A stretch of 64,000 nt of DNA from Spirochaetota bacterium (lineage in GTDB: Bacteria; Spirochaetota; UBA4802; JAFGDQ01), in assembly GCA_043803405.1 (NCBI GenBank), contig JAZDKB010000043.1, forward strand, positions 22,143-86,142, given 5' to 3'. Position 1 is the first letter of the stretch. Each line of letters opens with the position of its first letter. The translations under genes and the position numbers were made by a program. Below are positions 1 through 64,000 of the stretch, piece by piece. The notes beneath the pieces were generated by a model. That model saw only the letters and a list, made by a program, of their open reading frames with translations. It was not told the origin of the DNA and did no database searches.

Positions 1-19
1 GCATAATAATTTTTAAAAG

Positions 20-84
20 TTAAGCCACTAAGGTCTAATAATATTCTTTAAAAATTTAAAAGAATTAGCACCTTGGTGGCTTAA
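20..84. repeat. Intergenic inverted repeat (TTAAGCCACTAAGG...CCTTGGTGGCTTAA)
   Basis: Arms at 20-33 and 71-84 match at 13/14 positions, with an AT-rich spacer. The GCCAC...GTGGC ends resemble the elements at 4278 and 14467. Confidence 0.6.
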
Positions 85-147
85 TGTTTTGTAAGCTTGT
101 TTTTTCAATTAAACAAAATTATTTTAAATAATTTCGGAGGCAAAATT

Positions 148-927
148 ATGGGAGATAAATTAGTTCAGGTTAATGAAAAGTATAACGGGAGTGCAGCGGA
201 ACTTATCGTAGGTCCGGCGCCTGCCAACATACTCAGCGAAGCAGCTATGGATGAATTAAGTGCCCATCTGGATAAAATTGTTTCAGATCCTAACAAAAAA
301 ATTATAATTTTGACCGGAGCCGGGGACCATTTTAGTTTTGGTGCAAGCGTACCTGAGCATACACCCGACAGATGTGATTCAATGATAACAAAATTCAACA
401 TATTTATCGGGAAAATGCTCGCATGTCCGGTGCCGATACTCGCGAGAGTGAAAGGCAATTGCCTTGGAGGCGCATTGGAAGTTGTGCTTGCATGTCATTT
501 TGTTTTTGCAGAGAAAAAAGCATCTTTTGCTTTTGCCGAGATAAAACTTGCAGTTTTCCCTCCTCCTGGTTCGATTCTTCTCCCGCTTGTAGTGGGTGAT
601 AAAATTGCTTGCCAGATGGTTATGACCGGAGCTGCAAAATCCGCCGAAGAACTAAAGAATTATAATTTTATAAATGAATTGAGCGATGACGCAGATGCAA
701 TGGACAAAGCCATTGACGCTTTCATTACAAAAAGAATTATGCCGTTAAGTGCATCCAGCATTCGTATTGCTAATGAGGCAGTGAGAAGAGATATAATTAC
801 AAGATACAAAGAACACATTGCATATGTTGAAAAATTATATTTAAAGAAACTGATGAGTACACATGACGCTGTAGAAGGTATTGTTTCATTTATGGAGAAA
901 CGTCCTCCGAAGTGGACGAATAACTAA
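148..927 (+). CDS. dch: Cyclohexa-1,5-diene-1-carbonyl-CoA hydratase (crotonase family, benzoyl-CoA pathway)
   Basis: Crotonase motifs (GNCLGGALE, EIKLAVFPP) plus Dch-like HFSFGASVPEH and C-terminal LMSTHDAVEG...EKRPPKW. GGAGG at 136-140 favours the ATG at 148. Confidence 0.82.
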   Translation: MGDKLVQVNEKYNGSAAELIVGPAPANILSEAAMDELSAHLDKIVSDPNKKIIILTGAGDHFSFGASVPEHTPDRCDSMITKFNIFIGKMLACPVPILARVKGNCLGGALEVVLACHFVFAEKKASFAFAEIKLAVFPPPGSILLPLVVGDKIACQMVMTGAAKSAEELKNYNFINELSDDADAMDKAIDAFITKRIMPLSASSIRIANEAVRRDIITRYKEHIAYVEKLYLKKLMSTHDAVEGIVSFMEKRPPKWTNN

Positions 928-963
928 TTTTTTTAATAAAATAATTTAGTAAAAAGTAAATTT

Positions 964-1005
964 AAAAGGGCTGAAATTCCATTAGTGAATTTTAGCCCTT
1001 TTTTT
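964..1005. terminator. Probably bidirectional intrinsic terminator
   Basis: AAAAGGGCTGAAATTC...GAATTTTAGCCCTTTTTTT between convergent genes. Confidence 0.8.
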
Positions 1006-1024
1006 GGCCCCTCGTTTTTTTTCG

Positions 1025-1423
1025 TTAATCTTTAATGGGCCATTCGCCGCGTTCTTTTAGAACTTCCCTGTATGCAGCAAGCGCTTCGTTGACTGAAGGC
1101 ATTCCCGCATAGGTGGCAAGCTGAAAAAATATTTCTGTAATTTTTTTCGGATCACAGCCCACGTTTAACGCTGCATTTATATGAAGCTTTAATTCGTCAG
1201 TTGCCCTGAGCGCAGCCAGCATGGCGCAGGCTGCCATTTGCCTTTCGGGCAAAGTGAGCACAGTCCGGGAATACAGGTTTCCGGTAATGAATTTAGAAAA
1301 ATCGCCTGCGAGATCTTTATTGAACTCCTTCCATGTTAAATATGGCGGGTCCATTTTAATTCCTTTGCCGAAAAGTTTTTTCGCTGTTTCCTGGGTTCTT
1401 TTAGTAATTATTTCATCGTTCAA
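1025..1423 (-). CDS. Carboxymuconolactone decarboxylase (CMD/AhpD-like) family protein
   Basis: SRTVLTLPERQM...ELKLHINAALNVG...YAGMP pattern; TTG start with GGAGGA RBS. Confidence 0.8.
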   Translation of the reverse strand: MNDEIITKRTQETAKKLFGKGIKMDPPYLTWKEFNKDLAGDFSKFITGNLYSRTVLTLPERQMAACAMLAALRATDELKLHINAALNVGCDPKKITEIFFQLATYAGMPSVNEALAAYREVLKERGEWPIKD

Positions 1424-1817
1424 GTGATGATCCTCCTAATATATTAAGTGACTGCCGCCAAAAGACGGCGGTTAAAAAAATAAGCGTCTGCAATACTGAC
1501 CTCTGGAACCGAGCAGTAGCTCCATATAAAAATATTAAATAAAATAAAAAAAAATTAAAAAAAATGCTTGTTAAAAAAGGCATGGCATAAAATGCTAGCA
1601 AACAAAATTGTTTTTTGTTAATAAAAAGATATTTTTATATCTTTTGTAATGATCTTTATAAGGATTTTAAAAAGTCCAGCCATGTTTTGTCAACAGCTAT
1701 AAAGACTTGATGAATTAAATATATTTAATATTAATAAAAAGGCAGTAATATTTTTTAAATGTGCCGGCACTTCGCGGCAATTATGTATTTAATAATTTAA
1801 AAATATAAAGGAGGATA

Positions 1818-1931
1818 ATTGATTTTACTCTTAGTGAGGAATAGCAAATTCTTCGTAAGATCACGCAAAAATTTGCGCAAAAAAGGATTGCGCCTTTTGC
1901 GAATAATTGGATAAAAACATTTGCTGGTTAA
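1818..1931 (+). pseudogene. Decayed 5' fragment of an acyl-CoA (glutaryl-CoA) dehydrogenase
   Basis: AAGGAGG RBS, then (I)DFTLSEE*QILRKITQKFAQKRIAPFANNW. The start is ATT rather than ATG, there is an in-frame TAG at 1842, an apparent frameshift after Trp, and the rest of the gene is missing. Confidence 0.75.
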
Positions 1932-2023
1932 GCTAATGTTTTAATAAATATTATACAAAGAATTTATTTTTGGAAATAAGGTTTCGGTATAACCTAAATT
2001 TAATAATAATTAGAGGTATAGAA

Positions 2024-2233
2024 ATGGAAGTATTATCCCCGTTTTCTGGTAAAGTAGTAAAGGTTTTAGTTAAACAAGGAGCCCAGGTAAGTGAAGATGA
2101 TGAACTTTTTATCATTGAAGCTATGAAGATGGAAACTCCGATTTATGCTCCCTGCAGCGGCACGGTTAAAGAAGTAAAAACCAAGGAAGCACAGGATGTT
2201 GAAGCAGATAATATTTTAGCAGTTATTGAATAG
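2024..2233 (+). CDS. gcdC: Biotin carboxyl carrier protein (glutaconyl-CoA decarboxylase gamma subunit-like)
   Basis: EAMKM biotinylation motif; GAGG RBS before the ATG at 2024; adjacent to gcdA. Confidence 0.8.
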   Translation: MEVLSPFSGKVVKVLVKQGAQVSEDDELFIIEAMKMETPIYAPCSGTVKEVKTKEAQDVEADNILAVIE

Positions 2234-2286
2234 ATGTTATCGTTTTAAAATAATTTTGAGTTTTTCAGCATCGATTTCCTCAATCA

Positions 2287-2322
2287 ATAATAGAAGGGAA
2301 GCCAGTGCTTCTCTTCTATTAT
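2287..2322. other. Strong intergenic stem-loop between gcdC and gcdA
   Basis: ATAATAGAAGGGAAGC-CAGT-GCTTCTCTTCTATTAT. Confidence 0.6.
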
Positions 2323-2405
2323 TATCATCTATCACAAATTTCACTAATAACCAGAAAATTTATATTAACGATAATTTGTGAATATTTTAATTCAGGAGTT
2401 TAATA

Positions 2406-4175
2406 ATGAAACCATATTTTGAAAAGATGGACGATTTCGGCAAGGCATTAAAGGAAGGCGAAATCAAAAGAAGCGTGGAAAATGTTAAGCAGATAAAACA
2501 AGTGGAAGCAGAGATTGATCAGCTTGTTGATAAAGCAAAAAAAGCCGGGTTGCCGGAAGCTGAGATTAATAAACGCGGCGAGATGACAGTGTGGCAGCGT
2601 CTTGAGTATCTTGTAGATCCGGGCACATGGTGTCCTCTGCATACATTATATAATCCGGAAAATAATGATTCCGGAATAAACAATGTATTTGACGGACTTG
2701 GAAAGATTTCCGGCAAATGGGCGGTTATAATAGGTTTTGACAATAAAGTTCTTGCTGGAGCATGGGTGCCGGGACAGTCAGATAATATTCTCCGCGTTAC
2801 GGACATGGCAAAAAGACTTCATCTGCCGCTTATATGGCTTGTTAACTGCAGCGGTGTTAAGCTGGATGAGCAGGAAAAATTTTACGCAAACAGACGCGGG
2901 TCAGGAACACCGTTCTTCAGACACGCTGAACTGAACCAGCTTGGTATTCCTGTACTAGCCGGTATATACGGAACAAATCCTGCCGGCGGCGGATACCAGG
3001 GCATAAGCCCGACTGTACTTTTCGCTCATAAAAACTGCAACATAGCAGTCGGCGGCGCAGGTATTGTAAGCGGTATGGCTCCAAAGGGAGAATTTGACAA
3101 TGCGTATGTTGAAGATCTTATCGATAAAACCAGACATTTTAAAAGCAACCCTCCGGGCACAGTGAAGATGCATTACAATGAAACCGGATTTTTCAGATAT
3201 ATGTATGAAGAAGAAAAAGGCGTTCTGGACGGATTGAAAGAATATATGAAGGATATTCCTTCATATAATACGAAGTTTTTCAGAGTTGCAAAACCTGCTG
3301 AACCGAAGTTCCCGGCTGAGGATATTTATAGTCTTATCCAATTCGAGCAGAAGAAAGTTTATAACTTCGATGAAATTCTCGCACGTTTAGTAGATAACAG
3401 CGAACACATGGAATATCGTCCCGATTACGGTCCTGAAATTTACACAGGTCTTGTAAAAATAGACGGATTTTTAGTGGCAATCATAGGCAACCGTCAGGGT
3501 TTCCTTCCAAAGGGATATCCTGAGTATGCAGATTATCCGGGAATTGGTGGAAAGCTTTATCGCCAGGGCCTTGTTAAGATGAATGAATTCGTGACATACT
3601 GCTCAAGAGACAGAGTTCCGATCATCTGGGTTCAGGATACAAGCGGAATTGATGTAGGCGATATTGCGGAAAGAGCAGAACTTCTTGGACTGGGACAGAG
3701 CCTTATTTACTCGATTCAACAGTCATGCATACCGCAGATGCTTATCGTGCTCAGGAAAGGAACAGCAGCTGCACATTATGTAATGGGCGGGCCGACAGCG
3801 AACGATCATAACGCATTTACACTCGGAACAGCAACAACCGAGATATATGTAATGCATGGTCAGACGGCAGCTGTTGCAAGCTATTCCAGAAGGCTTGTTA
3901 AGGAAAAGGACGCAGGCAAGCCGCTTGAACCGATTATTGAGAAGATGAATCAAATGGCAAAACAATATTACGATAATTCAAGACCTGCATTTTGTGCGAA
4001 ATACGGTCTCATCGATGAAGTGGTTCCAATGAAAGCAATAAGAAATTATCTGGTTGCTTTTACTGGTTCGTGTTATCAGAATCCGGCATCTATATGCCCG
4101 TTCCATCAGATGATTCTGCCGAGAATTATAAAAGATTTCAAAACAATAAAAGAAATTCAGGCAAAAGGCAAATAG
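2406..4175 (+). CDS. gcdA: Glutaconyl-CoA decarboxylase alpha (carboxyltransferase) subunit
   Basis: LVNCSGVKLDEQE, GTNPAGGGY, RKGTAAAHYVMGG and C-terminal ICPFHQMILPR, all typical of GcdA. Confidence 0.92.
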   Translation: MKPYFEKMDDFGKALKEGEIKRSVENVKQIKQVEAEIDQLVDKAKKAGLPEAEINKRGEMTVWQRLEYLVDPGTWCPLHTLYNPENNDSGINNVFDGLGKISGKWAVIIGFDNKVLAGAWVPGQSDNILRVTDMAKRLHLPLIWLVNCSGVKLDEQEKFYANRRGSGTPFFRHAELNQLGIPVLAGIYGTNPAGGGYQGISPTVLFAHKNCNIAVGGAGIVSGMAPKGEFDNAYVEDLIDKTRHFKSNPPGTVKMHYNETGFFRYMYEEEKGVLDGLKEYMKDIPSYNTKFFRVAKPAEPKFPAEDIYSLIQFEQKKVYNFDEILARLVDNSEHMEYRPDYGPEIYTGLVKIDGFLVAIIGNRQGFLPKGYPEYADYPGIGGKLYRQGLVKMNEFVTYCSRDRVPIIWVQDTSGIDVGDIAERAELLGLGQSLIYSIQQSCIPQMLIVLRKGTAAAHYVMGGPTANDHNAFTLGTATTEIYVMHGQTAAVASYSRRLVKEKDAGKPLEPIIEKMNQMAKQYYDNSRPAFCAKYGLIDEVVPMKAIRNYLVAFTGSCYQNPASICPFHQMILPRIIKDFKTIKEIQAKGK

Positions 4176-4202
4176 CCTAAACTTTCATTCTTTAATTTTA
4201 AT

Positions 4203-4236
4203 AAAAACTCCCTGTTTAATGCAGGGAGTTTTTTTT
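4203..4236 (+). terminator. Intrinsic terminator after gcdA
   Basis: AAAAACTCCCTG-TTTAATG-CAGGGAGTTTTTTTT. Confidence 0.85.
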
Positions 4237-4237
4237 A

Positions 4238-4417
4238 AAGCACTAGTACTTTTATCATATAAATTCAAATTAAATATGCCACGGAGACACTGAGGCACAG
4301 AGAAGATATATTAATTATTTTTAAGATAAAAACCAATCAAACACTCAGTGTCTCTGTGACTCTGTGGCGAAATTTTAAAATACTTTTAATTTAAAATCAT
4401 GAAGTCCAAGCACTAGT
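4238..4417. mobile_element. Putative MITE/REP-like non-coding element with CACNGAG-octamer inverted arms
   Basis: Direct repeat AAGCACTAGT at 4238 and 4408 flanks arms GCCACGGAGACACTGAGGCACAGAG and CTCAGTGTCTCTGTGACTCTGTGGC. Confidence 0.6.
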
Positions 4418-4442
4418 TATTTTTGAGATGAGTTATAAATTA

Positions 4443-6248
4443 TTATTCAAGATTATACTGCCAGACTTCGGAGCTGTATACTTTTTGTGAGAGGTCGTTG
4501 AGGGAATACCCGCCGAATATTATTAAAGAATTATTGTATTTTACTGCAGAATAAAAGCTTCGTTTGAAAGGCGCTGTTGAGATCTTTGTCCATGTGTTGG
4601 ATGAAAGTGAATACTTCCACAGATCATTAAAGCATTCTTTGCCGTTTTGTCCGCCGAAAACATAAAGATTTCCGTTATGTTCTATTATGCTTATTCCGCT
4701 TCTTGTTGGGATAATGGTGATTCCTGTTGTAATTACTTCGCTGAAAGTACCGTTAAGGTTAAATCTCCACAGGTCGTTGTAATATGTTCCGCTGTTGTAA
4801 CCGCCGAAAAAGTAAATGCTGTTATTATAATAAACGGCGCTGTGTTCGCTTCTGGTATGAGATAAAGTACTATCGAACTGGTCCCAGTCAAGCAAACTCA
4901 GATTGATTAGATAAGTCCTGGCATTCAGATTCCCGCCTGTGTCCCTGCCGCCCTGGAAATAAATGCTTTCTACTGGACCTATTGGATTGTATACTGGAAC
5001 AGCTATATGATGTGATCTCTCGGCAGGCCAGCTTCCGGTTGTTTCATTATTGTCAAAGCTAATCCATGTGTCTGATTCTGTTATATAATAATACATGCCC
5101 TCGTTCTGTTTGTCATAATATGTTGAACCGTCTGTTCCGCCAAATCGGTAAAGATTTCCGTTAAGCTCCACAAGGGTTGCGTAAGCCCTTGCGCCATTGC
5201 TTGTCAGAGAATCATATTCTCCGGTAGAAAGATCATATTCCCAGAAGTCGTTAAGCGCTCCTGAGTAACTTTCTCCGCCGTAGATATAAAGACAGTTGCC
5301 GCTAAGAGCTGCTGCCGCGCCTGCTCTGGATGTGGCTGTTTCACCAAGTTTAATCCAGCTTGTGTCGTCATCCGTAATTGTCATTACGTGGAATGATCCG
5401 CCAAGAGCAGCGTTAACCGGAGAGCTTAAAGCGAGATTAATTGTTTCGCCGGTACCTTCACTAAGAAAGTCCTGAACAGGAGTAATGATTATTGTTTTAA
5501 CTGTTTGTCTGGCAGTAAATGTAATGACCTGACCGGAGGACCATCCCGTATAATTGTAGTCGCCTGTTGTTGCTGAGCCATTCATAAGATCGGTAACTGT
5601 TACTGTAACATCACTTGCAGATGCCTTTGAGAGAACTACATTGATATTGTGTGCTATGGTATTCTCATTTGATGTGCTGCTTGTTGAAGTTTCAAAAGAC
5701 ACTACCGGAACTGACTCGTCATCATATATCGTTATCTGATGGGAACTCAACCCGAGAGCGGCATTAACCGGAGAGCTTAAAGCGAGATTAATTGTTTCGC
5801 CGGTTCCTTCAGTGTCCGAATCCTGAACAGGAGTAATACTGATTGTTTTAATTGTTTCGCCCGGATTAAAGGTGATAATTTCGGGAGAAGACCATTCCGT
5901 ATAATTGTAATCTGTTAGTGCTGTTGCTGAACCATTAAGAAGATCACTAACTGTAACGGAAATTGCTTTATCCGAGGTTTTGGAAAGAATTATGTTTACC
6001 TGATGATCTGTTTCGTTTTCGTTTGTCGTATAACCGGAAGAAACAGCAAATGAAACTACAGGTTGGGAATTATCGGTAAGGTTATTTTCTTTTTTGATGG
6101 AATCGTCAAAATTATCGTCGCATGATGTAAAAGCAGGAATTATTATACAGAAAAATATTATTCCGGCTTGTTTCAGGAATCGGATTATGTTTAAAAATAT
6201 TATTATTAATTTATTATTCATAAAAATGAACCTAAGTAATATAATCAA
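4443..6248 (-). CDS. Lipoprotein with two Calx-beta repeats and a C-terminal Kelch beta-propeller
   Basis: Lipobox-like FTSC; duplicated PVQD...EGTGETINLALSSPVNAALG; Kelch YxFGG...NDLW repeats. True start may be 6221. Confidence 0.8.
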   Translation of the reverse strand: MIILLRFIFMNNKLIIIFLNIIRFLKQAGIIFFCIIIPAFTSCDDNFDDSIKKENNLTDNSQPVVSFAVSSGYTTNENETDHQVNIILSKTSDKAISVTVSDLLNGSATALTDYNYTEWSSPEIITFNPGETIKTISITPVQDSDTEGTGETINLALSSPVNAALGLSSHQITIYDDESVPVVSFETSTSSTSNENTIAHNINVVLSKASASDVTVTVTDLMNGSATTGDYNYTGWSSGQVITFTARQTVKTIIITPVQDFLSEGTGETINLALSSPVNAALGGSFHVMTITDDDTSWIKLGETATSRAGAAAALSGNCLYIYGGESYSGALNDFWEYDLSTGEYDSLTSNGARAYATLVELNGNLYRFGGTDGSTYYDKQNEGMYYYITESDTWISFDNNETTGSWPAERSHHIAVPVYNPIGPVESIYFQGGRDTGGNLNARTYLINLSLLDWDQFDSTLSHTRSEHSAVYYNNSIYFFGGYNSGTYYNDLWRFNLNGTFSEVITTGITIIPTRSGISIIEHNGNLYVFGGQNGKECFNDLWKYSLSSNTWTKISTAPFKRSFYSAVKYNNSLIIFGGYSLNDLSQKVYSSEVWQYNLE

Positions 6249-6579
6249 TTATATTATGAATGGCAATAAAAAGTAATAATTATTTTTATATTAAAGACAT
6301 TTCGCAGATCAGATTGAAAAAAAATGGGAATAAAAGCGTAATTAAAACCATAATATAAATGAATTCTTTTGTTGAATATTTGATTAAAAATCATGCTGAA
6401 TATTGACAGCTGTATATTTTTTTTATAAATTATAATGATTCATTTTTAAAGTATAAACCTGCTTACCGAATAAATTATCCGATACTTATTTTAAATTTTT
6501 AAAACACAGATTGTTTTTGAGATGATTTCCGGTTTGAACTTTCCGGAAAAATTGAAATGTTATATTAAGGGAGCTTGTT

Positions 6580-8850
6580 ATGCTGTTATCAAATGATAAG
6601 CCTGTAAAAAGCTGTAAAATTTTTCTAATGATTCTGGTAACTATATTTTTAACAGCATGCACTCAAGATTCCGGTAATAACGATTCCGGTTCAATGACGA
6701 TCCCTAATGCGCCCGGCGGATTATCGCCGGAAGTGATTTCCAATTCGCAGATAAAGCTGACCTGGTCCGACAACTCCGGCAATGAAGCAGGATTTAGAAT
6801 TGAACGCGCGCCTGATAACGGTGGCCATGCAGGGGCTTACGCCGAAATAAGCGCTATTTCCGCGAATAACGCGTCCTATACGGATTCGGGATTAGAAAAT
6901 GAAACTGCCTATTATTACCGCATTCGCGCTTATAATGTACTAGGCAATTCGGATTATTCTAATGAAGCAAAAATAATCACGCCTCCGTTTTACTTAAAGG
7001 CTTATTATGTTAACTTCGAAGGAGGGGATGACCTGAAAGACGGTACTGCGGAAGAAAAAGCATGGAAACATGCTCCGGGAGATCCCAAAGCCGAAGGTAT
7101 TCCTGCGACAATTGCTTTACAGCCAGGGGACATGATACTGTTTAAAGGAGGAGTACAATACAGGGGAAGCATTACTGTTAATGCAGGCGGAACATCCGTA
7201 AATCCGATTATTTTTAAAGGCGATGGATGGGGCAGCGAAAAAGCTATACTCGAAGGATCAGAGGTGCTATCGGGATGGACTCAATGCGCATTCGCTGACG
7301 ATTGCGGAGGGAATGCCAATTACGCGAATATTTATTATACATATATACAGCCGGATATTATGCCGGACAGCCTTGCCTGCACTGCCTTTACTGTTAATCT
7401 GCACGAGAATAACGAATTTTGCTGGCTGGCCCAGAGCCCTGATTTGCCTGATCCGTTTTACAGGGATCAGATCAGCTACTTTTATACTTTGCCTGCCGGA
7501 ATTATGCAAACAACCTCTCTAAGCGACCCGGATATTTTTAATCAGAGCGAATCAGATTACTGGGACGGCTCATCTGTAATGCTATGGATAACGCCAAACA
7601 TTGTGGTTACACGCGCTATAAAATCATTTATCCCTGCTACTAATACTATTACTTATGATGATGTCGAAGGCGGCGGTGTTTATACTGACCGCGGGACTTA
7701 TTATTCCATTATTAACAGCATTCATGCCCTGGATAAGCCGGGCGAGTATTACTTTAACTCTGTGCCGGAAGCGGACGGAAGCCATAAGGTATATTTATGG
7801 CCGAATGATACAGGCAATCTGAATAATAAGATTGAAGTTTCAGTGCGTAATTATGGTATCAATATATCCAATAACAGCAATCTTGTGATAGAAGGATTTA
7901 CTGTGCAAAAGTACAGCGGGGGCGGTTTGACAGACTGCGGTATAGGCAGCGTCACTGCGGCATCGACAAGCAAAGCCTATATAACAGTAAGGAATAATTA
8001 CATAAGACACAATTCCCATACATCCGGCGGATATGGTGGGGTTTATCTTAGCCATTGCGATAATAGTATAATTGAGGACAACGTTATAGAAGAAAATGTG
8101 TTAACTACAGGATTATGTGTAACAGCTTCAGACCGCGCTATTACGCGCGGCAACATAATACGCAGGCCCGGGCATACGGGTATGTGGTATTTCGGCAACA
8201 CGAACAGCCAGATTGTCAATAACACAGTTAACGAAGTTTATGGTACTCACGGGAATGGCATTACGTGTTATTTATCGTGCAAAAATATTCTGATCGCATG
8301 GAACAAGCTGTTCGAGGCAGGCTCGGGATTTACTTTGCAGGCTTCTGCAAATATGTATTTTTACAGGAATCTTGTAGATGCGAATGACGGAGACAGCAAT
8401 GTCAATGAATGGGGAGGAACTGCTCCGGCAGGCGGGGGCGTAATTGCGTTTCTGAATAATATATTTGTGCGTAATAACAGGAATGCTTCTTTGAATATGG
8501 GCGGGACAACCGGCTGCACTTATGTAGTAAAAAACAATATCATTGATGGCGGTGGTACAGGCAATAGGAGCCATAATATTTATGCCGGCCTTCTCTGGAA
8601 CCAGGAACCCGGTTATGGATGGTATCCGGCAGAAGGTGAAATAATCCAGACCGATTTAAATATGATATTTGCTGATCCTGACAACGGCGATTTTCATTTG
8701 AAAGCAGGCAGCCCTGCAATCGATACAGGCACTGATATATCAGCCTATCTTCCCATTGACATATTCCCTGAAGTTGATTTTAACAGAGACGTTGACGGCA
8801 ACTATGCTCCTGTTAACTGCCTGTATGATATCGGGGCTTACGAGTATTAG
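6580..8850 (+). CDS. Lipoprotein with FN3 and right-handed parallel beta-helix (pectin-lyase-like) domains
   Basis: Lipobox LTAC; FN3 motifs (LTWSDNS, YYYRIRAYN); Asn-rich beta-helix repeats; C-terminal DFHLKAGSPAID...DIGAYEY. Confidence 0.75.
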   Translation: MLLSNDKPVKSCKIFLMILVTIFLTACTQDSGNNDSGSMTIPNAPGGLSPEVISNSQIKLTWSDNSGNEAGFRIERAPDNGGHAGAYAEISAISANNASYTDSGLENETAYYYRIRAYNVLGNSDYSNEAKIITPPFYLKAYYVNFEGGDDLKDGTAEEKAWKHAPGDPKAEGIPATIALQPGDMILFKGGVQYRGSITVNAGGTSVNPIIFKGDGWGSEKAILEGSEVLSGWTQCAFADDCGGNANYANIYYTYIQPDIMPDSLACTAFTVNLHENNEFCWLAQSPDLPDPFYRDQISYFYTLPAGIMQTTSLSDPDIFNQSESDYWDGSSVMLWITPNIVVTRAIKSFIPATNTITYDDVEGGGVYTDRGTYYSIINSIHALDKPGEYYFNSVPEADGSHKVYLWPNDTGNLNNKIEVSVRNYGINISNNSNLVIEGFTVQKYSGGGLTDCGIGSVTAASTSKAYITVRNNYIRHNSHTSGGYGGVYLSHCDNSIIEDNVIEENVLTTGLCVTASDRAITRGNIIRRPGHTGMWYFGNTNSQIVNNTVNEVYGTHGNGITCYLSCKNILIAWNKLFEAGSGFTLQASANMYFYRNLVDANDGDSNVNEWGGTAPAGGGVIAFLNNIFVRNNRNASLNMGGTTGCTYVVKNNIIDGGGTGNRSHNIYAGLLWNQEPGYGWYPAEGEIIQTDLNMIFADPDNGDFHLKAGSPAIDTGTDISAYLPIDIFPEVDFNRDVDGNYAPVNCLYDIGAYEY

Positions 8851-9092
8851 ACCTGGGGTAAATCCAGAGCGTCATTTCTATCAAATCTTCAAAGTACATA
8901 ATATTATGGAATGAGCTCCAATAATCATTGGATTCGTGTCGCCATGTTTCCTGGAATGCAAGTTTTGAATTATTTTTGCTAATATTCTTTCTTCTGTAAA
9001 AAGCCCTAATATATTTTCTTGACAAAGAAATTAATCCGGCCAATGTCTGATTACCGGGCAGCATATCACATCTAATCTTACTTAAAATTATT

Positions 9093-10064
9093 ATGCGGAA
9101 AAATATTTTTAAAATACTGATCACTATTGTCTTATTGCTCTTGTATTTTTTCAGTTATAATTCCCCTGAATCTAATGCTTATGAGAAGACATATCAGCTC
9201 GATGACGCAGGCAGGCACGAGTTCAGTTTTGATATTGACCAGTATTATACGAACATTGCTTATGTTTTTTCACTGACAGATAAGCCTATCCCGAAAGAAA
9301 CTTACGCTAACGAACAGAGCCTTTATTATTATCTCGCAAGAAATATATACATGCCGAGATTTGCCATTCTTGAAGCAAGCATTTATCCGCTGCCTCTTGC
9401 CGGTGTTTACATAAAAAAAAATACCGACTGGCAGGAGGAGACCCAGATCACAAAAAATATCAATGTGGTAAAGTCTGCAACTGCGGGTTTCCCCGAGCCA
9501 TGGGCATTCTCATTCTTCCTGGGTAATGTTGTGGATTTTGTTAAGGAAAATAATGAAGTAGTAGGCAAGGGCTACAGCGGCCTTTTGTTAAGCTACGGCA
9601 ACAAGCACATTGTAGACAACATAATGGTTGATGACAACTGGATGGAAGCGGAGCTGAAACTAAAGGGTTCCGACGTAAGAAAAAAAAGAAACATTAGCTG
9701 GAGCTATGCCGTAGGATATAAGAAGCATTATAATCCGGACATCAAGGATGCGATATATATTTCTATAAAAAGAAACAGGATTGATTATTTTGTTGAAGGC
9801 GGGAATCCGGTATGGAATATATTTACGAAAAACAGCGAACAGGAATTCAGGCTGGATTTTGATCCTCAAAGGCTGAGCGAAGGAAAGATAACAAGGTATC
9901 TTTTTCTGTTCGGGAAAAAGTTCGTTGTAAATGAATATGTGGCTTTTTCATTCGGCATTGGAGCATTAAAAACCGTGGCAAGCGGTTATTCAGGCAATTT
10001 AAAACAAAGAGTGGATGAGCACTGGTCATTAATATTCCGGCCCAATGTGCATATTAATTTCTAG
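9093..10064 (+). CDS. Hypothetical exported or outer-membrane protein
   Basis: 323-aa ORF with a signal-like N-terminus and terminal Phe. Confidence 0.6.
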   Translation: MRKNIFKILITIVLLLLYFFSYNSPESNAYEKTYQLDDAGRHEFSFDIDQYYTNIAYVFSLTDKPIPKETYANEQSLYYYLARNIYMPRFAILEASIYPLPLAGVYIKKNTDWQEETQITKNINVVKSATAGFPEPWAFSFFLGNVVDFVKENNEVVGKGYSGLLLSYGNKHIVDNIMVDDNWMEAELKLKGSDVRKKRNISWSYAVGYKKHYNPDIKDAIYISIKRNRIDYFVEGGNPVWNIFTKNSEQEFRLDFDPQRLSEGKITRYLFLFGKKFVVNEYVAFSFGIGALKTVASGYSGNLKQRVDEHWSLIFRPNVHINF

Positions 10065-10109
10065 ACCAACCGTCACCTCCGAATGGTCTTACTTTTACTG
10101 CATAATCCA

Positions 10110-10796
10110 TCAATGAGTTTTAAAATAATTAAACATATTCCACGGAGCTTTTGCAGGGGGCATGCTTTTAAAAGAAAGCTCTTCATTTGAAACAGGATGA
10201 GTAAACGCAAGTTCAACGGACCACAGTGCGAGCTGCTGCCCGGGTTTATTAAGAGCAGCGCCGTATTTCTGGTCTCCCCATAACGGATTACCTATGTGCG
10301 AAAACTGCGCCCGTATCTGATGAGGCCTGCCTGTATGAAGATCGATTTTGATGAGGCTCAGGTTTTCCGTATGTTCGATTTCTTCGTATAACAGCAGGGC
10401 AAGCTTTGCTCCTTTTGCAGATTCATCAGCTATGCTGACGATATTTGTACGCTCGTCTTTCAGCAGAAAATGTCTCAGCTTATCATCCGGCTTTTCCGGC
10501 TTTCCATTCACTACAGCAAGATAAATCTTTTTGAATCTGCCGGAACGCATTTGCTCCGATAGCCGGGACGCGGCCTTGGATGTTTTTGCGAACGCCATTA
10601 CGCCTCCTGCAGGCCTGTCCAGCCTGTGCACAAGGCCAAGATAAACATTGCCTGGTTTATTATACCGTTTCTTTATATCTGCCTTAAGGAGAGTGAGCAT
10701 ATCGTCGTCATTCGACGAGTCCTTCTGGCTTGGGATGTTGACCGGCTTTTCAGCAACTATGATATGATTGTCTTCGAATATTATGCGGATCTTCAT
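10110..10796 (-). CDS. RluA/RluD-family RNA pseudouridine synthase
   Basis: HRLDRP catalytic motif, TGRPHQIR, GDQKYG. Confidence 0.92.
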   Translation of the reverse strand: MKIRIIFEDNHIIVAEKPVNIPSQKDSSNDDDMLTLLKADIKKRYNKPGNVYLGLVHRLDRPAGGVMAFAKTSKAASRLSEQMRSGRFKKIYLAVVNGKPEKPDDKLRHFLLKDERTNIVSIADESAKGAKLALLLYEEIEHTENLSLIKIDLHTGRPHQIRAQFSHIGNPLWGDQKYGAALNKPGQQLALWSVELAFTHPVSNEELSFKSMPPAKAPWNMFNYFKTH

Positions 10797-11662
10797 TTTT
10801 CATTTTCCCACCTGCCGTATATGCCGCAGGGGAGAACCAGACCGGACGCTGTTACGGGCAGCCCTACTTCGCCTGTTTTTATCCGGCCGCCGAATTTTTT
10901 CTGTACAAGCATTTTAAGAATATTTTCGAGCACTGTTGGAGAAAAGCCGGTAGTGTAGGAATTCACTAAAAAGAAAAGCGGTTTGGGAGACATTATATCA
11001 AGGCATTGTTCAATGAGGGAGTACAATGCGTCTTCAAGTTTCCATACTTCGCCGTCAGGGCCCCTGCCGTAGGAAGGCGGGTCCATGATGAGCGCGTCGT
11101 ACCGGCGGCCCCGTCTTTTTTCGCGCTTTACGAATTTGAACACATCGTCTGTTATAAAGCGCACCGGGTGATCCGCGAATCCTGAAAGAGTGAGGTTTTC
11201 CTTTGCCCAGCCGACCATGCTTTTTGCTGCATCCACGTGGCAGATCTCGGCTCCCGCTGAAGCTGCTGCTATAGTGGCAGCGCCTGTGTACGCGAAAAGA
11301 TTAATGAGCTTAACAGGGGGCTCTGCTGATTTTATTTTATTCGTTATCCACTGCCAGTTTACAGCCTGTTCAGGGAAAATGCCTGTGTGTTTAAAATCAG
11401 TAGGCCTGATATAAAAGATTAAATCTTTATATGATATTGTCCACCGCGGGGGAAGGAGGCGTTTGAATTCCCATCTCCCTCCGCCTTTCTGGCTTCTGTG
11501 GTAATGAGCATCTGTATTGTCCCATACATTTGCTTCATTATGCGCAGGCCACAGCACCTGGGGGTCGGGCCTTCTGAGAATAAATTCGCCCCAGCGTTCG
11601 AGCCTTTCGCCATTGCCAGTGTCTATGAGTTCGTATTCTTTCCAGTCGTGTGCTATAAGCAT
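10793..11662 (-). CDS. Class I SAM-dependent RNA methyltransferase (RlmI/RlmK-like)
   Basis: FKHTGIFPEQ, NLFAYTG, DPPSYGRG; 4-nt overlap with the RluA-family gene. Confidence 0.85.
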   Translation of the reverse strand: MLIAHDWKEYELIDTGNGERLERWGEFILRRPDPQVLWPAHNEANVWDNTDAHYHRSQKGGGRWEFKRLLPPRWTISYKDLIFYIRPTDFKHTGIFPEQAVNWQWITNKIKSAEPPVKLINLFAYTGAATIAAASAGAEICHVDAAKSMVGWAKENLTLSGFADHPVRFITDDVFKFVKREKRRGRRYDALIMDPPSYGRGPDGEVWKLEDALYSLIEQCLDIMSPKPLFFLVNSYTTGFSPTVLENILKMLVQKKFGGRIKTGEVGLPVTASGLVLPCGIYGRWENEK

Positions 11663-11888
11663 TTGCGGGATATGCCTCTTTGCCTGTATAATTCATCGCG
11701 TTTATGTTTTATTATTCTGTCGGAAAATAAGCCGATAATTTTAAATGCAATATTACATCTGACCTTTGTATCATTTTTACGGGATTCGTTTTTACAAATA
11801 TTATTTTCGATATTCTTCAATATAGACTCATTCATTATTTTAAATAAAATTCTTTTTAATGTTTGAGGAATCTAAATGTCCTCATATT

Positions 11889-14375
11889 TTACTTTACTAC
11901 AACATTAACAAGCTTCCCGGGAACTACAATCACTTTTACTATTTTTTTATCTTTTGTGAACTCTTTAACGCGTTCATCTGCCAATGCGATCTTTTCCATT
12001 TCGTCTTTAGGGATGTCGGCAGCTACGTTTGCCTTTGAGCGAATTTTGCCGTTTACCTGGAACACGATCTCAATTTCGTTCTTTACGCAAAGCGCTTCGA
12101 TATATTCCGGCCACCTGTGCGTAACAATCATCCCGCTCTCGCCAAGCATTTCCCACATCTCTTCTGCAATATGCGGAACAAACGGAGCGAGCATTAGCAC
12201 GAGCTTGTGGAAGATCTCTGAGAGTACAGCTTTGCCTGCGTCCGAGGCAAGTTCCCCGTCGCTTGTTTTGTAAACAGCGTTCACAAGCTCCATCATCCGC
12301 GCTATTGCTGTGTTGTACTGCATCCTTTCGCCTATGTCGTTGCTTACTGCTTTCACTGTTCTGTGAAGCTCGCCGCGCAGTTCGGTGAGAGCGGGTGTGA
12401 GGGCGAGCTTTGCCGGATCAGCGTTCTTTACATACACGGCGCCGTATTTGTCGACAAGCCTCCATATCCTGCTCAGGAATCTGAAGCAGCCTTCTACGCC
12501 CTTGTCCGACCATTCGAGGTCCTTGTCAGGTGGAGAAGCAAAGAGCATGAACGCGCGTACTGTATCTGCGCCGTATTTGTCTATGATATCATCCGGGCTT
12601 ACAGTGTTGCCCTTTGACTTGGACATTTTGTTGCCGTCCTTTATTACCATGCCCTGCGTTAAAAGCTTTTTGAATGGTTCGCCGTACGGAAGAATGCCGA
12701 GGTCGCGCATTACCTTTGTAAAGAATCGCGCGTATATAAGGTGCATGCAAGCGTGTTCCGGACCGCCTACGTACTGGTCAACAGGCATTTCTCTCTGCGC
12801 AACTTCCCTGCCTATGCACTCCTTGTCGTTTTTCGGGTCGCAGTATCTTACAAAATACCAGGATGAGTCTACGAACGTGTCCATTGTGTCCGTTTCCCTG
12901 CGCGCATCGCCTCCGCATTCGGGGCACTTTGTTTTTAAGAATGATTTCGATGTTTCCAGCGGATTACCGCTTCCTGTGAATTCAATGTCTTTTGGAAGAA
13001 CAACAGGAAGATTCTCGATTTTCTCCATAACTATGCCGCATTTGTCGCAGTATATTGCAGGTATGGGTGTGCCCCAGTAGCGCTGGCGCGAAATGAGCCA
13101 GTCTTTTAGCTTGTAATGAATGGACTTTTTGCCAATGCCTTTTGACTCCATCCAGTCAGCTATTTTTTCTATTGCTTCGATATTGCCTGTGCCGTTGAAT
13201 TGTTCCGAATTAACAAGCACGCCTTCTTCTTCATAAGCGTCCTTCATATCTTCCAGTTTAAGGTTTTTATCCTTCGGCTGTATAACGATTATCATTGGCA
13301 GGTTGTACTTTGTCGCGAATGCGAAGTCGCGCGAGTCGTGTGTTGGTACTGCCATGATCGCTCCTGTGCCGTAGTCCATGAGCACGTAATTGCCGAGGAA
13401 TATGGGCACTTTGTTCCCGTTCACCGGGTTTACCGCAAGCACGCCCGTATCGACCCCTTCCTTTTCCAGCTGAAGCATGGTCTCCACTGTTTTATCTATT
13501 GTCCTGCATTTTTCCTGGAATGCTTCGATCTCTTTTTTCTTTTTAGCATCAACCATGCCTTTGATCTTTTCTACCATGGGATGCTCGGACGCGAGCACAA
13601 CATAAGTTGCGCCGAAAATTGTGTCGCATCTTGTTGTGAACACAGGGATTTCCTCACCTGTCTTTGCTTCCTTAAAAAGAATAGTAACGCCTGTGCTGCG
13701 GCCAATCCAGTTCTTCTGCATGATTAGTACGCGTTCCGGCCAGTCGATTTCTTTATGGCCGTCCAGGAGTTCCTGCGAGTACGCTGTTGTTTTGAAGAAC
13801 CATTGGGCGAGCTCCCGCTGTGTAACAGGATTTTCGCAGCGCCAGCATTTGCCGTCGTGTACCTGTTCGTTCGCAAGCACTGTTTTACAGTCGTCGCACC
13901 AGTTGACTGAGGAATTTTTCCTGTACGCAAGCCCTTTCTCGAAAAATTTTACAAAGAACCACTGGTTCCATTTATAATAGCTTTCGTCGCATGTTGCGAA
14001 TTCTCTTGTCCAGTCGTAAGATATGCCGAGCTTTTTAAACTGGCCGCGCGCGTGGTCAATGTTCGAATAAGTCCACTCAGCAGGGTGTATTTTGTTCTTG
14101 ATTGCAGCGTTCTCCGCAGGGAGGCCGAATGCGTCGTATCCCATCGGATGAATTACATTAAAGCCCTGCATTCTCATGTAATTCGCGATTATATCGCCTA
14201 TACAGTAAACCCGCACATGTCCCATGTGAAGATAGCCTGACGGGTAGGGGAACATCTCCATTACATAATATTTCTTTTTGGCAGAATCCTTCTTTGCCGT
14301 AAAGACGTCGGCATCCGCCCATTTCTTCTGCCACTTCTTTTCAATATCCTTAAAATTATATTCCCTTTCCTGCAT
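11889..14375 (-). CDS. leuS: Leucine--tRNA ligase
   Basis: MFPYPSG, HMGH and KMSKS motifs; GTGAIMAVP editing domain. Confidence 0.97.
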   Translation of the reverse strand: MQEREYNFKDIEKKWQKKWADADVFTAKKDSAKKKYYVMEMFPYPSGYLHMGHVRVYCIGDIIANYMRMQGFNVIHPMGYDAFGLPAENAAIKNKIHPAEWTYSNIDHARGQFKKLGISYDWTREFATCDESYYKWNQWFFVKFFEKGLAYRKNSSVNWCDDCKTVLANEQVHDGKCWRCENPVTQRELAQWFFKTTAYSQELLDGHKEIDWPERVLIMQKNWIGRSTGVTILFKEAKTGEEIPVFTTRCDTIFGATYVVLASEHPMVEKIKGMVDAKKKKEIEAFQEKCRTIDKTVETMLQLEKEGVDTGVLAVNPVNGNKVPIFLGNYVLMDYGTGAIMAVPTHDSRDFAFATKYNLPMIIVIQPKDKNLKLEDMKDAYEEEGVLVNSEQFNGTGNIEAIEKIADWMESKGIGKKSIHYKLKDWLISRQRYWGTPIPAIYCDKCGIVMEKIENLPVVLPKDIEFTGSGNPLETSKSFLKTKCPECGGDARRETDTMDTFVDSSWYFVRYCDPKNDKECIGREVAQREMPVDQYVGGPEHACMHLIYARFFTKVMRDLGILPYGEPFKKLLTQGMVIKDGNKMSKSKGNTVSPDDIIDKYGADTVRAFMLFASPPDKDLEWSDKGVEGCFRFLSRIWRLVDKYGAVYVKNADPAKLALTPALTELRGELHRTVKAVSNDIGERMQYNTAIARMMELVNAVYKTSDGELASDAGKAVLSEIFHKLVLMLAPFVPHIAEEMWEMLGESGMIVTHRWPEYIEALCVKNEIEIVFQVNGKIRSKANVAADIPKDEMEKIALADERVKEFTKDKKIVKVIVVPGKLVNVVVK

Positions 14376-14466
14376 TTTATTGCTCCTGAATTAACTTAAA
14401 ATGACTATTTTATGATGCCTACTGTTTTGACCGCAAGATCTTGATTCAAAAAATATTTTAAATTTT

Positions 14467-14592
14467 GCATAGAGTCACAGAGAGACGAAGTTTTTTCTTG
14501 GTTTTTATTATAAAAATAATTAATTTGCCTTCTCTGTGACTCCGTGCCTCTGTGGCAAAATCAATTTGAAGTTACCCGGTCGAGACACTAGT
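14467..14592. repeat. Second copy of the CACNGAG-octamer inverted-repeat element
   Basis: Reverse complement of 14529-14556 (GCCACAGAGGCACGGAGTCACAGAGAAG) aligns with 4278-4305; CACTAGT at 14586. Confidence 0.65.
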
Positions 14593-14798
14593 TCAGCATT
14601 TAGTAAATTATGAGGTATACCTGCTACTTTTATGCATCCTTCGTCAATTTATTTTTATTTCAAGGCGTAATACCTCGATGCCTGCATCGATGATAATTAT
14701 AAAAATTTAATTTTTTCTTAAAATATATTTGTTTCTGAATAACGATTATGATAATATAATTTCCAGTAAAACCGGTACCTTGAAAAGGAGGGATCGCG

Positions 14799-15323
14799 AT
14801 GAATGAAAAAGAACGTTTGAATGCCCTGAAAGTGGCTCTTAATAACGAGACCAGGGAAAGAGAATTTTATCTTAAACATGCCGAAAGAACGAAAAACCCT
14901 CTTGGCAAAAAAATGTTTCAGCAAATAGGGGATGATGAACTGGAACACTATGAGAGGCTGAAACAGCTGCATCAAAAATGGATTAAGCAGGAAGCCTGGC
15001 CGGAAACTGTTCCTTTAAAAGTTAAGGATACAATTGTAAAAGACATTCTGCTTGAGTTTATAAAGAATGTTGATAAAACAGCCAAAGGAGATTCAGATGA
15101 TTTGGCTGCCGTACGGACAGCGCTTGAATTTGAGGCTAAGGGATCAAAGTTCTATGCCGGGCTGCGCGACAGTGTAACGAATCCGAAAGAAAAGGATTTT
15201 TTTGATCTCCTGTCAAAAATGGAAAGCGAGCATTATGCTTCTCTAAGGGACACTGAAGAATACTTTATTGATCCTGCTTCCTGGTATAGAAAAACAGAAC
15301 ATCACATGTTTGACGGCGCATGA
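14799..15323 (+). CDS. Ferritin-like/rubrerythrin-family protein
   Basis: Two E...FY...E-x-x-H di-iron modules (ELEH, ESEH); AAGGAGG RBS. Confidence 0.85.
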   Translation: MNEKERLNALKVALNNETREREFYLKHAERTKNPLGKKMFQQIGDDELEHYERLKQLHQKWIKQEAWPETVPLKVKDTIVKDILLEFIKNVDKTAKGDSDDLAAVRTALEFEAKGSKFYAGLRDSVTNPKEKDFFDLLSKMESEHYASLRDTEEYFIDPASWYRKTEHHMFDGA

Positions 15324-15354
15324 CCGATTTATCTCTAAGACTTTGCCGCTTTTA

Positions 15355-16749
15355 TCAGTAATACAGGTCCCTTTCGCCGTGCTTAATGCGATCAAGCTTC
15401 TTTTGTACTTCTCCGCGGAAGCCATCACTGCCTATCATGGCAAGGTTTTTTTTAATCTGCTTTTCCCCGAATACGCGCGTCTCGGGCTCAGCATAATCCT
15501 CAAGATATTCCTGGAAAGTAAGCAGGGCATTCGGGCCGCATATCTTGCCTATTTCTCCTGTCTTTGCAAGAGCCATAAAACGGTCGCCAGTGCGCCCCTG
15601 CCTGTAGCACGCTGTGCAGAAACTCGGCAGGAACCCGTCCGTGCAAAGCTCCCTGTAAATCTCGTTCGGCTTGCGCGAGTCATCAACCTGGAACTGTTTT
15701 GTATTTTCTTCTTTCTCGTCATCAGGCAGCTCTCTGTATCCGCCAACGCCTGTGCACGAACCTGCGGATATTTGTGAAACGCCGAGCTTCAGGAGACGGC
15801 GCCTTGCTTCCGCGCTTTCTCTCGTGGACAGTATTATTCCTGTATACGGCATCGCCAGCCTTACAAGAGCGATTATCTTCGCGAAGTCCGCATCGCTTAC
15901 AAGATAAGGATATTTTTTCAGATCAACGCCCTGGGCAGGACGCAGACGCGGAACGGAAACAGTGTGCGGGCCTACACCGAAGTCCGCCTCAAGCTGAGCG
16001 GCGTGCATCAAAAGTGCAATAAGCTCGTATCTGAAATCGTACAGGCCGAACAGAATGCCGGAGCCCACATCGTCAATGCCTGCCTCCATTGCCCTGTGAA
16101 ACGCAGTGAGATGGTACTCGTAATCCGACTTCGGCCCTGCGGGATGATATCTCTTATAAGAATCCTTATGATAAGTCTCCTGGAACAGAATGTATGTGCC
16201 TATGCCCGCGTCTTTCAGTTTTCTGTAATCCTCAACAGTTGTTGCGGCGATATTTACATTTACGCGCCGTATGTTCCCGTGCTCGTTCCGCACCTTGTAA
16301 ATAGTCGCAAGCGATTCAAGGACATACTCAAGCGGATTCTCTTTGGGGTCTTCCCCTGTCTCGATAGCCAGGCGCTTGTGCCCCATTGCCTCAAGAGCCT
16401 GCACTTCAAGCGCAATCTCTTCCTGCGTAAGCTTGCGGCGGACAATGTCGCTTCCGCTGTGATATCCGCAGTATGTGCAGTGATTAATGCAGTAATTGGA
16501 AAGATACAGAGGCGCAAATATTACTATGCGGTTGCCGTAAATATCTTTCTTCACCTCTTCGGCTGTCTCGAATATTCTGGCGAGCGTTTCCTTGTCTTCG
16601 CACCACAGGAGCGTTGCCGTTTCCTGAATGCTGAGGCCCTTGCCCAGTTTGGCCTTTGCTATAATTTCGTCCAGCCCGCGCTGTTTTTTTCCTTCTTCAA
16701 GATACTCCAGTACTTTTTCATGATTGATAAAATTGTAATTGCTGTTCAT
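15355..16749 (-). CDS. hydG: [FeFe]-hydrogenase H-cluster radical SAM maturase HydG
   Basis: YLSNYCINHCTYC radical-SAM motif, FQETY, and C-terminal PSFCTACYR...CGPNA auxiliary cluster motif, which separates it from ThiH. Confidence 0.95.
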   Translation of the reverse strand: MNSNYNFINHEKVLEYLEEGKKQRGLDEIIAKAKLGKGLSIQETATLLWCEDKETLARIFETAEEVKKDIYGNRIVIFAPLYLSNYCINHCTYCGYHSGSDIVRRKLTQEEIALEVQALEAMGHKRLAIETGEDPKENPLEYVLESLATIYKVRNEHGNIRRVNVNIAATTVEDYRKLKDAGIGTYILFQETYHKDSYKRYHPAGPKSDYEYHLTAFHRAMEAGIDDVGSGILFGLYDFRYELIALLMHAAQLEADFGVGPHTVSVPRLRPAQGVDLKKYPYLVSDADFAKIIALVRLAMPYTGIILSTRESAEARRRLLKLGVSQISAGSCTGVGGYRELPDDEKEENTKQFQVDDSRKPNEIYRELCTDGFLPSFCTACYRQGRTGDRFMALAKTGEIGKICGPNALLTFQEYLEDYAEPETRVFGEKQIKKNLAMIGSDGFRGEVQKKLDRIKHGERDLYY

Positions 16750-16808
16750 GTTAATGTCTCTTTAACAAATTAATATTAGGCCCGGGCCTGTTTATTTTAT
16801 TTTTTAAC

Positions 16809-17072
16809 TCATTTTTTTGTCATCAAAGCCCTTGCAGTAACCCCGCTTACATTGCCAAGCTGGCCTGTAAGCGAGTTTATTTCATCTTCAGTGCCGTCAA
16901 CGATCAAAGACACGACAGCGACTTTTCTTTCGTGATATGGAATGCCCATGCGGCCAATAACTATATGACTGTATTTGCTGATTATATTATTTATTGCTTC
17001 CTGCGATTCCTGCGGGTGTTCTATTACAATACCTAAAACACCGAGCCTTTTTATATCCATCATCTTCTCCAT
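16809..17072 (-). CDS. TM1266-family iron-only hydrogenase system putative regulator
   Basis: IGRMGIPY...LTGQLG signature; directly upstream of hydG. Confidence 0.85.
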   Translation of the reverse strand: MEKMMDIKRLGVLGIVIEHPQESQEAINNIISKYSHIVIGRMGIPYHERKVAVVSLIVDGTEDEINSLTGQLGNVSGVTARALMTKK

Positions 17073-17190
17073 TGAAAGCAGTCGTTAATGTTTGCGGAAT
17101 TCCTATTTGCCGGATTTAATTTTAACTGAAGAAAATAAAAGATGGGAAGATTGTAGTCTGTTCTTAATCTCACGGCAACAGACAGGTCTC

Positions 17191-17330
17191 AAAAATAAAA
17201 AATCCCGCCTTACCGGGTGGGAGTTAAGTTCACATAGCCGGATTGCCAAACAGTAATTATCTTACAGTTATGCAATCAGCAACTCTTCCTTCACCTCAGG
17301 CAAAACCTTGCTTTCAGGAATCCGTTTATT
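17191..17330 (-). promoter_or_regulatory. Candidate structured cis-regulatory leader with intrinsic terminator (riboswitch-like attenuator)
   Basis: Minus strand: CGGAUUCC pairs with GGCAAUCCG around small hairpins, followed by UCCCACC-CGGUAA-GGCGGGA-UUUUUU, about 120 nt before the TM1266 start. Confidence 0.55.
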
Positions 17331-17501
17331 ACAGGCTCGTTAATAAAGAATAAATCTCAATTAAAAGCCTTACAATACTATAATAAGAAAATTATGTTTT
17401 TACGTAAAGTATTATTTTTATAAATTAAACGGTTCTTTTGTTTTTATATATTATAGTTGATTTATATTTATTGAATTTAATATAATATTTTAAGGCTTAT
17501 C

Positions 17502-18077
17502 GTGTACAAATTTAAACACGCTCATATCGAGGTCAATGAAACCGTGTTAAAATATATTATTATATGTATTGCCGCATTAATCATTAACGGATGCGACCGG
17601 GCAATACCCTTACAGGGCTTCCGGCCGGATATGCTTGTCGAGAATTATACTACGACAAACTTTAAAGAAGATAAAATCGAGTGGAAATTAAAAGCAAAAA
17701 AAGCATCATATTATTATAAAGAAAAAAAATCCATTGCAGAAAAGATTGTTCTGAATTATTTTAAAAATAACAAAGAGTCGGCGATAGTTAACGCAGACAG
17801 CGCAGTAATAAATACTGAAACAAAAGATATTGATTTAATAGGCAATGTTGATATGATCTCAACAACAGGAAACAGATTGCAGACAGCAAAGATCAGGTGG
17901 AATAACAAGGACGGCAGCCTGAATACAGATGAGCACGTTAAAATAGCAAGAAGGAACGGCGATATAATCGAAGGCATTGGACTGAGAGCGGATTACAACC
18001 TTGAAAATTACGAAATAAAGAAAAGGGTAAGCGCGGTTTCCAAAAATATAAATAGCGCTAAACTAAAGAAGAAATGA
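17502..18077 (+). CDS. lptC: LPS export periplasmic protein LptC
   Basis: W-x-L-x-A...L-x-T-x-x-I-x-W...T-D-E-x-V...G-x-G pattern; first gene of the lptCAB-rpoN order. Confidence 0.8.
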   Translation: MYKFKHAHIEVNETVLKYIIICIAALIINGCDRAIPLQGFRPDMLVENYTTTNFKEDKIEWKLKAKKASYYYKEKKSIAEKIVLNYFKNNKESAIVNADSAVINTETKDIDLIGNVDMISTTGNRLQTAKIRWNNKDGSLNTDEHVKIARRNGDIIEGIGLRADYNLENYEIKKRVSAVSKNINSAKLKKK

Positions 18078-19402
18078 ATTTATTTAATAAATTACTTCTG
18101 AATATTACTTTCAGGCATTGCAATATAATATCCCGAATCAATTTCATCTGCATTAATATCCGTAAAATTATTTTTTTAATGATTCCGGTAATTATAATAT
18201 TTTTTATTCAGATCCACGCTGAAGAAAAAAAACCTGTAACAATTACCGGAAACAATGCCAAAACCAGACTTGTGGGTGATGAAAAAAACGGGAAGAATTA
18301 TTTAACTGAGATTACCGGCAACCCCATAATAAAAAGCGACAATAAGGTTCTGTATGCTGATAAACTCATTATACAGGGAAATGACGGAGAAATCATTGAA
18401 GCGATAGGGAAAGTGTTCCTTAAGGATAGGATAAAAGGCTCGAGTATAAGCGCAGGGAGAGCTTTATTTTATAAGGAAAAAGGCATCATAGAATTTTATG
18501 GAAAGCCGAATGCAATTATCAAAAGACAGGACGACGGTTCCGTTGTTAATGTCCGGTCGGACATGATGACTTATAACACGAATGATAACACTGCAGAAGC
18601 AAATGGAAAAGTAAGATTAATCAACAATGATCTTATTATTTTGTCCGGGAAAGCAGTATTCGGAAGAGAATCCAAAACAGCTGTCTTTTCCCTGAATCCT
18701 GAAATCACAAGGGGAGATGACAAGTATACTGCTGATGAGATAATATATTATACTGATAAAAAATATTTAATCCTGAATAAAAACGCGCATGTAAAGGCTT
18801 ATACCGATGAGAAAGATAAGGCTACCGGAAAAGTTACCAGATCGCTGGTTAAAGCCAGCGGCGATAAAATTGAACATTTTACCGAAGGCGAAAAAATTAC
18901 TATAATAACGGGCAGGGCAATAATAGAAAGGGAAGACTCGATATCCACAGGCGACAGATTTGAAATGAAGGGAGAAAAAGGAAGGGAAGATTTAACCGGA
19001 TCAAATGTGCACATAAACTATAAAAAAGAAAATATGGAAGCCATGGGGCAAAATTTCAAATTCTATAAAAACGAAGGCAGATCCGTGTTATGGAATAAAT
19101 CCTGCATTATTACAAGAGACGTAAAAACGGATGCAGAGAGTTCCAGAATATACGGCGATTACATGGAGCATTACAGGGACACGGACGAGCTTTACGCAGC
19201 AGGCAGAGTAAGCATAATCCGGAATGAAGGGATTATTAAAGGAGATATGGCAAAGTACGAACGAAAGAATAGTTTGCTTACAGTTACAGGAAATGCCAGA
19301 ATAGAAAAGGATAATTCCACATCGCTTGCACAGGTAATCACTATCAATACAAAAACAAGCGATACCAGGCTTCAGGGAAGCATCAGGGGAAGTAAACGTT
19401 AA
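18074..19402 (+). CDS. LptA/OstA-like multi-jellyroll protein
   Basis: Repeated A-x-G-x-V OstA motifs; lies between lptC and lptB. Start may be about 18179. Confidence 0.75.
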   Translation: MNLFNKLLLNITFRHCNIISRINFICINIRKIIFLMIPVIIIFFIQIHAEEKKPVTITGNNAKTRLVGDEKNGKNYLTEITGNPIIKSDNKVLYADKLIIQGNDGEIIEAIGKVFLKDRIKGSSISAGRALFYKEKGIIEFYGKPNAIIKRQDDGSVVNVRSDMMTYNTNDNTAEANGKVRLINNDLIILSGKAVFGRESKTAVFSLNPEITRGDDKYTADEIIYYTDKKYLILNKNAHVKAYTDEKDKATGKVTRSLVKASGDKIEHFTEGEKITIITGRAIIEREDSISTGDRFEMKGEKGREDLTGSNVHINYKKENMEAMGQNFKFYKNEGRSVLWNKSCIITRDVKTDAESSRIYGDYMEHYRDTDELYAAGRVSIIRNEGIIKGDMAKYERKNSLLTVTGNARIEKDNSTSLAQVITINTKTSDTRLQGSIRGSKR

Positions 19403-19474
19403 TTTTTTAAAATATATTTTTCTGGCTTTTTTGAATGATATGGTGTATCTTATAATAAAAGTATTTTTTAAAAT

Positions 19475-20224
19475 GTGAATGATATGAATAACGGAAAAAA
19501 TAAAAAAGTCCTTAAGCTTGATGCGCTCGTTAAATCATATAAAAAACACAGAGTTGTGGATAATATCGGTTTTGAAATTTCCCAGGGAGAGGTAGTCGGG
19601 CTTCTGGGGCCTAACGGAGCAGGAAAGACAACAACGTTTTACATGGTTGTGGGGCTGGTTAAACCGGACTCCGGTAAAATATATATCGATAAATCCGACA
19701 TTACTCATCTTCCGATGTATAAAAGGGCAAGACACGGCATAGGCTATCTGCCCCAGGAGGATTCGGTGTTCAGGAAACTTACGGTATCGCAAAATCTGGA
19801 ATTAATACTGGAGATGCAGAACCTGACAAAAGAAGAGATTGCCGACAAAAAAAACATGCTGCTGAAAGACCTGTCAATTGAGCATGTAAAAGATCAGAAA
19901 GCGTTTACGCTTTCGGGCGGAGAGCGAAGACGCACTGAGATCGCCAGAACGCTTGCAACAACGCCGGACTTTCTGCTGCTTGACGAGCCCTTTGCTGGCG
20001 TTGATCCGATAGCTGTTGCCGATATTCAGAGCATAATCTACTCCATAAAAAAGCGGAATATCGGAGTGCTTATTACGGATCATAATGTGAGAGAAACGCT
20101 CAGTATTACCGACAGGTCATATATTATGTTTAAAGGCGAAGTTCTAATAAGCGGCAAGTCGGATAAACTAATTAAAAGCAAAAAAGCAAGAGAAATATAT
20201 CTTGGTGAAAAATTTTCAATGTGA
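19475..20224 (+). CDS. lptB: LPS export ABC transporter ATP-binding protein
   Basis: GPNGAGKTT, LSGGERRR, DEPFAGVDP, ITDHNVRETL. Confidence 0.95.
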   Translation: MNDMNNGKNKKVLKLDALVKSYKKHRVVDNIGFEISQGEVVGLLGPNGAGKTTTFYMVVGLVKPDSGKIYIDKSDITHLPMYKRARHGIGYLPQEDSVFRKLTVSQNLELILEMQNLTKEEIADKKNMLLKDLSIEHVKDQKAFTLSGGERRRTEIARTLATTPDFLLLDEPFAGVDPIAVADIQSIIYSIKKRNIGVLITDHNVRETLSITDRSYIMFKGEVLISGKSDKLIKSKKAREIYLGEKFSM

Positions 20225-20369
20225 TGCAATATTAATTATTAGGGAACCTTAAAAAATCAGGTAAAAAACCTGATTTTTACACAGATTTGTTCCCAAATGG
20301 TTACATCAAAATTTAATTTTTAGAGGTAACCAGTATTAAAATTTACGGATAAGCGATATCGGGATACTA

Positions 20370-21797
20370 ATGGACTTATCTGCAAAAACAAGTTTAAAAC
20401 AGACTGGAAAAACGGTTTTAACCCGCCAGCTTTTACAGTCAATCGGGATGCTTCAGCTTTCCAATGTTGAACTAGCTGAAAAAATTGCATCTGAGCTGAT
20501 AGAAAACCCCATTCTCGAAGAAGATGCCGAGAACCTCCCTGAATCCGATAATGATGAAAATAAAGTATCAACTGTCGACAAAGAATTAAGCGGAGATGAA
20601 TCATCGTTTACCACAAAAGAAGACTGGGACCAGACATACATTGATAAAAACATGCCGTACGATTCGTACGACGACGAAAAGAAACGAAGCTTCATCGAAA
20701 ATGCCGTTGCTCAGAAAGAAACACTTAAAGAGCATTTAACAGAACAAGCAAGCCTGATAGCAAAAGACGAATCGGAATTCCAGCTTTTTGAAATGATCAT
20801 TACTTCGCTGGATGATAACGGCTTTTTGACCACAAGGCCTGAGGAAATTGCAGAAGCAGGTTCATTTTCACATGAGAATGTAATAGAAGCAATTTTTGTT
20901 ATTAATTATCTGGACCCTGTTGGCTGCGGCGTGGCAAATGTAAATGATTCATTAATAATTCAGACCATGCATGTTTATCCGGATGATGATATTTTGCTAA
21001 AAATATTAAAAGATTATTTTCTTGATCTTGAAAAACTGAATTATGAAAAAATAGCTTCAGCCCTGGGCATTACATCCGCTGAAGTGATAAGGAAAAGCAG
21101 GCTTGTTCATAACCTTGATCCGTTCCCCGGATTAAAATATTCGTCAAAAAAAACAAGGTATATTATTCCGGATGTCGACGTAAGGTACATGGACGGCGAA
21201 ATTATAATCGCAATGAACGATGACTGGATACCGAAAATAAAAATAAATTCATATTATAAAAATATTCTTAAAAAAAAATCGATTGATGCAAAGCTTTCGG
21301 ACTATTTAAAAAACAAAATGCAGTCTGCAAACAATCTGCTTAGCAGCATTGCAAACAGGAAGGCTACCATTGTTAAAGTAATAAGCGCAGTAATGGAACA
21401 CCAGCGCGACTTTTTAATTAACGGTTCAGGTCATTTGAAACCCCTGGTTTACACAGATATTGCTCGGGAGGTAGGGTTGCATGAATCGACTATCAGCAGG
21501 ACAGCAAATAATAAATTTGCCCAGACGCCGTGGGGGGTCTTTGAACTGAAACACTTTTTTGTTTCAAAACTGAAGTCGCAAAATACAGCCGACCATTCCT
21601 CGGAAGAAGTTATGAATATAATAAAAGGAATCATCGCGAATGAAGATCCGGAAAATCCTGTATCCGATCTGCAAATATACAATCAATTGAATAGAAAAGG
21701 CATAAATATTGCCAGAAGAACAATTGCCAAGTACAGAAATAGTCTAAATATTTCTTCATCAAATATCCGTAAAAAACTAAATTTAATTAAATCTTAA
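20370..21797 (+). CDS. rpoN: RNA polymerase sigma-54 factor
   Basis: LQLSNVEL...ENP, HESTISR, RpoN box ARRTIAKYR. Confidence 0.95.
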   Translation: MDLSAKTSLKQTGKTVLTRQLLQSIGMLQLSNVELAEKIASELIENPILEEDAENLPESDNDENKVSTVDKELSGDESSFTTKEDWDQTYIDKNMPYDSYDDEKKRSFIENAVAQKETLKEHLTEQASLIAKDESEFQLFEMIITSLDDNGFLTTRPEEIAEAGSFSHENVIEAIFVINYLDPVGCGVANVNDSLIIQTMHVYPDDDILLKILKDYFLDLEKLNYEKIASALGITSAEVIRKSRLVHNLDPFPGLKYSSKKTRYIIPDVDVRYMDGEIIIAMNDDWIPKIKINSYYKNILKKKSIDAKLSDYLKNKMQSANNLLSSIANRKATIVKVISAVMEHQRDFLINGSGHLKPLVYTDIAREVGLHESTISRTANNKFAQTPWGVFELKHFFVSKLKSQNTADHSSEEVMNIIKGIIANEDPENPVSDLQIYNQLNRKGINIARRTIAKYRNSLNISSSNIRKKLNLIKS

Positions 21798-21818
21798 ACC
21801 AATTAAAACGGAGGAAGC

Positions 21819-22598
21819 ATGAATATCAAAATTAAAGGCAGACATTTTGATGTCTCGGAAGAATTATCAGAGTATACATTGAAAAAATTTTCAAGACTTG
21901 AAAAATATTTCCATAAACTTATAGATACGGAAATTATAATGTCTATGGAAAAACATAATCATGTAATCGAAGCAGTTATTAATGGCGATGGAATGAAGTT
22001 TTTCGGAACTGAGAAAGCTTCCGATATGTATTCGGCTATTGACATGCTCATCAAAAATATGGAGAAGCAGGTTGTAAAACATAAAGAAAAACATTCCGCA
22101 CATAAAGCGCAACCGCTTAAAAATAATGTGCAGGCTGAATCTCCGCAAAATCAGATTGAAGTTATTTATAATCTGGCCGCGAACAGGCCAAAGGACGAAG
22201 TTGAAGCATTTCTGGAGATGAGAGTCGACAACAGGGATTTTATTCTTTTTAATAAGAATTTAAAAGATAACATAAACAGTTATAACGTCCTTTACAAAAC
22301 AGGGAACGGATTTAAAATGGCCGAGTTGCCGAAAAAAATAAAAAAAGAAGAAAAAATTGAAGCTGAACATCTGATGGAATTCGACTTCATTGTACGTAAG
22401 GATTCGTCCACTAATCCGGAAATTGAATTAAAAAAATGCAAGAGTAAAACAATAAAATGCATGGAAATAAATAATGCCATTAAGGAAATAAGCGAATCCG
22501 CCGTGAATTTTGTTCCGTTTTTTAATAGTGAAACAAATGTGTTTAATATAATTTACAAAAATAAGGATGCCATAGAAGTAATTATTCCTCCAGCATAA
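21819..22598 (+). CDS. hpf: Ribosome hibernation promoting factor (long HPF/RaiA) with extended C-terminus
   Basis: MNIKIKGRH...DMYSAID...KQVVKHKEK; downstream of rpoN. Confidence 0.85.
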   Translation: MNIKIKGRHFDVSEELSEYTLKKFSRLEKYFHKLIDTEIIMSMEKHNHVIEAVINGDGMKFFGTEKASDMYSAIDMLIKNMEKQVVKHKEKHSAHKAQPLKNNVQAESPQNQIEVIYNLAANRPKDEVEAFLEMRVDNRDFILFNKNLKDNINSYNVLYKTGNGFKMAELPKKIKKEEKIEAEHLMEFDFIVRKDSSTNPEIELKKCKSKTIKCMEINNAIKEISESAVNFVPFFNSETNVFNIIYKNKDAIEVIIPPA

Positions 22599-22618
22599 AT
22601 AAAATATGAGTTTCCATA

Positions 22619-22650
22619 ATCAGCCCGCAGCTGCACAACTGCGGGCTGAT
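22619..22650 (+). terminator. Terminator-like GC hairpin after hpf
   Basis: ATCAGCCCGCAG-CTGCACAA-CTGCGGGCTGAT; weak U tract. Confidence 0.6.
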
Positions 22651-22874
22651 ATTAATCTGACTTTAAAATAAAAAAATTGATTTGCTTTCTTCATAAAAAT
22701 CGATGAAATAACAACTTTTTTATTTATTGCTTTTATTTGACTGTTCCCTGTAATTAAATAATTTAATTTGTTGAAAATAAATATAAATGAGAGATATTGC
22801 CTTTGCTGTATTATTATTCTTTGTAAAGAATACCCGACTGGTTACATAAATAATTGATATTAAGGTACCTTGGT

Positions 22875-25800
22875 ATGCAGATAGGGATTGATGCAGGGAC
22901 TAAATTTTTAAAAATCGTTTATACCGATAAAAACGGGATTATTCCCCACGTGTATTGTCAGCATTTCGGAAATCCCGAAAAAGAAGTCACTAGCCTTCTT
23001 AAGGATAAAGAATTTTCTGATATTGAACGAATAGTATTTTCAGGCGCTCACGCTGGTCTGCTCGCACAGGCTCATAAAAACGCGGAAACTGCAGATGAAA
23101 TCTCGGCTATAATCGAATGTGTTAATTACCTGAACATAAAGTGCAGATATATTGTCAACGTTGGTTCAGGCTCAATAAAACTGATCGAACTGGATGACAG
23201 GGGCAGCTTCTCATCATACTTGGAAAATTCGCTCTGCGCGGCCGGCACAGGGTCCTTCCTTGACGAACAGATGCATAGAATGAATTTTTCCTACAAGGAC
23301 ATTGAAACAATGCCCTTTATAAAAGACGTTCCGGACGTGGCGACTCGATGCGCTGTTTTCGCAAAATCCGATCTCATTCACAGACAGCAGGAAGGCTACA
23401 GCAGAGAGGAGATGTGGTCAGGACTATGCAAAGGCGTTGCTGCTACAATGCTTCAGTCTGTTTTTAAAGGCAATACCCCATCCGAAGAAACATTATTCTG
23501 CGGAGGACTTTTCCTTAATCCGATTGTAAAAATATGGGTGAAAGATACGGTAAAAAATGCAGTATTTAACGATAACGGCCATTTTTTTTCCGCAGTCGGA
23601 TCAGTTATTCTGAACGGAAAAAAGAAACGTAATAATAATTCGATTCAAGTCCGGATAAAAGATTCAAATAAAAAAACCGAGCTTCGGCCTATTGAATTAA
23701 AATATTCAAATCCGGTAAGCTTTACCGCAAAGAAAGAATATTTCTTCAATGATCTTGAAGTGAGGATACACAAAGAACCTGGGATAAAGGCGGACATATC
23801 TCTGGGAATAGATATCGGTTCTACGAGCACAAAACTTATAGCGATTGAAGCAAAAACGCAGGATGTGCTGATCGACATATACGGGCGTACAAAAGGAAAC
23901 CCGGTAGAAGCAACAAGAATTCTCTTTAATGAACTGAGCGATATTCTCGGCATCTGGGCGGGCACAGATGTCCGCAGCAGGGCATACGAGAAAAAACCGG
24001 GCGATTCGCGTTTTAATGTTGTGAGCGCAGGCACAACCGGATCGGGCCGAAAGCTGATCGGTAAAATTATAGGCGCGGACATTATTACAAATGAAATTAC
24101 AGCTCATTACAAAGGAGCCGCTTTCTTTAATCCTACCATAGAAACAATTTTCGAAATAGGAGGACAGGACTCCAAATATATAAGGGCAAAAAACGGCCAT
24201 GTTGTGGACTGTAACATGAATTTCGTATGCGCGGCCGGGACCGGATCTTTCATAGAAGAGCAGGCGCAAAGACTGGGTTTCAATGTCCGCGAAATAGGCG
24301 ATCTTGTGCTAGGCATTACGCCTCCGCATACATCCGACAGATGCACGGTTTTTATGGAGCAGGATATCAACAAGCTCCTTAGAAACGGATATACAAGGGA
24401 AGAAGTGCTTGCCGGAATTATAAGATCAATCTGTAAAAATTACCTGAACAGGGTAGTGGGTTCAAGGCCTGTTACAGGAGACAGGATTTTTTTTCAGGGT
24501 GCTACTGCCAGAAACAAAGGGCTGGCTGCCGTATTCGAGTCCATTCTGCAAAAGGAAATAATAGTGTCACCGCATTGCCACGTGATGGGCGCTTTCGGAG
24601 CTGCAATATTATCTCTGGATCGCGTTCAGCGCAGAGAAACATTTTTCAGAGGGCTGGATATATTCGAACAGAAAATAGAGCTCGAATATACCAGGTGCGA
24701 TAAATGCGCCAACTTATGTAAAATTACAACAGCAAAATACGACCGGGGACTCAGCAGCTCATGGGGATTCATGTGCGGAAAGGAATCACTGGAAGAAAAA
24801 AAGCCTGAGTACTCTACCGATCATTTTAGAAAAGCGTCCGGTCTAACCATTAAACCCGGAAGAAGACCGGCTGAAGAACCGGAAACAAAAAAAATCGGCA
24901 TACCGTTTACTCTTTCAATGCACAATTATCTGCCGCTGTGGAGGACATTCCTTGATGAGCTTGGTTTTGAGGCAGTCATTTCCGGGCAATCCACTCATGA
25001 ATTAAAAGAAAAAGGCATACGCCTTTCGAAGTCCGATTTTTGTTTTCCGGTAAAGTTAAGCCTCGCTCATTTTCACGACCTTGCTGACCGCCGGGATATT
25101 GATGCAATATTTTATCCGGCTATATTAAGCGAAAAAAAACAGGATAACTCCATGCCGCGCATGTTTTGTCCGTACGTAATTGCATATCCATCACTTGCAA
25201 AGGAAAGCCTTGCTGTTTCCAAAAAAATTATTTCACCATCTATCGATTTCAGGCAAAATAGCGATCAAATTATCAATACTCTTTATAACAGTTTTAAAAG
25301 CTATAATTTAGATAAACCCCGGATTTTAAATGCATATAATAAGGGAATAGAAAATTATAATGAGTATTTGAAGAAAAAGCATGAATACGGCAATGTTATA
25401 TTAACAGACATAACTCAGGTAAACAAAATAAGAGACAGAAAAAAGACCGGCATTGTATGCATCGGCAGGCCGTATAATCTTTATGATAAGGTTATAAACC
25501 TGGGACTGACCGAAAGCTTAAGGAAAATGAATATAGTCGTTTTTCCTTATGAATTCCTTATTGATCCGGAAGGCGATAATCCTGCGGTTGATTATATGTA
25601 CTGGAATTACGGTGAAAAGATTTTATCAGTCGCGGAAAGGATAAGATGGATCGATAATATCTATCCCGTATATTTTACAAATTTTTCATGCGGGCCGGAT
25701 TCATTCGTGCTGAGCCGGTTTGAAGAGATCATGGCAGGAAAGCCTTATCTTATTATAGAGCTCGACGAGCACGGCTCGGAAACCGGATACCTGACGCGCA

Positions 25801-27107
25801 TTGAGGCTTTCATGGATGTTATCCTGGAAAAGGACAGAAAGAATACTACAGAAAGAAAGTCTGCAAAGCATTTCAGCAAATCATGGAAGCAGAAAGAAAG
25901 AAAAATATGGTTCCCGCCCATGTTCGAGATCGCACCCAGATTTTTTGCAGCCGCATTCAGAGCATGGGGTTTTGACGCGGAAGCGCTTCCGACAGAGAAC
26001 GAGGAAGCATACGAATTCGGCAGGCAAAATACGCGCGGAAGCGAGTGCCTGCCCGCATGCTCAACAATCGGAGTATTCCTGCAAAAGCTGAAAAAGCTCA
26101 ACTCCGATCCTTCAAAACATGCTCTCTTTATGCCGACAGCCGAGGGCCCGTGCAGATTCGGACAGTATGCCATGCTGCACAGAAGCATACTCGACAAAAA
26201 CGGCTTTAAAGAAACTGAAATATTTTCGCCGACTTCAATGAATTCGTACATGGGCATGGGCGGTGATTTAAGGCGATATCTTCTGGATATAATAATGTCC
26301 GGTGACATATTGACCAAGCTTGTGCATAAAACGCGGCCTTATGAAATAAATAAAAACGATACGGACAGGCTTTTGGAAGAAATCTTAATGCAGATGGAAT
26401 CAGTTATCGAGAAGAAGGGCGATCTGTTAAAATCAACGGCAGATGCACTAAAAAGGCTTTCACTCATTCCCGTCTTCCCGGAGAAAAAGCCGCTTGTGGG
26501 AATTGTAGGTGAAATTTATGTCAGATCGAATCCGTTCTGTAACAACAATGTGATCCGCTTCATTGAAGAAAGCGGCGGTGAAGTATGGCTTGCTCCGTTC
26601 TCGGAATGGGTTATTTATACTGCCTGGATGGAAAGATATTTTGCCCGCATTAATAAGAACGGTTTTTTCAGCAGATTAGGAATAAACATTAAAACAAATT
26701 ATATGATAAAAAGGATGCACGATTTTGAAAATTCCCTGAGACAATATATTCCGGACAGGATAGAGCCTCCAATGGAGGAAGTACTGGATAAAGGCAAAGA
26801 ATATGTGCCTATTGAATTTGAAGGAGAAACAATACTTACAATAGGAAGAGTGATTAAATTTTTCGAAAGCGGAACCGATATTATTGTGAATTGCGCGCCT
26901 TTCGGATGCATGCCCGGAAATATTACTACATCGATATTTCATAATATCAGAAAAAAATACAATAAGCCTATAATTAACTTATTCTATGACGGAGAAAGCG
27001 ACGTAAACAGAATAATTAAAATTTATCTCAGCAATATTAAAAACGGGGATATAGCTGAACTGCCGCTGCTTGCAGGCAAACAGGTATCATTGACAAATAT
27101 AAACTAA
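22875..27107 (+). CDS. Fused 2-hydroxyacyl-CoA dehydratase activase protein (two ASKHA/BadF-like domains plus DUF2229 and dehydratase-like regions)
   Basis: GIDAG/GIDIGSTS, two CAAGTGSF, RCAVFA/RCTVFM, FSCGPDS, GPCRFG, PFGCMP. Confidence 0.88.
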   Translation: MQIGIDAGTKFLKIVYTDKNGIIPHVYCQHFGNPEKEVTSLLKDKEFSDIERIVFSGAHAGLLAQAHKNAETADEISAIIECVNYLNIKCRYIVNVGSGSIKLIELDDRGSFSSYLENSLCAAGTGSFLDEQMHRMNFSYKDIETMPFIKDVPDVATRCAVFAKSDLIHRQQEGYSREEMWSGLCKGVAATMLQSVFKGNTPSEETLFCGGLFLNPIVKIWVKDTVKNAVFNDNGHFFSAVGSVILNGKKKRNNNSIQVRIKDSNKKTELRPIELKYSNPVSFTAKKEYFFNDLEVRIHKEPGIKADISLGIDIGSTSTKLIAIEAKTQDVLIDIYGRTKGNPVEATRILFNELSDILGIWAGTDVRSRAYEKKPGDSRFNVVSAGTTGSGRKLIGKIIGADIITNEITAHYKGAAFFNPTIETIFEIGGQDSKYIRAKNGHVVDCNMNFVCAAGTGSFIEEQAQRLGFNVREIGDLVLGITPPHTSDRCTVFMEQDINKLLRNGYTREEVLAGIIRSICKNYLNRVVGSRPVTGDRIFFQGATARNKGLAAVFESILQKEIIVSPHCHVMGAFGAAILSLDRVQRRETFFRGLDIFEQKIELEYTRCDKCANLCKITTAKYDRGLSSSWGFMCGKESLEEKKPEYSTDHFRKASGLTIKPGRRPAEEPETKKIGIPFTLSMHNYLPLWRTFLDELGFEAVISGQSTHELKEKGIRLSKSDFCFPVKLSLAHFHDLADRRDIDAIFYPAILSEKKQDNSMPRMFCPYVIAYPSLAKESLAVSKKIISPSIDFRQNSDQIINTLYNSFKSYNLDKPRILNAYNKGIENYNEYLKKKHEYGNVILTDITQVNKIRDRKKTGIVCIGRPYNLYDKVINLGLTESLRKMNIVVFPYEFLIDPEGDNPAVDYMYWNYGEKILSVAERIRWIDNIYPVYFTNFSCGPDSFVLSRFEEIMAGKPYLIIELDEHGSETGYLTRIEAFMDVILEKDRKNTTERKSAKHFSKSWKQKERKIWFPPMFEIAPRFFAAAFRAWGFDAEALPTENEEAYEFGRQNTRGSECLPACSTIGVFLQKLKKLNSDPSKHALFMPTAEGPCRFGQYAMLHRSILDKNGFKETEIFSPTSMNSYMGMGGDLRRYLLDIIMSGDILTKLVHKTRPYEINKNDTDRLLEEILMQMESVIEKKGDLLKSTADALKRLSLIPVFPEKKPLVGIVGEIYVRSNPFCNNNVIRFIEESGGEVWLAPFSEWVIYTAWMERYFARINKNGFFSRLGINIKTNYMIKRMHDFENSLRQYIPDRIEPPMEEVLDKGKEYVPIEFEGETILTIGRVIKFFESGTDIIVNCAPFGCMPGNITTSIFHNIRKKYNKPIINLFYDGESDVNRIIKIYLSNIKNGDIAELPLLAGKQVSLTNIN

Positions 27108-27142
27108 TATTCTAAAAAATTTTTTACCGGAAGGCGATAAAT

Positions 27143-28336
27143 ATGAGCCAATATGTAGATTTAAAAAAAATAGAACGAAAACTGGAAACAGTTGAGCCTC
27201 TGGATAAAGCCTTATCGATCCTTAAGGAAAAGACACATGGTCTTATTCTTTATATAAAAAATGACATTGAAAAAAATGTAATTCAAATAACCAATATACT
27301 TGAAGATAACAGCATTATTATTATTACGGATCCTAATTACCAGCCGGAAGGCAACATTATAACCATTTACGGTTTGCTTGATAAATACATCGAAATTCAT
27401 CTTGATATAAATGAAACACAGGGCCCGGGCGTATTCAAATGCAAAGTTAAACAATTTAAAAGAGCTGTGGAAGTAAGAAAGGAGTTAAGGCTCAGGGTTA
27501 AGCCGGAACAGGTAATTGCTTCAGGCTTTATGGTATCGAAACACGCTATTGACATTACAACCTATAAAATACCTACAACAATTAAAGTTCTGCTGGATCA
27601 GTTCCATTCCAGCAATCTTCATATGAGCGATGTTGTTAAAGTCGATGTTTTTGATAAGAGCGATTCTATTCTTGAAAATATCAGGAAACAGCAAAAAATA
27701 TTTTTTGTCGAAGATATTAATAATCCCGAAACATTTCAATCAACTTCCGAAGACATAATTAATATTCATGAATTGCTGGGAGAGAATTTGCCCGGCTACA
27801 TAAGGAAGAATATTGAAAAAGGATATAAATCGGTTATTATTGCGCCAATTGTTTACATAATGGATTCGGGAGCCCCTGTTTCATTCGCATATTTACAGTT
27901 GATTTCCAAGTCCAGACTATTTACATTGAATGATATCGAAGAAATAAAAAAAATGCTGGGAAAGCTTGTGAACAGGATCAAGGACGCCAATACTGTTTTA
28001 ATACAGACAAATCAGGAGATCGTAAATTTAAGCAAATCCGGGGCAAAATTATATATTACAGACGAAGAGTTAAAGAAACATCTTCAAAGCACAAAGGGAT
28101 TTATTTTTAACATAGTCTTTAAATTACAGGCGCCGGTCACCATCTATTGTGAGATAAAAAATCTGTACCGTGACGATCATGGGAACCTGTTTGCCGGGAT
28201 CGCGTTTGCCGGCCATTCTTCCAGAAAAAATGAAATGAAAAGATATTATTCTTTCCTTGAACCTATGATTAAAAATTACAAGCAGCAGCTCCTTGAAGCA
28301 AGAAAAAAAACAATCAAACAGCCAGTCAGTAAATGA
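27143..28336 (+). CDS. DUF1577-like PilZN-GAF-PilZ protein (possible c-di-GMP receptor)
   Basis: RKELR (RxxxR) and NLSKSG (D/NxSxxG) PilZ motifs separated by a GAF-like region; FKLQAPVT. Resembles Leptospira DUF1577. Confidence 0.65.
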   Translation: MSQYVDLKKIERKLETVEPLDKALSILKEKTHGLILYIKNDIEKNVIQITNILEDNSIIIITDPNYQPEGNIITIYGLLDKYIEIHLDINETQGPGVFKCKVKQFKRAVEVRKELRLRVKPEQVIASGFMVSKHAIDITTYKIPTTIKVLLDQFHSSNLHMSDVVKVDVFDKSDSILENIRKQQKIFFVEDINNPETFQSTSEDIINIHELLGENLPGYIRKNIEKGYKSVIIAPIVYIMDSGAPVSFAYLQLISKSRLFTLNDIEEIKKMLGKLVNRIKDANTVLIQTNQEIVNLSKSGAKLYITDEELKKHLQSTKGFIFNIVFKLQAPVTIYCEIKNLYRDDHGNLFAGIAFAGHSSRKNEMKRYYSFLEPMIKNYKQQLLEARKKTIKQPVSK

Positions 28337-29136
28337 TAAACACTAATACAGCATTAATAGCAGGCGACGGATCATTGCCATTAATACTTGCACAAAGATT
28401 AAATGACTCCGGCATATTATCGCTTGTAATTGTATTACAGGGCAATACGGAAAGATTCGGATTTATTCAGAAAAATATATTTGAATCCGCTCCCGGAAAA
28501 ATAAAAAATATTATAAATATTTTAAAAAAACATGAAATAAAAAACCTGATAATGATCGGTAAAATAGATAAAAACGCCTTTCTGGAGCGGAAAGGTTTTG
28601 ATCTGAAGGCTTTGAAATTATTGAAGAGCATAAAAAACGGAAACGATATGTCCATTTTTTATGCTGTTGAAAGAGAATTGAAAAATATAGGAGTAGAAAT
28701 TCTTCCTCAGGACTTATATCTTAAAGATCTGCTGGTTAAAAAAGGAGCAATCACCGGCAAAAAACCTTCAAAAAAAGATATGCTGGACGCGCAATTCGGG
28801 CTAAAATATGCGAAACAAATTGCTTCAATGGATATTGGACAGGCAGTTGTCGTAAAAAACCAGGTAATTACAGCAGTAGAGGCGGTGGAGGGATCGGACG
28901 AAACAATCAGGCGCGGGGCCGGTCTTGCCAAAACAGGCTCAGTTGTCTGCAAAGCTGCCAGGGCAAAACAGGATAAAAGATTCGACATACCCGCAGTCGG
29001 GCTTGATACAATAAAACTTATGTTCGAATGCAAGTGCTCATTGCTGGCTCTGGAAGCAGACAGTATTTTCATTGTGAACCCCAAAGAAGTCATTGATTAT
29101 GCAAACTCCAAAAAGATTTCGATCATTGGAATTTAA
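28333..29136 (+). CDS. lpxI: UDP-2,3-diacylglucosamine diphosphatase LpxI
   Basis: LIAGDGSLP, DIGQAVVV, AVEAVEGSD, QDKRFDIP. Confidence 0.9.
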   Translation: MINTNTALIAGDGSLPLILAQRLNDSGILSLVIVLQGNTERFGFIQKNIFESAPGKIKNIINILKKHEIKNLIMIGKIDKNAFLERKGFDLKALKLLKSIKNGNDMSIFYAVERELKNIGVEILPQDLYLKDLLVKKGAITGKKPSKKDMLDAQFGLKYAKQIASMDIGQAVVVKNQVITAVEAVEGSDETIRRGAGLAKTGSVVCKAARAKQDKRFDIPAVGLDTIKLMFECKCSLLALEADSIFIVNPKEVIDYANSKKISIIGI

Positions 29137-29254
29137 AAAACGTTTTACATTTTGTTGTAAAGTCATTTTTTATTTTACCGACATCTATTAGTAGTATCGA
29201 TAAACAAATTCCCGGAACAGACATGCATCATATTAATAATTTTTGGAGATAAAT

Positions 29255-29776
29255 ATGAAAAAAATAATTTTTCTTTCAGTATTTTTAATGGGTTTCTTTT
29301 TCATTTCTAATTCAACAGGGCTGCCTCAAAACGGCAGTTTGCTGATCAATAAAATCAGGCTATTGCCGGAGGACATACCGCAGGGATTTATGTATGGGGT
29401 GATCCCGACTCCCTATAAAACAACATTAAAGGATAATCCGTGGGAATTCGATAAAGCCGCAATAGAAAAGCTTGCGGATAAAATATATCCCGGCGGCGAT
29501 TACAGACAAATATCGGCGATTCATGTAACAATTATTGCCAGAAAAGACAAACCCTATTATGATGATATAGTATGTTATATTATTCAGTTTAAAACCAGTA
29601 AGGCAGCAAGAGACGAGATAAAAAAGATGTCCGACTATGCATCCTATAATCATGACAGAGCGATTCTGCATGTTAAAGATAATTTAGCGGTATTTCTATT
29701 TGCCGATGATGTTAGCAATTTTTTACTTTTAAAAGAACTGGATAAAAAGATAGCAGATAGAATAGAAAAGAGCTAA
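29255..29776 (+). CDS. Hypothetical exported protein
   Basis: Signal peptide MKKIIFLSVFL; GGAG RBS. Confidence 0.65.
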   Translation: MKKIIFLSVFLMGFFFISNSTGLPQNGSLLINKIRLLPEDIPQGFMYGVIPTPYKTTLKDNPWEFDKAAIEKLADKIYPGGDYRQISAIHVTIIARKDKPYYDDIVCYIIQFKTSKAARDEIKKMSDYASYNHDRAILHVKDNLAVFLFADDVSNFLLLKELDKKIADRIEKS

Positions 29777-29781
29777 TTCAA

Positions 29782-30723
29782 ATGTACAATATTTTAGTTG
29801 TTGATGTTTCCTCGGACAAAGACTCGGTTGCAGAATTGTTCAGAAAAATAGGCTACAATGTTGAGATATCTGAATCAGCATTCGACGCAATGTCAAAGCT
29901 TAAAGCTTACGATTTCGACCTGGTGGTATCCGAAGTGGAGCTGCCGGGCAATAATGCATTTGAACTGTATAATTACATCAGCACGTATTATCCCTACATT
30001 CCGACGATGATGATAACTGAAAAACAAATCGATAATTTTTTTGAGCGTATTTTCCAGGAAGGCATCGGCAATGTATTATGCAAACCCCTTTTGAAAGATG
30101 AAGTAGTCAACCTTGCGGAAAAATTAATCACCAAAAAAAACGTATTCGGCCTTAAAAATTATATGAAAGACATTGAGGCAATAAGCAAAATACGTATAAC
30201 ATCTTCGGATAAAATTCAGGAATATATCAATAAAGCCCTTGCCCGAATTGAAAAATGGGGCTTTAAAATCGAAAATAAAGTAGTATTAAAACTTGTTCTT
30301 AATGAAGTAATCATTAACGCAGTATACCATTCACATGGGTATAAAAAAGAGAAAGAAGCACGAAAACAAATTAATCTTAAAAAAGATGAATATGTGGATC
30401 TTTTCCTGGCAAAAAACAGCAGCGGATACGGAATTTCCATTAATGATTATCGCGGCAAACTTTCAAAAAAAATGATTCTTGAAAATCTGAATAGAGCGAT
30501 AAAACAAAGCCAATTAATATTAAAAGCTTATGAAACAGGTGAGGAAATATCGGACGAAATAACTGAAACAGGAAGAGGCCTTGATTTATTACGAAAGATT
30601 GCAAAGGATTATTATTTTATAATTAAGAGAGACGAACGTACGGAAGTAATTCTTCTTTTTACTAATATGGAAAACAAAGAACGTGTCATAGGCACATCTC
30701 TTAAAATAATAGAGAATATATAA
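29782..30723 (+). CDS. Atypical receiver domain fused to a HATPase_c (anti-sigma/Ser kinase-like) domain
   Basis: Receiver fold (ILVVD, DLVVSE, KP) followed by NEVIINAVYH and GRGL boxes. Confidence 0.75.
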   Translation: MYNILVVDVSSDKDSVAELFRKIGYNVEISESAFDAMSKLKAYDFDLVVSEVELPGNNAFELYNYISTYYPYIPTMMITEKQIDNFFERIFQEGIGNVLCKPLLKDEVVNLAEKLITKKNVFGLKNYMKDIEAISKIRITSSDKIQEYINKALARIEKWGFKIENKVVLKLVLNEVIINAVYHSHGYKKEKEARKQINLKKDEYVDLFLAKNSSGYGISINDYRGKLSKKMILENLNRAIKQSQLILKAYETGEEISDEITETGRGLDLLRKIAKDYYFIIKRDERTEVILLFTNMENKERVIGTSLKIIENI

Positions 30724-30992
30724 AACAATTTTAAATATCTATTCGCTTATACTCCTTCTTGTCCGATTTAAAAAACCTGCCATAATATTAATACGTCCAT
30801 ATAACCTGAAAAAATATTCATAAATATTCGATTGACACGTTTATCTTTTCAATTTATTTTTGACGTATATATTCATGTTTTTATACCGAGAATTTAATGA
30901 ACTTTAAAAGATCGCTTTAGCCTCCTTACTTGTTTGGAAAATAACCAGAATTCTAATTATTTTTAAAAAAAATAATTAGTGGAAACGACGTT

Positions 30993-32006
30993 ATGAATGA
31001 TTTGAAAAATCAAGATGGTACTCCTGAAGAAAATATTTTATATTTTTTAAAGGGCAGATTCAAGTCCAACTCGCTGAATTTTTACGGACTTTTTCTTCTT
31101 ATATTCAATACGCGTAAGGAACTTACAATAAGTCATGTTCTTGTTTCTTCTTTTTCTAGCGTTTACGACATGGAGCCGCACTTCGGTTGGGAAAAGTACG
31201 AAGAATTTATTGTAAATTCAAAATGGAAGGGAAATTATAATCCGAGCATGACTGCCTCAATTGAATCCTTTTTCAAACAAATAACATTAGAGCAAATCGG
31301 ACAAAAAGAAATGCTCTATAAATATATTCAGAATTATGATTACGATAATGTCGACACATTCATGTTCGACATCATAAAAAGAATAATCCATGACAAAAAT
31401 TTAATTATTGAAACAGGAATTCAGGAAGCATCGGACATGGAATTCCGCAAAACAAAGGAATCCAGATCTCAAAAAAAAGAAAAAGAACCTAACGTTGAAA
31501 AAATATCATCTGAGGAAGGGGTAACGTTATCTATTCAACTTATTTTGGCTCCTGTAACAGGGAAGCCTTTATTTGATCTTAAAATAGGCGATGTAATTAT
31601 ATGTAAAATAATTCCCAATACTGACAGAGCCAATTATTTTATCGATCTCCTTGATCTGAGAGTGGAAAATTTTGTAAAACCGGTTCCATGCAAGGTCATT
31701 GATATTAAATCAGAAGGCAAAGGTTATCCGCTGGAAATATTAACTGAAATAGGTCCAGGGATTTACGGCAAATGCATTGAAGATGAGCGCCAGGTAAAAC
31801 TTAGAATGTACGATCCTGCGGTTGATGAACGTATCAGTAAAAAAAATATAGCGGAAATAAGAAGGGATTCTTCTAATGAATCATCCGCATCACCTAAAAT
31901 ATCAATAAGGAAAAATATTAATTATACAAAAGTTTTTTATTTCGCAATCGGAGTGCTGATAATTATAGCCTTTCTGATTATTACTTATTATTTATTCATA
32001 TTCTAG
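30993..32006 (+). CDS. Hypothetical protein with C-terminal membrane anchor
   Basis: 337-aa ORF ending in a hydrophobic helix. Confidence 0.7.
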   Translation: MNDLKNQDGTPEENILYFLKGRFKSNSLNFYGLFLLIFNTRKELTISHVLVSSFSSVYDMEPHFGWEKYEEFIVNSKWKGNYNPSMTASIESFFKQITLEQIGQKEMLYKYIQNYDYDNVDTFMFDIIKRIIHDKNLIIETGIQEASDMEFRKTKESRSQKKEKEPNVEKISSEEGVTLSIQLILAPVTGKPLFDLKIGDVIICKIIPNTDRANYFIDLLDLRVENFVKPVPCKVIDIKSEGKGYPLEILTEIGPGIYGKCIEDERQVKLRMYDPAVDERISKKNIAEIRRDSSNESSASPKISIRKNINYTKVFYFAIGVLIIIAFLIITYYLFIF

Positions 32007-32087
32007 GAAACTCATATTATCGTTTTAGATGATACGGATTTATTCAAATATTATTTTATTTAATTGATACCGGCAAAATAATTTAAG

Positions 32088-32270
32088 TTACAGTGCTCTA
32101 TGCGGATGAGTTCTGAGTTTTTGCAGCTGGCCTTTTAATATAGAGATATCGAGCATGTAATTGCTGTATGTAGCATGCATCCCTTTTTTCTTGGCATTCT
32201 TTGCCTTTATCTCCATCTTCCTGATTTCGTCTTCAACTCTGCTCAGTTTTGTTTTATCCTTCACTTTCAT
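32088..32270 (-). CDS. Small basic hypothetical protein (60 aa)
   Basis: AGGAGG RBS before the ATG at 32270; MKVKDKTKLSRVEDEIRK. Confidence 0.6.
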   Translation of the reverse strand: MKVKDKTKLSRVEDEIRKMEIKAKNAKKKGMHATYSNYMLDISILKGQLQKLRTHPHRAL

Positions 32271-32440
32271 GTTTATTCCTCCTATGCATAATAAATGATA
32301 AAAATTTTTATTTAATTTATTAAAATTAGTTCTAATTTTATCCAAATCATTAGAAGATATAAATAAAAATGAAGATCGTCAAATAAAACTCACAATTTTT
32401 TATGGTTTTATTTATTATTTTTTGCGCATATACGACATAA

Positions 32441-32638
32441 TCAGTCTTTAAAGGGGTCTTTTTTGTTTTGTTCCTCTCTTTTATTTTGTTTTTCTATCAC
32501 ATCTTTCAAAATATATTGATAATTGCTGGATTTATCAATGTTCAGCTGTTCCAGCGGAACTTTATTTTTATTATTTTCTTTTTTACATCCCGGAGAAAAA
32601 AATATTAATGCAATCAATAAGTATCTGAGTGTTTTCAT
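32441..32638 (-). CDS. Small lipoprotein
   Basis: MKTLRYLLIALIFFSPGC lipobox-like; AAGG RBS. Confidence 0.6.
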   Translation of the reverse strand: MKTLRYLLIALIFFSPGCKKENNKNKVPLEQLNIDKSSNYQYILKDVIEKQNKREEQNKKDPFKD

Positions 32639-32819
32639 AATTTACCTTTTTAAATTTAAGAAGAGAATGGATTGTTCCTGTAATTATACTATAAATAATA
32701 TTTTTATATGCAATAAAAAAACTATTTGTAAAAATAAAATTATTTCTTCTGCAAACCGGTTGACAGCAAATATTATATATATTATGATCCATGATTAAAC
32801 GGGAAGGGAGGGATTTATT

Positions 32820-33515
32820 ATGAAAATTAATATGAATCTTGACAGGCTTGGCAGCGAAGCAGCGCCGGTTAAGCCTGCGCGTACTGATCAAAAAGCAAAT
32901 AATGATATAAATTTAGCAGGGGAAAATCTATCGCAGGCACCGGATAATCTTTTAAAAAAAAGAATCGATATTGACGCAATTATAGTTACGCAAATAGCAC
33001 AGGGTTTTTTTCAAAAGGCAGTCGTTATAAGCTCAAAGCTTAAAAGTCTGGCCGCGGATGCGCTTGCAACAGGAAAAATAAAAACAGCTGAGTTAAACGA
33101 TACGTTAAAAGATATTTCTTCTTTGAATAAAATTCAGGAAGGAGTGTCGTCTCCACAATCATTTTCTTTTCGCAATAATCTGAATATCAGCCAAGCGGGC
33201 GTTACATTTGACTTTGTAAAGACAAAGGAGGATTTAAACGCTTTAAAGGAATTTGCTGAAGATATTTCCTCAAAAACAATAAATTTAAAAAAGATTGACA
33301 GAATAAACGACAGCCTTATCAATAAAGCAGATACGGTGGATAATTTATCCGGTCAGCTTATTAACAAATTCACCGAATCCGGCAACAGAATTTCTTCAGT
33401 TAATAATTATTCTGAGCATGTTCAGGATACGGTTGGCCTGATTTTAAATTATCCGCAAACCGCACTAAAATCACAGGGGAACATAAGTCACAATATTGCG
33501 AAAAATTTTCTATAA
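32820..33515 (+). CDS. Hypothetical helical protein with a flagellin-like C-terminus
   Basis: GGAGG RBS; C-terminal NRISS...ILNYPQTALKSQGNISHNIAKNFL. Confidence 0.6.
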   Translation: MKINMNLDRLGSEAAPVKPARTDQKANNDINLAGENLSQAPDNLLKKRIDIDAIIVTQIAQGFFQKAVVISSKLKSLAADALATGKIKTAELNDTLKDISSLNKIQEGVSSPQSFSFRNNLNISQAGVTFDFVKTKEDLNALKEFAEDISSKTINLKKIDRINDSLINKADTVDNLSGQLINKFTESGNRISSVNNYSEHVQDTVGLILNYPQTALKSQGNISHNIAKNFL

Positions 33516-33630
33516 AAACCGGTTGCCAATCCTGTTTCGGCATAAAACAGAGTTGATTCTTAATTATAAGTCCGATTGATTTTTTCATATAAGCTATTCG
33601 ATTTAAACTAATAATTAACAGGAACCGCTT

Positions 33631-34038
33631 ATGGAAGTATTTGACGGCTTTATTGCTGCAATCGCATCCGAGTTTAAAATAAAATTCATTAAGGATTCGG
33701 ATGGGGCATATACCGCTGATATTGAATTTCAGAACGGGAGAACGCAGAAAATATTAATAACACTGTCCAAGGACGAAGCCGGCGACAGGCTGATTCATTA
33801 TTATTCGGTTATAGGTAAAACAAAACACGACTCACTGGAGCTTTATAAATTATCCCTGGAACTTAATTCAACCCTTGATTATGGGGCAATTACATTGCTG
33901 GATGGAACTTTACTGCTTAGGAACTCGATTCTGCTGAACCATTGCGAACCGCAGAGATTTATGAAATCCCTGATCTATATAGCTGCCAAAGCGGATGAAC
34001 TGGAAGAGATATTTATGGGACATTATGATGAAAATTAA
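33631..34038 (+). CDS. YbjN/type III chaperone-fold hypothetical protein
   Basis: GRTQ...YSVIG...LELNSTLDYGAI...AAKADELE pattern. Confidence 0.6.
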   Translation: MEVFDGFIAAIASEFKIKFIKDSDGAYTADIEFQNGRTQKILITLSKDEAGDRLIHYYSVIGKTKHDSLELYKLSLELNSTLDYGAITLLDGTLLLRNSILLNHCEPQRFMKSLIYIAAKADELEEIFMGHYDEN

Positions 34039-34122
34039 ATGTCGAAATACAGTTAATGAGTTTAGCTAATTGACATCTGGTTATGAAGAATTAAAGAATA
34101 TTAACAAAAAACGGAGATTTAA

Positions 34123-34584
34123 ATGAAAGTAATAGAAGGGAACCTTGATGCTTCGGGTTTAAAATTCGGTATTGTTATTTCAAGATTCAACGAATTTATA
34201 ACAAATAAGTTATTGAGCGGAGCGATCGATTGTTTAAAGAGAAATAAAGCTGATGAAAAAGATATTACTGTTGCGTGGGTGCCGGGAGCATTCGAGATAC
34301 CGCCGGTTGTGCAAAGATTGTCGGATTCCAAAAAATTCGACGCGATCATTTGCCTGGGAGCCGTAATACGGGGATCAACGCCTCACTTTAACTACATAGC
34401 TGCAGAAGTAACAAAAGGTATAGCGCACATAAGCCTTACATCGAACATTCCGATAGTATACGGAGTTTTAACGACAGATACGATTGAACAGGCGATTGAA
34501 AGAGCAGGGACAAAGTCCGGCAACAAGGGATTTGATGCAGCGCTTTCCGCAATTGAAATGTGCAATATTTTTACTCAGATCTGA
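34123..34584 (+). CDS. ribH: 6,7-dimethyl-8-ribityllumazine synthase
   Basis: [34 protein letters not shown]. Confidence 0.97.
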
Positions 34585-34663
34585 TAACGCAGCCTCTGGT
34601 AAAAATATTCCGGTATACTTTGGGAAAATCTGAATTAGAATCTAATTTATATAATCAATAATA

Positions 34664-35110
34664 ATGGGACAAAGACATAAAGCAAGGGAATACGCCCTGC
34701 AGGCATTATATATGTTCGAAACCGTACAAAGTCCCACAGAAGAACTTTGCTCGCTCGAATGGCTGGATAAACAGCTGCCTGAGGAAGTAAAAAAATTTAC
34801 GATTTCTATAATAAACGGTTCAATAGAGAAGATCGAATTTATCGATAATATAATTAAGAAGTATTCCAAAAACTGGAAATTCGAAAGATTGAGCGCTATC
34901 GATAAATCTATTTTAAGATTATCGATTTATACGCTTCTTTTCCTTCCCGATATACCGACAGCGGTTGTTATAAACGAGGGAGTTGAGCTTGGAAAAACAT
35001 TCGGCGGCGAAAGCTCGGGTCAATTTATTAACGGAGTTCTGGACGCAATAAAGAATAAAGAGCTTAACAAGGAGAATAATCTGAAAGGTGTTCCGCAAAA
35101 GAAAAAATAG
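34664..35110 (+). CDS. nusB: Transcription antitermination factor NusB
   Basis: RHKAREYALQALY, INEGVEL, FINGVLD. Confidence 0.95.
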   Translation: MGQRHKAREYALQALYMFETVQSPTEELCSLEWLDKQLPEEVKKFTISIINGSIEKIEFIDNIIKKYSKNWKFERLSAIDKSILRLSIYTLLFLPDIPTAVVINEGVELGKTFGGESSGQFINGVLDAIKNKELNKENNLKGVPQKKK

Positions 35111-37124
35111 GTTTACTTTTGTCGAAGATGAACTCTCTCACTCCGATGAAAATGCCCCTGTAAATTTTTTTAAAAACCGAATTAAAAAAATTGAATTACT
35201 TAAAGGAAAGTCCTTATCCCTTATAATCATAATATCATCAGTAGTTATCGCGATTGCACTTGTACTTGTTTTAATTAATTTTTTTTATAAAAAGCCGCAA
35301 ATTTTTAAACCTGCAGAACAAAGCAATATTCTTTCGTTTACCGAAAAAAAAGACATCCCTTCCGGCAAAACTTCAAACGTAAAACTAGAGAAAGGAAAAG
35401 AAAATTATTCCAGGGGATATTACACCAACGCTATCACATATTTCAATGAAGTGGTTGAATCCGATGCGTCTAATGCTGAGAAAGCAATTGCTTTAACTTA
35501 TATTGGTATAATTCACGACGACAGGAGCAATTATAGTAAAGCGATCGAGTATTACCAGAGGGCTCTGAAATACGATGATAAGAACGCGATCATATACAGA
35601 AATATGGCTATTGCCTACAGACATTTAAACGACTATGATTCGGCAGCAAAGACAATAAAGAAAGGCCTTGATATTGATCCGAATAATATACAGAATCTCA
35701 TTCTTTACGGAAATATTTTATACGAGCAGGGGAATTATAAAGACGCTATTTCCGTATATGAAGATGCGTTAAAGATAAATAATGACCCTGTTGCTTATCA
35801 TAATTTAGCGCTTGCTCATATTAAGACAGGGAAGGAGTCCCTGGCAATGGATTATCTTTTAAAAGCCGGCGCTGCGGATAAGGTTGGAAATGTTGCCCAT
35901 CTGGCATATTCCAAACTTGGCGTAATTTACATTGAGAGAAAGGATTTTGAATCTGCGGAAAAATATCTTAAAATGGCTGAATCCTTAAATCCGCGGGACC
36001 CCGTTGTCAGTTACAACCTTGGGATAGCATATCTTAAAATGAAGCAGCCGGATAAAGCCATCGTTGAATTTAAAAAGGCTGAGGAATTCGGCAAGAACGA
36101 TGAAAACCTGCTGGAAAATCTGGGGGAGACTTACTTTAGTTTAAATGATTATGATAAAAGCATTGAAGCATTTAGTAAACTGCTTATTACAAACAAGCGC
36201 AACATAAAAATTCTTTCACGGCTTGCGGAGGTTTATCACGAGAAGGGAGAGCCGAGGGAAGCCCTGGAGCTTTACAAACAGATTACCGTGCTTGAACCTG
36301 CTACGGAAAATGCACGGGTCGCTTACGCGAATATGGGTAACATACTTGACGATCTGGGCAGGCCGGATGAAGCTATTGAGATGTATAACAGTGCTCTTGC
36401 AATAAACGAAGATGACGACACGACTCTTTACAACATGGGTATTGTGTATAAAAACGCCGGCAAGCTTGAGTTCGCGGTTAAGTCATGGCGCAGGGCATCG
36501 GAACTGAATGCGGATGCGCCAAAGCCTTTAATGGCAATTGCGGGCATATATGAAGAAAAAAATTTTTACGATCTGGCTATAGAACAATATCAAAAGATTA
36601 TTAAACGCTGGGACAATATGCAGGAAGCTCATTTTAATCTTGGAGTCCTTTATTATAAAAAGAATCTTACGGATTATGCTAAGGAAGAATTTAAAAAAGT
36701 AATTGAACTCAATAAAAACAACGAGCTTGCTGCAAAGGCATACACAAATCTTGGGGTAATAATCAGTAAAAACGCTGGCAGCAATGAAAACTCATTTGAT
36801 GAAGCGCAGGGTTATATTCAGAAAGCTCTGCTGCAAAAACCGAATGATGCTGAAGCTCTCATTACGCTCGGCTCTATTTATTTTAAGAAAGGTATGCTTG
36901 AAAAGGCAATCGATACATTCAACATGGCGATTTCATCAACGAGGGATCCAAAAATTCTTGCTGAAGCTTACAATAATATCGGAAAATCTTATCACAGGAA
37001 GGGGCTTTATAAGAACGCGTTGACTGCTTTTACGCATGGCATTGACCAGGATCCTACTATGGAAGAAATCAGGATAAACCGCAAGGTGTCCATGCAGGCT
37101 TATGAAGAAGAATTGCGCAGATAA
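35088..37124 (+). CDS. Membrane-anchored tetratricopeptide repeat protein
   Basis: N-terminal TM helix followed by many TPR repeats. Confidence 0.85.
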   Translation: MFRKRKNRFTFVEDELSHSDENAPVNFFKNRIKKIELLKGKSLSLIIIISSVVIAIALVLVLINFFYKKPQIFKPAEQSNILSFTEKKDIPSGKTSNVKLEKGKENYSRGYYTNAITYFNEVVESDASNAEKAIALTYIGIIHDDRSNYSKAIEYYQRALKYDDKNAIIYRNMAIAYRHLNDYDSAAKTIKKGLDIDPNNIQNLILYGNILYEQGNYKDAISVYEDALKINNDPVAYHNLALAHIKTGKESLAMDYLLKAGAADKVGNVAHLAYSKLGVIYIERKDFESAEKYLKMAESLNPRDPVVSYNLGIAYLKMKQPDKAIVEFKKAEEFGKNDENLLENLGETYFSLNDYDKSIEAFSKLLITNKRNIKILSRLAEVYHEKGEPREALELYKQITVLEPATENARVAYANMGNILDDLGRPDEAIEMYNSALAINEDDDTTLYNMGIVYKNAGKLEFAVKSWRRASELNADAPKPLMAIAGIYEEKNFYDLAIEQYQKIIKRWDNMQEAHFNLGVLYYKKNLTDYAKEEFKKVIELNKNNELAAKAYTNLGVIISKNAGSNENSFDEAQGYIQKALLQKPNDAEALITLGSIYFKKGMLEKAIDTFNMAISSTRDPKILAEAYNNIGKSYHRKGLYKNALTAFTHGIDQDPTMEEIRINRKVSMQAYEEELRR

Positions 37125-37190
37125 AAAAGCCTGTAGCATTACTCAATTCTTTTTGCTCCCGGTTAAAAATTACACAACAGATAATACTTT

Positions 37191-37667
37191 ATGCCGCAAA
37201 TAGCTCTTCTTAAAGAATACCCTGATTACGCGCCTGTGCTTGCGTTCTGGGCATTCAGGGAATGGTATATGGAAAGGGCTATCAGCTTTGATCTGCTTAT
37301 CAAGGCATATAAAGAAAGGGTCAATGATTCTAATCTGCCTATTTCACTGATTGCCATTGAAGACAAAATTCCGGTCGGTATGATTTCCCTGAAGGAGAAC
37401 GACATCTGGTCAAGAAAAGATCTGAATCCGTGGCTCTCGTCGCTTTTTGTTCTTCCGGAATACCGCAGGCGCGGGATCGGCTCTTTGCTTATAGAGCACT
37501 TAATACACAGGGCAAAACATCTTAAATATCATACATTATTTCTTTTTACTGAATGTGAGAATGGTTTTCTTGAAAATTATTATGCCAAAAAAAGCTGGGA
37601 ATTTCTCGAAAAAGCAAAAGGAAACGATAATAATTTTATTAAAATATATAATAATAATTTAAGTTGA
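37191..37667 (+). CDS. GNAT family N-acetyltransferase
   Basis: PWLSSLFVLPEYRRRGIGS acetyl-CoA binding motif. Confidence 0.88.
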   Translation: MPQIALLKEYPDYAPVLAFWAFREWYMERAISFDLLIKAYKERVNDSNLPISLIAIEDKIPVGMISLKENDIWSRKDLNPWLSSLFVLPEYRRRGIGSLLIEHLIHRAKHLKYHTLFLFTECENGFLENYYAKKSWEFLEKAKGNDNNFIKIYNNNLS

Positions 37668-37852
37668 CTTTTTCATCTTTGATTTTTATATGTGCATTCA
37701 ACTTTCTGAACTGAGTGCAAACGACTGTAATTTTAACTTGATTTTGAAAAAAATTCTGTTAAAATTAACTCTGCCGGTATATTTTTTGTTTTTTTGTTTG
37801 ACAGATACGGCATAATGAATATTTTTGCGTCTTGTGTGTAAAATAATCTCAT

Positions 37853-37925
37853 GAGTCGCTAGCTCAGTCGGTAGAGCAACTGCCTTTTAAGCAGTGGGTC
37901 GGGAGTTCAATTCTCCCGCGACTCA
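37853..37925 (+). tRNA. tRNA-Lys(UUU)
   Basis: Acceptor stem GAGTCGC/GCGACTC; anticodon arm CTGC-CTTTTAA-GCAG; GTTCAA T-loop; CCA not encoded. Confidence 0.93.
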
Positions 37926-37965
37926 AAGCATAAATTTTTTTATTTAATATGCGTTTTTAACATTT

Positions 37966-38038
37966 GTCCCCGTCGTCTAGGGGTCTAGGACATCGGGTTT
38001 TCATCTCGACAACAGGGGTTCAAATCCCCTCGGGGATG
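37966..38038 (+). tRNA. tRNA-Glu(UUC)
   Basis: Acceptor stem GTCCCCG/CGGGGAT; anticodon arm TCGGG-TTTTCAT-CTCGA; GGTTCAAATCC. Confidence 0.93.
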
Positions 38039-38048
38039 CATACAGCAT

Positions 38049-38082
38049 CAAAAAAACTCAACCTATAGGGTTGAGTTTTTTT
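38049..38082 (+). terminator. Intrinsic terminator after the tRNA pair
   Basis: AAAAAAACTCAACC-TATAG-GGTTGAGTTTTTTT. Confidence 0.85.
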
Positions 38083-38255
38083 ATTGAAAAAATTCATTAA
38101 CATACTGAAAATCATTATAAGCAATTTGCATTATTTTTTTTAGCCAAACCAATCATTTGTTTTGCTGTCGCGTCGTATGAGGCTGAAGGCAGAAGCCGGC
38201 TTAAAGATTCTTTTTTTTACTTGAACTGGCTGTTTAATATATGTATGCTTAATTT

Positions 38256-40034
38256 ATGAAACAAAAGCACACATATAACCTTGGAGTAGTAGGCAACTGC
38301 TCTATGCTCGCATACATCGACATGAGTGCGAATGTAAAATGGATGTGTCTGCCGAGGTTCGACAGCAGTTTTATTTTCGGATCCCTTCTCGACGAAAAAA
38401 AAGGCGGAGAATTCAGCATAACTCCTTTTAATAAAAAGTTTAAATCCAGACAATATTATTTAAAAAATACCAATATTCTTGCGACTGAATTCAGTTTAGC
38501 CGAAGGCAGTTTTAGGGTCATCGATTTCGCGCCCCGCTTTTATCAGTATGATCGTTATTTTCGTCCGACAACACTTTTCCGTAAAATAGAACTTTTATCG
38601 GGCAATCCTTATATCGTTGTGAAATGCCATCCTGTAGGCGAATACGGAGAAACACAGCCCGAAATCGTTTCAGGGAACAGTCATCTGCGTTTTTTACATC
38701 TTTCAAGTCATGTTAGACTCACAACAGATATTTCTCTTTCATATATCCTTAATGAAAAACCATTTGCCCTTACCGAAACCAAATACATTGCTTTCAGCTA
38801 CGGAGTGCCTGTAGAAGCTCCTCTCGCGGAAACAACCCAGATATTTTTTGAAAAAACAATGAGATACTGGATGCACTGGGTAAAACAAACAACCGCACCC
38901 CTTTTGTTTCAGGAACAGGTTATTCGATCTGCGCTTATATTAAAGCTGCATCAATACGAAGATACAGGTGCAATCATTGCTTCAGGGACTACAAGCCTGC
39001 CTGAATATCCCGGATCAAAGCGGACATGGGATTACCGATATTGCTGGATGAGAGATACTTACTATACACTTAACGCGTTCAATAATATCGGCCATTTTGA
39101 AGAGCTTGAAAAATATTTTCAATTTATACGGAATATTATTTTAACTGAACCAAAGAGTATTAAACCGCTGTATACTCTTATCGGAGAACCTGTTCCTGAA
39201 GTGGAAATACTGCCTTTAGAAGGATATATGGGAGAAAAACCTGTTAGGATAGGAAATGATGCGATAAAACAGGTGCAGAACGATGTATATGGTCAAATAC
39301 TTGTGAGCCTTCTTCCTCTCTTTATTGATAAAAGGCTGAATCATCTGGATGATAATGTTACACGGCATTTGACTGAATGGCTGACAGGGAAAATATCCGA
39401 ATACATGGACCAGCCGGATTCAGGCTTGTGGGAATTCAGCGAAACCGTTCACTATTACTGTAATACATATCTATTTCACTGGGCCGGAGGAAAAGCCGCT
39501 GAAAAGATCGGCATTTATTTAAAAGACAGCAATATAATTAATAAGGCACAAAAGCTGGCTGAAGATGCGAAGAAATATATTGAAAGATGTTATAATTCTA
39601 AGAAGAAGGCCTATTCACAGTCAACAGGAGGAAGCGTTCTTGATGCAAGCAGCCTTCAGCTTATTACAATGAAGTATCTTGACCAGAAAAGTGACAAAGC
39701 AGAAAAGCATCTTAAAGCACTCGAAAGGGAGTTGTTTCACGGAAAAGGCGAGTATTTCCGCTATTTGCAGGACGACATCGGGAGGACAAATACATCTTTT
39801 ATAATATGTGGTTTCTGGTACGCAGAAGCGTTAATTACTACAGGCCATCTTGACAGGGCATATTCGATTATTGAAAATTTAATAAATTGTTCAAACCATC
39901 TTGCGCTTTTAAGCGAGGATGCAGAGCATGACGGTTCGCAGTGGGGAAATTTTCCCCAGACTTACAGTCATGTGGGATTAATAAATGCTGTTTGTAAACT
40001 TTCTCAAAAAACAGACAATCCGGTATTTTTATAG
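38256..40034 (+). CDS. Glycoside hydrolase family 15 (trehalase/glucoamylase-like)
   Basis: CLPRFDS, TTSLPE, WDYRYCWMRD, GLWE, GNFPQTYSH. Confidence 0.92.
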   Translation: MKQKHTYNLGVVGNCSMLAYIDMSANVKWMCLPRFDSSFIFGSLLDEKKGGEFSITPFNKKFKSRQYYLKNTNILATEFSLAEGSFRVIDFAPRFYQYDRYFRPTTLFRKIELLSGNPYIVVKCHPVGEYGETQPEIVSGNSHLRFLHLSSHVRLTTDISLSYILNEKPFALTETKYIAFSYGVPVEAPLAETTQIFFEKTMRYWMHWVKQTTAPLLFQEQVIRSALILKLHQYEDTGAIIASGTTSLPEYPGSKRTWDYRYCWMRDTYYTLNAFNNIGHFEELEKYFQFIRNIILTEPKSIKPLYTLIGEPVPEVEILPLEGYMGEKPVRIGNDAIKQVQNDVYGQILVSLLPLFIDKRLNHLDDNVTRHLTEWLTGKISEYMDQPDSGLWEFSETVHYYCNTYLFHWAGGKAAEKIGIYLKDSNIINKAQKLAEDAKKYIERCYNSKKKAYSQSTGGSVLDASSLQLITMKYLDQKSDKAEKHLKALERELFHGKGEYFRYLQDDIGRTNTSFIICGFWYAEALITTGHLDRAYSIIENLINCSNHLALLSEDAEHDGSQWGNFPQTYSHVGLINAVCKLSQKTDNPVFL

Positions 40035-40078
40035 CTGATTTAAATATAAAAAATTTAACGCACGTATGAGGATTCATC

Positions 40079-41662
40079 ATGAAAGATTTTCTTGAGAAAT
40101 CGTTAAAAGTAATCCTTGAAGCATCAAAGACCGCAGCGGAAAAAACCGAACTTGCTAATTCCTTCCCGGATATCGCATCGCAGCAAACTCTTGTTTCACT
40201 TGTCGAATCTAAGCTTAAAAACCGGAAACTTATACTTGCATCTAACAGGGAACCCTATGTCCATATATATAAAGGCGAAAATATATCATGGTTTCGCTCT
40301 GCCGGAGGTTTGTCCGTAGCGCTGGATTCAATGGCTTCAGCCTGTAACGCAACCTGGGTTTGCCATGGCGACGGCAATGCGGATTTTAAAATGACCGACA
40401 GTAAGGGTGAAGTAAAGGTCCCGCCGGATAATCCTAAATATACTTTGAAAAGGATAAGGCTGTCTAAACAGGAAGTCGCGGAATACTATGAAGGGTTTTC
40501 GAATGAAACCTTGTGGCCTCTCTGCCACGTAAGTTATGTAAGGCCGAAATTTATATATAAATACTGGTTAACTTACCAGGAAGTAAACAGGAAATTTGCA
40601 AAAGCTATTCTTGAAGTAGCGACTTCCGACAGCATAGTATTTTTGCAGGATTATCATCTTTGCCTTGTTGCCAAATATCTAAAAGAAGAAATCCCGAATT
40701 TGACAACAGTGCTGTTCTGGCATATCCCATGGCCTAATCCTGAAATATTCAGGATTTGCCCATGGAAAAATGATATCCTTGAAGGTCTGCTTGCAAACGA
40801 TATAATAGGATTTCACCTGAAATATCATGCCGATAATTTTCTTGAAACTGTGGATCAGGAACTTGAGTCGCGCATTGACAGGGAAAGAATGCATATTGAA
40901 AAGAATCTGAGGCGTACAAGGATAAAAGCATATCCGATATCAATTGATTTTAAATCTATTTTTTTACAGGCAGAAGATTCCAAAATCAAGGAAACTTATA
41001 CTCAGAAAATGACCGAGTTAAGGCTAAAAAATGTTAAAATAGGGCTGGGGGTTGACAGGCTGGATTACACAAAAGGGATCCCTGAACGTCTTGATGCAAT
41101 TGAAAGGATGTTCGAAAAATATCCCGAACATGTAGGAAAGTTTACTTATGTTCAGATTGGCGTCCCAAGCCGGACACACATAGAAGATTATCAGTATGTA
41201 GTGAACGCGATTGAAACAAAAATATTACAAATAAATGAGAAATACAGAACCGATGAATGGGAGCCTGTAATATTTTTAAAGGGTCAGTATGATTTTGATG
41301 TTCTTGTCCCTTTCTATAAAATGGCGGATGTTTGCATAGTAAGTTCGCTTCATGATGGGATGAATCTTGTAGCAAAAGAATTTATAGCTGCATCCAGCAA
41401 TGACCGCGGGGTGCTTGTGCTTTCAAGCTTTACAGGGGCCGCACGGGAGCTTGAACACGCATTGCTTATTAATCCATACGATACTGAATCATTTGCAGAT
41501 ATACTGAATACAGCTCTTACCATGCCATACGAGGAGCAGAAAATGAGGATTGCCCGTATGAGGTTAAGAGTAGCAGAAAATAACATTTATACATGGGCTC
41601 AAAAAATTCTGAATGATGTAGTTATGCTGGCTGAGGATAATGCCGAAACTCTGCAGCGATAA
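40079..41662 (+). CDS. otsA: Trehalose-6-phosphate synthase (GT20)
   Basis: SNREP, QDYHL, HIPWP, VDRLDYTKGI, DGMNLVAKE. Confidence 0.93.
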   Translation: MKDFLEKSLKVILEASKTAAEKTELANSFPDIASQQTLVSLVESKLKNRKLILASNREPYVHIYKGENISWFRSAGGLSVALDSMASACNATWVCHGDGNADFKMTDSKGEVKVPPDNPKYTLKRIRLSKQEVAEYYEGFSNETLWPLCHVSYVRPKFIYKYWLTYQEVNRKFAKAILEVATSDSIVFLQDYHLCLVAKYLKEEIPNLTTVLFWHIPWPNPEIFRICPWKNDILEGLLANDIIGFHLKYHADNFLETVDQELESRIDRERMHIEKNLRRTRIKAYPISIDFKSIFLQAEDSKIKETYTQKMTELRLKNVKIGLGVDRLDYTKGIPERLDAIERMFEKYPEHVGKFTYVQIGVPSRTHIEDYQYVVNAIETKILQINEKYRTDEWEPVIFLKGQYDFDVLVPFYKMADVCIVSSLHDGMNLVAKEFIAASSNDRGVLVLSSFTGAARELEHALLINPYDTESFADILNTALTMPYEEQKMRIARMRLRVAENNIYTWAQKILNDVVMLAEDNAETLQR

Positions 41663-41664
41663 AA

Positions 41665-42468
41665 TTGAATAGAATAATGACTGAATACCTTTTTACATCT
41701 GATGCTTTAAATAAAGTAATTGAATCGCTGAGGATAAAGCCAAGAATACTTGCCTTTGATTTTGACGGAACACTGGTTCCTATTGCGGATTCGCCGGCAG
41801 GAGTCGTATTGCCCGTAAAACTGCCATATCTTTTAAAAAATCTGTCCGGGGACAAAGATACTGTTGTTTCAGTTATAAGCGGACGAAGCGTTCCGGAACT
41901 TGAAAGGATAATCGGGATACCGTCTATTATCTATTTCGGCAATCACGGGATTACATCCTCAATTGAGGAATTCGCGGCAAGCAAAGCGGATTTGCAAAAA
42001 TGGTCGCAGGAAGCTTTTAAGATTTATCAAAACCTATCATATCTTGAACAAAAATATAATGGATGTTTGATTGAAAACAAAGGGCCAGTTGTTTCAGTAC
42101 ATTATCGTAAAGTCGATGCTGCTATAATAGAGTCATTGCTTTTTGAAGTGGGAAAGATCGTTTCGGCATTTGATTTCAAAATTCAGAGCGGTAAAATGGT
42201 GTATGAATTAAAGCCGATGACCGGTTTTTCAAAAGGAACCGCACTTTTAAAACTCGCGACAAGCTCATTTGCCGGCTGGAGAAGAGGTGATCCATTTTTA
42301 TTTGCGGGTGATGATTTTACAGATGAAGACGGATTTAAGGTCATAAAAGACTTTGGAGTAAAAGCATACGGATTAAAAATAGGAGATGGAGAGACAACTG
42401 CGGACTATAGATTGTATGATGGCGAGATTTTAAAATTAATTGAAATGATTTTACAGGAGGAGTTATGA
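41665..42468 (+). CDS. otsB: Trehalose-6-phosphate phosphatase (HAD)
   Basis: DFDGTL, ISGR, GNHG, HYR, GDDFTDED. Confidence 0.92.
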   Translation: MNRIMTEYLFTSDALNKVIESLRIKPRILAFDFDGTLVPIADSPAGVVLPVKLPYLLKNLSGDKDTVVSVISGRSVPELERIIGIPSIIYFGNHGITSSIEEFAASKADLQKWSQEAFKIYQNLSYLEQKYNGCLIENKGPVVSVHYRKVDAAIIESLLFEVGKIVSAFDFKIQSGKMVYELKPMTGFSKGTALLKLATSSFAGWRRGDPFLFAGDDFTDEDGFKVIKDFGVKAYGLKIGDGETTADYRLYDGEILKLIEMILQEEL

Positions 42469-43163
42469 ACTTTTCATTTGATTCGATACTCGAGCCTCTG
42501 CGTTCAGTAGCTAACGACTTGTTATCATTCCTTCCGAAAATTATTGCAGCTGTGGCTGTTTTAATTGTGGGGTTTATTACATCATGGGCTTTAAAAAAAT
42601 TGACACTTCTTGTATGTAAAGCTCTTAAACTCGATAAAAAACTTTCGGATATCTGGATTTTCCGGCTCTGGTCAAGAAATAATATTAAGCATTTGCCCTC
42701 TGAAGCTTTATCCAATTTTATTTATTACTTTTTTTTATTTGTTTCCGCTCTGCTTGTTGTAAAGATTCTGGGCGGCAAAACAAGCGAGATGATACTTGAT
42801 TCCATGTTTGTAATAATACCCGGCGTTTTCAGTTTTATGCTTGTTCTTTTTCTGGGGTCGCTTCTGGCCATGTTTTTATCTTTTGTTGCACAAATTATGT
42901 TCACTACATCCAATATTAAGTACCCGTCATTCTGGGGAAAAGTGGTAGCATGGAGCATTTTTGGGATCGCCGCTGTAATTTCTCTGGAACATCTTGGAAT
43001 AGCCGGCAAACTGCTGTCTTTTATATTTGTGCTTGTACTGTCTATTCTGGGAGTCGCAATCGCTCTTGCTTTCGGACTGGGATGCAAGGAGCTTGCGCGT
43101 GAATTCCTTATTGAATTATTAAAAAAGAATAAAACAGAAAACGAAAAGAAAAAGAAAGAATAA
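42465..43163 (+). CDS. MscS-like TM-helix membrane protein
   Basis: FLPKIIAAV and ALAFGLGCKE TM-helix motifs; no cytoplasmic MscS cage domain. Confidence 0.7.
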   Translation: MNFSFDSILEPLRSVANDLLSFLPKIIAAVAVLIVGFITSWALKKLTLLVCKALKLDKKLSDIWIFRLWSRNNIKHLPSEALSNFIYYFFLFVSALLVVKILGGKTSEMILDSMFVIIPGVFSFMLVLFLGSLLAMFLSFVAQIMFTTSNIKYPSFWGKVVAWSIFGIAAVISLEHLGIAGKLLSFIFVLVLSILGVAIALAFGLGCKELAREFLIELLKKNKTENEKKKKE

Positions 43164-43252
43164 AAATCCGGCAAATAAGCAATTGGGAATGAATATAAGT
43201 TGACTTAATTTTAATCCAACAAATAAAAAACAAGAAAAAATCTGAAAAAATC

Positions 43253-43289
43253 TTGACGATTTTTGTATATTTTGCTATATTACCAAATA
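43253..43289 (+). promoter_or_regulatory. hgcA sigma-70 promoter overlapped by a putative ArsR-family operator
   Basis: TTGACG (43253)-N17-TATATT (43276) with extended -10 TG; imperfect palindrome TATTTTGCTATATTACCAAATA at 43268-43289. Confidence 0.7.
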
Positions 43290-43311
43290 GACAAATATAG
43301 GGAATTTTTTT

Positions 43312-44505
43312 ATGATACCGATAAAAATTGTTGATGGTCGCAGCGGGAAAAAAAACGTACAATCCTGCTGTGAGAATACTCAAAGCAGCTGTTCGCAGCC
43401 AGTCGATACAAGTACAAAAATTCAACTGCCTTTACATTTTGAAGCTATAGAGAAAAAACCTGAGTGGGTGTTGAGCATGGTTAATACGCCTGCAGGACAG
43501 ATTCCGCTGGTAAGCCCGGAATGGTCGAAGGCAGATCGCCGGGGATGCTTACGTTCGCGGCTCGGAGCTTTCCGCATGAGTTACAGCATACAGCCGGGCC
43601 TGTATGCGATCGGGTCTCCGGATGCCGGTTCGGACGTGTTCGTAAGCGCGAACTACAAACTGAGCTTCGATGTGCTGCGACGCAGTCTTGACGGATTAAG
43701 CGGATGGATTCTTGTGCTCGACACAAAAGGGATTAACGTATGGTGCGCCGCAGGCAAGGGCACTTTCGGTACAAATGAACTTATAAAGCAAATTATAAAT
43801 ACGGGGCTTGCTAAAATTGTTTCCCACAGAAGAATTATTGTGCCTCAGCTTGGAGCAGTCGGGGTTAAAGCTGCGGAAGTAAAAAAAGAGACCGGTTTTA
43901 ATATTCTGTTCGGACCGGTTGATGCAAAAGACATTAAAGAATATCTGAATTTAAAATATAAAGCATACCAGGAAATGAGAAGAGTAAAATTTTCCGTATT
44001 TAAAAGACTTGAGCTTACGCCCATTGAACTGTATCCTGCTCTTAAAAGATTTCTGTGGGCTGCGCTTATAATCCTTTTACTGTTTGGATTTGAACCAACA
44101 GGAATAATATTCCGGACTGCCTGGTTAGAGGGATGGCCATTTCTTTTGCTGTGCTTTGTGAGCATTCTTACAGGCGCATTTATTGCGCCTGTGCTTCTTC
44201 CGTTCATTCCGTTCAGGTCTTTTGCAATAAAGGGAATAATTACAGGATTGACAGCAGCGATACCGCTTGTGTATTTTAGTCCCGTATTCGGATATGATTC
44301 CGGTTTTGTTAAGGTATCGGCTGTGTTGCTGGCAGCTACCTTATCTTCATATCTGGCTTTGCAGTTTACCGGTGCAACCACATTCACAGGTATTTCGGGC
44401 GTAAAAAAAGAACTCAAACTGGCTTTGCCGCTTTACATAGCCGGAATAGCTATATCGGTAATTTTAATAGTGATTTATAAAATAAAATCCTGGGGTATTA
44501 TATGA
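43312..44505 (+). CDS. hgcA: Mercury methylation corrinoid protein HgcA
   Basis: Cap-helix motif GINVWCAAGKGTFG, ANYKLSFD, C-terminal TM helices with FTGATTFT...GVKKE; followed by hgcB. Confidence 0.96.
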   Translation: MIPIKIVDGRSGKKNVQSCCENTQSSCSQPVDTSTKIQLPLHFEAIEKKPEWVLSMVNTPAGQIPLVSPEWSKADRRGCLRSRLGAFRMSYSIQPGLYAIGSPDAGSDVFVSANYKLSFDVLRRSLDGLSGWILVLDTKGINVWCAAGKGTFGTNELIKQIINTGLAKIVSHRRIIVPQLGAVGVKAAEVKKETGFNILFGPVDAKDIKEYLNLKYKAYQEMRRVKFSVFKRLELTPIELYPALKRFLWAALIILLLFGFEPTGIIFRTAWLEGWPFLLLCFVSILTGAFIAPVLLPFIPFRSFAIKGIITGLTAAIPLVYFSPVFGYDSGFVKVSAVLLAATLSSYLALQFTGATTFTGISGVKKELKLALPLYIAGIAISVILIVIYKIKSWGII

Positions 44506-44804
44506 CTTATCTTAAAAGCGTAACAACGCTTGTTTATGATCCCGGAAAATGCACAGGCTGCGGTCGCTGTATTGAAGTTTGCCCGCGCGAAGTATTCGTG
44601 ATGCGCGACAAAAAAGCTGCGGTCACAGATAAAGACCGGTGCATGGAATGTGGCGCGTGCGCACTTAACTGCGAATTCGGCGCGATTACGGTAAACGCGG
44701 GAGTTGGCTGCGCAGCTGCAGTTATCCACAGCATACTTAAAGGCGGAGAGCCCGTATGCGGGTGCAGCAGCGAAAGCAGCGCAGGCAATGCCTCATGCTG
44801 TTAA
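44502..44804 (+). CDS. hgcB: Mercury methylation ferredoxin HgcB
   Basis: Two CxxCxxCxxxC motifs (including CMECGAC), GVGCA, terminal CC; ATGA overlap with hgcA. Confidence 0.95.
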   Translation: MTYLKSVTTLVYDPGKCTGCGRCIEVCPREVFVMRDKKAAVTDKDRCMECGACALNCEFGAITVNAGVGCAAAVIHSILKGGEPVCGCSSESSAGNASCC

Positions 44805-44816
44805 AGGAATAAAGCT

Positions 44817-45170
44817 ATGGCTACGGGAAAAAAATTACATCCGCAATATGAGGCGCGTGCAAATATAATTAAGGCGATCGGTCATCCGACAAGGCTTTTT
44901 ATAATTGAAGAGCTATATAAGGCTGAACATTGCGTTAACGAGCTGACGAAAATGATAGGCTCCGATGTTTCAACTGTGTCCAAGCATTTAAGCGTACTTA
45001 AGAGCTCAGGGCTTGTAACAGATGAGAAGCGCGGAACAAGCATCTATTATAAACTCCGTACGCGATGCATTATTGATTTTATTGATTGTATTGAAACAGT
45101 TATTAAAACAAAGGCTGAGGATGACATGCAGATCGTACAGTGCTGCGGGAGAAATTTTAAAATAAAATAG
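44817..45170 (+). CDS. ArsR/SmtB-family transcriptional regulator
   Basis: KAIGHPTRL, CVNEL, STVSKHLSVLK HTH; extra Cys residues (RCIIDFIDC, QCC). Confidence 0.9.
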   Translation: MATGKKLHPQYEARANIIKAIGHPTRLFIIEELYKAEHCVNELTKMIGSDVSTVSKHLSVLKSSGLVTDEKRGTSIYYKLRTRCIIDFIDCIETVIKTKAEDDMQIVQCCGRNFKIK

Positions 45171-45275
45171 AATAAAAAACCGGTTTTATAATTATTGTAA
45201 TGTAGTGTTTATGCAATAATACAATAAACAAGCTTATTCATAAGCGAAAACAACAAATTATTAAAGGAGTTTAAT

Positions 45276-45593
45276 ATGCTGGGAATATCGGATTCTGCCG
45301 TAAAACAATTTAAACAAATTCTTGAGGATTCGAATGCGTCCAAATCAGGAATACGTATTTTTATGTCCGGCCAGAGCTGCTGCGGGGTTTCATACGGCAT
45401 GGGCATAACTGAAAATGGAGACAAAAACGACCAACTGCTGGAAAAAGATGGTCTGAAAATTTTCATTGATTCTGTAATTTCCGAAGGCCTTTCAGAAGCA
45501 ACTATCGATTTCAATCAGCAGGGCTTTGTGATACAGGGAAATCCTTCATCAGGATGCTCATCGGGATGTTCATCCGGAGGATGCTGTTCGTAA
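45276..45593 (+). CDS. HesB/IscA-like protein with a Cys-rich tail
   Basis: ISDSAVK...GIRIF..SCCG.SYGM...DGLKIFID; C-terminal GCSSGCSSGGCCS; AAGGAG RBS. Confidence 0.85.
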   Translation: MLGISDSAVKQFKQILEDSNASKSGIRIFMSGQSCCGVSYGMGITENGDKNDQLLEKDGLKIFIDSVISEGLSEATIDFNQQGFVIQGNPSSGCSSGCSSGGCCS

Positions 45594-45749
45594 ATAGTGA
45601 AAAACTAATTACTCTGGTAATATTATACGGTTTTCAATATAATTTAGAGCAGTTTAGAGTAACAAATATTATTTCATCGGCTACTATTATTCAAAAATAA
45701 AATAATATAAGCTGGAGAAAACAAAGTGAATACTGATAGGAGATTAGTT

Positions 45750-46076
45750 ATGTCGCCGCAAATAAATCAGTGGGTTCGCCCTGCCTGAGACCGCCCGGAA
45801 GGCTGAGACCACTCAGCTGATGAATACCGTGTAGTATTCTTCCCGGACGGGTCAAAGACAGGACTAATAGGTTTAAACGCTTTATTTGAAGACGCTTACT
45901 TTGAAGGCAGGAAACCGGATAAGCTATTAGCAAAAGAAATAGTAAAGAAGCTGTCCGAAAGAAATTATGTTCCTCCGAACAGCATAAATGAATACGAATA
46001 TATTGTTAATAGTCTCTATGAAGAATATTTCGAAGTAAATGAACGCAATAAAAAGGATGCCTTGAAAGAGAAGTAG
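45750..46076 (+). CDS. Putative 108-aa selenoprotein with two in-frame UGA (Sec13, Sec19); not in the ORF track
   Basis: AGGAG RBS 7 nt before the ATG. MSPQINQWVRPA-U-DRPEG-U-DHSADEYRVVFFPDGSKTGLIGLNALFEDAYFEGRKP...RNYVPP...EKstop. The frame stays open for 89 codons after the second TGA, and a hairpin GAATAC-CGTGTA-GTATTC follows it. Confidence 0.7.
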
Positions 46077-46168
46077 TGTCAAAATAAAAGGACAAAACTT
46101 TTTATATAGTATAAAAATAAAAAATTAAATGTTCTATATTGCAGTAAAAAATTACTTTTTGTTTTTAG

Positions 46169-46190
46169 TATTTTGCTATTTTGGCAAATA
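46169..46190 (+). promoter_or_regulatory. Second copy of the putative ArsR-family operator, upstream of the ArsP-like permease
   Basis: TATTTTGCTATTTTGGCAAATA, 19/22 identical to 43268-43289. Confidence 0.65.
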
Positions 46191-46294
46191 GTAATTATAA
46201 AATCCACCGGGCTGATTATCTCAATTGTGTCAGGCCGGGATAAAGGAAAGGTAATTTCTATAAATGATTAATCTAAAAGCAAGGATCTGAAAAT

Positions 46295-47299
46295 ATGTTT
46301 ATATTCGGGTGGTTAAATAATCAGCTTTTAAGAATGGAATGGCTATCCAGCCTGACGAAAATACTGGTAGAAAATGTATTTGGTCTAAGTATGTCAGAAA
46401 GGATTGGAGGCAGCATACATTTTTTTATATATGATGTTATCAAAATATTTATTTTATTATCTGTATTGATATTCTGTATTTCATACGTGCAAAGTTTTTT
46501 TCCGCCCGAGAGGACGAGAAAAATACTGGGAAAATATAATGGCCTAACGGCCAATATATTTGGTGCGCTATTTGGAACAATAACACCTTTTTGCTCTTGT
46601 TCTTCAATACCTCTTTTTATAGGGTTTACCAACGCAGGACTCCCTATAGGTGTTACCTTTTCGTTTTTAATATCCTCTCCCCTTGTCGATCTGGCATCGT
46701 TAATTTTAATTGCCAGTATATTCAACTGGAAAATTGCGATTGCTTATGTGTTTGTTGGGCTTATACTTGCTGTTATTGGCGGAACCATTATAAGCAGGGC
46801 GAAGCTGGAGAAATATGTAGAGCCTTTCGTTTTCAGTAATAAAATGGCAGATATAGAGCAGGAAAAATTGACTGCCAGGGACAGAATAAATTTTGCGAAA
46901 GACCAGGTAAGGGACATTGTAAAAAGAGTCTGGATGTATATCCTCATAGGAGTCGGGATCGGGGCTGCTATTCATAACTGGATTCCTGAAAGTGTGATTT
47001 CAATGGTGCTTGGCAATGATAAATGGTATTCAGTGCTTGTAGCAACAATCATAGGTATTCCGATGTATGCTGATATATTTGGCACTTTGCCTATTGCAGA
47101 AGCCCTGGTTTTAAAAGGAGTAGGACTTGGAACAGCATTATCTTTCATGATGGCAGTTACGGCGCTTTCACTTCCTTCAATGATCATGCTGAAAAACGTA
47201 GTCAAAACAAAATTATTAGTAATATTCTTCGGCGTTGTATCAATTGGAATAATAATCATTGGATATGTTTTTAATATTTTTGGAAATTTGTTAGTGTAA
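46295..47299 (+). CDS. ArsP/DUF318-family permease
   Basis: TPFCSCSSIP, FLISSP, GIPMY, ALSLPSMI. Confidence 0.88.
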   Translation: MFIFGWLNNQLLRMEWLSSLTKILVENVFGLSMSERIGGSIHFFIYDVIKIFILLSVLIFCISYVQSFFPPERTRKILGKYNGLTANIFGALFGTITPFCSCSSIPLFIGFTNAGLPIGVTFSFLISSPLVDLASLILIASIFNWKIAIAYVFVGLILAVIGGTIISRAKLEKYVEPFVFSNKMADIEQEKLTARDRINFAKDQVRDIVKRVWMYILIGVGIGAAIHNWIPESVISMVLGNDKWYSVLVATIIGIPMYADIFGTLPIAEALVLKGVGLGTALSFMMAVTALSLPSMIMLKNVVKTKLLVIFFGVVSIGIIIIGYVFNIFGNLLV

Positions 47300-47401
47300 C
47301 TTGAACTAATAATAACTTGTTAAAATGTATGTAAATATATCCGGCTGACAATCTGTCTTAGGAAAGCGGATAAAAGAAATAAACTAATAAGGGGTAAACT
47401 C

Positions 47402-47635
47402 ATGAAAAAAATAGAAATTCTCGGGACCGGTTGTGCTAAATGTGAAAAGCTTGAAGATCTCGTCAGAAAAGCCGCAGGTGAAATTGGTGTTGATGCCGAA
47501 ATTATTAAAGTTAAGGATATTAAAAAGATAATGGAATATGGAGTCATGACAACGCCTGCGCTTGTGGTGGATGGTGAAGTTATGGTTGCGGGAAGAGTGC
47601 CATCCATCGAAGATGTAAAAAAATATATCAAATGA
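47402..47635 (+). CDS. Small redox-active disulfide protein (MTH895/TM0996-like thioredoxin)
   Basis: ILGTGCAKC, GVMTTPALVVDG. Confidence 0.9.
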   Translation: MKKIEILGTGCAKCEKLEDLVRKAAGEIGVDAEIIKVKDIKKIMEYGVMTTPALVVDGEVMVAGRVPSIEDVKKYIK

Positions 47636-47730
47636 ATGAGTCCGGTTGATAGCTCAATAAAAAAACTTGTAATTTGTATTGAATATAAATTGAATATTGC
47701 AGGTATATAATTTTTAGAGGAGAGTGTTGT

Positions 47731-48258
47731 ATGAAGTCTTTAAAAAGGTTCGCAGTTTTTTTTGTCATAATCGCCTTTGCCCTTATAGCTGGCAACGTAG
47801 AACCCGATCATTCATCTAAATGCGGCTTCGAAACATCATTCCCATTTTCTCTTTTCACAAAAATATTTGAAACTGCGGCGGAGAGTCCTGCCGGCGATAC
47901 TCACAGACATGAAACAGATGGAGCAGCTTCCCTTCTGGGCGCTGTTGCATACGCGCAGAAAAAAGCCGCGAATATAAAAGTCACGTTTATTGAACTCGGT
48001 TCGGTCAACTGCATTCCGTGCAGAATGATGCAGCCTGTAATGAAGCAGGTTGAAGAAAAATACAGCGATCAGGTTAAAGTCATTTTTTATGATGTATGGA
48101 CGGAAAATGGACGACCATTTGGGCAAGTATACAAAATCAGGGCAATTCCCACGCAGATTTTCCTTGATTCTAATGGAAAGGAATACTTTCGTCATGAAGG
48201 ATTTTATCCCTTTGAGGAACTTGAAAAAATACTGAAAAAGGGCGGCGTACGCCGATGA
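47731..48258 (+). CDS. Exported thioredoxin-family protein
   Basis: Signal peptide; ELGSVNCIPC; IPTQIF...RHEG. Confidence 0.85.
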   Translation: MKSLKRFAVFFVIIAFALIAGNVEPDHSSKCGFETSFPFSLFTKIFETAAESPAGDTHRHETDGAASLLGAVAYAQKKAANIKVTFIELGSVNCIPCRMMQPVMKQVEEKYSDQVKVIFYDVWTENGRPFGQVYKIRAIPTQIFLDSNGKEYFRHEGFYPFEELEKILKKGGVRR

Positions 48259-48974
48259 TACTTGATTTTTTCACAGCGCTTTCGAACATGCTTTCTTCTT
48301 CACCCGGTATAGCGCTTACGGGATCAGTTCTATGGGGCATAGCGAGCATAATACTGTCTCCGTGCCATCTCGCAAGCATTCCGCTCGTGGTCGGCTTTAT
48401 CGATAAGCAGGGGCAGATAACAACAGGCAGGGCGGCAGCGATATCCAGCCTGTTTTCCTTCGGCATTCTTATCACAATTGGACTGGTAGGCGTGATTACA
48501 GGCATACTTGGAAGAATGCTGGGCGATGTTGGGCAGTACGGAAATATCGCAGTGTCTGTTATTCTGATAATTATAGGCATGTACTTGACGGGCATTATCC
48601 GCCTTCCTTTTCTTGAAAACGGAATAAACCAGCCCGGCTTTAAAAAGAAGGGCCTTATTGCGGCATTTTTTTTGGGTCTTATATTCGGGCTCGCGCTGGG
48701 GCCCTGCACATTCGCTTATATGGCTCCGATGCTTGGGGTTGCATTTAACGTAGCGTCAACAAACCTCGGTTATGCTGTGGCGCTTGTTGCTGCGTACGCA
48801 TTAGGGCATTGCTCGGTCATAATAATCGCGGGAACATTTACCGAGACTGTAAATCACTTGCTCCGCTGGAACGAAAACTCAAAAGGCGCGCTTATTGTTA
48901 AAAAGATATGCGGAACCCTGGTGATCATAGCAGGCATTTATATGATGATAACTTCAGTTAGAACATTTTATTAA
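48255..48974 (+). CDS. ccdA: CcdA/DsbD-family transmembrane electron transporter
   Basis: LSPCHL and GPCT in a multi-TM protein. Confidence 0.85.
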   Translation: MILDFFTALSNMLSSSPGIALTGSVLWGIASIILSPCHLASIPLVVGFIDKQGQITTGRAAAISSLFSFGILITIGLVGVITGILGRMLGDVGQYGNIAVSVILIIIGMYLTGIIRLPFLENGINQPGFKKKGLIAAFFLGLIFGLALGPCTFAYMAPMLGVAFNVASTNLGYAVALVAAYALGHCSVIIIAGTFTETVNHLLRWNENSKGALIVKKICGTLVIIAGIYMMITSVRTFY

Positions 48975-49001
48975 ACTAAAACATGCTTAAACGAAATATT
49001 T

Positions 49002-50252
49002 ATGAAAAATAAATCTAATATATTTTCATGGATAATAATAACGGCTTCGCTTGCCGGTCTTGCTTTGAGCGTGCTTTTGATCTTCGAATATTTCGGCGTA
49101 TCGCCTGCCGCAGCCGATGCTGTATGCTCTCGCGGGCGCGGAGGCATTAATGCGTGCACCATTGTTTCGGCAAGCCGCTTCGCTGCTTTGAGGGGAGTGC
49201 CGCTCATTGGCGATTTACCTGTAGCAGTTTTTGGATTTGTATTTTACGGCTTTATTGCAGCGCTTGTCATTTTACAATTTTTCCGGAAAAACAGCAATGA
49301 TACACTTCAAATGCATGCCGTCATTTTAGTTCTGTCAGTAGCAGCTCTTCTAAGCGATATCTTTCTATATTTTATTTCCATATTTATAATTAAGTTCGTC
49401 TGCCCTCTCTGCATTATGACTTACGCAGCAACAGCGGTCATACTGTTATTTTCGATTATACTGGTTAAGAGCAGTAAAGATTCTGCAGAAGGATCATTTA
49501 TCGAAAAAATGAAAGATTATCTTAGAAAAGAAATCCTGCTATTCGCAGTTATCGCTGTTGCTCTCGCAGCAGCCGGAATAAGCATTGGCGTAAGCGCGCG
49601 CATGATTGCGCAAACAAAGGAATCCTCGACTTATGAAGAACGATTGAAAGGCGCCATACGCCGGTACGAAACTGCAAAGGCCGCTACTATTGATTTAAAA
49701 AATAGTATCTATACCGGCAAACAGGATGCCCCTGTAAGTTTCGTTGTATTCTTTGATTTTACTTGCAGCCATTGCAGCGAAGAAATGCTGATACTTGAAG
49801 ACCTGTTAAAAAAATATGAAAATGCTATTGCAATTTCATTTAAAAATTTTCCATTGAACGGAGACTGCACTGAACTCGAAAACAGTAAAGCAGACAGCGA
49901 TGCAGAAAGTTGCATTGCTGCTGCAGCAGGTTTATGCGCGGACCGTCAGGGAAAATTCATGGAATATGCAAAACTGCTTTTTAAGAATTATCATAATGAA
50001 AAGATCGGTTTTACAAAAAAATCGGTACGGAACGCAGCTCAGACAGCAGGCTTAAACATACTGGGTTTTGACACCTGCTTTTTATCAAAAGAGATAAAAG
50101 ACCAGCTGTTGCTGGAAATAAAAGAAGCAGAAAAAATCGGGGTAGAGAGTACTCCGGCTATATTTCTCAATGGAAGACTATTGGCCGGAAAATCCCGCAA
50201 AGCGGATATGCTCGAAGGGCTGGTGCAGTATTGCCTAAAAAGAAATAAATAA
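49002..50252 (+). CDS. VKOR-domain / DsbA-like thioredoxin fusion
   Basis: C...C..V.AS loop cysteines, CPLC, then FDFTCSHC, FPLNGDC and STPAIF. Confidence 0.85.
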   Translation: MKNKSNIFSWIIITASLAGLALSVLLIFEYFGVSPAAADAVCSRGRGGINACTIVSASRFAALRGVPLIGDLPVAVFGFVFYGFIAALVILQFFRKNSNDTLQMHAVILVLSVAALLSDIFLYFISIFIIKFVCPLCIMTYAATAVILLFSIILVKSSKDSAEGSFIEKMKDYLRKEILLFAVIAVALAAAGISIGVSARMIAQTKESSTYEERLKGAIRRYETAKAATIDLKNSIYTGKQDAPVSFVVFFDFTCSHCSEEMLILEDLLKKYENAIAISFKNFPLNGDCTELENSKADSDAESCIAAAAGLCADRQGKFMEYAKLLFKNYHNEKIGFTKKSVRNAAQTAGLNILGFDTCFLSKEIKDQLLLEIKEAEKIGVESTPAIFLNGRLLAGKSRKADMLEGLVQYCLKRNK

Positions 50253-50285
50253 ATTTTAATAATTATAATTTTTAGGAGAAATAAA

Positions 50286-51335
50286 ATGTCCGATTCAGTA
50301 ACAAAAAAACTTTCTTTTCTTGACCGTTATTTAACTCTATGGATATTCCTTGCCATGGCAATAGGCGTAGGACTTGGATATTTTGTTCCTTCAACCGCAG
50401 CCTTCTGGAACCAGTTCCAGAGCGGCACAACCAATATCCCCATTGCTATTGGCCTTATACTCATGATGTACCCGCCTCTCGCAAAAGTAAAGTATGAAGA
50501 GCTCGGTGACGTATTCAGAAACTGGAAAATACTTCTGCTGTCTCTCGTGCAAAACTGGATAATTGGGCCTGTGCTGATGTTCTTTCTTGCAATCACCTTC
50601 CTTGCCGGATACCCGGAATATATGGTAGGCCTAATAATGATAGGCCTCGCGCGATGCATCGCAATGGTAATAGTGTGGAACGAACTCGCGTGCGGAGATA
50701 CCGAGTACGCAGCAGGGCTTGTCGCATTTAACAGCATTTTTCAGGTACTTTTTTTCAGCGTGTATGCTTGGTTCTTCATAACAGTACTGCCTCCGATGTT
50801 CGGGCTTAAGGGCAGCGCAGTGGACATTACAATAGGCCAGATCGCGGAAAGCGTCTTTATTTATCTCGGTATACCTTTTATTGCAGGAATAATCACGAGA
50901 TTCACGCTTATCAAATTAAAAAACAAAGTATGGTATCACTCAAAATTTATTCCCAGGATAAGCCCGATCACCCTTATAGCGCTTCTGTTTACGATTGTCG
51001 TTATGTTCAGCCTCAAAGGCGAATACATAGTAAAAATACCCATGGACGTTGTACGCATCGCAATTCCGCTTTTAATATATTTTATTGTAATGTTTCTGTT
51101 AAGCTTTTTCATGAGCAAAAAAGTCGGAGCCGATTATCCGAAATCAGCTACCCTTTCTTTCACTGCGGCAAGCAACAACTTTGAGCTTGCAATAGCAGTA
51201 GCTGTCGCTGTTTTCGGAATCAATTCGGGAGCTGCTTTTGCCGCAGTTATAGGCCCGCTGGTTGAAGTCCCTGTGCTTATCGGGCTTGTGAATGTGGCGC
51301 TGTATTTCAGAAAGAAATACTTTGCAAAGGCTTAA
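50286..51335 (+). CDS. acr3: ACR3-family arsenite efflux transporter
   Basis: [40 protein letters not shown]. Confidence 0.95.
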
Positions 51336-51356
51336 GCAACTAAGGGGTAAAATACA

Positions 51357-51470
51357 ATCCAAAAAAGAATTATAAAACTCAGTTTAATTGCTGCAGGTGC
51401 ATTACTGTCAACCGCGTTCTTATCCGCGCAGCCCTCGATTCATTTTGAAAAACTGGAACACGATTTCGGC
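51357..51470 (+). pseudogene. Truncated DUF1573-like exported protein remnant
   Basis: AAGGGG RBS, ATC in place of ATG, signal peptide, then AQPSIHFEKLEHDFG; the sequence then becomes AT-rich junk. Confidence 0.55.
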
Positions 51471-51605
51471 CTACAGATAAGACCTTTAAATATTATAATT
51501 ATTAATATTTGGAACCATTATTAAAATGAAAGGTCTAAGAAACTATATTCGACTTGCGTTTTTCATCTAAACAATTATAATTATTTACGCGTTGCCGGAG
51601 GCATT

Positions 51606-52349
51606 ATGGAACTTATTCACGCTGACGATTTAAAAAAGAATTACCCTGTAGGCGAAATAACCGTATCCGCGCTAAAGGGCTTGAGTTTCTCGATTGAGAC
51701 TTCTTCGTTTATTTCGTTCGTCGGGCCTTCAGGAAGCGGCAAGACCACGCTTCTCAACATTCTCGGCTGTCTCGATACCCCGACAAGCGGAAATGTCCTG
51801 ATAGACGGAACCGACATTTTAAAACTAAACAGAAATGAAAGAGCTGATTTTCGCGGGCAGAATATAGGTTTTATTTTTCAGGATTTTAACCTTATGCCGG
51901 TGCTCACTGTTTTTGAGAATATTGAATATCCGCTGATAATGATACAAAACGTGCAAAAGGATGAACGTATAAAACGCGTCAGCAAACTCCTTACTGAGGT
52001 CGGGATGGAAGATCAAAAGGACAAGTACCCTGACCAGATATCCGGCGGGCAGAAGCAGCGCGTGGCCATCGCCCGCGCCCTCGCGACAAATCCGAAAATA
52101 GTGCTCGCGGACGAACCCACTGCCAACCTCGACCATGAAACCGCTTACAAGGTCATCGGGATCATGAAAAAAATGAAGGACGAGTTCGGCACTACTTTTA
52201 TTTTTTCCACTCACGACCAGAAAATAGTCGGCGAGGCAGAGATAATTTACACGCTTGAAGACGGCCTGCTGACAGGGAGAAAGGTTATCACGCGAAAGAA
52301 AGTAAAGAAACAATCGATAGGAGGGAAAGCTCATGCAAAGCATAATTAA
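51606..52349 (+). CDS. ABC transporter ATP-binding protein (LolD/MacB-like)
   Basis: [30 protein letters not shown]. Confidence 0.93.
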
Positions 52350-53568
52350 AATAGCCCTTCGCAACCTTATACGCTATAAACGCCGCACCATATTGACAAT
52401 GTCCCTCATCAGCATAGGAGTTGTTTTCGTAGTGTTATATATAGCGGTTTCAGGATCATTTAAAAGCCTTATAATCGGACAGATCACGGATTCAATGCTC
52501 GGCCATGCACAGATACACAGAAAGGGATTTGTTGCCTCAATAGACAATCTGCCTCTTAATCTCACCCTTAACATGCAGGAGTACAGTGTAATTGAAGACA
52601 TATTAAAAAATCAGAAAAACGTGGAAGCTTATTCCCCGCGCGTAAAGCTGGGAGGCATGTTCAGCAATTTTGCTGAAACAACAAATATACGGCTTAACGG
52701 AATATATCCGGAAAAAGAATTTAAAACAACGCCGTTGCTCCCAAAAAGAATTATCAAGGGAAGCGCGTCTCTTAATCGCGGAGAAATACTCATCCCCGAG
52801 CTTTTAGCGCAGGGCATGAAGGTGAAGCCCGGCGGTCAGGCTGTTATTATCGCAACGAACAGGGACGGGTCCGTGAACGGGATGCAATTTACCGTTTCAG
52901 GCATACTAAGCAGCGTTGTGGGGACTGGCGGCCGGGACGGATACATTAATTTTGACGATGCGGTTGAACTCCTCCGTATGGAAAAGCCCGAAGTCAGCGA
53001 GATCGCGATCCGCCTTAAAGATTTTAACAAACTCGGGGATTTTGAAAAGTACATAAAAAAAACGATCATGGGGCTTACGAGTGACAAAAAACCGGTTTAC
53101 GAAGCGCATACATGGGAAGGCCTTTCACCTTTCGTGAACATTGCGAACATGGTGGATGTAATGACTTTTTTTATACGCATAATGCTCATCGCAATAGTGC
53201 TTATAAGCATAATGAACGTAATGACAATGGCGGTTTATGAACGGATAAGAGAGATAGGAACAGTGGCAGCCATAGGCACAAAGCCTGGGAAAATACTTTT
53301 AATGTATCTCACTGAAAGTTTCTTTCTTGGGATTGCCGGCTCCGTTACAGGTATAATTCTCGGTTTTATTATAATAGCAATAATAAACGCCGTCGGAGTG
53401 ACATTTGACTTCGGCAGGCAGGAAGGCCTTGTAATACACGCTTCCCTCGGAGCTATTCAAAGTATTGTTATAATGTTAACTGTTCTTATTGTTTCCATTG
53501 CCGGAGGGTTTTACCCTGCATATAAAGCATCCATGATGGAACCGGTCGAAGCCCTGAGGCACGTATAG
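52333..53568 (+). CDS. ABC transporter permease (LolC/E/FtsX-like)
   Basis: ALRNL.R.KRR, ERIREIG, YPAYKA..MEPVEALR. Confidence 0.9.
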   Translation: MQSIIKIALRNLIRYKRRTILTMSLISIGVVFVVLYIAVSGSFKSLIIGQITDSMLGHAQIHRKGFVASIDNLPLNLTLNMQEYSVIEDILKNQKNVEAYSPRVKLGGMFSNFAETTNIRLNGIYPEKEFKTTPLLPKRIIKGSASLNRGEILIPELLAQGMKVKPGGQAVIIATNRDGSVNGMQFTVSGILSSVVGTGGRDGYINFDDAVELLRMEKPEVSEIAIRLKDFNKLGDFEKYIKKTIMGLTSDKKPVYEAHTWEGLSPFVNIANMVDVMTFFIRIMLIAIVLISIMNVMTMAVYERIREIGTVAAIGTKPGKILLMYLTESFFLGIAGSVTGIILGFIIIAIINAVGVTFDFGRQEGLVIHASLGAIQSIVIMLTVLIVSIAGGFYPAYKASMMEPVEALRHV

Positions 53569-53596
53569 CATATTGTATTTTCGGAGGACGCCATAT

Positions 53597-54328
53597 ATGA
53601 AAAAAATAATTCTGTCTTTAATAATACTACTTGCAGGCATAAGCCAGGTTAAAAGCGAGGACAATGAAGGTCTTCTTCGCGAGATAGACAGAAACCTTAA
53701 CCCGGACTCTTATGAGTCATTGCGAAAGATCGTAAACATTGAACCCGACGGACGGAAGAAAGAGTACGTTCTATTCAGCCTTAAAAAAGGCACAGATAAA
53801 GTGATAGCTCTCTTCTTATCGCCCGCAAGCGATAAAGGGAGAAGTACTCTCCGGCTTGGAGACAACATGTGGCTTTATGTTCCCAATGTAGGAAAACCCA
53901 TCCGCATCACATCCCTTCAGTCCGTTATTGGCGGAGTATTCAATAATGCGGATATACTCGCGCTGGATTACAGCGCCGAATATAATGTCGAAAAACTTGA
54001 AGAAAAAGGCGGACAGTATATTCTTAATCTCAAAGCAAAAAATAAAACCGTTGCTTATGACCGGATTCGTTTATGGGCGGATAAAGAAAAGAAATTACCT
54101 GTAAAAATAGAATGCATGACTGAAAAAAGCATGCTCATTAAAACCCTTACTTTTAAAAACATAAAAGACTTCGGGGGCGGAATAATAAGGCCGTCGGTAA
54201 TAGAGACAACAAGTCCTTTGTATAAAGGGTACAAGTCTTTGATGATTTTTTCAAAGATCAAACAAAGGACGGTCAAAGATGAAGTGTTCACGCTGTCGTT
54301 CATGCCCCGAGTGGAATCTTTGAGATAA
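53597..54328 (+). CDS. Outer membrane lipoprotein-sorting (LolA-like) protein
   Basis: Signal peptide; FLSPASDKG, NMWLYVP; GGAGG RBS before the ATG at 53597. Confidence 0.8.
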   Translation: MKKIILSLIILLAGISQVKSEDNEGLLREIDRNLNPDSYESLRKIVNIEPDGRKKEYVLFSLKKGTDKVIALFLSPASDKGRSTLRLGDNMWLYVPNVGKPIRITSLQSVIGGVFNNADILALDYSAEYNVEKLEEKGGQYILNLKAKNKTVAYDRIRLWADKEKKLPVKIECMTEKSMLIKTLTFKNIKDFGGGIIRPSVIETTSPLYKGYKSLMIFSKIKQRTVKDEVFTLSFMPRVESLR

Positions 54329-54331
54329 ATA

Positions 54332-55639
54332 ATGAAATCTTTGTATGTCCTGTGCACATTCGTCCTTTTCTCTTTCATGGGAACATTTTTATACGCTGAA
54401 GAAAACGCGGATTATGATTTCAACGATACGGAATTCGAAAAGAAGTTATTTTCTTTCGCCGGTTATTCAGAGTTTTTCCCTTCGCTTTTTATCGCGGACA
54501 GAAAGGCCGCACTTTACCGTCTTAAATATCATGACAATGATCCGGGAAATCCGTACGCGGACGCGTACGCAAGGCTGCAGCCCGAAGCAACACTCGAAAA
54601 AGGCATATTCAAGGCATTCGTCAGGGCAAATGGATACGCGGAATACGCTGAAAATGAATGGAATTACGACGCTCTTCTCTATGAAGGCTATGCCACACTC
54701 AAACCGAATGAGCATATAATAATAGACTCAGGGAAAAAAACAATGAAATGGGGCAAGGGTTACGCGTGGAACCCTGCCGCGTTTATAGACAGGCCCAAAA
54801 ATCCCGATGATCCCGAGCTCGCGAACGAAGGTTTCGTTATCGCCTCAACGGACTTTATTTTTAGCTTTAACAGCCCGTTAAAGACCGTTGCGCTTACTCC
54901 GGTTGCAGTGCCGGTATATAAAAAAATCAATGATGATTTCAGCGAAACCGAAGACTGGAACTATGCTGGGAAACTCTATCTGCTTTTTTTTGATACTGAT
55001 ATCGATATTATGTTCCTCGCGGGTGACAGCAGGGACGACCGGTACGGTGCCGATATTTCCAGGAACATAGGCACAAATTTTGAGATACACGGAGAATTCG
55101 CATATATCCCGGATTATACGAAACGTTATTTTGACAGCTCAGGTGTTGTGCGTGAGAAGATATTCAATGCCTCAAGCGTACTCGCAGGAATCAAGTACCT
55201 CACTGAGAAAGAAACTACTTATATTATCGAATATTACTATAACGGCACAGGCATGTCGAAGAACGACATGAAGAATTATTATAACTTTATTGACAGGGCA
55301 TATTCCTCATATCTTGAGACCGGCAGTAAAACGCTTTTAAACAAGGCATCCATGATAACAGAAGGAAATTACGGCAAGATGAGCCCAATGAAAAATTATC
55401 TTTATGCCAGAATAAGCCAGAAAGAACCGTTTGATATTCTTTACTTTACTCCTGCACTTTCTTCAATAGTAAACATTGATGATTCGAGTTTTTCACTGAC
55501 TCCGGAGTTGCTTTACACGGGTATCAATAATTTCGAATTCAGGTTCAGATACACCTGGCTGTATGGCAATGACAATTCGGAATACGGGGAAAAGCCCGCG
55601 GATCATAAATTTGATCTCCGCATACGCTATTTTTTTTAA
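54332..55639 (+). CDS. Hypothetical outer-membrane beta-barrel-like protein
   Basis: Signal peptide; GKK..KWGKGYAWNP; terminal RYFF; operonic with the ABC and LolA-like genes. Confidence 0.7.
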   Translation: MKSLYVLCTFVLFSFMGTFLYAEENADYDFNDTEFEKKLFSFAGYSEFFPSLFIADRKAALYRLKYHDNDPGNPYADAYARLQPEATLEKGIFKAFVRANGYAEYAENEWNYDALLYEGYATLKPNEHIIIDSGKKTMKWGKGYAWNPAAFIDRPKNPDDPELANEGFVIASTDFIFSFNSPLKTVALTPVAVPVYKKINDDFSETEDWNYAGKLYLLFFDTDIDIMFLAGDSRDDRYGADISRNIGTNFEIHGEFAYIPDYTKRYFDSSGVVREKIFNASSVLAGIKYLTEKETTYIIEYYYNGTGMSKNDMKNYYNFIDRAYSSYLETGSKTLLNKASMITEGNYGKMSPMKNYLYARISQKEPFDILYFTPALSSIVNIDDSSFSLTPELLYTGINNFEFRFRYTWLYGNDNSEYGEKPADHKFDLRIRYFF

Positions 55640-55770
55640 AACCTTTTTGTTTAAAACTTTTCGTAATCTTCCTAATTTGCCTCTGTCCTGATATTAATTT
55701 TTCCTTTCTGAGCAAGCTTAGTGATAAAAAAATTAACGCTGGCTTTTTATTGAAAGTTTAAATTTATTTA

Positions 55771-56583
55771 CTATTGCAGTTTAACAGCTTCGACTTCCAG
55801 CCTCACCATGCTAACATGAGCCAGGCCGCACTCATCAAGAGGGAATTTTTGCAGGTACAGATTTATTGTCTTGTGAATAAAATCGTCCTGCTTTTCTTTC
55901 GGTATTCTGTCAGTATAAGGCATCCAGGTAGTTCTGAACCAGCCTGCAAGGCCTTCGGCTCCATGCTGTGTCATGTCCTTCCTTATAAGTTCTGCGCGTA
56001 CTAGTTCAAGGTCTGCCTGCTGCAGCCAGTCGCAATATTCATCAGGAGCAGGAAAATTATAAGGGAAAACAAATTCCTTAAAATACTGCGCCCACTGTTT
56101 CTCTTCCATAAGTTTATGAGCAACCTCGATTATATCCTGTGCATTGCCTTTGCCGCCCATCTGAAACAATATCCTTCCGGATTGTTTCAAGCTTTTCTTT
56201 ACTCCATCCAGAACAGCAGCCTGGTCTTTTATCCAGTGAAGTACAGCATTTGAAAACGCAATATCAAATTTATTTTCGAAGTCTAGTCTGGTTGCATCCA
56301 TTTTAATGAAAAATAATTCAGGATATTTTTCCGGTGGGTGGTTCTTTTTTGCAAGGGCGATCATGTCAGCGGAGCTGTCAATGCCTGTAACGCTCCCACC
56401 GGCCAGATACGAACACAAAAGCGCAGTGACCTTCCCGTCACCGCACCCGATATCGAGTACAGACTCGCTGCCTTTCAGGTTCAGTTTGCCTGTAAGCTCC
56501 TTTGCCCACTTGTACTGTGCTTCGGACTGCTTTGCGTAATCCTCAGAGTCCCAGGTATACGATTTTTGATTCCCGTTGCTCAT
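55771..56583 (-). CDS. Class I SAM-dependent methyltransferase (trans-aconitate methyltransferase-like)
   Basis: VLDIGCGDG, FSNAVLHW, VRLEVEA. Confidence 0.85.
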   Translation of the reverse strand: MSNGNQKSYTWDSEDYAKQSEAQYKWAKELTGKLNLKGSESVLDIGCGDGKVTALLCSYLAGGSVTGIDSSADMIALAKKNHPPEKYPELFFIKMDATRLDFENKFDIAFSNAVLHWIKDQAAVLDGVKKSLKQSGRILFQMGGKGNAQDIIEVAHKLMEEKQWAQYFKEFVFPYNFPAPDEYCDWLQQADLELVRAELIRKDMTQHGAEGLAGWFRTTWMPYTDRIPKEKQDDFIHKTINLYLQKFPLDECGLAHVSMVRLEVEAVKLQ

Positions 56584-56804
56584 TCCGTTTATTTTAGCCT
56601 TCTTTTGATGCTCTGTGCATATACCTAATTATTATTAAGAGTTTATCTCAAAGTCTATTATGAGATCGTAATACGCGACAATATAGCAATATATATATTG
56701 GGATGACATCTAAATATTCAGCCAAAATCAATAAAAATAATGCTTATATTTTAGCAAATTTTTATATAAAGCATAATTTTGCCGCAGGTAGTTAAAAGGA
56801 TATA

Positions 56805-56834
56805 AAAAAAAACCCTGCAACAAACCAGGGCTTT
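56805..56834 (-). terminator. Intrinsic terminator downstream of tRNA-Gly
   Basis: CCCTG...CAGGG stem followed by a T-run on the minus strand. Confidence 0.6.
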
Positions 56835-56837
56835 CTG

Positions 56838-56909
<72 letters not shown>

Positions 56910-56970
56910 TTATTATTTGAATAAGCAATATTATAAATATGAGTTTTTAATTTCAAGAATTATTTTTGAG

Positions 56971-57636
56971 CTACTGTTCAAGCACAAATTGAATAGGAAG
57001 CTGATACACCATTTTAACAGGCTTGCCCTTAACTTTACCTGGTCTGAATCGCAGCCTGTTCGCGACTTTTAAGGCAGCTTCATCAAAACCGAAGCCCGCA
57101 GGCTGGGAGACAACCTTTGCGCTTTTTACCGTTCCCCTTTCATCTATCTGCATCTGAAGAGTTACTGTTTTTCGGTAAATGTCTCTGGATCTTGCTTCCT
57201 GGGGGAAATAATCGTTCAAATCAAAATCGATTATTGCGATCGGAGGATGGTTAGTAAGTTCGGCAAACATGTACCCGTCGGGATCGGTTCCTGTTCCGGA
57301 AATCTTGTTTATGTTCACGTCCGCGTTCTCCGCGTCTGGTTTGTCCTTGCCCGTGCCCTCTATCCATTCTTCTTTTTGAACAGGTGCGGGATTTGTGTCT
57401 CCGCCCATCTGTATCGATGGCGGCAGGTCATAGAGAAAATCAACATCCACATTTTTATTTTGCATGTTATTCGCGTCAAAAATCTTATCATCGTCTGAAG
57501 CGAATAAATGAATTTTTGGAAGATAATATATGCCGAAAATTGTTGCGTGCAGTATAAATGAAACAATAAAGCAGCGCCTGAACAGATCCATTTGACGGAA
57601 TTTTTGTATGATTATTTGATGTAAGCTTAATGTCAT
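56971..57636 (-). CDS. tonB: Energy transducer TonB
   Basis: N-terminal SFILH TM motif; C-terminal FPQEAR...IDERG...GFDEAA...FRPG. Confidence 0.88.
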   Translation of the reverse strand: MTLSLHQIIIQKFRQMDLFRRCFIVSFILHATIFGIYYLPKIHLFASDDDKIFDANNMQNKNVDVDFLYDLPPSIQMGGDTNPAPVQKEEWIEGTGKDKPDAENADVNINKISGTGTDPDGYMFAELTNHPPIAIIDFDLNDYFPQEARSRDIYRKTVTLQMQIDERGTVKSAKVVSQPAGFGFDEAALKVANRLRFRPGKVKGKPVKMVYQLPIQFVLEQ

Positions 57637-57651
57637 AACATGATTTGCTGT

Positions 57652-58053
57652 TTAGCGTTTAACAGATAATGCGATGCGGGTAACGCCTGCCTGGCGGATT
57701 AGCCCCATAACGCGCGCGATTTTTCCGTAAGGCAGCCTCTCATCGGCAGATAGCGTAACCCTCATGTTAGGTCTGTACTTTGCTTCCTGCGCGAGCTTTA
57801 AAACCATTTTTTCTTCAGTAGTCGGAGTGGTTTCCATCATAAGTTTGCCGTCAACAGTAAGGGCAATCTGCACCGACTGCTGCACATTCGGATCGGCAGC
57901 ATTGACCTTTGGAAGATTGATGTTTACGGATTCCATTTTTAGGAAATTGGCGGTTACCATAAATATTACAAGAAGCACAAGAAGAACATCCACCATTGGC
58001 GTAATATTAATATAACCGATTTCATCATCATCACTGCCCGGTAAAAATGCCAT
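57652..58053 (-). CDS. exbD: Biopolymer transporter ExbD/TolR
   Basis: INITPMVDVLLVLLVIFMVT. Confidence 0.9.
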   Translation of the reverse strand: MAFLPGSDDDEIGYINITPMVDVLLVLLVIFMVTANFLKMESVNINLPKVNAADPNVQQSVQIALTVDGKLMMETTPTTEEKMVLKLAQEAKYRPNMRVTLSADERLPYGKIARVMGLIRQAGVTRIALSVKR

Positions 58054-58059
58054 AAGCTG

Positions 58060-58722
58060 TCACCTCTTTTCATTTCTGGATTTTACAGCAGATTTTATTT
58101 TACCTGAACTTAGAGTCGCGCTTATCTCTTTGGAGAATATTTCCAGATGCTGTATGATAATTTTTACTTTTTTTGAAAAGTAATTGTTCGCCATAACAAC
58201 CGGTATTGCGATAAAAAGCCCGAACGCGGTTGCGTAAAGCGCTTTGGATATGCTTCTCATAACGACTTCCGCGCCTGTGCTGCCGAGAGTCCCCAGACCG
58301 TAAAACGCTTTGATTACACCAAGCACAGTTCCCAGAAGCCCGATGAACGGTGCGTTGTTCCCCAGGGTGTTCAGTATAGTCAGCCGCTTTTCCATAAATA
58401 TTTTTTCTTCTATTATTTTGCCAGCCATTAAATCCGCAAGCCCCTGTTCGTTTTCTTTTTCAATCGCGTGTTCAATTGTAAAGCGCGCGAATCTTGCATA
58501 TACGTTATCGCCCGCTTCTTTAACCATGTTTGCGGCTGCCTTAAGATCGCGTGTTCTTAAAAGCTTAATCAGCTCTTCGGCAAATGCCGTGATTTTTTTG
58601 CTGGAATTTTTTCTAAAGATTATCGCTCTTTCAATGCCTACTGCCAAAGCCAGAATGCTGGCAAAAAATAGCATGATAAAAACAAATGTTTCGCCGTAAT
58701 CAACTAATATTAGTTCCGACAT
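58060..58722 (-). CDS. exbB: MotA/TolQ/ExbB proton channel
   Basis: APFIGLLGTVLGVI, ALYATAFGL. Confidence 0.9.
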   Translation of the reverse strand: MSELILVDYGETFVFIMLFFASILALAVGIERAIIFRKNSSKKITAFAEELIKLLRTRDLKAAANMVKEAGDNVYARFARFTIEHAIEKENEQGLADLMAGKIIEEKIFMEKRLTILNTLGNNAPFIGLLGTVLGVIKAFYGLGTLGSTGAEVVMRSISKALYATAFGLFIAIPVVMANNYFSKKVKIIIQHLEIFSKEISATLSSGKIKSAVKSRNEKR

Positions 58723-58954
58723 ATACTCTCTCTTGAAAAATTATTAGGACTTACTCTAAGCATCCTGCCAATTTAAATACTGCATTAGCTGTCGCGCAAT
58801 CAAAAAATATATAAATTTTTCACCTGATATATTAAAAATTTAATAAAATAAATTATCAATATTTTGAATAATACTTGATTACAATTATCAAAAAATATAT
58901 AATTTATATATAAAAAAATTAAAATTGTTATTTTTAAGACTTTTGCATTTTTCC

Positions 58955-61336
58955 ATGAAAAAAACAAAAGAAAAAATAATAAAAAAAAACGCCAGCAATA
59001 CGATTTGTAAACCTCTATCCGACAATAATCTGTTATACAGCAATGCAGAACAATACCGCATTATTACAGGCACTTCCATGGACGGCTTTTGGGCAGTCGA
59101 TATGGAAGGCGGTCATTTTAAAGATGTTAATGAAGCTTTTTCCCGCATGATAGGATACAGCAGAGATGAACTGCTTTCAATGTCCGTCCCCGATATTGTG
59201 ACTGTGGAAACTCCGGCTGAGATTCAGGAGCATATCCGGAAAATAATAAAAACCGGTTCCGATTTTTTTGAATGGCAATTCAGATGCAAAGACGGCCGTA
59301 TAATTGATGTTGAAGTTAGCGCGACTTATTACAGCCAGTTGAAACAACTTTTAATTTTCCAGCGCGATATAACAAAACGCAAGCAGGCGGAAGAAGCATT
59401 ACGTGCAAGCGAGGAACGTTACAGGCAATTGGTAGAGACTGTAACCGATTATATTTACACAGTAAAGATTGAGAACGGCAGGCCGGTAGCTTCTGCACAT
59501 AGTCCCGGATGTATTGCAGTAACAGGGTATTCGGCAGAGGAGTATGAATCTGATCCGTATCTGTGGTATAAAATGATCCATAAGGATGACAGGGAGGCAG
59601 TTACGGAGCAGACAGCCGCCATATTTTTAAAAAGAGAAGCATTCCCGCTGGAACACCGGATTATTCACAAGGATGGCAAAGTCCGATGGGTGAGAAATAT
59701 GCCGGTCCCGATATATGAAAACGATACACTTGTTTCCTGCGACGGCCTTATCAGCGACATTACCGAACGCAAATATGCAGAGGAAGCTCTGCACATAAGC
59801 AAAGAGAAATACCGTAATATATTCGAGAGGGCAATAGAAGGGATTTTTCAATGTTCATTTGAAGGCAAATTTATCAGTGTTAATCCCTCATTTGCAAAAA
59901 TGCTCAGATATGAATCTCCTGACGATCTTATTGCAAATATCAGGAGTATCCGGAATCAGCTGTTTATACATCCCGAGGAAAGCAGCTCTTTCCTGGTGGC
60001 GCTTAAACAGGCAGGGACTCTGTTCGGGTTTGAACATCAGTTTTACCGGAAAGACGGCACAAAAATATGGATATCGTCAAATGTAAATCTAATCCGCAAT
60101 TCAAACGGCAAAAGCCTGTATATTGAAGGCACATCAATTGATATCACTGAACGCAAACAGGCTGAAGAGGAGCGGGAGAAGCTCCAGTCGCAGCTGCGCC
60201 AGGCACAGAAGATGGAAGCTATAGGGACATTTGTTGGCGGGATAGCTCATGATTTCAATAATATTCTGAGCATTATTATAGGTTATGCAACCCTGCTTCA
60301 AATGGAACTCGATGAGAATACGGAACTGCACTCTTATGCAGATCTTATACTTTCTTCATCGGAAAAGGCAGCTAACCTGACAAAAGGCCTTTTAGCTTTC
60401 AGCAGGAAACAGCCGATGAATTTAAGGCCGTTAAAACTGAATGAGCATATAAAAGGAACTGAAAAAATTTTAAAACGTCTTTTAACTGAAGATATTGTTT
60501 TTAAAAAGATTCTAACAAAAGAAAACACCACAATAATAGGAGATACTACACAGATAGACCAGATATTATTCAATCTCGTAACCAATGCAAGAGATGCAAT
60601 GCCGAAGGGAGGAAAATTAATCATCGAAACCGCTCTTGCGGTTTTTGATAAGGAGTTTCCCAGTCTAATCGGGATCGGTAAGCCGGGAAAATATATTTTA
60701 ATAACAGTTTCCGATACGGGAGCCGGAATTGATGAAAAGACAAGGGAGCATATTTTTGATCCTTTTTTTACTACAAAAGAAGTCGGCAAAGGCACAGGCC
60801 TCGGTCTTTCAACTGTGTATGGAATCGTCAAGCAGCTGAACGGCTATATAAATGTGATCAGTATGCCTGGCATGGGCACTTCTTTTAATATTTTTTTTCC
60901 CGTCGCTTCGGGGCCGGTTAAGGAAAAAAAATCCGCAGCCAGAAAAATTAAAAAGGGACATGAGAAAATTATCATTGCAGAGGATAATGAACAGGTAAGG
61001 CTGCTTGTAAAAAAAATTCTGGGCAAATACGGATATGCTATAGTTGAAGCAGTCGATGGTGAAGATGCTGTGGAAAAATTCAGGAAGAATTCAAATGCAG
61101 ATCTTTTAATTATTGATTCAGTAATGCCGAAAAAAAACGGCAGGGATATTTATAATGAAATAATTAAAATAAAACCGGGCGTTAAAACGCTTTTTACAAG
61201 CGGATATACACGGGATGTTATTCTCGACAAGGGTATTGAAGATAAAGAATTTGATTTTATTTCAAAACCCATAACACCGGCTAAATTGCTAAATAAAGTC
61301 AGGGAGATCCTCGATAGGGAGAGGTTGAAGAACTAA
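58955..61336 (+). CDS. Multi-PAS hybrid sensor histidine kinase with receiver domain
   Basis: Three PAS domains, AHDFNN H-box, NLVTNARDAM, GKGTGLGL, C-terminal receiver. Confidence 0.92.
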   Translation: MKKTKEKIIKKNASNTICKPLSDNNLLYSNAEQYRIITGTSMDGFWAVDMEGGHFKDVNEAFSRMIGYSRDELLSMSVPDIVTVETPAEIQEHIRKIIKTGSDFFEWQFRCKDGRIIDVEVSATYYSQLKQLLIFQRDITKRKQAEEALRASEERYRQLVETVTDYIYTVKIENGRPVASAHSPGCIAVTGYSAEEYESDPYLWYKMIHKDDREAVTEQTAAIFLKREAFPLEHRIIHKDGKVRWVRNMPVPIYENDTLVSCDGLISDITERKYAEEALHISKEKYRNIFERAIEGIFQCSFEGKFISVNPSFAKMLRYESPDDLIANIRSIRNQLFIHPEESSSFLVALKQAGTLFGFEHQFYRKDGTKIWISSNVNLIRNSNGKSLYIEGTSIDITERKQAEEEREKLQSQLRQAQKMEAIGTFVGGIAHDFNNILSIIIGYATLLQMELDENTELHSYADLILSSSEKAANLTKGLLAFSRKQPMNLRPLKLNEHIKGTEKILKRLLTEDIVFKKILTKENTTIIGDTTQIDQILFNLVTNARDAMPKGGKLIIETALAVFDKEFPSLIGIGKPGKYILITVSDTGAGIDEKTREHIFDPFFTTKEVGKGTGLGLSTVYGIVKQLNGYINVISMPGMGTSFNIFFPVASGPVKEKKSAARKIKKGHEKIIIAEDNEQVRLLVKKILGKYGYAIVEAVDGEDAVEKFRKNSNADLLIIDSVMPKKNGRDIYNEIIKIKPGVKTLFTSGYTRDVILDKGIEDKEFDFISKPITPAKLLNKVREILDRERLKN

Positions 61337-61514
61337 TCCGCATCCTGAAAAATGCCTTACATGCAATCTAATTATTTTCTTGATTATGGTGATAAAGAAC
61401 ACTATATTATATTCATAAAGATTAAAGATTTTCCCTTCCTGCATGATTTCATGCTGCTGAGCAGTTTTACTGTTTAGATAAGATTGGGTTTCTTTTAAAC
61501 TGTTCTGCTTAATT

Positions 61515-64000
61515 ATGAAAGAAAAACAAACGAAAAAGACCGGCGTTAAGCGCAGATCGTCCTTACAGTCTTTGCAAATGAGTGAAGAACGGCTGGCGCT
61601 TGCCCTTGAAGCCACTGGCAATGCTTTGTTCGATTACAATGCAAAATCCGGAGTGTTCTATTTAAGCCCGGAGTTGTGTGCTATGATCGGATACGGACCG
61701 GATGAGTTATCTTCTTCATTTGATTCACTGATAAGCCTTGTCCATCCTGACGATAAAGAATCCTTAGCCAATATTTTCCTTCAGTATAACGAGAACCTCA
61801 GAGATAAACACGAAATTAAAATCCGCATAAAAACAAAAAAAGGCAAATGGCGATGGATATTAAGCCGCGGGATCATAGTATCGCGCGACAGGAAAAAACG
61901 CGCACTCAGAATAGTGGGGACTCATGCGGATATTACTGAGTTTCAGGAAGCTGAAAAAATATCCGGAGAGAATGAAGAGCGTTTTAAAGTAATTTCGCGT
62001 ACGATCAATGAAATGATTTATGACTGGGATCTGGATTCAAGAACCGCATGGCTCAGCGAAGCTTACCAGGCTTTGTTCGGATATTCTGAGAATTACGTAA
62101 AATACAACTGGTGGTTCGATAAAATTCATCCGGACGACAGGGAGCTTGTAAATTCGGACATTACTGAATTATTCGAAGGCAATAAGCAAAAAATGTCCTT
62201 TGAATACCGCTTCCTGAAAGCCGATGGATCTTACGCATATATACTCGATAGCGCATTTTTATTGCGTGATATAAAAGGAAATCCAAGCCGGATTATCGGC
62301 GCAATGATGGATATTACGGGACTTAAACAGGCCGAAAATGCGCTAAGAAGAAGCGAGGCTACATTGCGATCCATAATTTCCACAGCGCCTGTCGGCATTT
62401 CGCTTCTCAGCAAGGACAGAAAATTGCTGTGGGTAAATGACAGAAACGCTACTATCGCGGGTTTTACCCTGAAAGAGCTCAGCAAAGATGTCAGACAGAT
62501 GTATCTTAATGAAGAAGAATATATACGGGTAGGGGAGGTTATTTATAACGAAGTCTGGAAAGGTAATATCGGGGAAACTGATACGAAGTGGATACATAAA
62601 GACGGCAGGGTGCTGGATATTCATTTAAGCGTTGCAGCCATTGATCCGAATGACAGATCAGCAGGCGTTGTATTTATTACGCAGGACATTACCGAACGAA
62701 AGCGCGTTGAAGAGAGCCTTAAGGCGAGTGAAGAACGCTTTAAGCAGCTTGTTGAATCAGTAACCGATTATATTTACACTGTTAAGATAGAGAACGGCAG
62801 GCCGGTTGCCACAACACATAGCCCGGGCTGTATTACAGTGACCGGATATTCCAGCAATGAGTATGAAAACAATCCGCTGTTGTGGTATAATATGATTTAT
62901 GAAGAAGACAAAGAATCTGTTTTAAAGCAGACCGCTGCTGTGCTTTCCGGGAAAACTGCTGAACCTCTGGAACACCGCATTATACACAAGAACAGCAATG
63001 TCCGATGGGTTAGAAATACGCCTGTGCCACGATTCGAAAACGGAAAGCTTTGTGCTTACGACGGTTTGATCAGTGATATAACCGAACGCAAGCATGCTGA
63101 AGAAGCATTAAGGATCAGCGAAGAAAAATACCGCGATATATTTGAGAGGTCAGTGGAGGGGATTTTTCAAAGCAGTCCGCAGGGAAAATTTCTTAATGTG
63201 AATCCTTCACTTGCATTAATTTTCGGATATGAATCACCCGAAGAAATGATAGCAACTATTGAAGATATTGGCAACCAGGTTTATGTTTATTCCGATGAAC
63301 GGTTAAAATTCAAAGCAGCCATAGAAGAATCGGGTAAAGTAGTAGGCTTTAAGCATCTCGCCTATAGGAAAGATAAAAGTAAAATCTGGATATCGTTAAA
63401 TGTTCGTATTGTCCGTGATGACAGGGGAAAAATGCTGTATTACGAAGGCACTGCGCTTGATATCACAAGACAAAAACATATTGAAGAAGAAAGAGAAAAA
63501 CTTCAGTCTCAGCTCCGACAGGCGCAGAAGATGGAAGCAATCGGTACATTTGTCGGAGGCATTGCCCATGACTTTAATAATATATTGAGCGTAATACTTG
63601 GTTATGGATCGCTTTTACAAATGGGCATAAGCAATGATGATCCCATGCATAAATATGTTGATCTGATTGTTACCACATCCGAGAAAGCGGCTAATCTTAC
63701 CAAAGGGCTTTTGGCGTTCAGCAGGAAGCAGCCTGTTGATCTGAAACCTGTAAATCTGAACGAAATAATAATAGGAACTAAAGGACTTTTAAAACGCCTG
63801 ATTACGGACGATATTATCCTTGCGGAAAATTTTACAACTGATAATACTACCATTATGGGCGATGTCAGCCAGATCGACCAGGTATTGTTCAACCTTGCAA
63901 CTAACGCTAAGGATGCTATGCCTAACGGAGGAACATTGACACTGGAAACAAGATGCATTGAACTGGATGAAGATTTTTCGTATATACTGAAGTCCGGAAA
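61515..64000 (+). CDS. Second multi-PAS histidine kinase, truncated by the window end
   Basis: ATG at 61515 (MKEKQTKK...EERLALALEA); in-frame GGIAHDFNN at about 63555; NLATNAKDAM. Absent from the ORF track because no stop lies in the window. Confidence 0.88.
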   Translation, partial: MKEKQTKKTGVKRRSSLQSLQMSEERLALALEATGNALFDYNAKSGVFYLSPELCAMIGYGPDELSSSFDSLISLVHPDDKESLANIFLQYNENLRDKHEIKIRIKTKKGKWRWILSRGIIVSRDRKKRALRIVGTHADITEFQEAEKISGENEERFKVISRTINEMIYDWDLDSRTAWLSEAYQALFGYSENYVKYNWWFDKIHPDDRELVNSDITELFEGNKQKMSFEYRFLKADGSYAYILDSAFLLRDIKGNPSRIIGAMMDITGLKQAENALRRSEATLRSIISTAPVGISLLSKDRKLLWVNDRNATIAGFTLKELSKDVRQMYLNEEEYIRVGEVIYNEVWKGNIGETDTKWIHKDGRVLDIHLSVAAIDPNDRSAGVVFITQDITERKRVEESLKASEERFKQLVESVTDYIYTVKIENGRPVATTHSPGCITVTGYSSNEYENNPLLWYNMIYEEDKESVLKQTAAVLSGKTAEPLEHRIIHKNSNVRWVRNTPVPRFENGKLCAYDGLISDITERKHAEEALRISEEKYRDIFERSVEGIFQSSPQGKFLNVNPSLALIFGYESPEEMIATIEDIGNQVYVYSDERLKFKAAIEESGKVVGFKHLAYRKDKSKIWISLNVRIVRDDRGKMLYYEGTALDITRQKHIEEEREKLQSQLRQAQKMEAIGTFVGGIAHDFNNILSVILGYGSLLQMGISNDDPMHKYVDLIVTTSEKAANLTKGLLAFSRKQPVDLKPVNLNEIIIGTKGLLKRLITDDIILAENFTTDNTTIMGDVSQIDQVLFNLATNAKDAMPNGGTLTLETRCIELDEDFSYILKSG

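Follow-up and report, generated by a model that had tools for sequence, protein, structure and literature searches.

The hgcAB-ars locus

Eleven genes follow one another in the window, by which we mean the whole 64,000-nt stretch of DNA that was analysed: hgcA, hgcB, arsR, a hesB-like gene, a small ORF interrupted by two in-frame TGA codons, and genes for an ArsP-type permease, an ArsE-like thioredoxin, a second thioredoxin, CcdA, a VKOR-DsbA fusion and Acr3. All 11 of 11 lie on the + strand in the ORF listing (Table 1), and open reading frames and family scores agree with the preliminary description of this DNA on their order, orientation and limits. The first two are the mercury-methylation genes, which code for a corrinoid protein and a ferredoxin and mark a predicted capacity to form methylmercury. 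With arsR and the arsenite efflux pump gene acr3 both present, the cluster has what defines an ars operon, in which arsC is optional.

Table 1. Genes and predicted regulatory features of the cluster (positions are those of the window)
Feature	Position	Strand	Size and description
Promoter P1 of hgcA	43253..43281	+	TTGACG, 17 nt, TATATT, TG-extended; 10/12 matches
Operator O1 (predicted)	43269..43290	+	Imperfect 7-6-7 palindrome, half-sites ATTTTGC / CCAAAT, over the hgcA -10 box; repeat family D6
hgcA	43312..44505	+	397 aa corrinoid protein; NF040863 397.5 bits (cut-off 275)
hgcB	44502..44804	+	100 aa, 2x[4Fe-4S] ferredoxin; NF040864 117.3 bits (cut-off 99)
arsR	44817..45170	+	117 aa ArsR/SmtB repressor, winged-helix HTH_5; NF033788 82.5 bits (cut-off 55); PF01022 44.1 bits (cut-off 22)
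HesB/IscA-like A-type carrier	45276..45593	+	105 aa; TIGR00049 61.1 bits (cut-off 58.8)
Small double-selenocysteine protein (candidate)	45750..46076	+	108 aa; read with TGA=U
Operator O2 (predicted)	46170..46191	+	Second palindrome copy, 104 nt before arsP
ArsP_1-family permease	46295..47299	+	334 aa; PF03773 239 bits
MTH895/ArsE-family thioredoxin-like	47402..47635	+	77 aa; TIGR00412 110.8 bits (cut-off 62); CxxC at 11-14
Thioredoxin	47731..48258	+	175 aa; PF13098, PF00085; hydrophobic N-terminus; CxxC at 94-97
CcdA/DsbD-type membrane thiol electron transporter	48255..48974	+	239 aa; PF02683 43.5 bits; 4 nt overlap with thioredoxin gene
VKOR-DsbA fusion	49002..50252	+	416 aa; PF07884 + PF13462/PF01323
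acr3 arsenite efflux transporter	50286..51335	+	349 aa; TIGR00832 460.9 bits (cut-off 282.8)

HgcA carries NVWCAAGK from residue 142, with Cys145 as the Co-ligand Cys of the cap-helix motif N(V/I)WCA(A/G)GK that Parks et al. (2013) reportedly described, and its gene is the sole copy in the genome above the NF040863 cut-off. The cysteines of HgcB form two CX2CX2CX3C motifs (17/20/23/27 and 47/50/53/57) and a C-terminal pair, Cys99-Cys100. Vicinal pairs are also present in HgcA (Cys19-Cys20, in an N-terminal extension), in ArsR (Cys109-Cys110) and twice in the HesB-like protein (Cys35-Cys36 and Cys103-Cys104), whose C-terminal tail is Cys-rich and which scores under the cut-offs of the selenoprotein-type HesB models NF038090 and TIGR01911. 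The ArsP-type permease passes no NCBIfam equivalog cut-off, those of SaoE and SO_0444 included.

The genome is a 3.98 Mb draft in 54 contigs, 94% complete, and acr3 has a single tblastn match in the whole of it. Neither arsC nor arsM was found in the cluster, as had been reported; in the 94%-complete genome the best ArsM match reaches 70 bits against a cut-off of 263, the best pI258-type ArsC match 59.5 bits against 174, and Grx-type ArsC has zero matches. The proposed spirochaete host is borne out by three FlaA sheath-protein genes above cut-off, compared with none in 14 control genomes, and by the closest HgcA relatives, which are labelled Spirochaetota.

Transcription units and a predicted operator

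Measured spacings within the cluster range from the 4-nt overlap of hgcA and hgcB and the 12 nt between the hgcB stop and the arsR start, both as first described, to gaps of 105, 156 and 218 nt before the hesB-like gene, the Sec ORF and arsP. Terminator-like sites were found in none of the + strand gaps of the cluster. Contigs from a groundwater RNA library, at least 99% identical, span hgcA and hgcB, and one crosses the hgcB stop by 26 nt into arsR, where 31 nt were required for a bridge; such contigs can establish neither a single transcript nor the RNA origin of the library material. Because of the 12-nt gap, the terminator-free gaps and the contig that passes the hgcB stop, arsR is very likely carried on the hgcAB transcript, in keeping with the earlier proposal of a downstream, co-transcribed regulator. 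One long operon led by hgcAB is not supported: the cluster is made up of at least two transcription units, each with its own predicted promoter-operator, and the three long gaps likewise speak against one long operon.

P1 is the top-scoring + strand sigma-70-like site within 42900-51800, and position 43253, at which the preliminary description began the locus, is its -35 hexamer. A 21-nt palindrome core spans the -10 region of P1 and, with at most one mismatch, has only two occurrences in the 3.98 Mb with both strands counted, before hgcA and before arsP. Since the search pattern was built from these same two window copies, the argument from its uniqueness here is in part circular, and the independent part of the evidence for a predicted operator is its conservation across genomes. 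The palindrome lies before hgcA, with its spacing from a TTGAC -35 box unchanged, in four relatives (L003, L004, L050 and G376) whose HgcA is 55-63% identical to that of the window by tblastn and whose flanking DNA has diverged. It also lies before arsR itself in G183 and before arsR2 in G376, with a variant before arsP in both of these genomes, giving 10 sites in 6 genomes, each beside an ArsR orthologue of the window's clade. Because it precedes hgcA, arsR or arsP alike, the site travels with the ArsR clade whether or not hgcAB comes first. The -35 TTGAC stands at constant spacing in 7 of the 10 aligned promoters; the arsP-type sites among them have no recognisable -35 box at the corresponding spacing. 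Judged by sequence, then, a palindromic predicted operator is found at the candidate target promoters and is kept along with its regulator, as would be expected of an ArsR regulon.

The ArsR regulator

Survey of synteny, a step that the preliminary description had proposed, places arsR directly after hgcB in 3 of 72 surveyed loci, in G376 and in the window, and these five genomes form a single HgcA clade (SH-aLRT 99) to which the arrangement is limited. The ArsR orthologues that immediately follow hgcB in L003, L004, L050 and G376 are 69-81% identical to that of the window, and ArsR encoded upstream of hgcA in other loci is 31-43% identical to it. Recognition-helix residues are near-identical between both ArsR sub-clades. 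The window genome has one ArsR of this clade, its remaining ArsR-like matches being at most 35% identical; G376 carries two paralogues, arsR1 and arsR2, so that the pairing of paralogue with site is ambiguous there. In L003 acr3 follows arsR after 28 nt, making hgcA-hgcB-arsR-acr3 one apparent operon. In G376, which belongs to the same genus as the window genome, a HesB-like orthologue (59% identical) follows arsR1.

The window ArsR has cysteines at 39, 84, 91 and 109-110, and of the hgcB-linked orthologues that are complete there, 5/5 retain Cys39, 5/5 Cys84 and 4/4 the C-terminal CC. As(III)-sensing ArsR of the R773 type has a Cys triad in helix 3, ELCVCDLC; the corresponding stretch here reads EHCVNEL and retains the first Cys, Cys39, only. 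The A. ferrooxidans type combines CC with a third Cys close to the C-terminus, of which the window protein has the conserved Cys109-Cys110 with no third Cys after them. Cys39, Cys84 or Cys91 might complete a metalloid site.

A candidate double-selenocysteine protein

The in-frame TGA codons of the small ORF are codons 13 (45786-45788) and 19 (45804-45806), read as U13 and U19 with the spacing U-x5-U, and AGGAG lies 7 nt upstream of the ATG. The genome has the machinery for such a reading: a tRNA-SeC at C26:8475-8566, and selA (511 bits) and selB (316.7 bits) side by side. Among 70 relatives found, U13 and U19 align on a Cys dyad of the family, at least two Cys being present in that tail in 28 of 34 relatives. 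Three relatives (in G376, G183 and G108) have the form U-x4-U, in each case preceded at 28-30 codons by an ATG and a Shine-Dalgarno site, and selB is above cut-off in all three genomes; G108 also holds one Cys-form paralogue (CVPYC). Orthologues retain the UGA, and the reading frame is open and conserved on both sides of it, the pattern by which a selenoprotein is recognised. A 65-nt stretch that begins at the first UGA has a folding energy of -25.2 kcal/mol (z = -3.9), and hairpins lie 3' of the second UGA in 4/4 loci, too few sequences for covariation; these are possible SECIS elements.

The protein has zero matches among NCBIfam or Pfam models, its predicted fold is a beta-hairpin with three helices and is not thioredoxin-like, and a motif search of the table in a 2026 review (PMC13188914) did not find it. 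We regard the small ORF as a candidate U-x5-U member, new here, of a family without a name that is marked by a Cys-Cys tail.

A probable shared regulon and its alternatives

The best reading of the locus, and one that we consider rather probable, is one repressor-controlled metalloid/thiol-stress regulon of two adjacent units under a shared ArsR. It is favoured because five related genomes with orthologous ArsR have the palindrome too, in front of hgcA, arsR or arsP. Unit 1 would consist of P1/O1-hgcA-hgcB-arsR, possibly extending into the hesB-like gene, and with the repressor gene last it would be self-regulating. Unit 2 would begin at O2 with the ArsP-type permease and the ArsE-like thioredoxin, and would probably continue through the second thioredoxin, CcdA, VKOR-DsbA and acr3. 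We infer that RNA polymerase is blocked by an ArsR dimer seated on the 7-6-7 palindrome across the -10 box, and that the dimer comes off when its Cys39 and Cys109-Cys110 bind a thiophilic metalloid, for which As(III) and methyl-As(III) are the likeliest candidates; HgcAB would then be induced jointly with the arsenic exporters. The small Sec protein, with its two Sec on a flexible N-terminal tail, may serve as a diselenol ligand for soft metal(loid)s. The preliminary description had assigned hgcAB to an As(III)/organoarsenic regulon: the palindrome common to the hgcA and arsP promoters is what a common regulon predicts, while the inducer that was named goes further than the ArsR sequence, which lacks the full Cys triad of either As(III) sensor type compared.

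The same architecture could respond to a different thiophilic signal, be it Hg(II), Cd/Zn, persulfide or the oxidation of thiols, in which case it would be a general soft-metal/thiol-stress regulon with acr3 as merely one output. This is possible, if rather unlikely. Among solved proteins the sulfide/redox sensor BigR comes closest to this ArsR in sequence (E 2.3e-10), and neither BigR nor NolR, the nearest solved relatives, is an arsenic sensor; the two incomplete triads point the same way, as do the 4 of 11 genes that encode thiol-disulfide proteins and the general chemistry of CC/UU dyads, whose binding of Hg(II) is no weaker than that of As(III). Moreover, Cys-Cys-tail members of the small-protein family elsewhere adjoin genes for Old Yellow Enzyme, PadR and FMN-reductase, not ars genes, which occur in 4 of 24 family loci in metagenomes (12 of the 24 being shorter than 3 kb). 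However, the regulon includes the only acr3 of the genome and an ArsP/ArsE pair, a module like that of the ArsR5 operon in an account of Pseudodesulfovibrio mercurii ND132; acr3 is joined to the hgcAB-arsR operon in L003; and hgcA of ND132 is described there as induced by As, not Hg (bioRxiv 10.1101/2022.10.17.512643).

We think it improbable that hgcAB-arsR and the ars/thiol genes are mere neighbours, independently expressed, and that the palindrome is the site of some other regulator or a similarity among AT-rich promoters. The gaps of 105-218 nt that separate arsR, hesB, the Sec ORF and arsP would fit such a view, and 2 of 100 window shuffles also yield two palindrome matches when up to three mismatches are allowed; a metagenome relative, L115-L117, has arsR-acr3 and the small protein without the palindrome. 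Because the -10 box lies within the palindrome, part of its conservation could be promoter conservation, but the half-sites fall outside the -10 hexamer. Its restriction to two promoters of the genome at the one-mismatch level, and its persistence always beside an ArsR orthologue of the clade, also count against coincidence. We consider it extremely unlikely that the juxtaposition is an assembly or binning chimera: the genome is a draft and the independent DNA contigs are short (151-328 nt), yet such contigs from two further runs extend, with at least 99% identity, over the junctions hgcB-arsR, arsR-hesB and O2-arsP, GC is even over the region (0.35-0.43), G376 has the order hgcA-hgcB-arsR-hesB ... 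arsP-trx-trx-ccdA-VKOR/DsbA on a single contig, and in G183 hgcAB shares a contig with the ars/thiol genes.

Comparison with known systems

Earlier publications describe hgcAB under the control of an ArsR, its linkage to neighbouring ars genes, and an arsR located downstream of it. In the ND132 report, hgcAB is controlled by an As-responsive ArsR, itself co-expressed with ars operons; hgcA is not induced by Hg, and As resistance is not significantly lowered by loss of hgcAB (bioRxiv 10.1101/2022.10.17.512643). As in the arsR2-hgcA-hgcB operon described there by Gionfriddo et al., an ArsR/SmtB regulator very likely shares the hgcAB transcript here; in that account, however, the regulator lies upstream and has a four-Cys site, whereas here its gene is last and it has Cys39 and a C-terminal CC, and no ars gene beside hgcAB is described there, whereas here arsP, the arsE-like gene and acr3 are adjacent under a common predicted operator. 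The ArsR5 operon of ND132, an arsR-arsP-arsE-type organoarsenical module as far as that account goes, has ArsR, an ArsP_1 permease and a PF13192 thioredoxin-like protein in a row, as here; in the window Trx-CcdA-VKOR/DsbA and acr3 are added to the module, and the repressor gene stands behind hgcAB. Excerpts of two other studies link hgcAB to arsenic-resistance genes, with acr3, arsC, arsM and arsR in hgcAB neighbourhoods (McDaniel et al. 2020, PMC7438021) and with arsR and arsB downstream of hgcAB on a hot-spring contig (Gionfriddo et al. 2020, bioRxiv 10.1101/2020.02.03.933291). The neighbourhoods in those excerpts come without an operator, whereas here a conserved predicted operator joins two units.

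Like the published selenoprotein families of organometal chemistry, the locus has Sec or vicinal Cys on flexible protein ends, HgcA of the window being a CC form; unlike the CU motif of those families, the small protein has two Sec 4-5 residues apart in its family, and it falls outside the eight families of that paper. ArsD, an arsenic metallochaperone with a Cys12-Cys13-Cys18 site, resembles it in function only, as a small cytosolic protein of an ars cluster with a vicinal thiol cluster near residues 12-19; there is no sequence match, and the predicted fold given above differs.

Implications

What appears to be new is a regulator-last hgcAB operon with a conserved predicted operator, together with a second, unrelated hgcAB lineage that adjoins the same cluster in a sister genus. 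That two independent hgcAB lineages have been captured next to one and the same cluster argues that the linkage is selected, not accidental.

A more speculative reading, to which we give little credence, makes HgcAB a working part of metalloid defence in this spirochaete family, its native substrate delivered by selenium: the U-x4/5-U protein would be a diselenol metallochaperone that captures As(III), Hg(II) or a similar soft metal(loid) and relays it, via the vicinal Cys pairs of the HgcA N-terminus, the HgcB C-terminus and the HesB-like tail, to the corrinoid methyl donor or to the ArsP/Acr3 exporters. In its boldest form HgcAB would perform ArsM-independent methylation, with the product exported by ArsP. 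Beside this reading may be set the genome without ArsM or ArsC and the two unrelated hgcAB lineages next to the same cluster.

The candidate double-selenocysteine family would join a short list of selenium-bearing proteins that handle metal(loid)s, and double-Sec genes of this kind are truncated or missed by gene callers. How hgcAB expression is controlled and what HgcAB is for are open questions of mercury biogeochemistry, and this locus offers a compact testable system in which 8 kb hold a single promoter-operator, a single repressor gene and the arsenic exporters. The shared ArsR regulon predicts that in these groundwater spirochaetes hgcAB transcript levels would be set by arsenic, not mercury, and arsenic control of this kind would bear on how hgcA transcript counts are interpreted in the field.

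Gene content and layout of the cluster

The genes that the preliminary description had named on the + strand at 43253..51335 were all found there as open reading frames. Family searches assigned them to HgcA (NF040863, 397.5 bits, cut-off 275), HgcB (NF040864, 117.3 bits, cut-off 99), an ArsR/SmtB repressor (NF033788, 82.5 bits, cut-off 55), a HesB/IscA-like carrier (TIGR00049, 61.1 bits, cut-off 58.8), an ArsP_1 permease (PF03773, 239 bits), an MTH895/ArsE-type thioredoxin-like protein (TIGR00412, 110.8 bits), a second thioredoxin with a hydrophobic N-terminus, CcdA, a VKOR-DsbA fusion and Acr3 (TIGR00832, 460.9 bits). As had been read from the sequence, hgcB overlaps hgcA (by 4 nt) and a gap of 12 nt separates it from arsR; the following gaps measure 105 nt (arsR-hesB), 156 nt (hesB to a selenocysteine ORF, the Sec ORF) and 218 nt (Sec ORF-arsP), and from arsP onward to acr3, in gene order, 102, 95, -4, 27 and 33 nt. 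The motif NVWCAAGK starts at residue 142 of HgcA, and HgcB ends in Cys-Cys. The cluster was said to hold neither arsC nor arsM; none was found there, and a genome-wide profile search gave nothing above cut-off for either anywhere in the draft genome (G000; 3.98 Mb in 54 contigs, 94% complete). The only Acr3, the only ArsE-like thioredoxin and the only ArsR of its clade in that genome all lie within the cluster. An Rfam scan of 42900-51800 returned no match at E up to 1. The host, thought to be a probable spirochaete, is one: three FlaA sheath-protein genes exceed the cut-off in G000 and none in 14 control genomes, and the closest relatives of its HgcA are labelled Spirochaetota or Leptospirales.

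Features of the cluster region, in window positions
Feature	Position	Strand	Remarks
Sigma-70-like promoter of hgcA (P1)	43253-43281	+	TTGACG, 17 nt, TATATT; best of the region
Operator-like palindrome O1	43269-43290		imperfect 7-6-7, half-sites ATTTTGC / CCAAAT; over the hgcA -10 box; repeat D6
HgcA Cys19-Cys20	43366-43371		followed by Cys27
Inverted repeat	45192-45199 / 45220-45227		perfect, 8 nt, TTATTGTA / TACAATAA, 20 nt apart; arsR-hesB gap
Sec ORF	45750-46076	+	AGGAG 7 nt before ATG; in-frame TGA at 45786 and 45804 (codons 13 and 19)
Operator-like palindrome O2	46170-46191		second copy, 104 nt before arsP; repeat D6
Repeat D12, first copy	47373-47398		ribosome-binding stretch of the ArsE-like thioredoxin gene
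Repeat D12, second copy	51326-51351		after acr3

The second copy of repeat D12 is followed by a short open frame that begins like a signal peptide, has no canonical start codon and may be a gene remnant. Elsewhere in the genome, a 316-aa frame at G000:C4:93827-94543 (- strand) joins an ArsR HTH_5 domain to a methyltransferase-like part and resembles the SahR-type regulator ArsR4 of strain ND132.

A conserved operator-like palindrome before hgcA and arsP

With at most one mismatch, the 21-nt core of the palindrome occurs on both strands of G000 only before hgcA and before arsP, a count that is partly circular because the pattern was taken from these two copies. A shuffle test on the window at up to 3 mismatches was weak, as two matches also appeared in 2 of 100 shuffles. 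Independent evidence comes from other genomes, which carry the site as well. At three further HgcA loci (L003, L004 and L050, HgcA 55-60% identical to that of the window by tblastn) the palindrome recurs in the hgcA promoter, equally spaced from a TTGAC -35 box, and in the same-genus genome G376 (63% by tblastn) palindrome and TTGAC stand at this spacing both before hgcA and before arsR2. In the sister-genus genome G183 the palindrome, again at this spacing, precedes arsR itself. Upstream of arsP, G376 and G183 have a variant site without that -35 box. The alignment comprises 10 sites from six genomes, and the site accompanies this ArsR clade whether the first gene is hgcAB or arsR. Since the window encodes a single ArsR of the clade, that protein is the most economical binder of the two sites, and we infer that it would bind both O1 and O2.

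Beyond these genomes, a search of 24 metagenome loci that encode relatives of the small selenoprotein discussed below found one site with at most one mismatch, in L105 and far from ars genes; the arsR-acr3 genes of L115-L117 had no operator site at that tolerance. Operator-like sites with two mismatches occur elsewhere in G000 at C13:45599, C48:43486 and C6:131425, the first within 10 kb of an ArsP-like fragment (36335-36892) and an HgcB-like ferredoxin (41512-41685). The inverted repeat in the arsR-hesB gap does not resemble this palindrome of ArsR type; it may be a further operator or form a hairpin in the RNA.

Transcription units, assembly and inducer

The + strand gaps of the cluster contain no terminator-like sites. 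Because of the second operator and the gaps of 105-218 nt, we do not take all 11 genes to form a single long operon by default, though read-through may occur. Unit 1 would instead run from P1/O1 through hgcA, hgcB and arsR, perhaps on into hesB, which follows arsR1 in G376 too, and unit 2 from O2 through arsP and the ArsE-like gene, probably on through trx, ccdA, VKOR/DsbA and acr3. Logan contigs of a groundwater metatranscriptome (run X2) match the window with at least 99% identity at 43348-44122, 44497-44705 and 44694-44842. The last of these spans the hgcB stop and enters arsR by 26 nt (our measure of a bridge being 31 nt on each side), a hint of hgcB and arsR on one transcript; contigs by themselves do not demonstrate one, and RNA libraries may contain DNA. 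The matches end at 44842, and the missing cover counts for nothing. Another run, X4, gave no match to the window. With word shares of 0.07-0.14, the runs support no claim about habitat or strain.

The hgcB-arsR, arsR-hesB and O2-arsP junctions are each spanned by short contigs of two further sequencing runs, on DNA, and these contigs, together with the gene order common to the window and G376 and the even GC across the region, argue against a chimeric assembly. The preliminary description had placed the regulator downstream of hgcAB and hgcAB itself in an ars regulon. As a regulon architecture this is well supported by the comparison of genomes; the single operon did not survive, and the arsenic inducer is something we infer.

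An ArsR gene directly follows hgcB in five genomes: that of the window, L003, L004, L050 and G376. All five proteins keep Cys39 (helix 3, E-H/R-C-V-N-E-L), Cys84 and a C-terminal Q-C-C-G, save that the L004 sequence ends with its contig before the C-terminus. The R773-type As(III) triad lies in ELCVCDLC, and the Acidithiobacillus-type site combines a C-terminal CC with a third Cys; neither triad is complete in the window's ArsR, whose closest solved structure by sequence is BigR (E 2.3e-10). That the protein answers to a broader thiophilic or redox signal is a live alternative. Judged by context only, the inducer is most likely arsenite or methylarsenite, because acr3, arsP and arsE are the outputs and because acr3 of L003 follows arsR after 28 nt in one apparent operon.

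Distribution of the arrangement and phylogeny of HgcA

Among 80 HgcA loci from 80 species-level genomes, searched by tblastn with the window's ArsR at E 1e-5 (divergent ArsR being missed), ArsR directly follows hgcB at 3 of the 72 loci with downstream room and lies up to 700 nt upstream of hgcA, with 31-43% identity, at 17 of the 73 with upstream room. Acr3 is adjacent at 15 of the 80, and 35 have at least one ars or thiol gene. The small protein and HesB gave no tblastn match at E 1e-5 in these 80 loci, which marks both as specific to the family of genomes to which the window belongs.

A quick tree was inferred by maximum likelihood from 81 HgcA sequences, after removal of rows that had under 300 matched residues. 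In it the window, G376, L003, L004 and L050 form a clade (SH-aLRT 99), and these are exactly the loci with both the operator and an hgcB-following arsR. G183, of the same family of genomes, shares with the window both the ArsR-arsP-trx-trx-ccdA genes and the gene of the small selenoprotein, and on the same contig its hgcAB is convergent to arsR-arsP-trx-trx-ccdA (L098, G183:C34:16000-35000, at 9594-12903; distantly related, 41% identity), behind a DsbD gene and a Cys-rich 163-aa protein that is MarR-like by eye alone. The HgcA of G183 stands on the far side of the tree's deepest split, where it groups with a Desulfatiglans and the Bacillota sequences (SH-aLRT 96, 100). Two unrelated hgcAB lineages thus stand beside the same cluster within one bacterial family, and the G183 hgcAB looks like a second, independent capture. 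In the spirochaete MAG locus L050, an arsR2-permease-thioredoxin module contains a Cys-rich 139-aa protein (10152-10571) with a CC start and a GGGCCS end; the window has other genes at that place.

A putative small protein with two selenocysteines

The Sec ORF encodes a putative selenoprotein of 108 aa. tRNA-Sec, selA and selB lie side by side on C26 of G000, and selB scores above cut-off in G376, G183 and a further genome of the window's family, G108. A word-indexed search found one relative; with an exhaustive HMMER search the number was 70 at E up to 1e-3, 7 of which had E up to 1e-10. Some of these database sequences are short at the N-terminus, their matches beginning at query residue 27-31. 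Pfam and NCBIfam, searched with the protein and 35 members, assigned no family, the single matches being at chance level (E about 0.006-0.007). Both U residues align with an N-terminal Cys dyad of the family, mostly CC followed by A/V/I-P-P. Of 34 relatives, 28 have at least two Cys in the 16-residue stretch that leads up to the first strand, five have one and one has none. The HgcA of L003 and L050 reads CCAPP at the place of the window's N-terminal Cys-Cys, a short motif that also occurs in the tail of the small-protein family. Haft and Gwadz (2022, bioRxiv 10.1101/2022.07.06.499078) describe CU/CC motifs in HgcA and HgcB, and the window's Cys-Cys is the selenium-free version of the CU motif reported there for most HgcA.

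Within the phylum the family occurs in 4 of 401 genomes, G000 included, all of the window's own family of genomes. G376, G183 and one G108 copy read U-x4-U, and in all three an ATG and a Shine-Dalgarno site lie 28-30 codons upstream; the second G108 copy reads C-V-P-Y-C. RNA from the first UGA folds at -25.2 kcal/mol, more stably than shuffles (z = -3.9), and per-locus folds place hairpins 3' of the second UGA at all four loci. AlphaFold, given the family alignment, predicts a disordered dyad-bearing tail followed by a beta-hairpin and three helices (mean pLDDT 81.7). Structural searches gave nothing significant: the best Foldseek match in the PDB had E 0.21, a wide VIA-align search reached Z 6.0 on generic three-helix or homeodomain-like rows, under the tool's noise guidance, and the ESM Atlas yielded no usable match for the relative P0002.

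The gene lies inside or adjoining the hgcAB/ars cluster in G000, G376 and G183, directly after acr3 in L115-L117 and beside arsR-arsP-trx3 in L118. Ars genes accompany it at four of the 24 metagenome loci, three of them probably from one organism, and 12 of the 24 are less than 3 kb long. At other loci the Cys form neighbours genes for Old Yellow Enzyme, PadR and FMN reductase and, in one case, a SelD-like gene; in L120 (6928-8294) a Cys-form member directly follows AIRS/AIRS_C (SelD-like) and catalase-peroxidase genes. The dyad and the genomic context suggest a ligand of soft metal(loid)s or electrophiles. The table of a 2026 selenoproteome review (PMC13188914) gives UxxxxU for a single family, TsoB, a fusion of rhodanese and DsbD; a small UxxxxU family like the present one was found neither among its motifs nor in literature searches on hgcA with selenocysteine, and may nevertheless have been published.

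Relation to known systems

The kind of system described here is already known. McDaniel et al. (2020, PMC7438021) report acr3, arsC, arsM and arsR flanking hgcAB, and Gionfriddo et al. (2020, bioRxiv 10.1101/2020.02.03.933291) one contig with arsR and arsB downstream of hgcAB. In ND132, hgcAB is controlled by an upstream ArsR2 that responds to As and SAH, Hg does not act as an inducer, ars operons are co-expressed with hgcAB, and methylarsenicals were not detected (Gionfriddo et al. 2022, bioRxiv 10.1101/2022.10.17.512643); Table S4 of the same preprint has ArsR-hgcAB pairs in spirochaetes and may include the present arrangement. What our analysis would add is a conserved operator tying hgcAB to arsP and acr3, an apparently convergent capture of hgcAB beside the same cluster, and a candidate new family of double-selenocysteine proteins.
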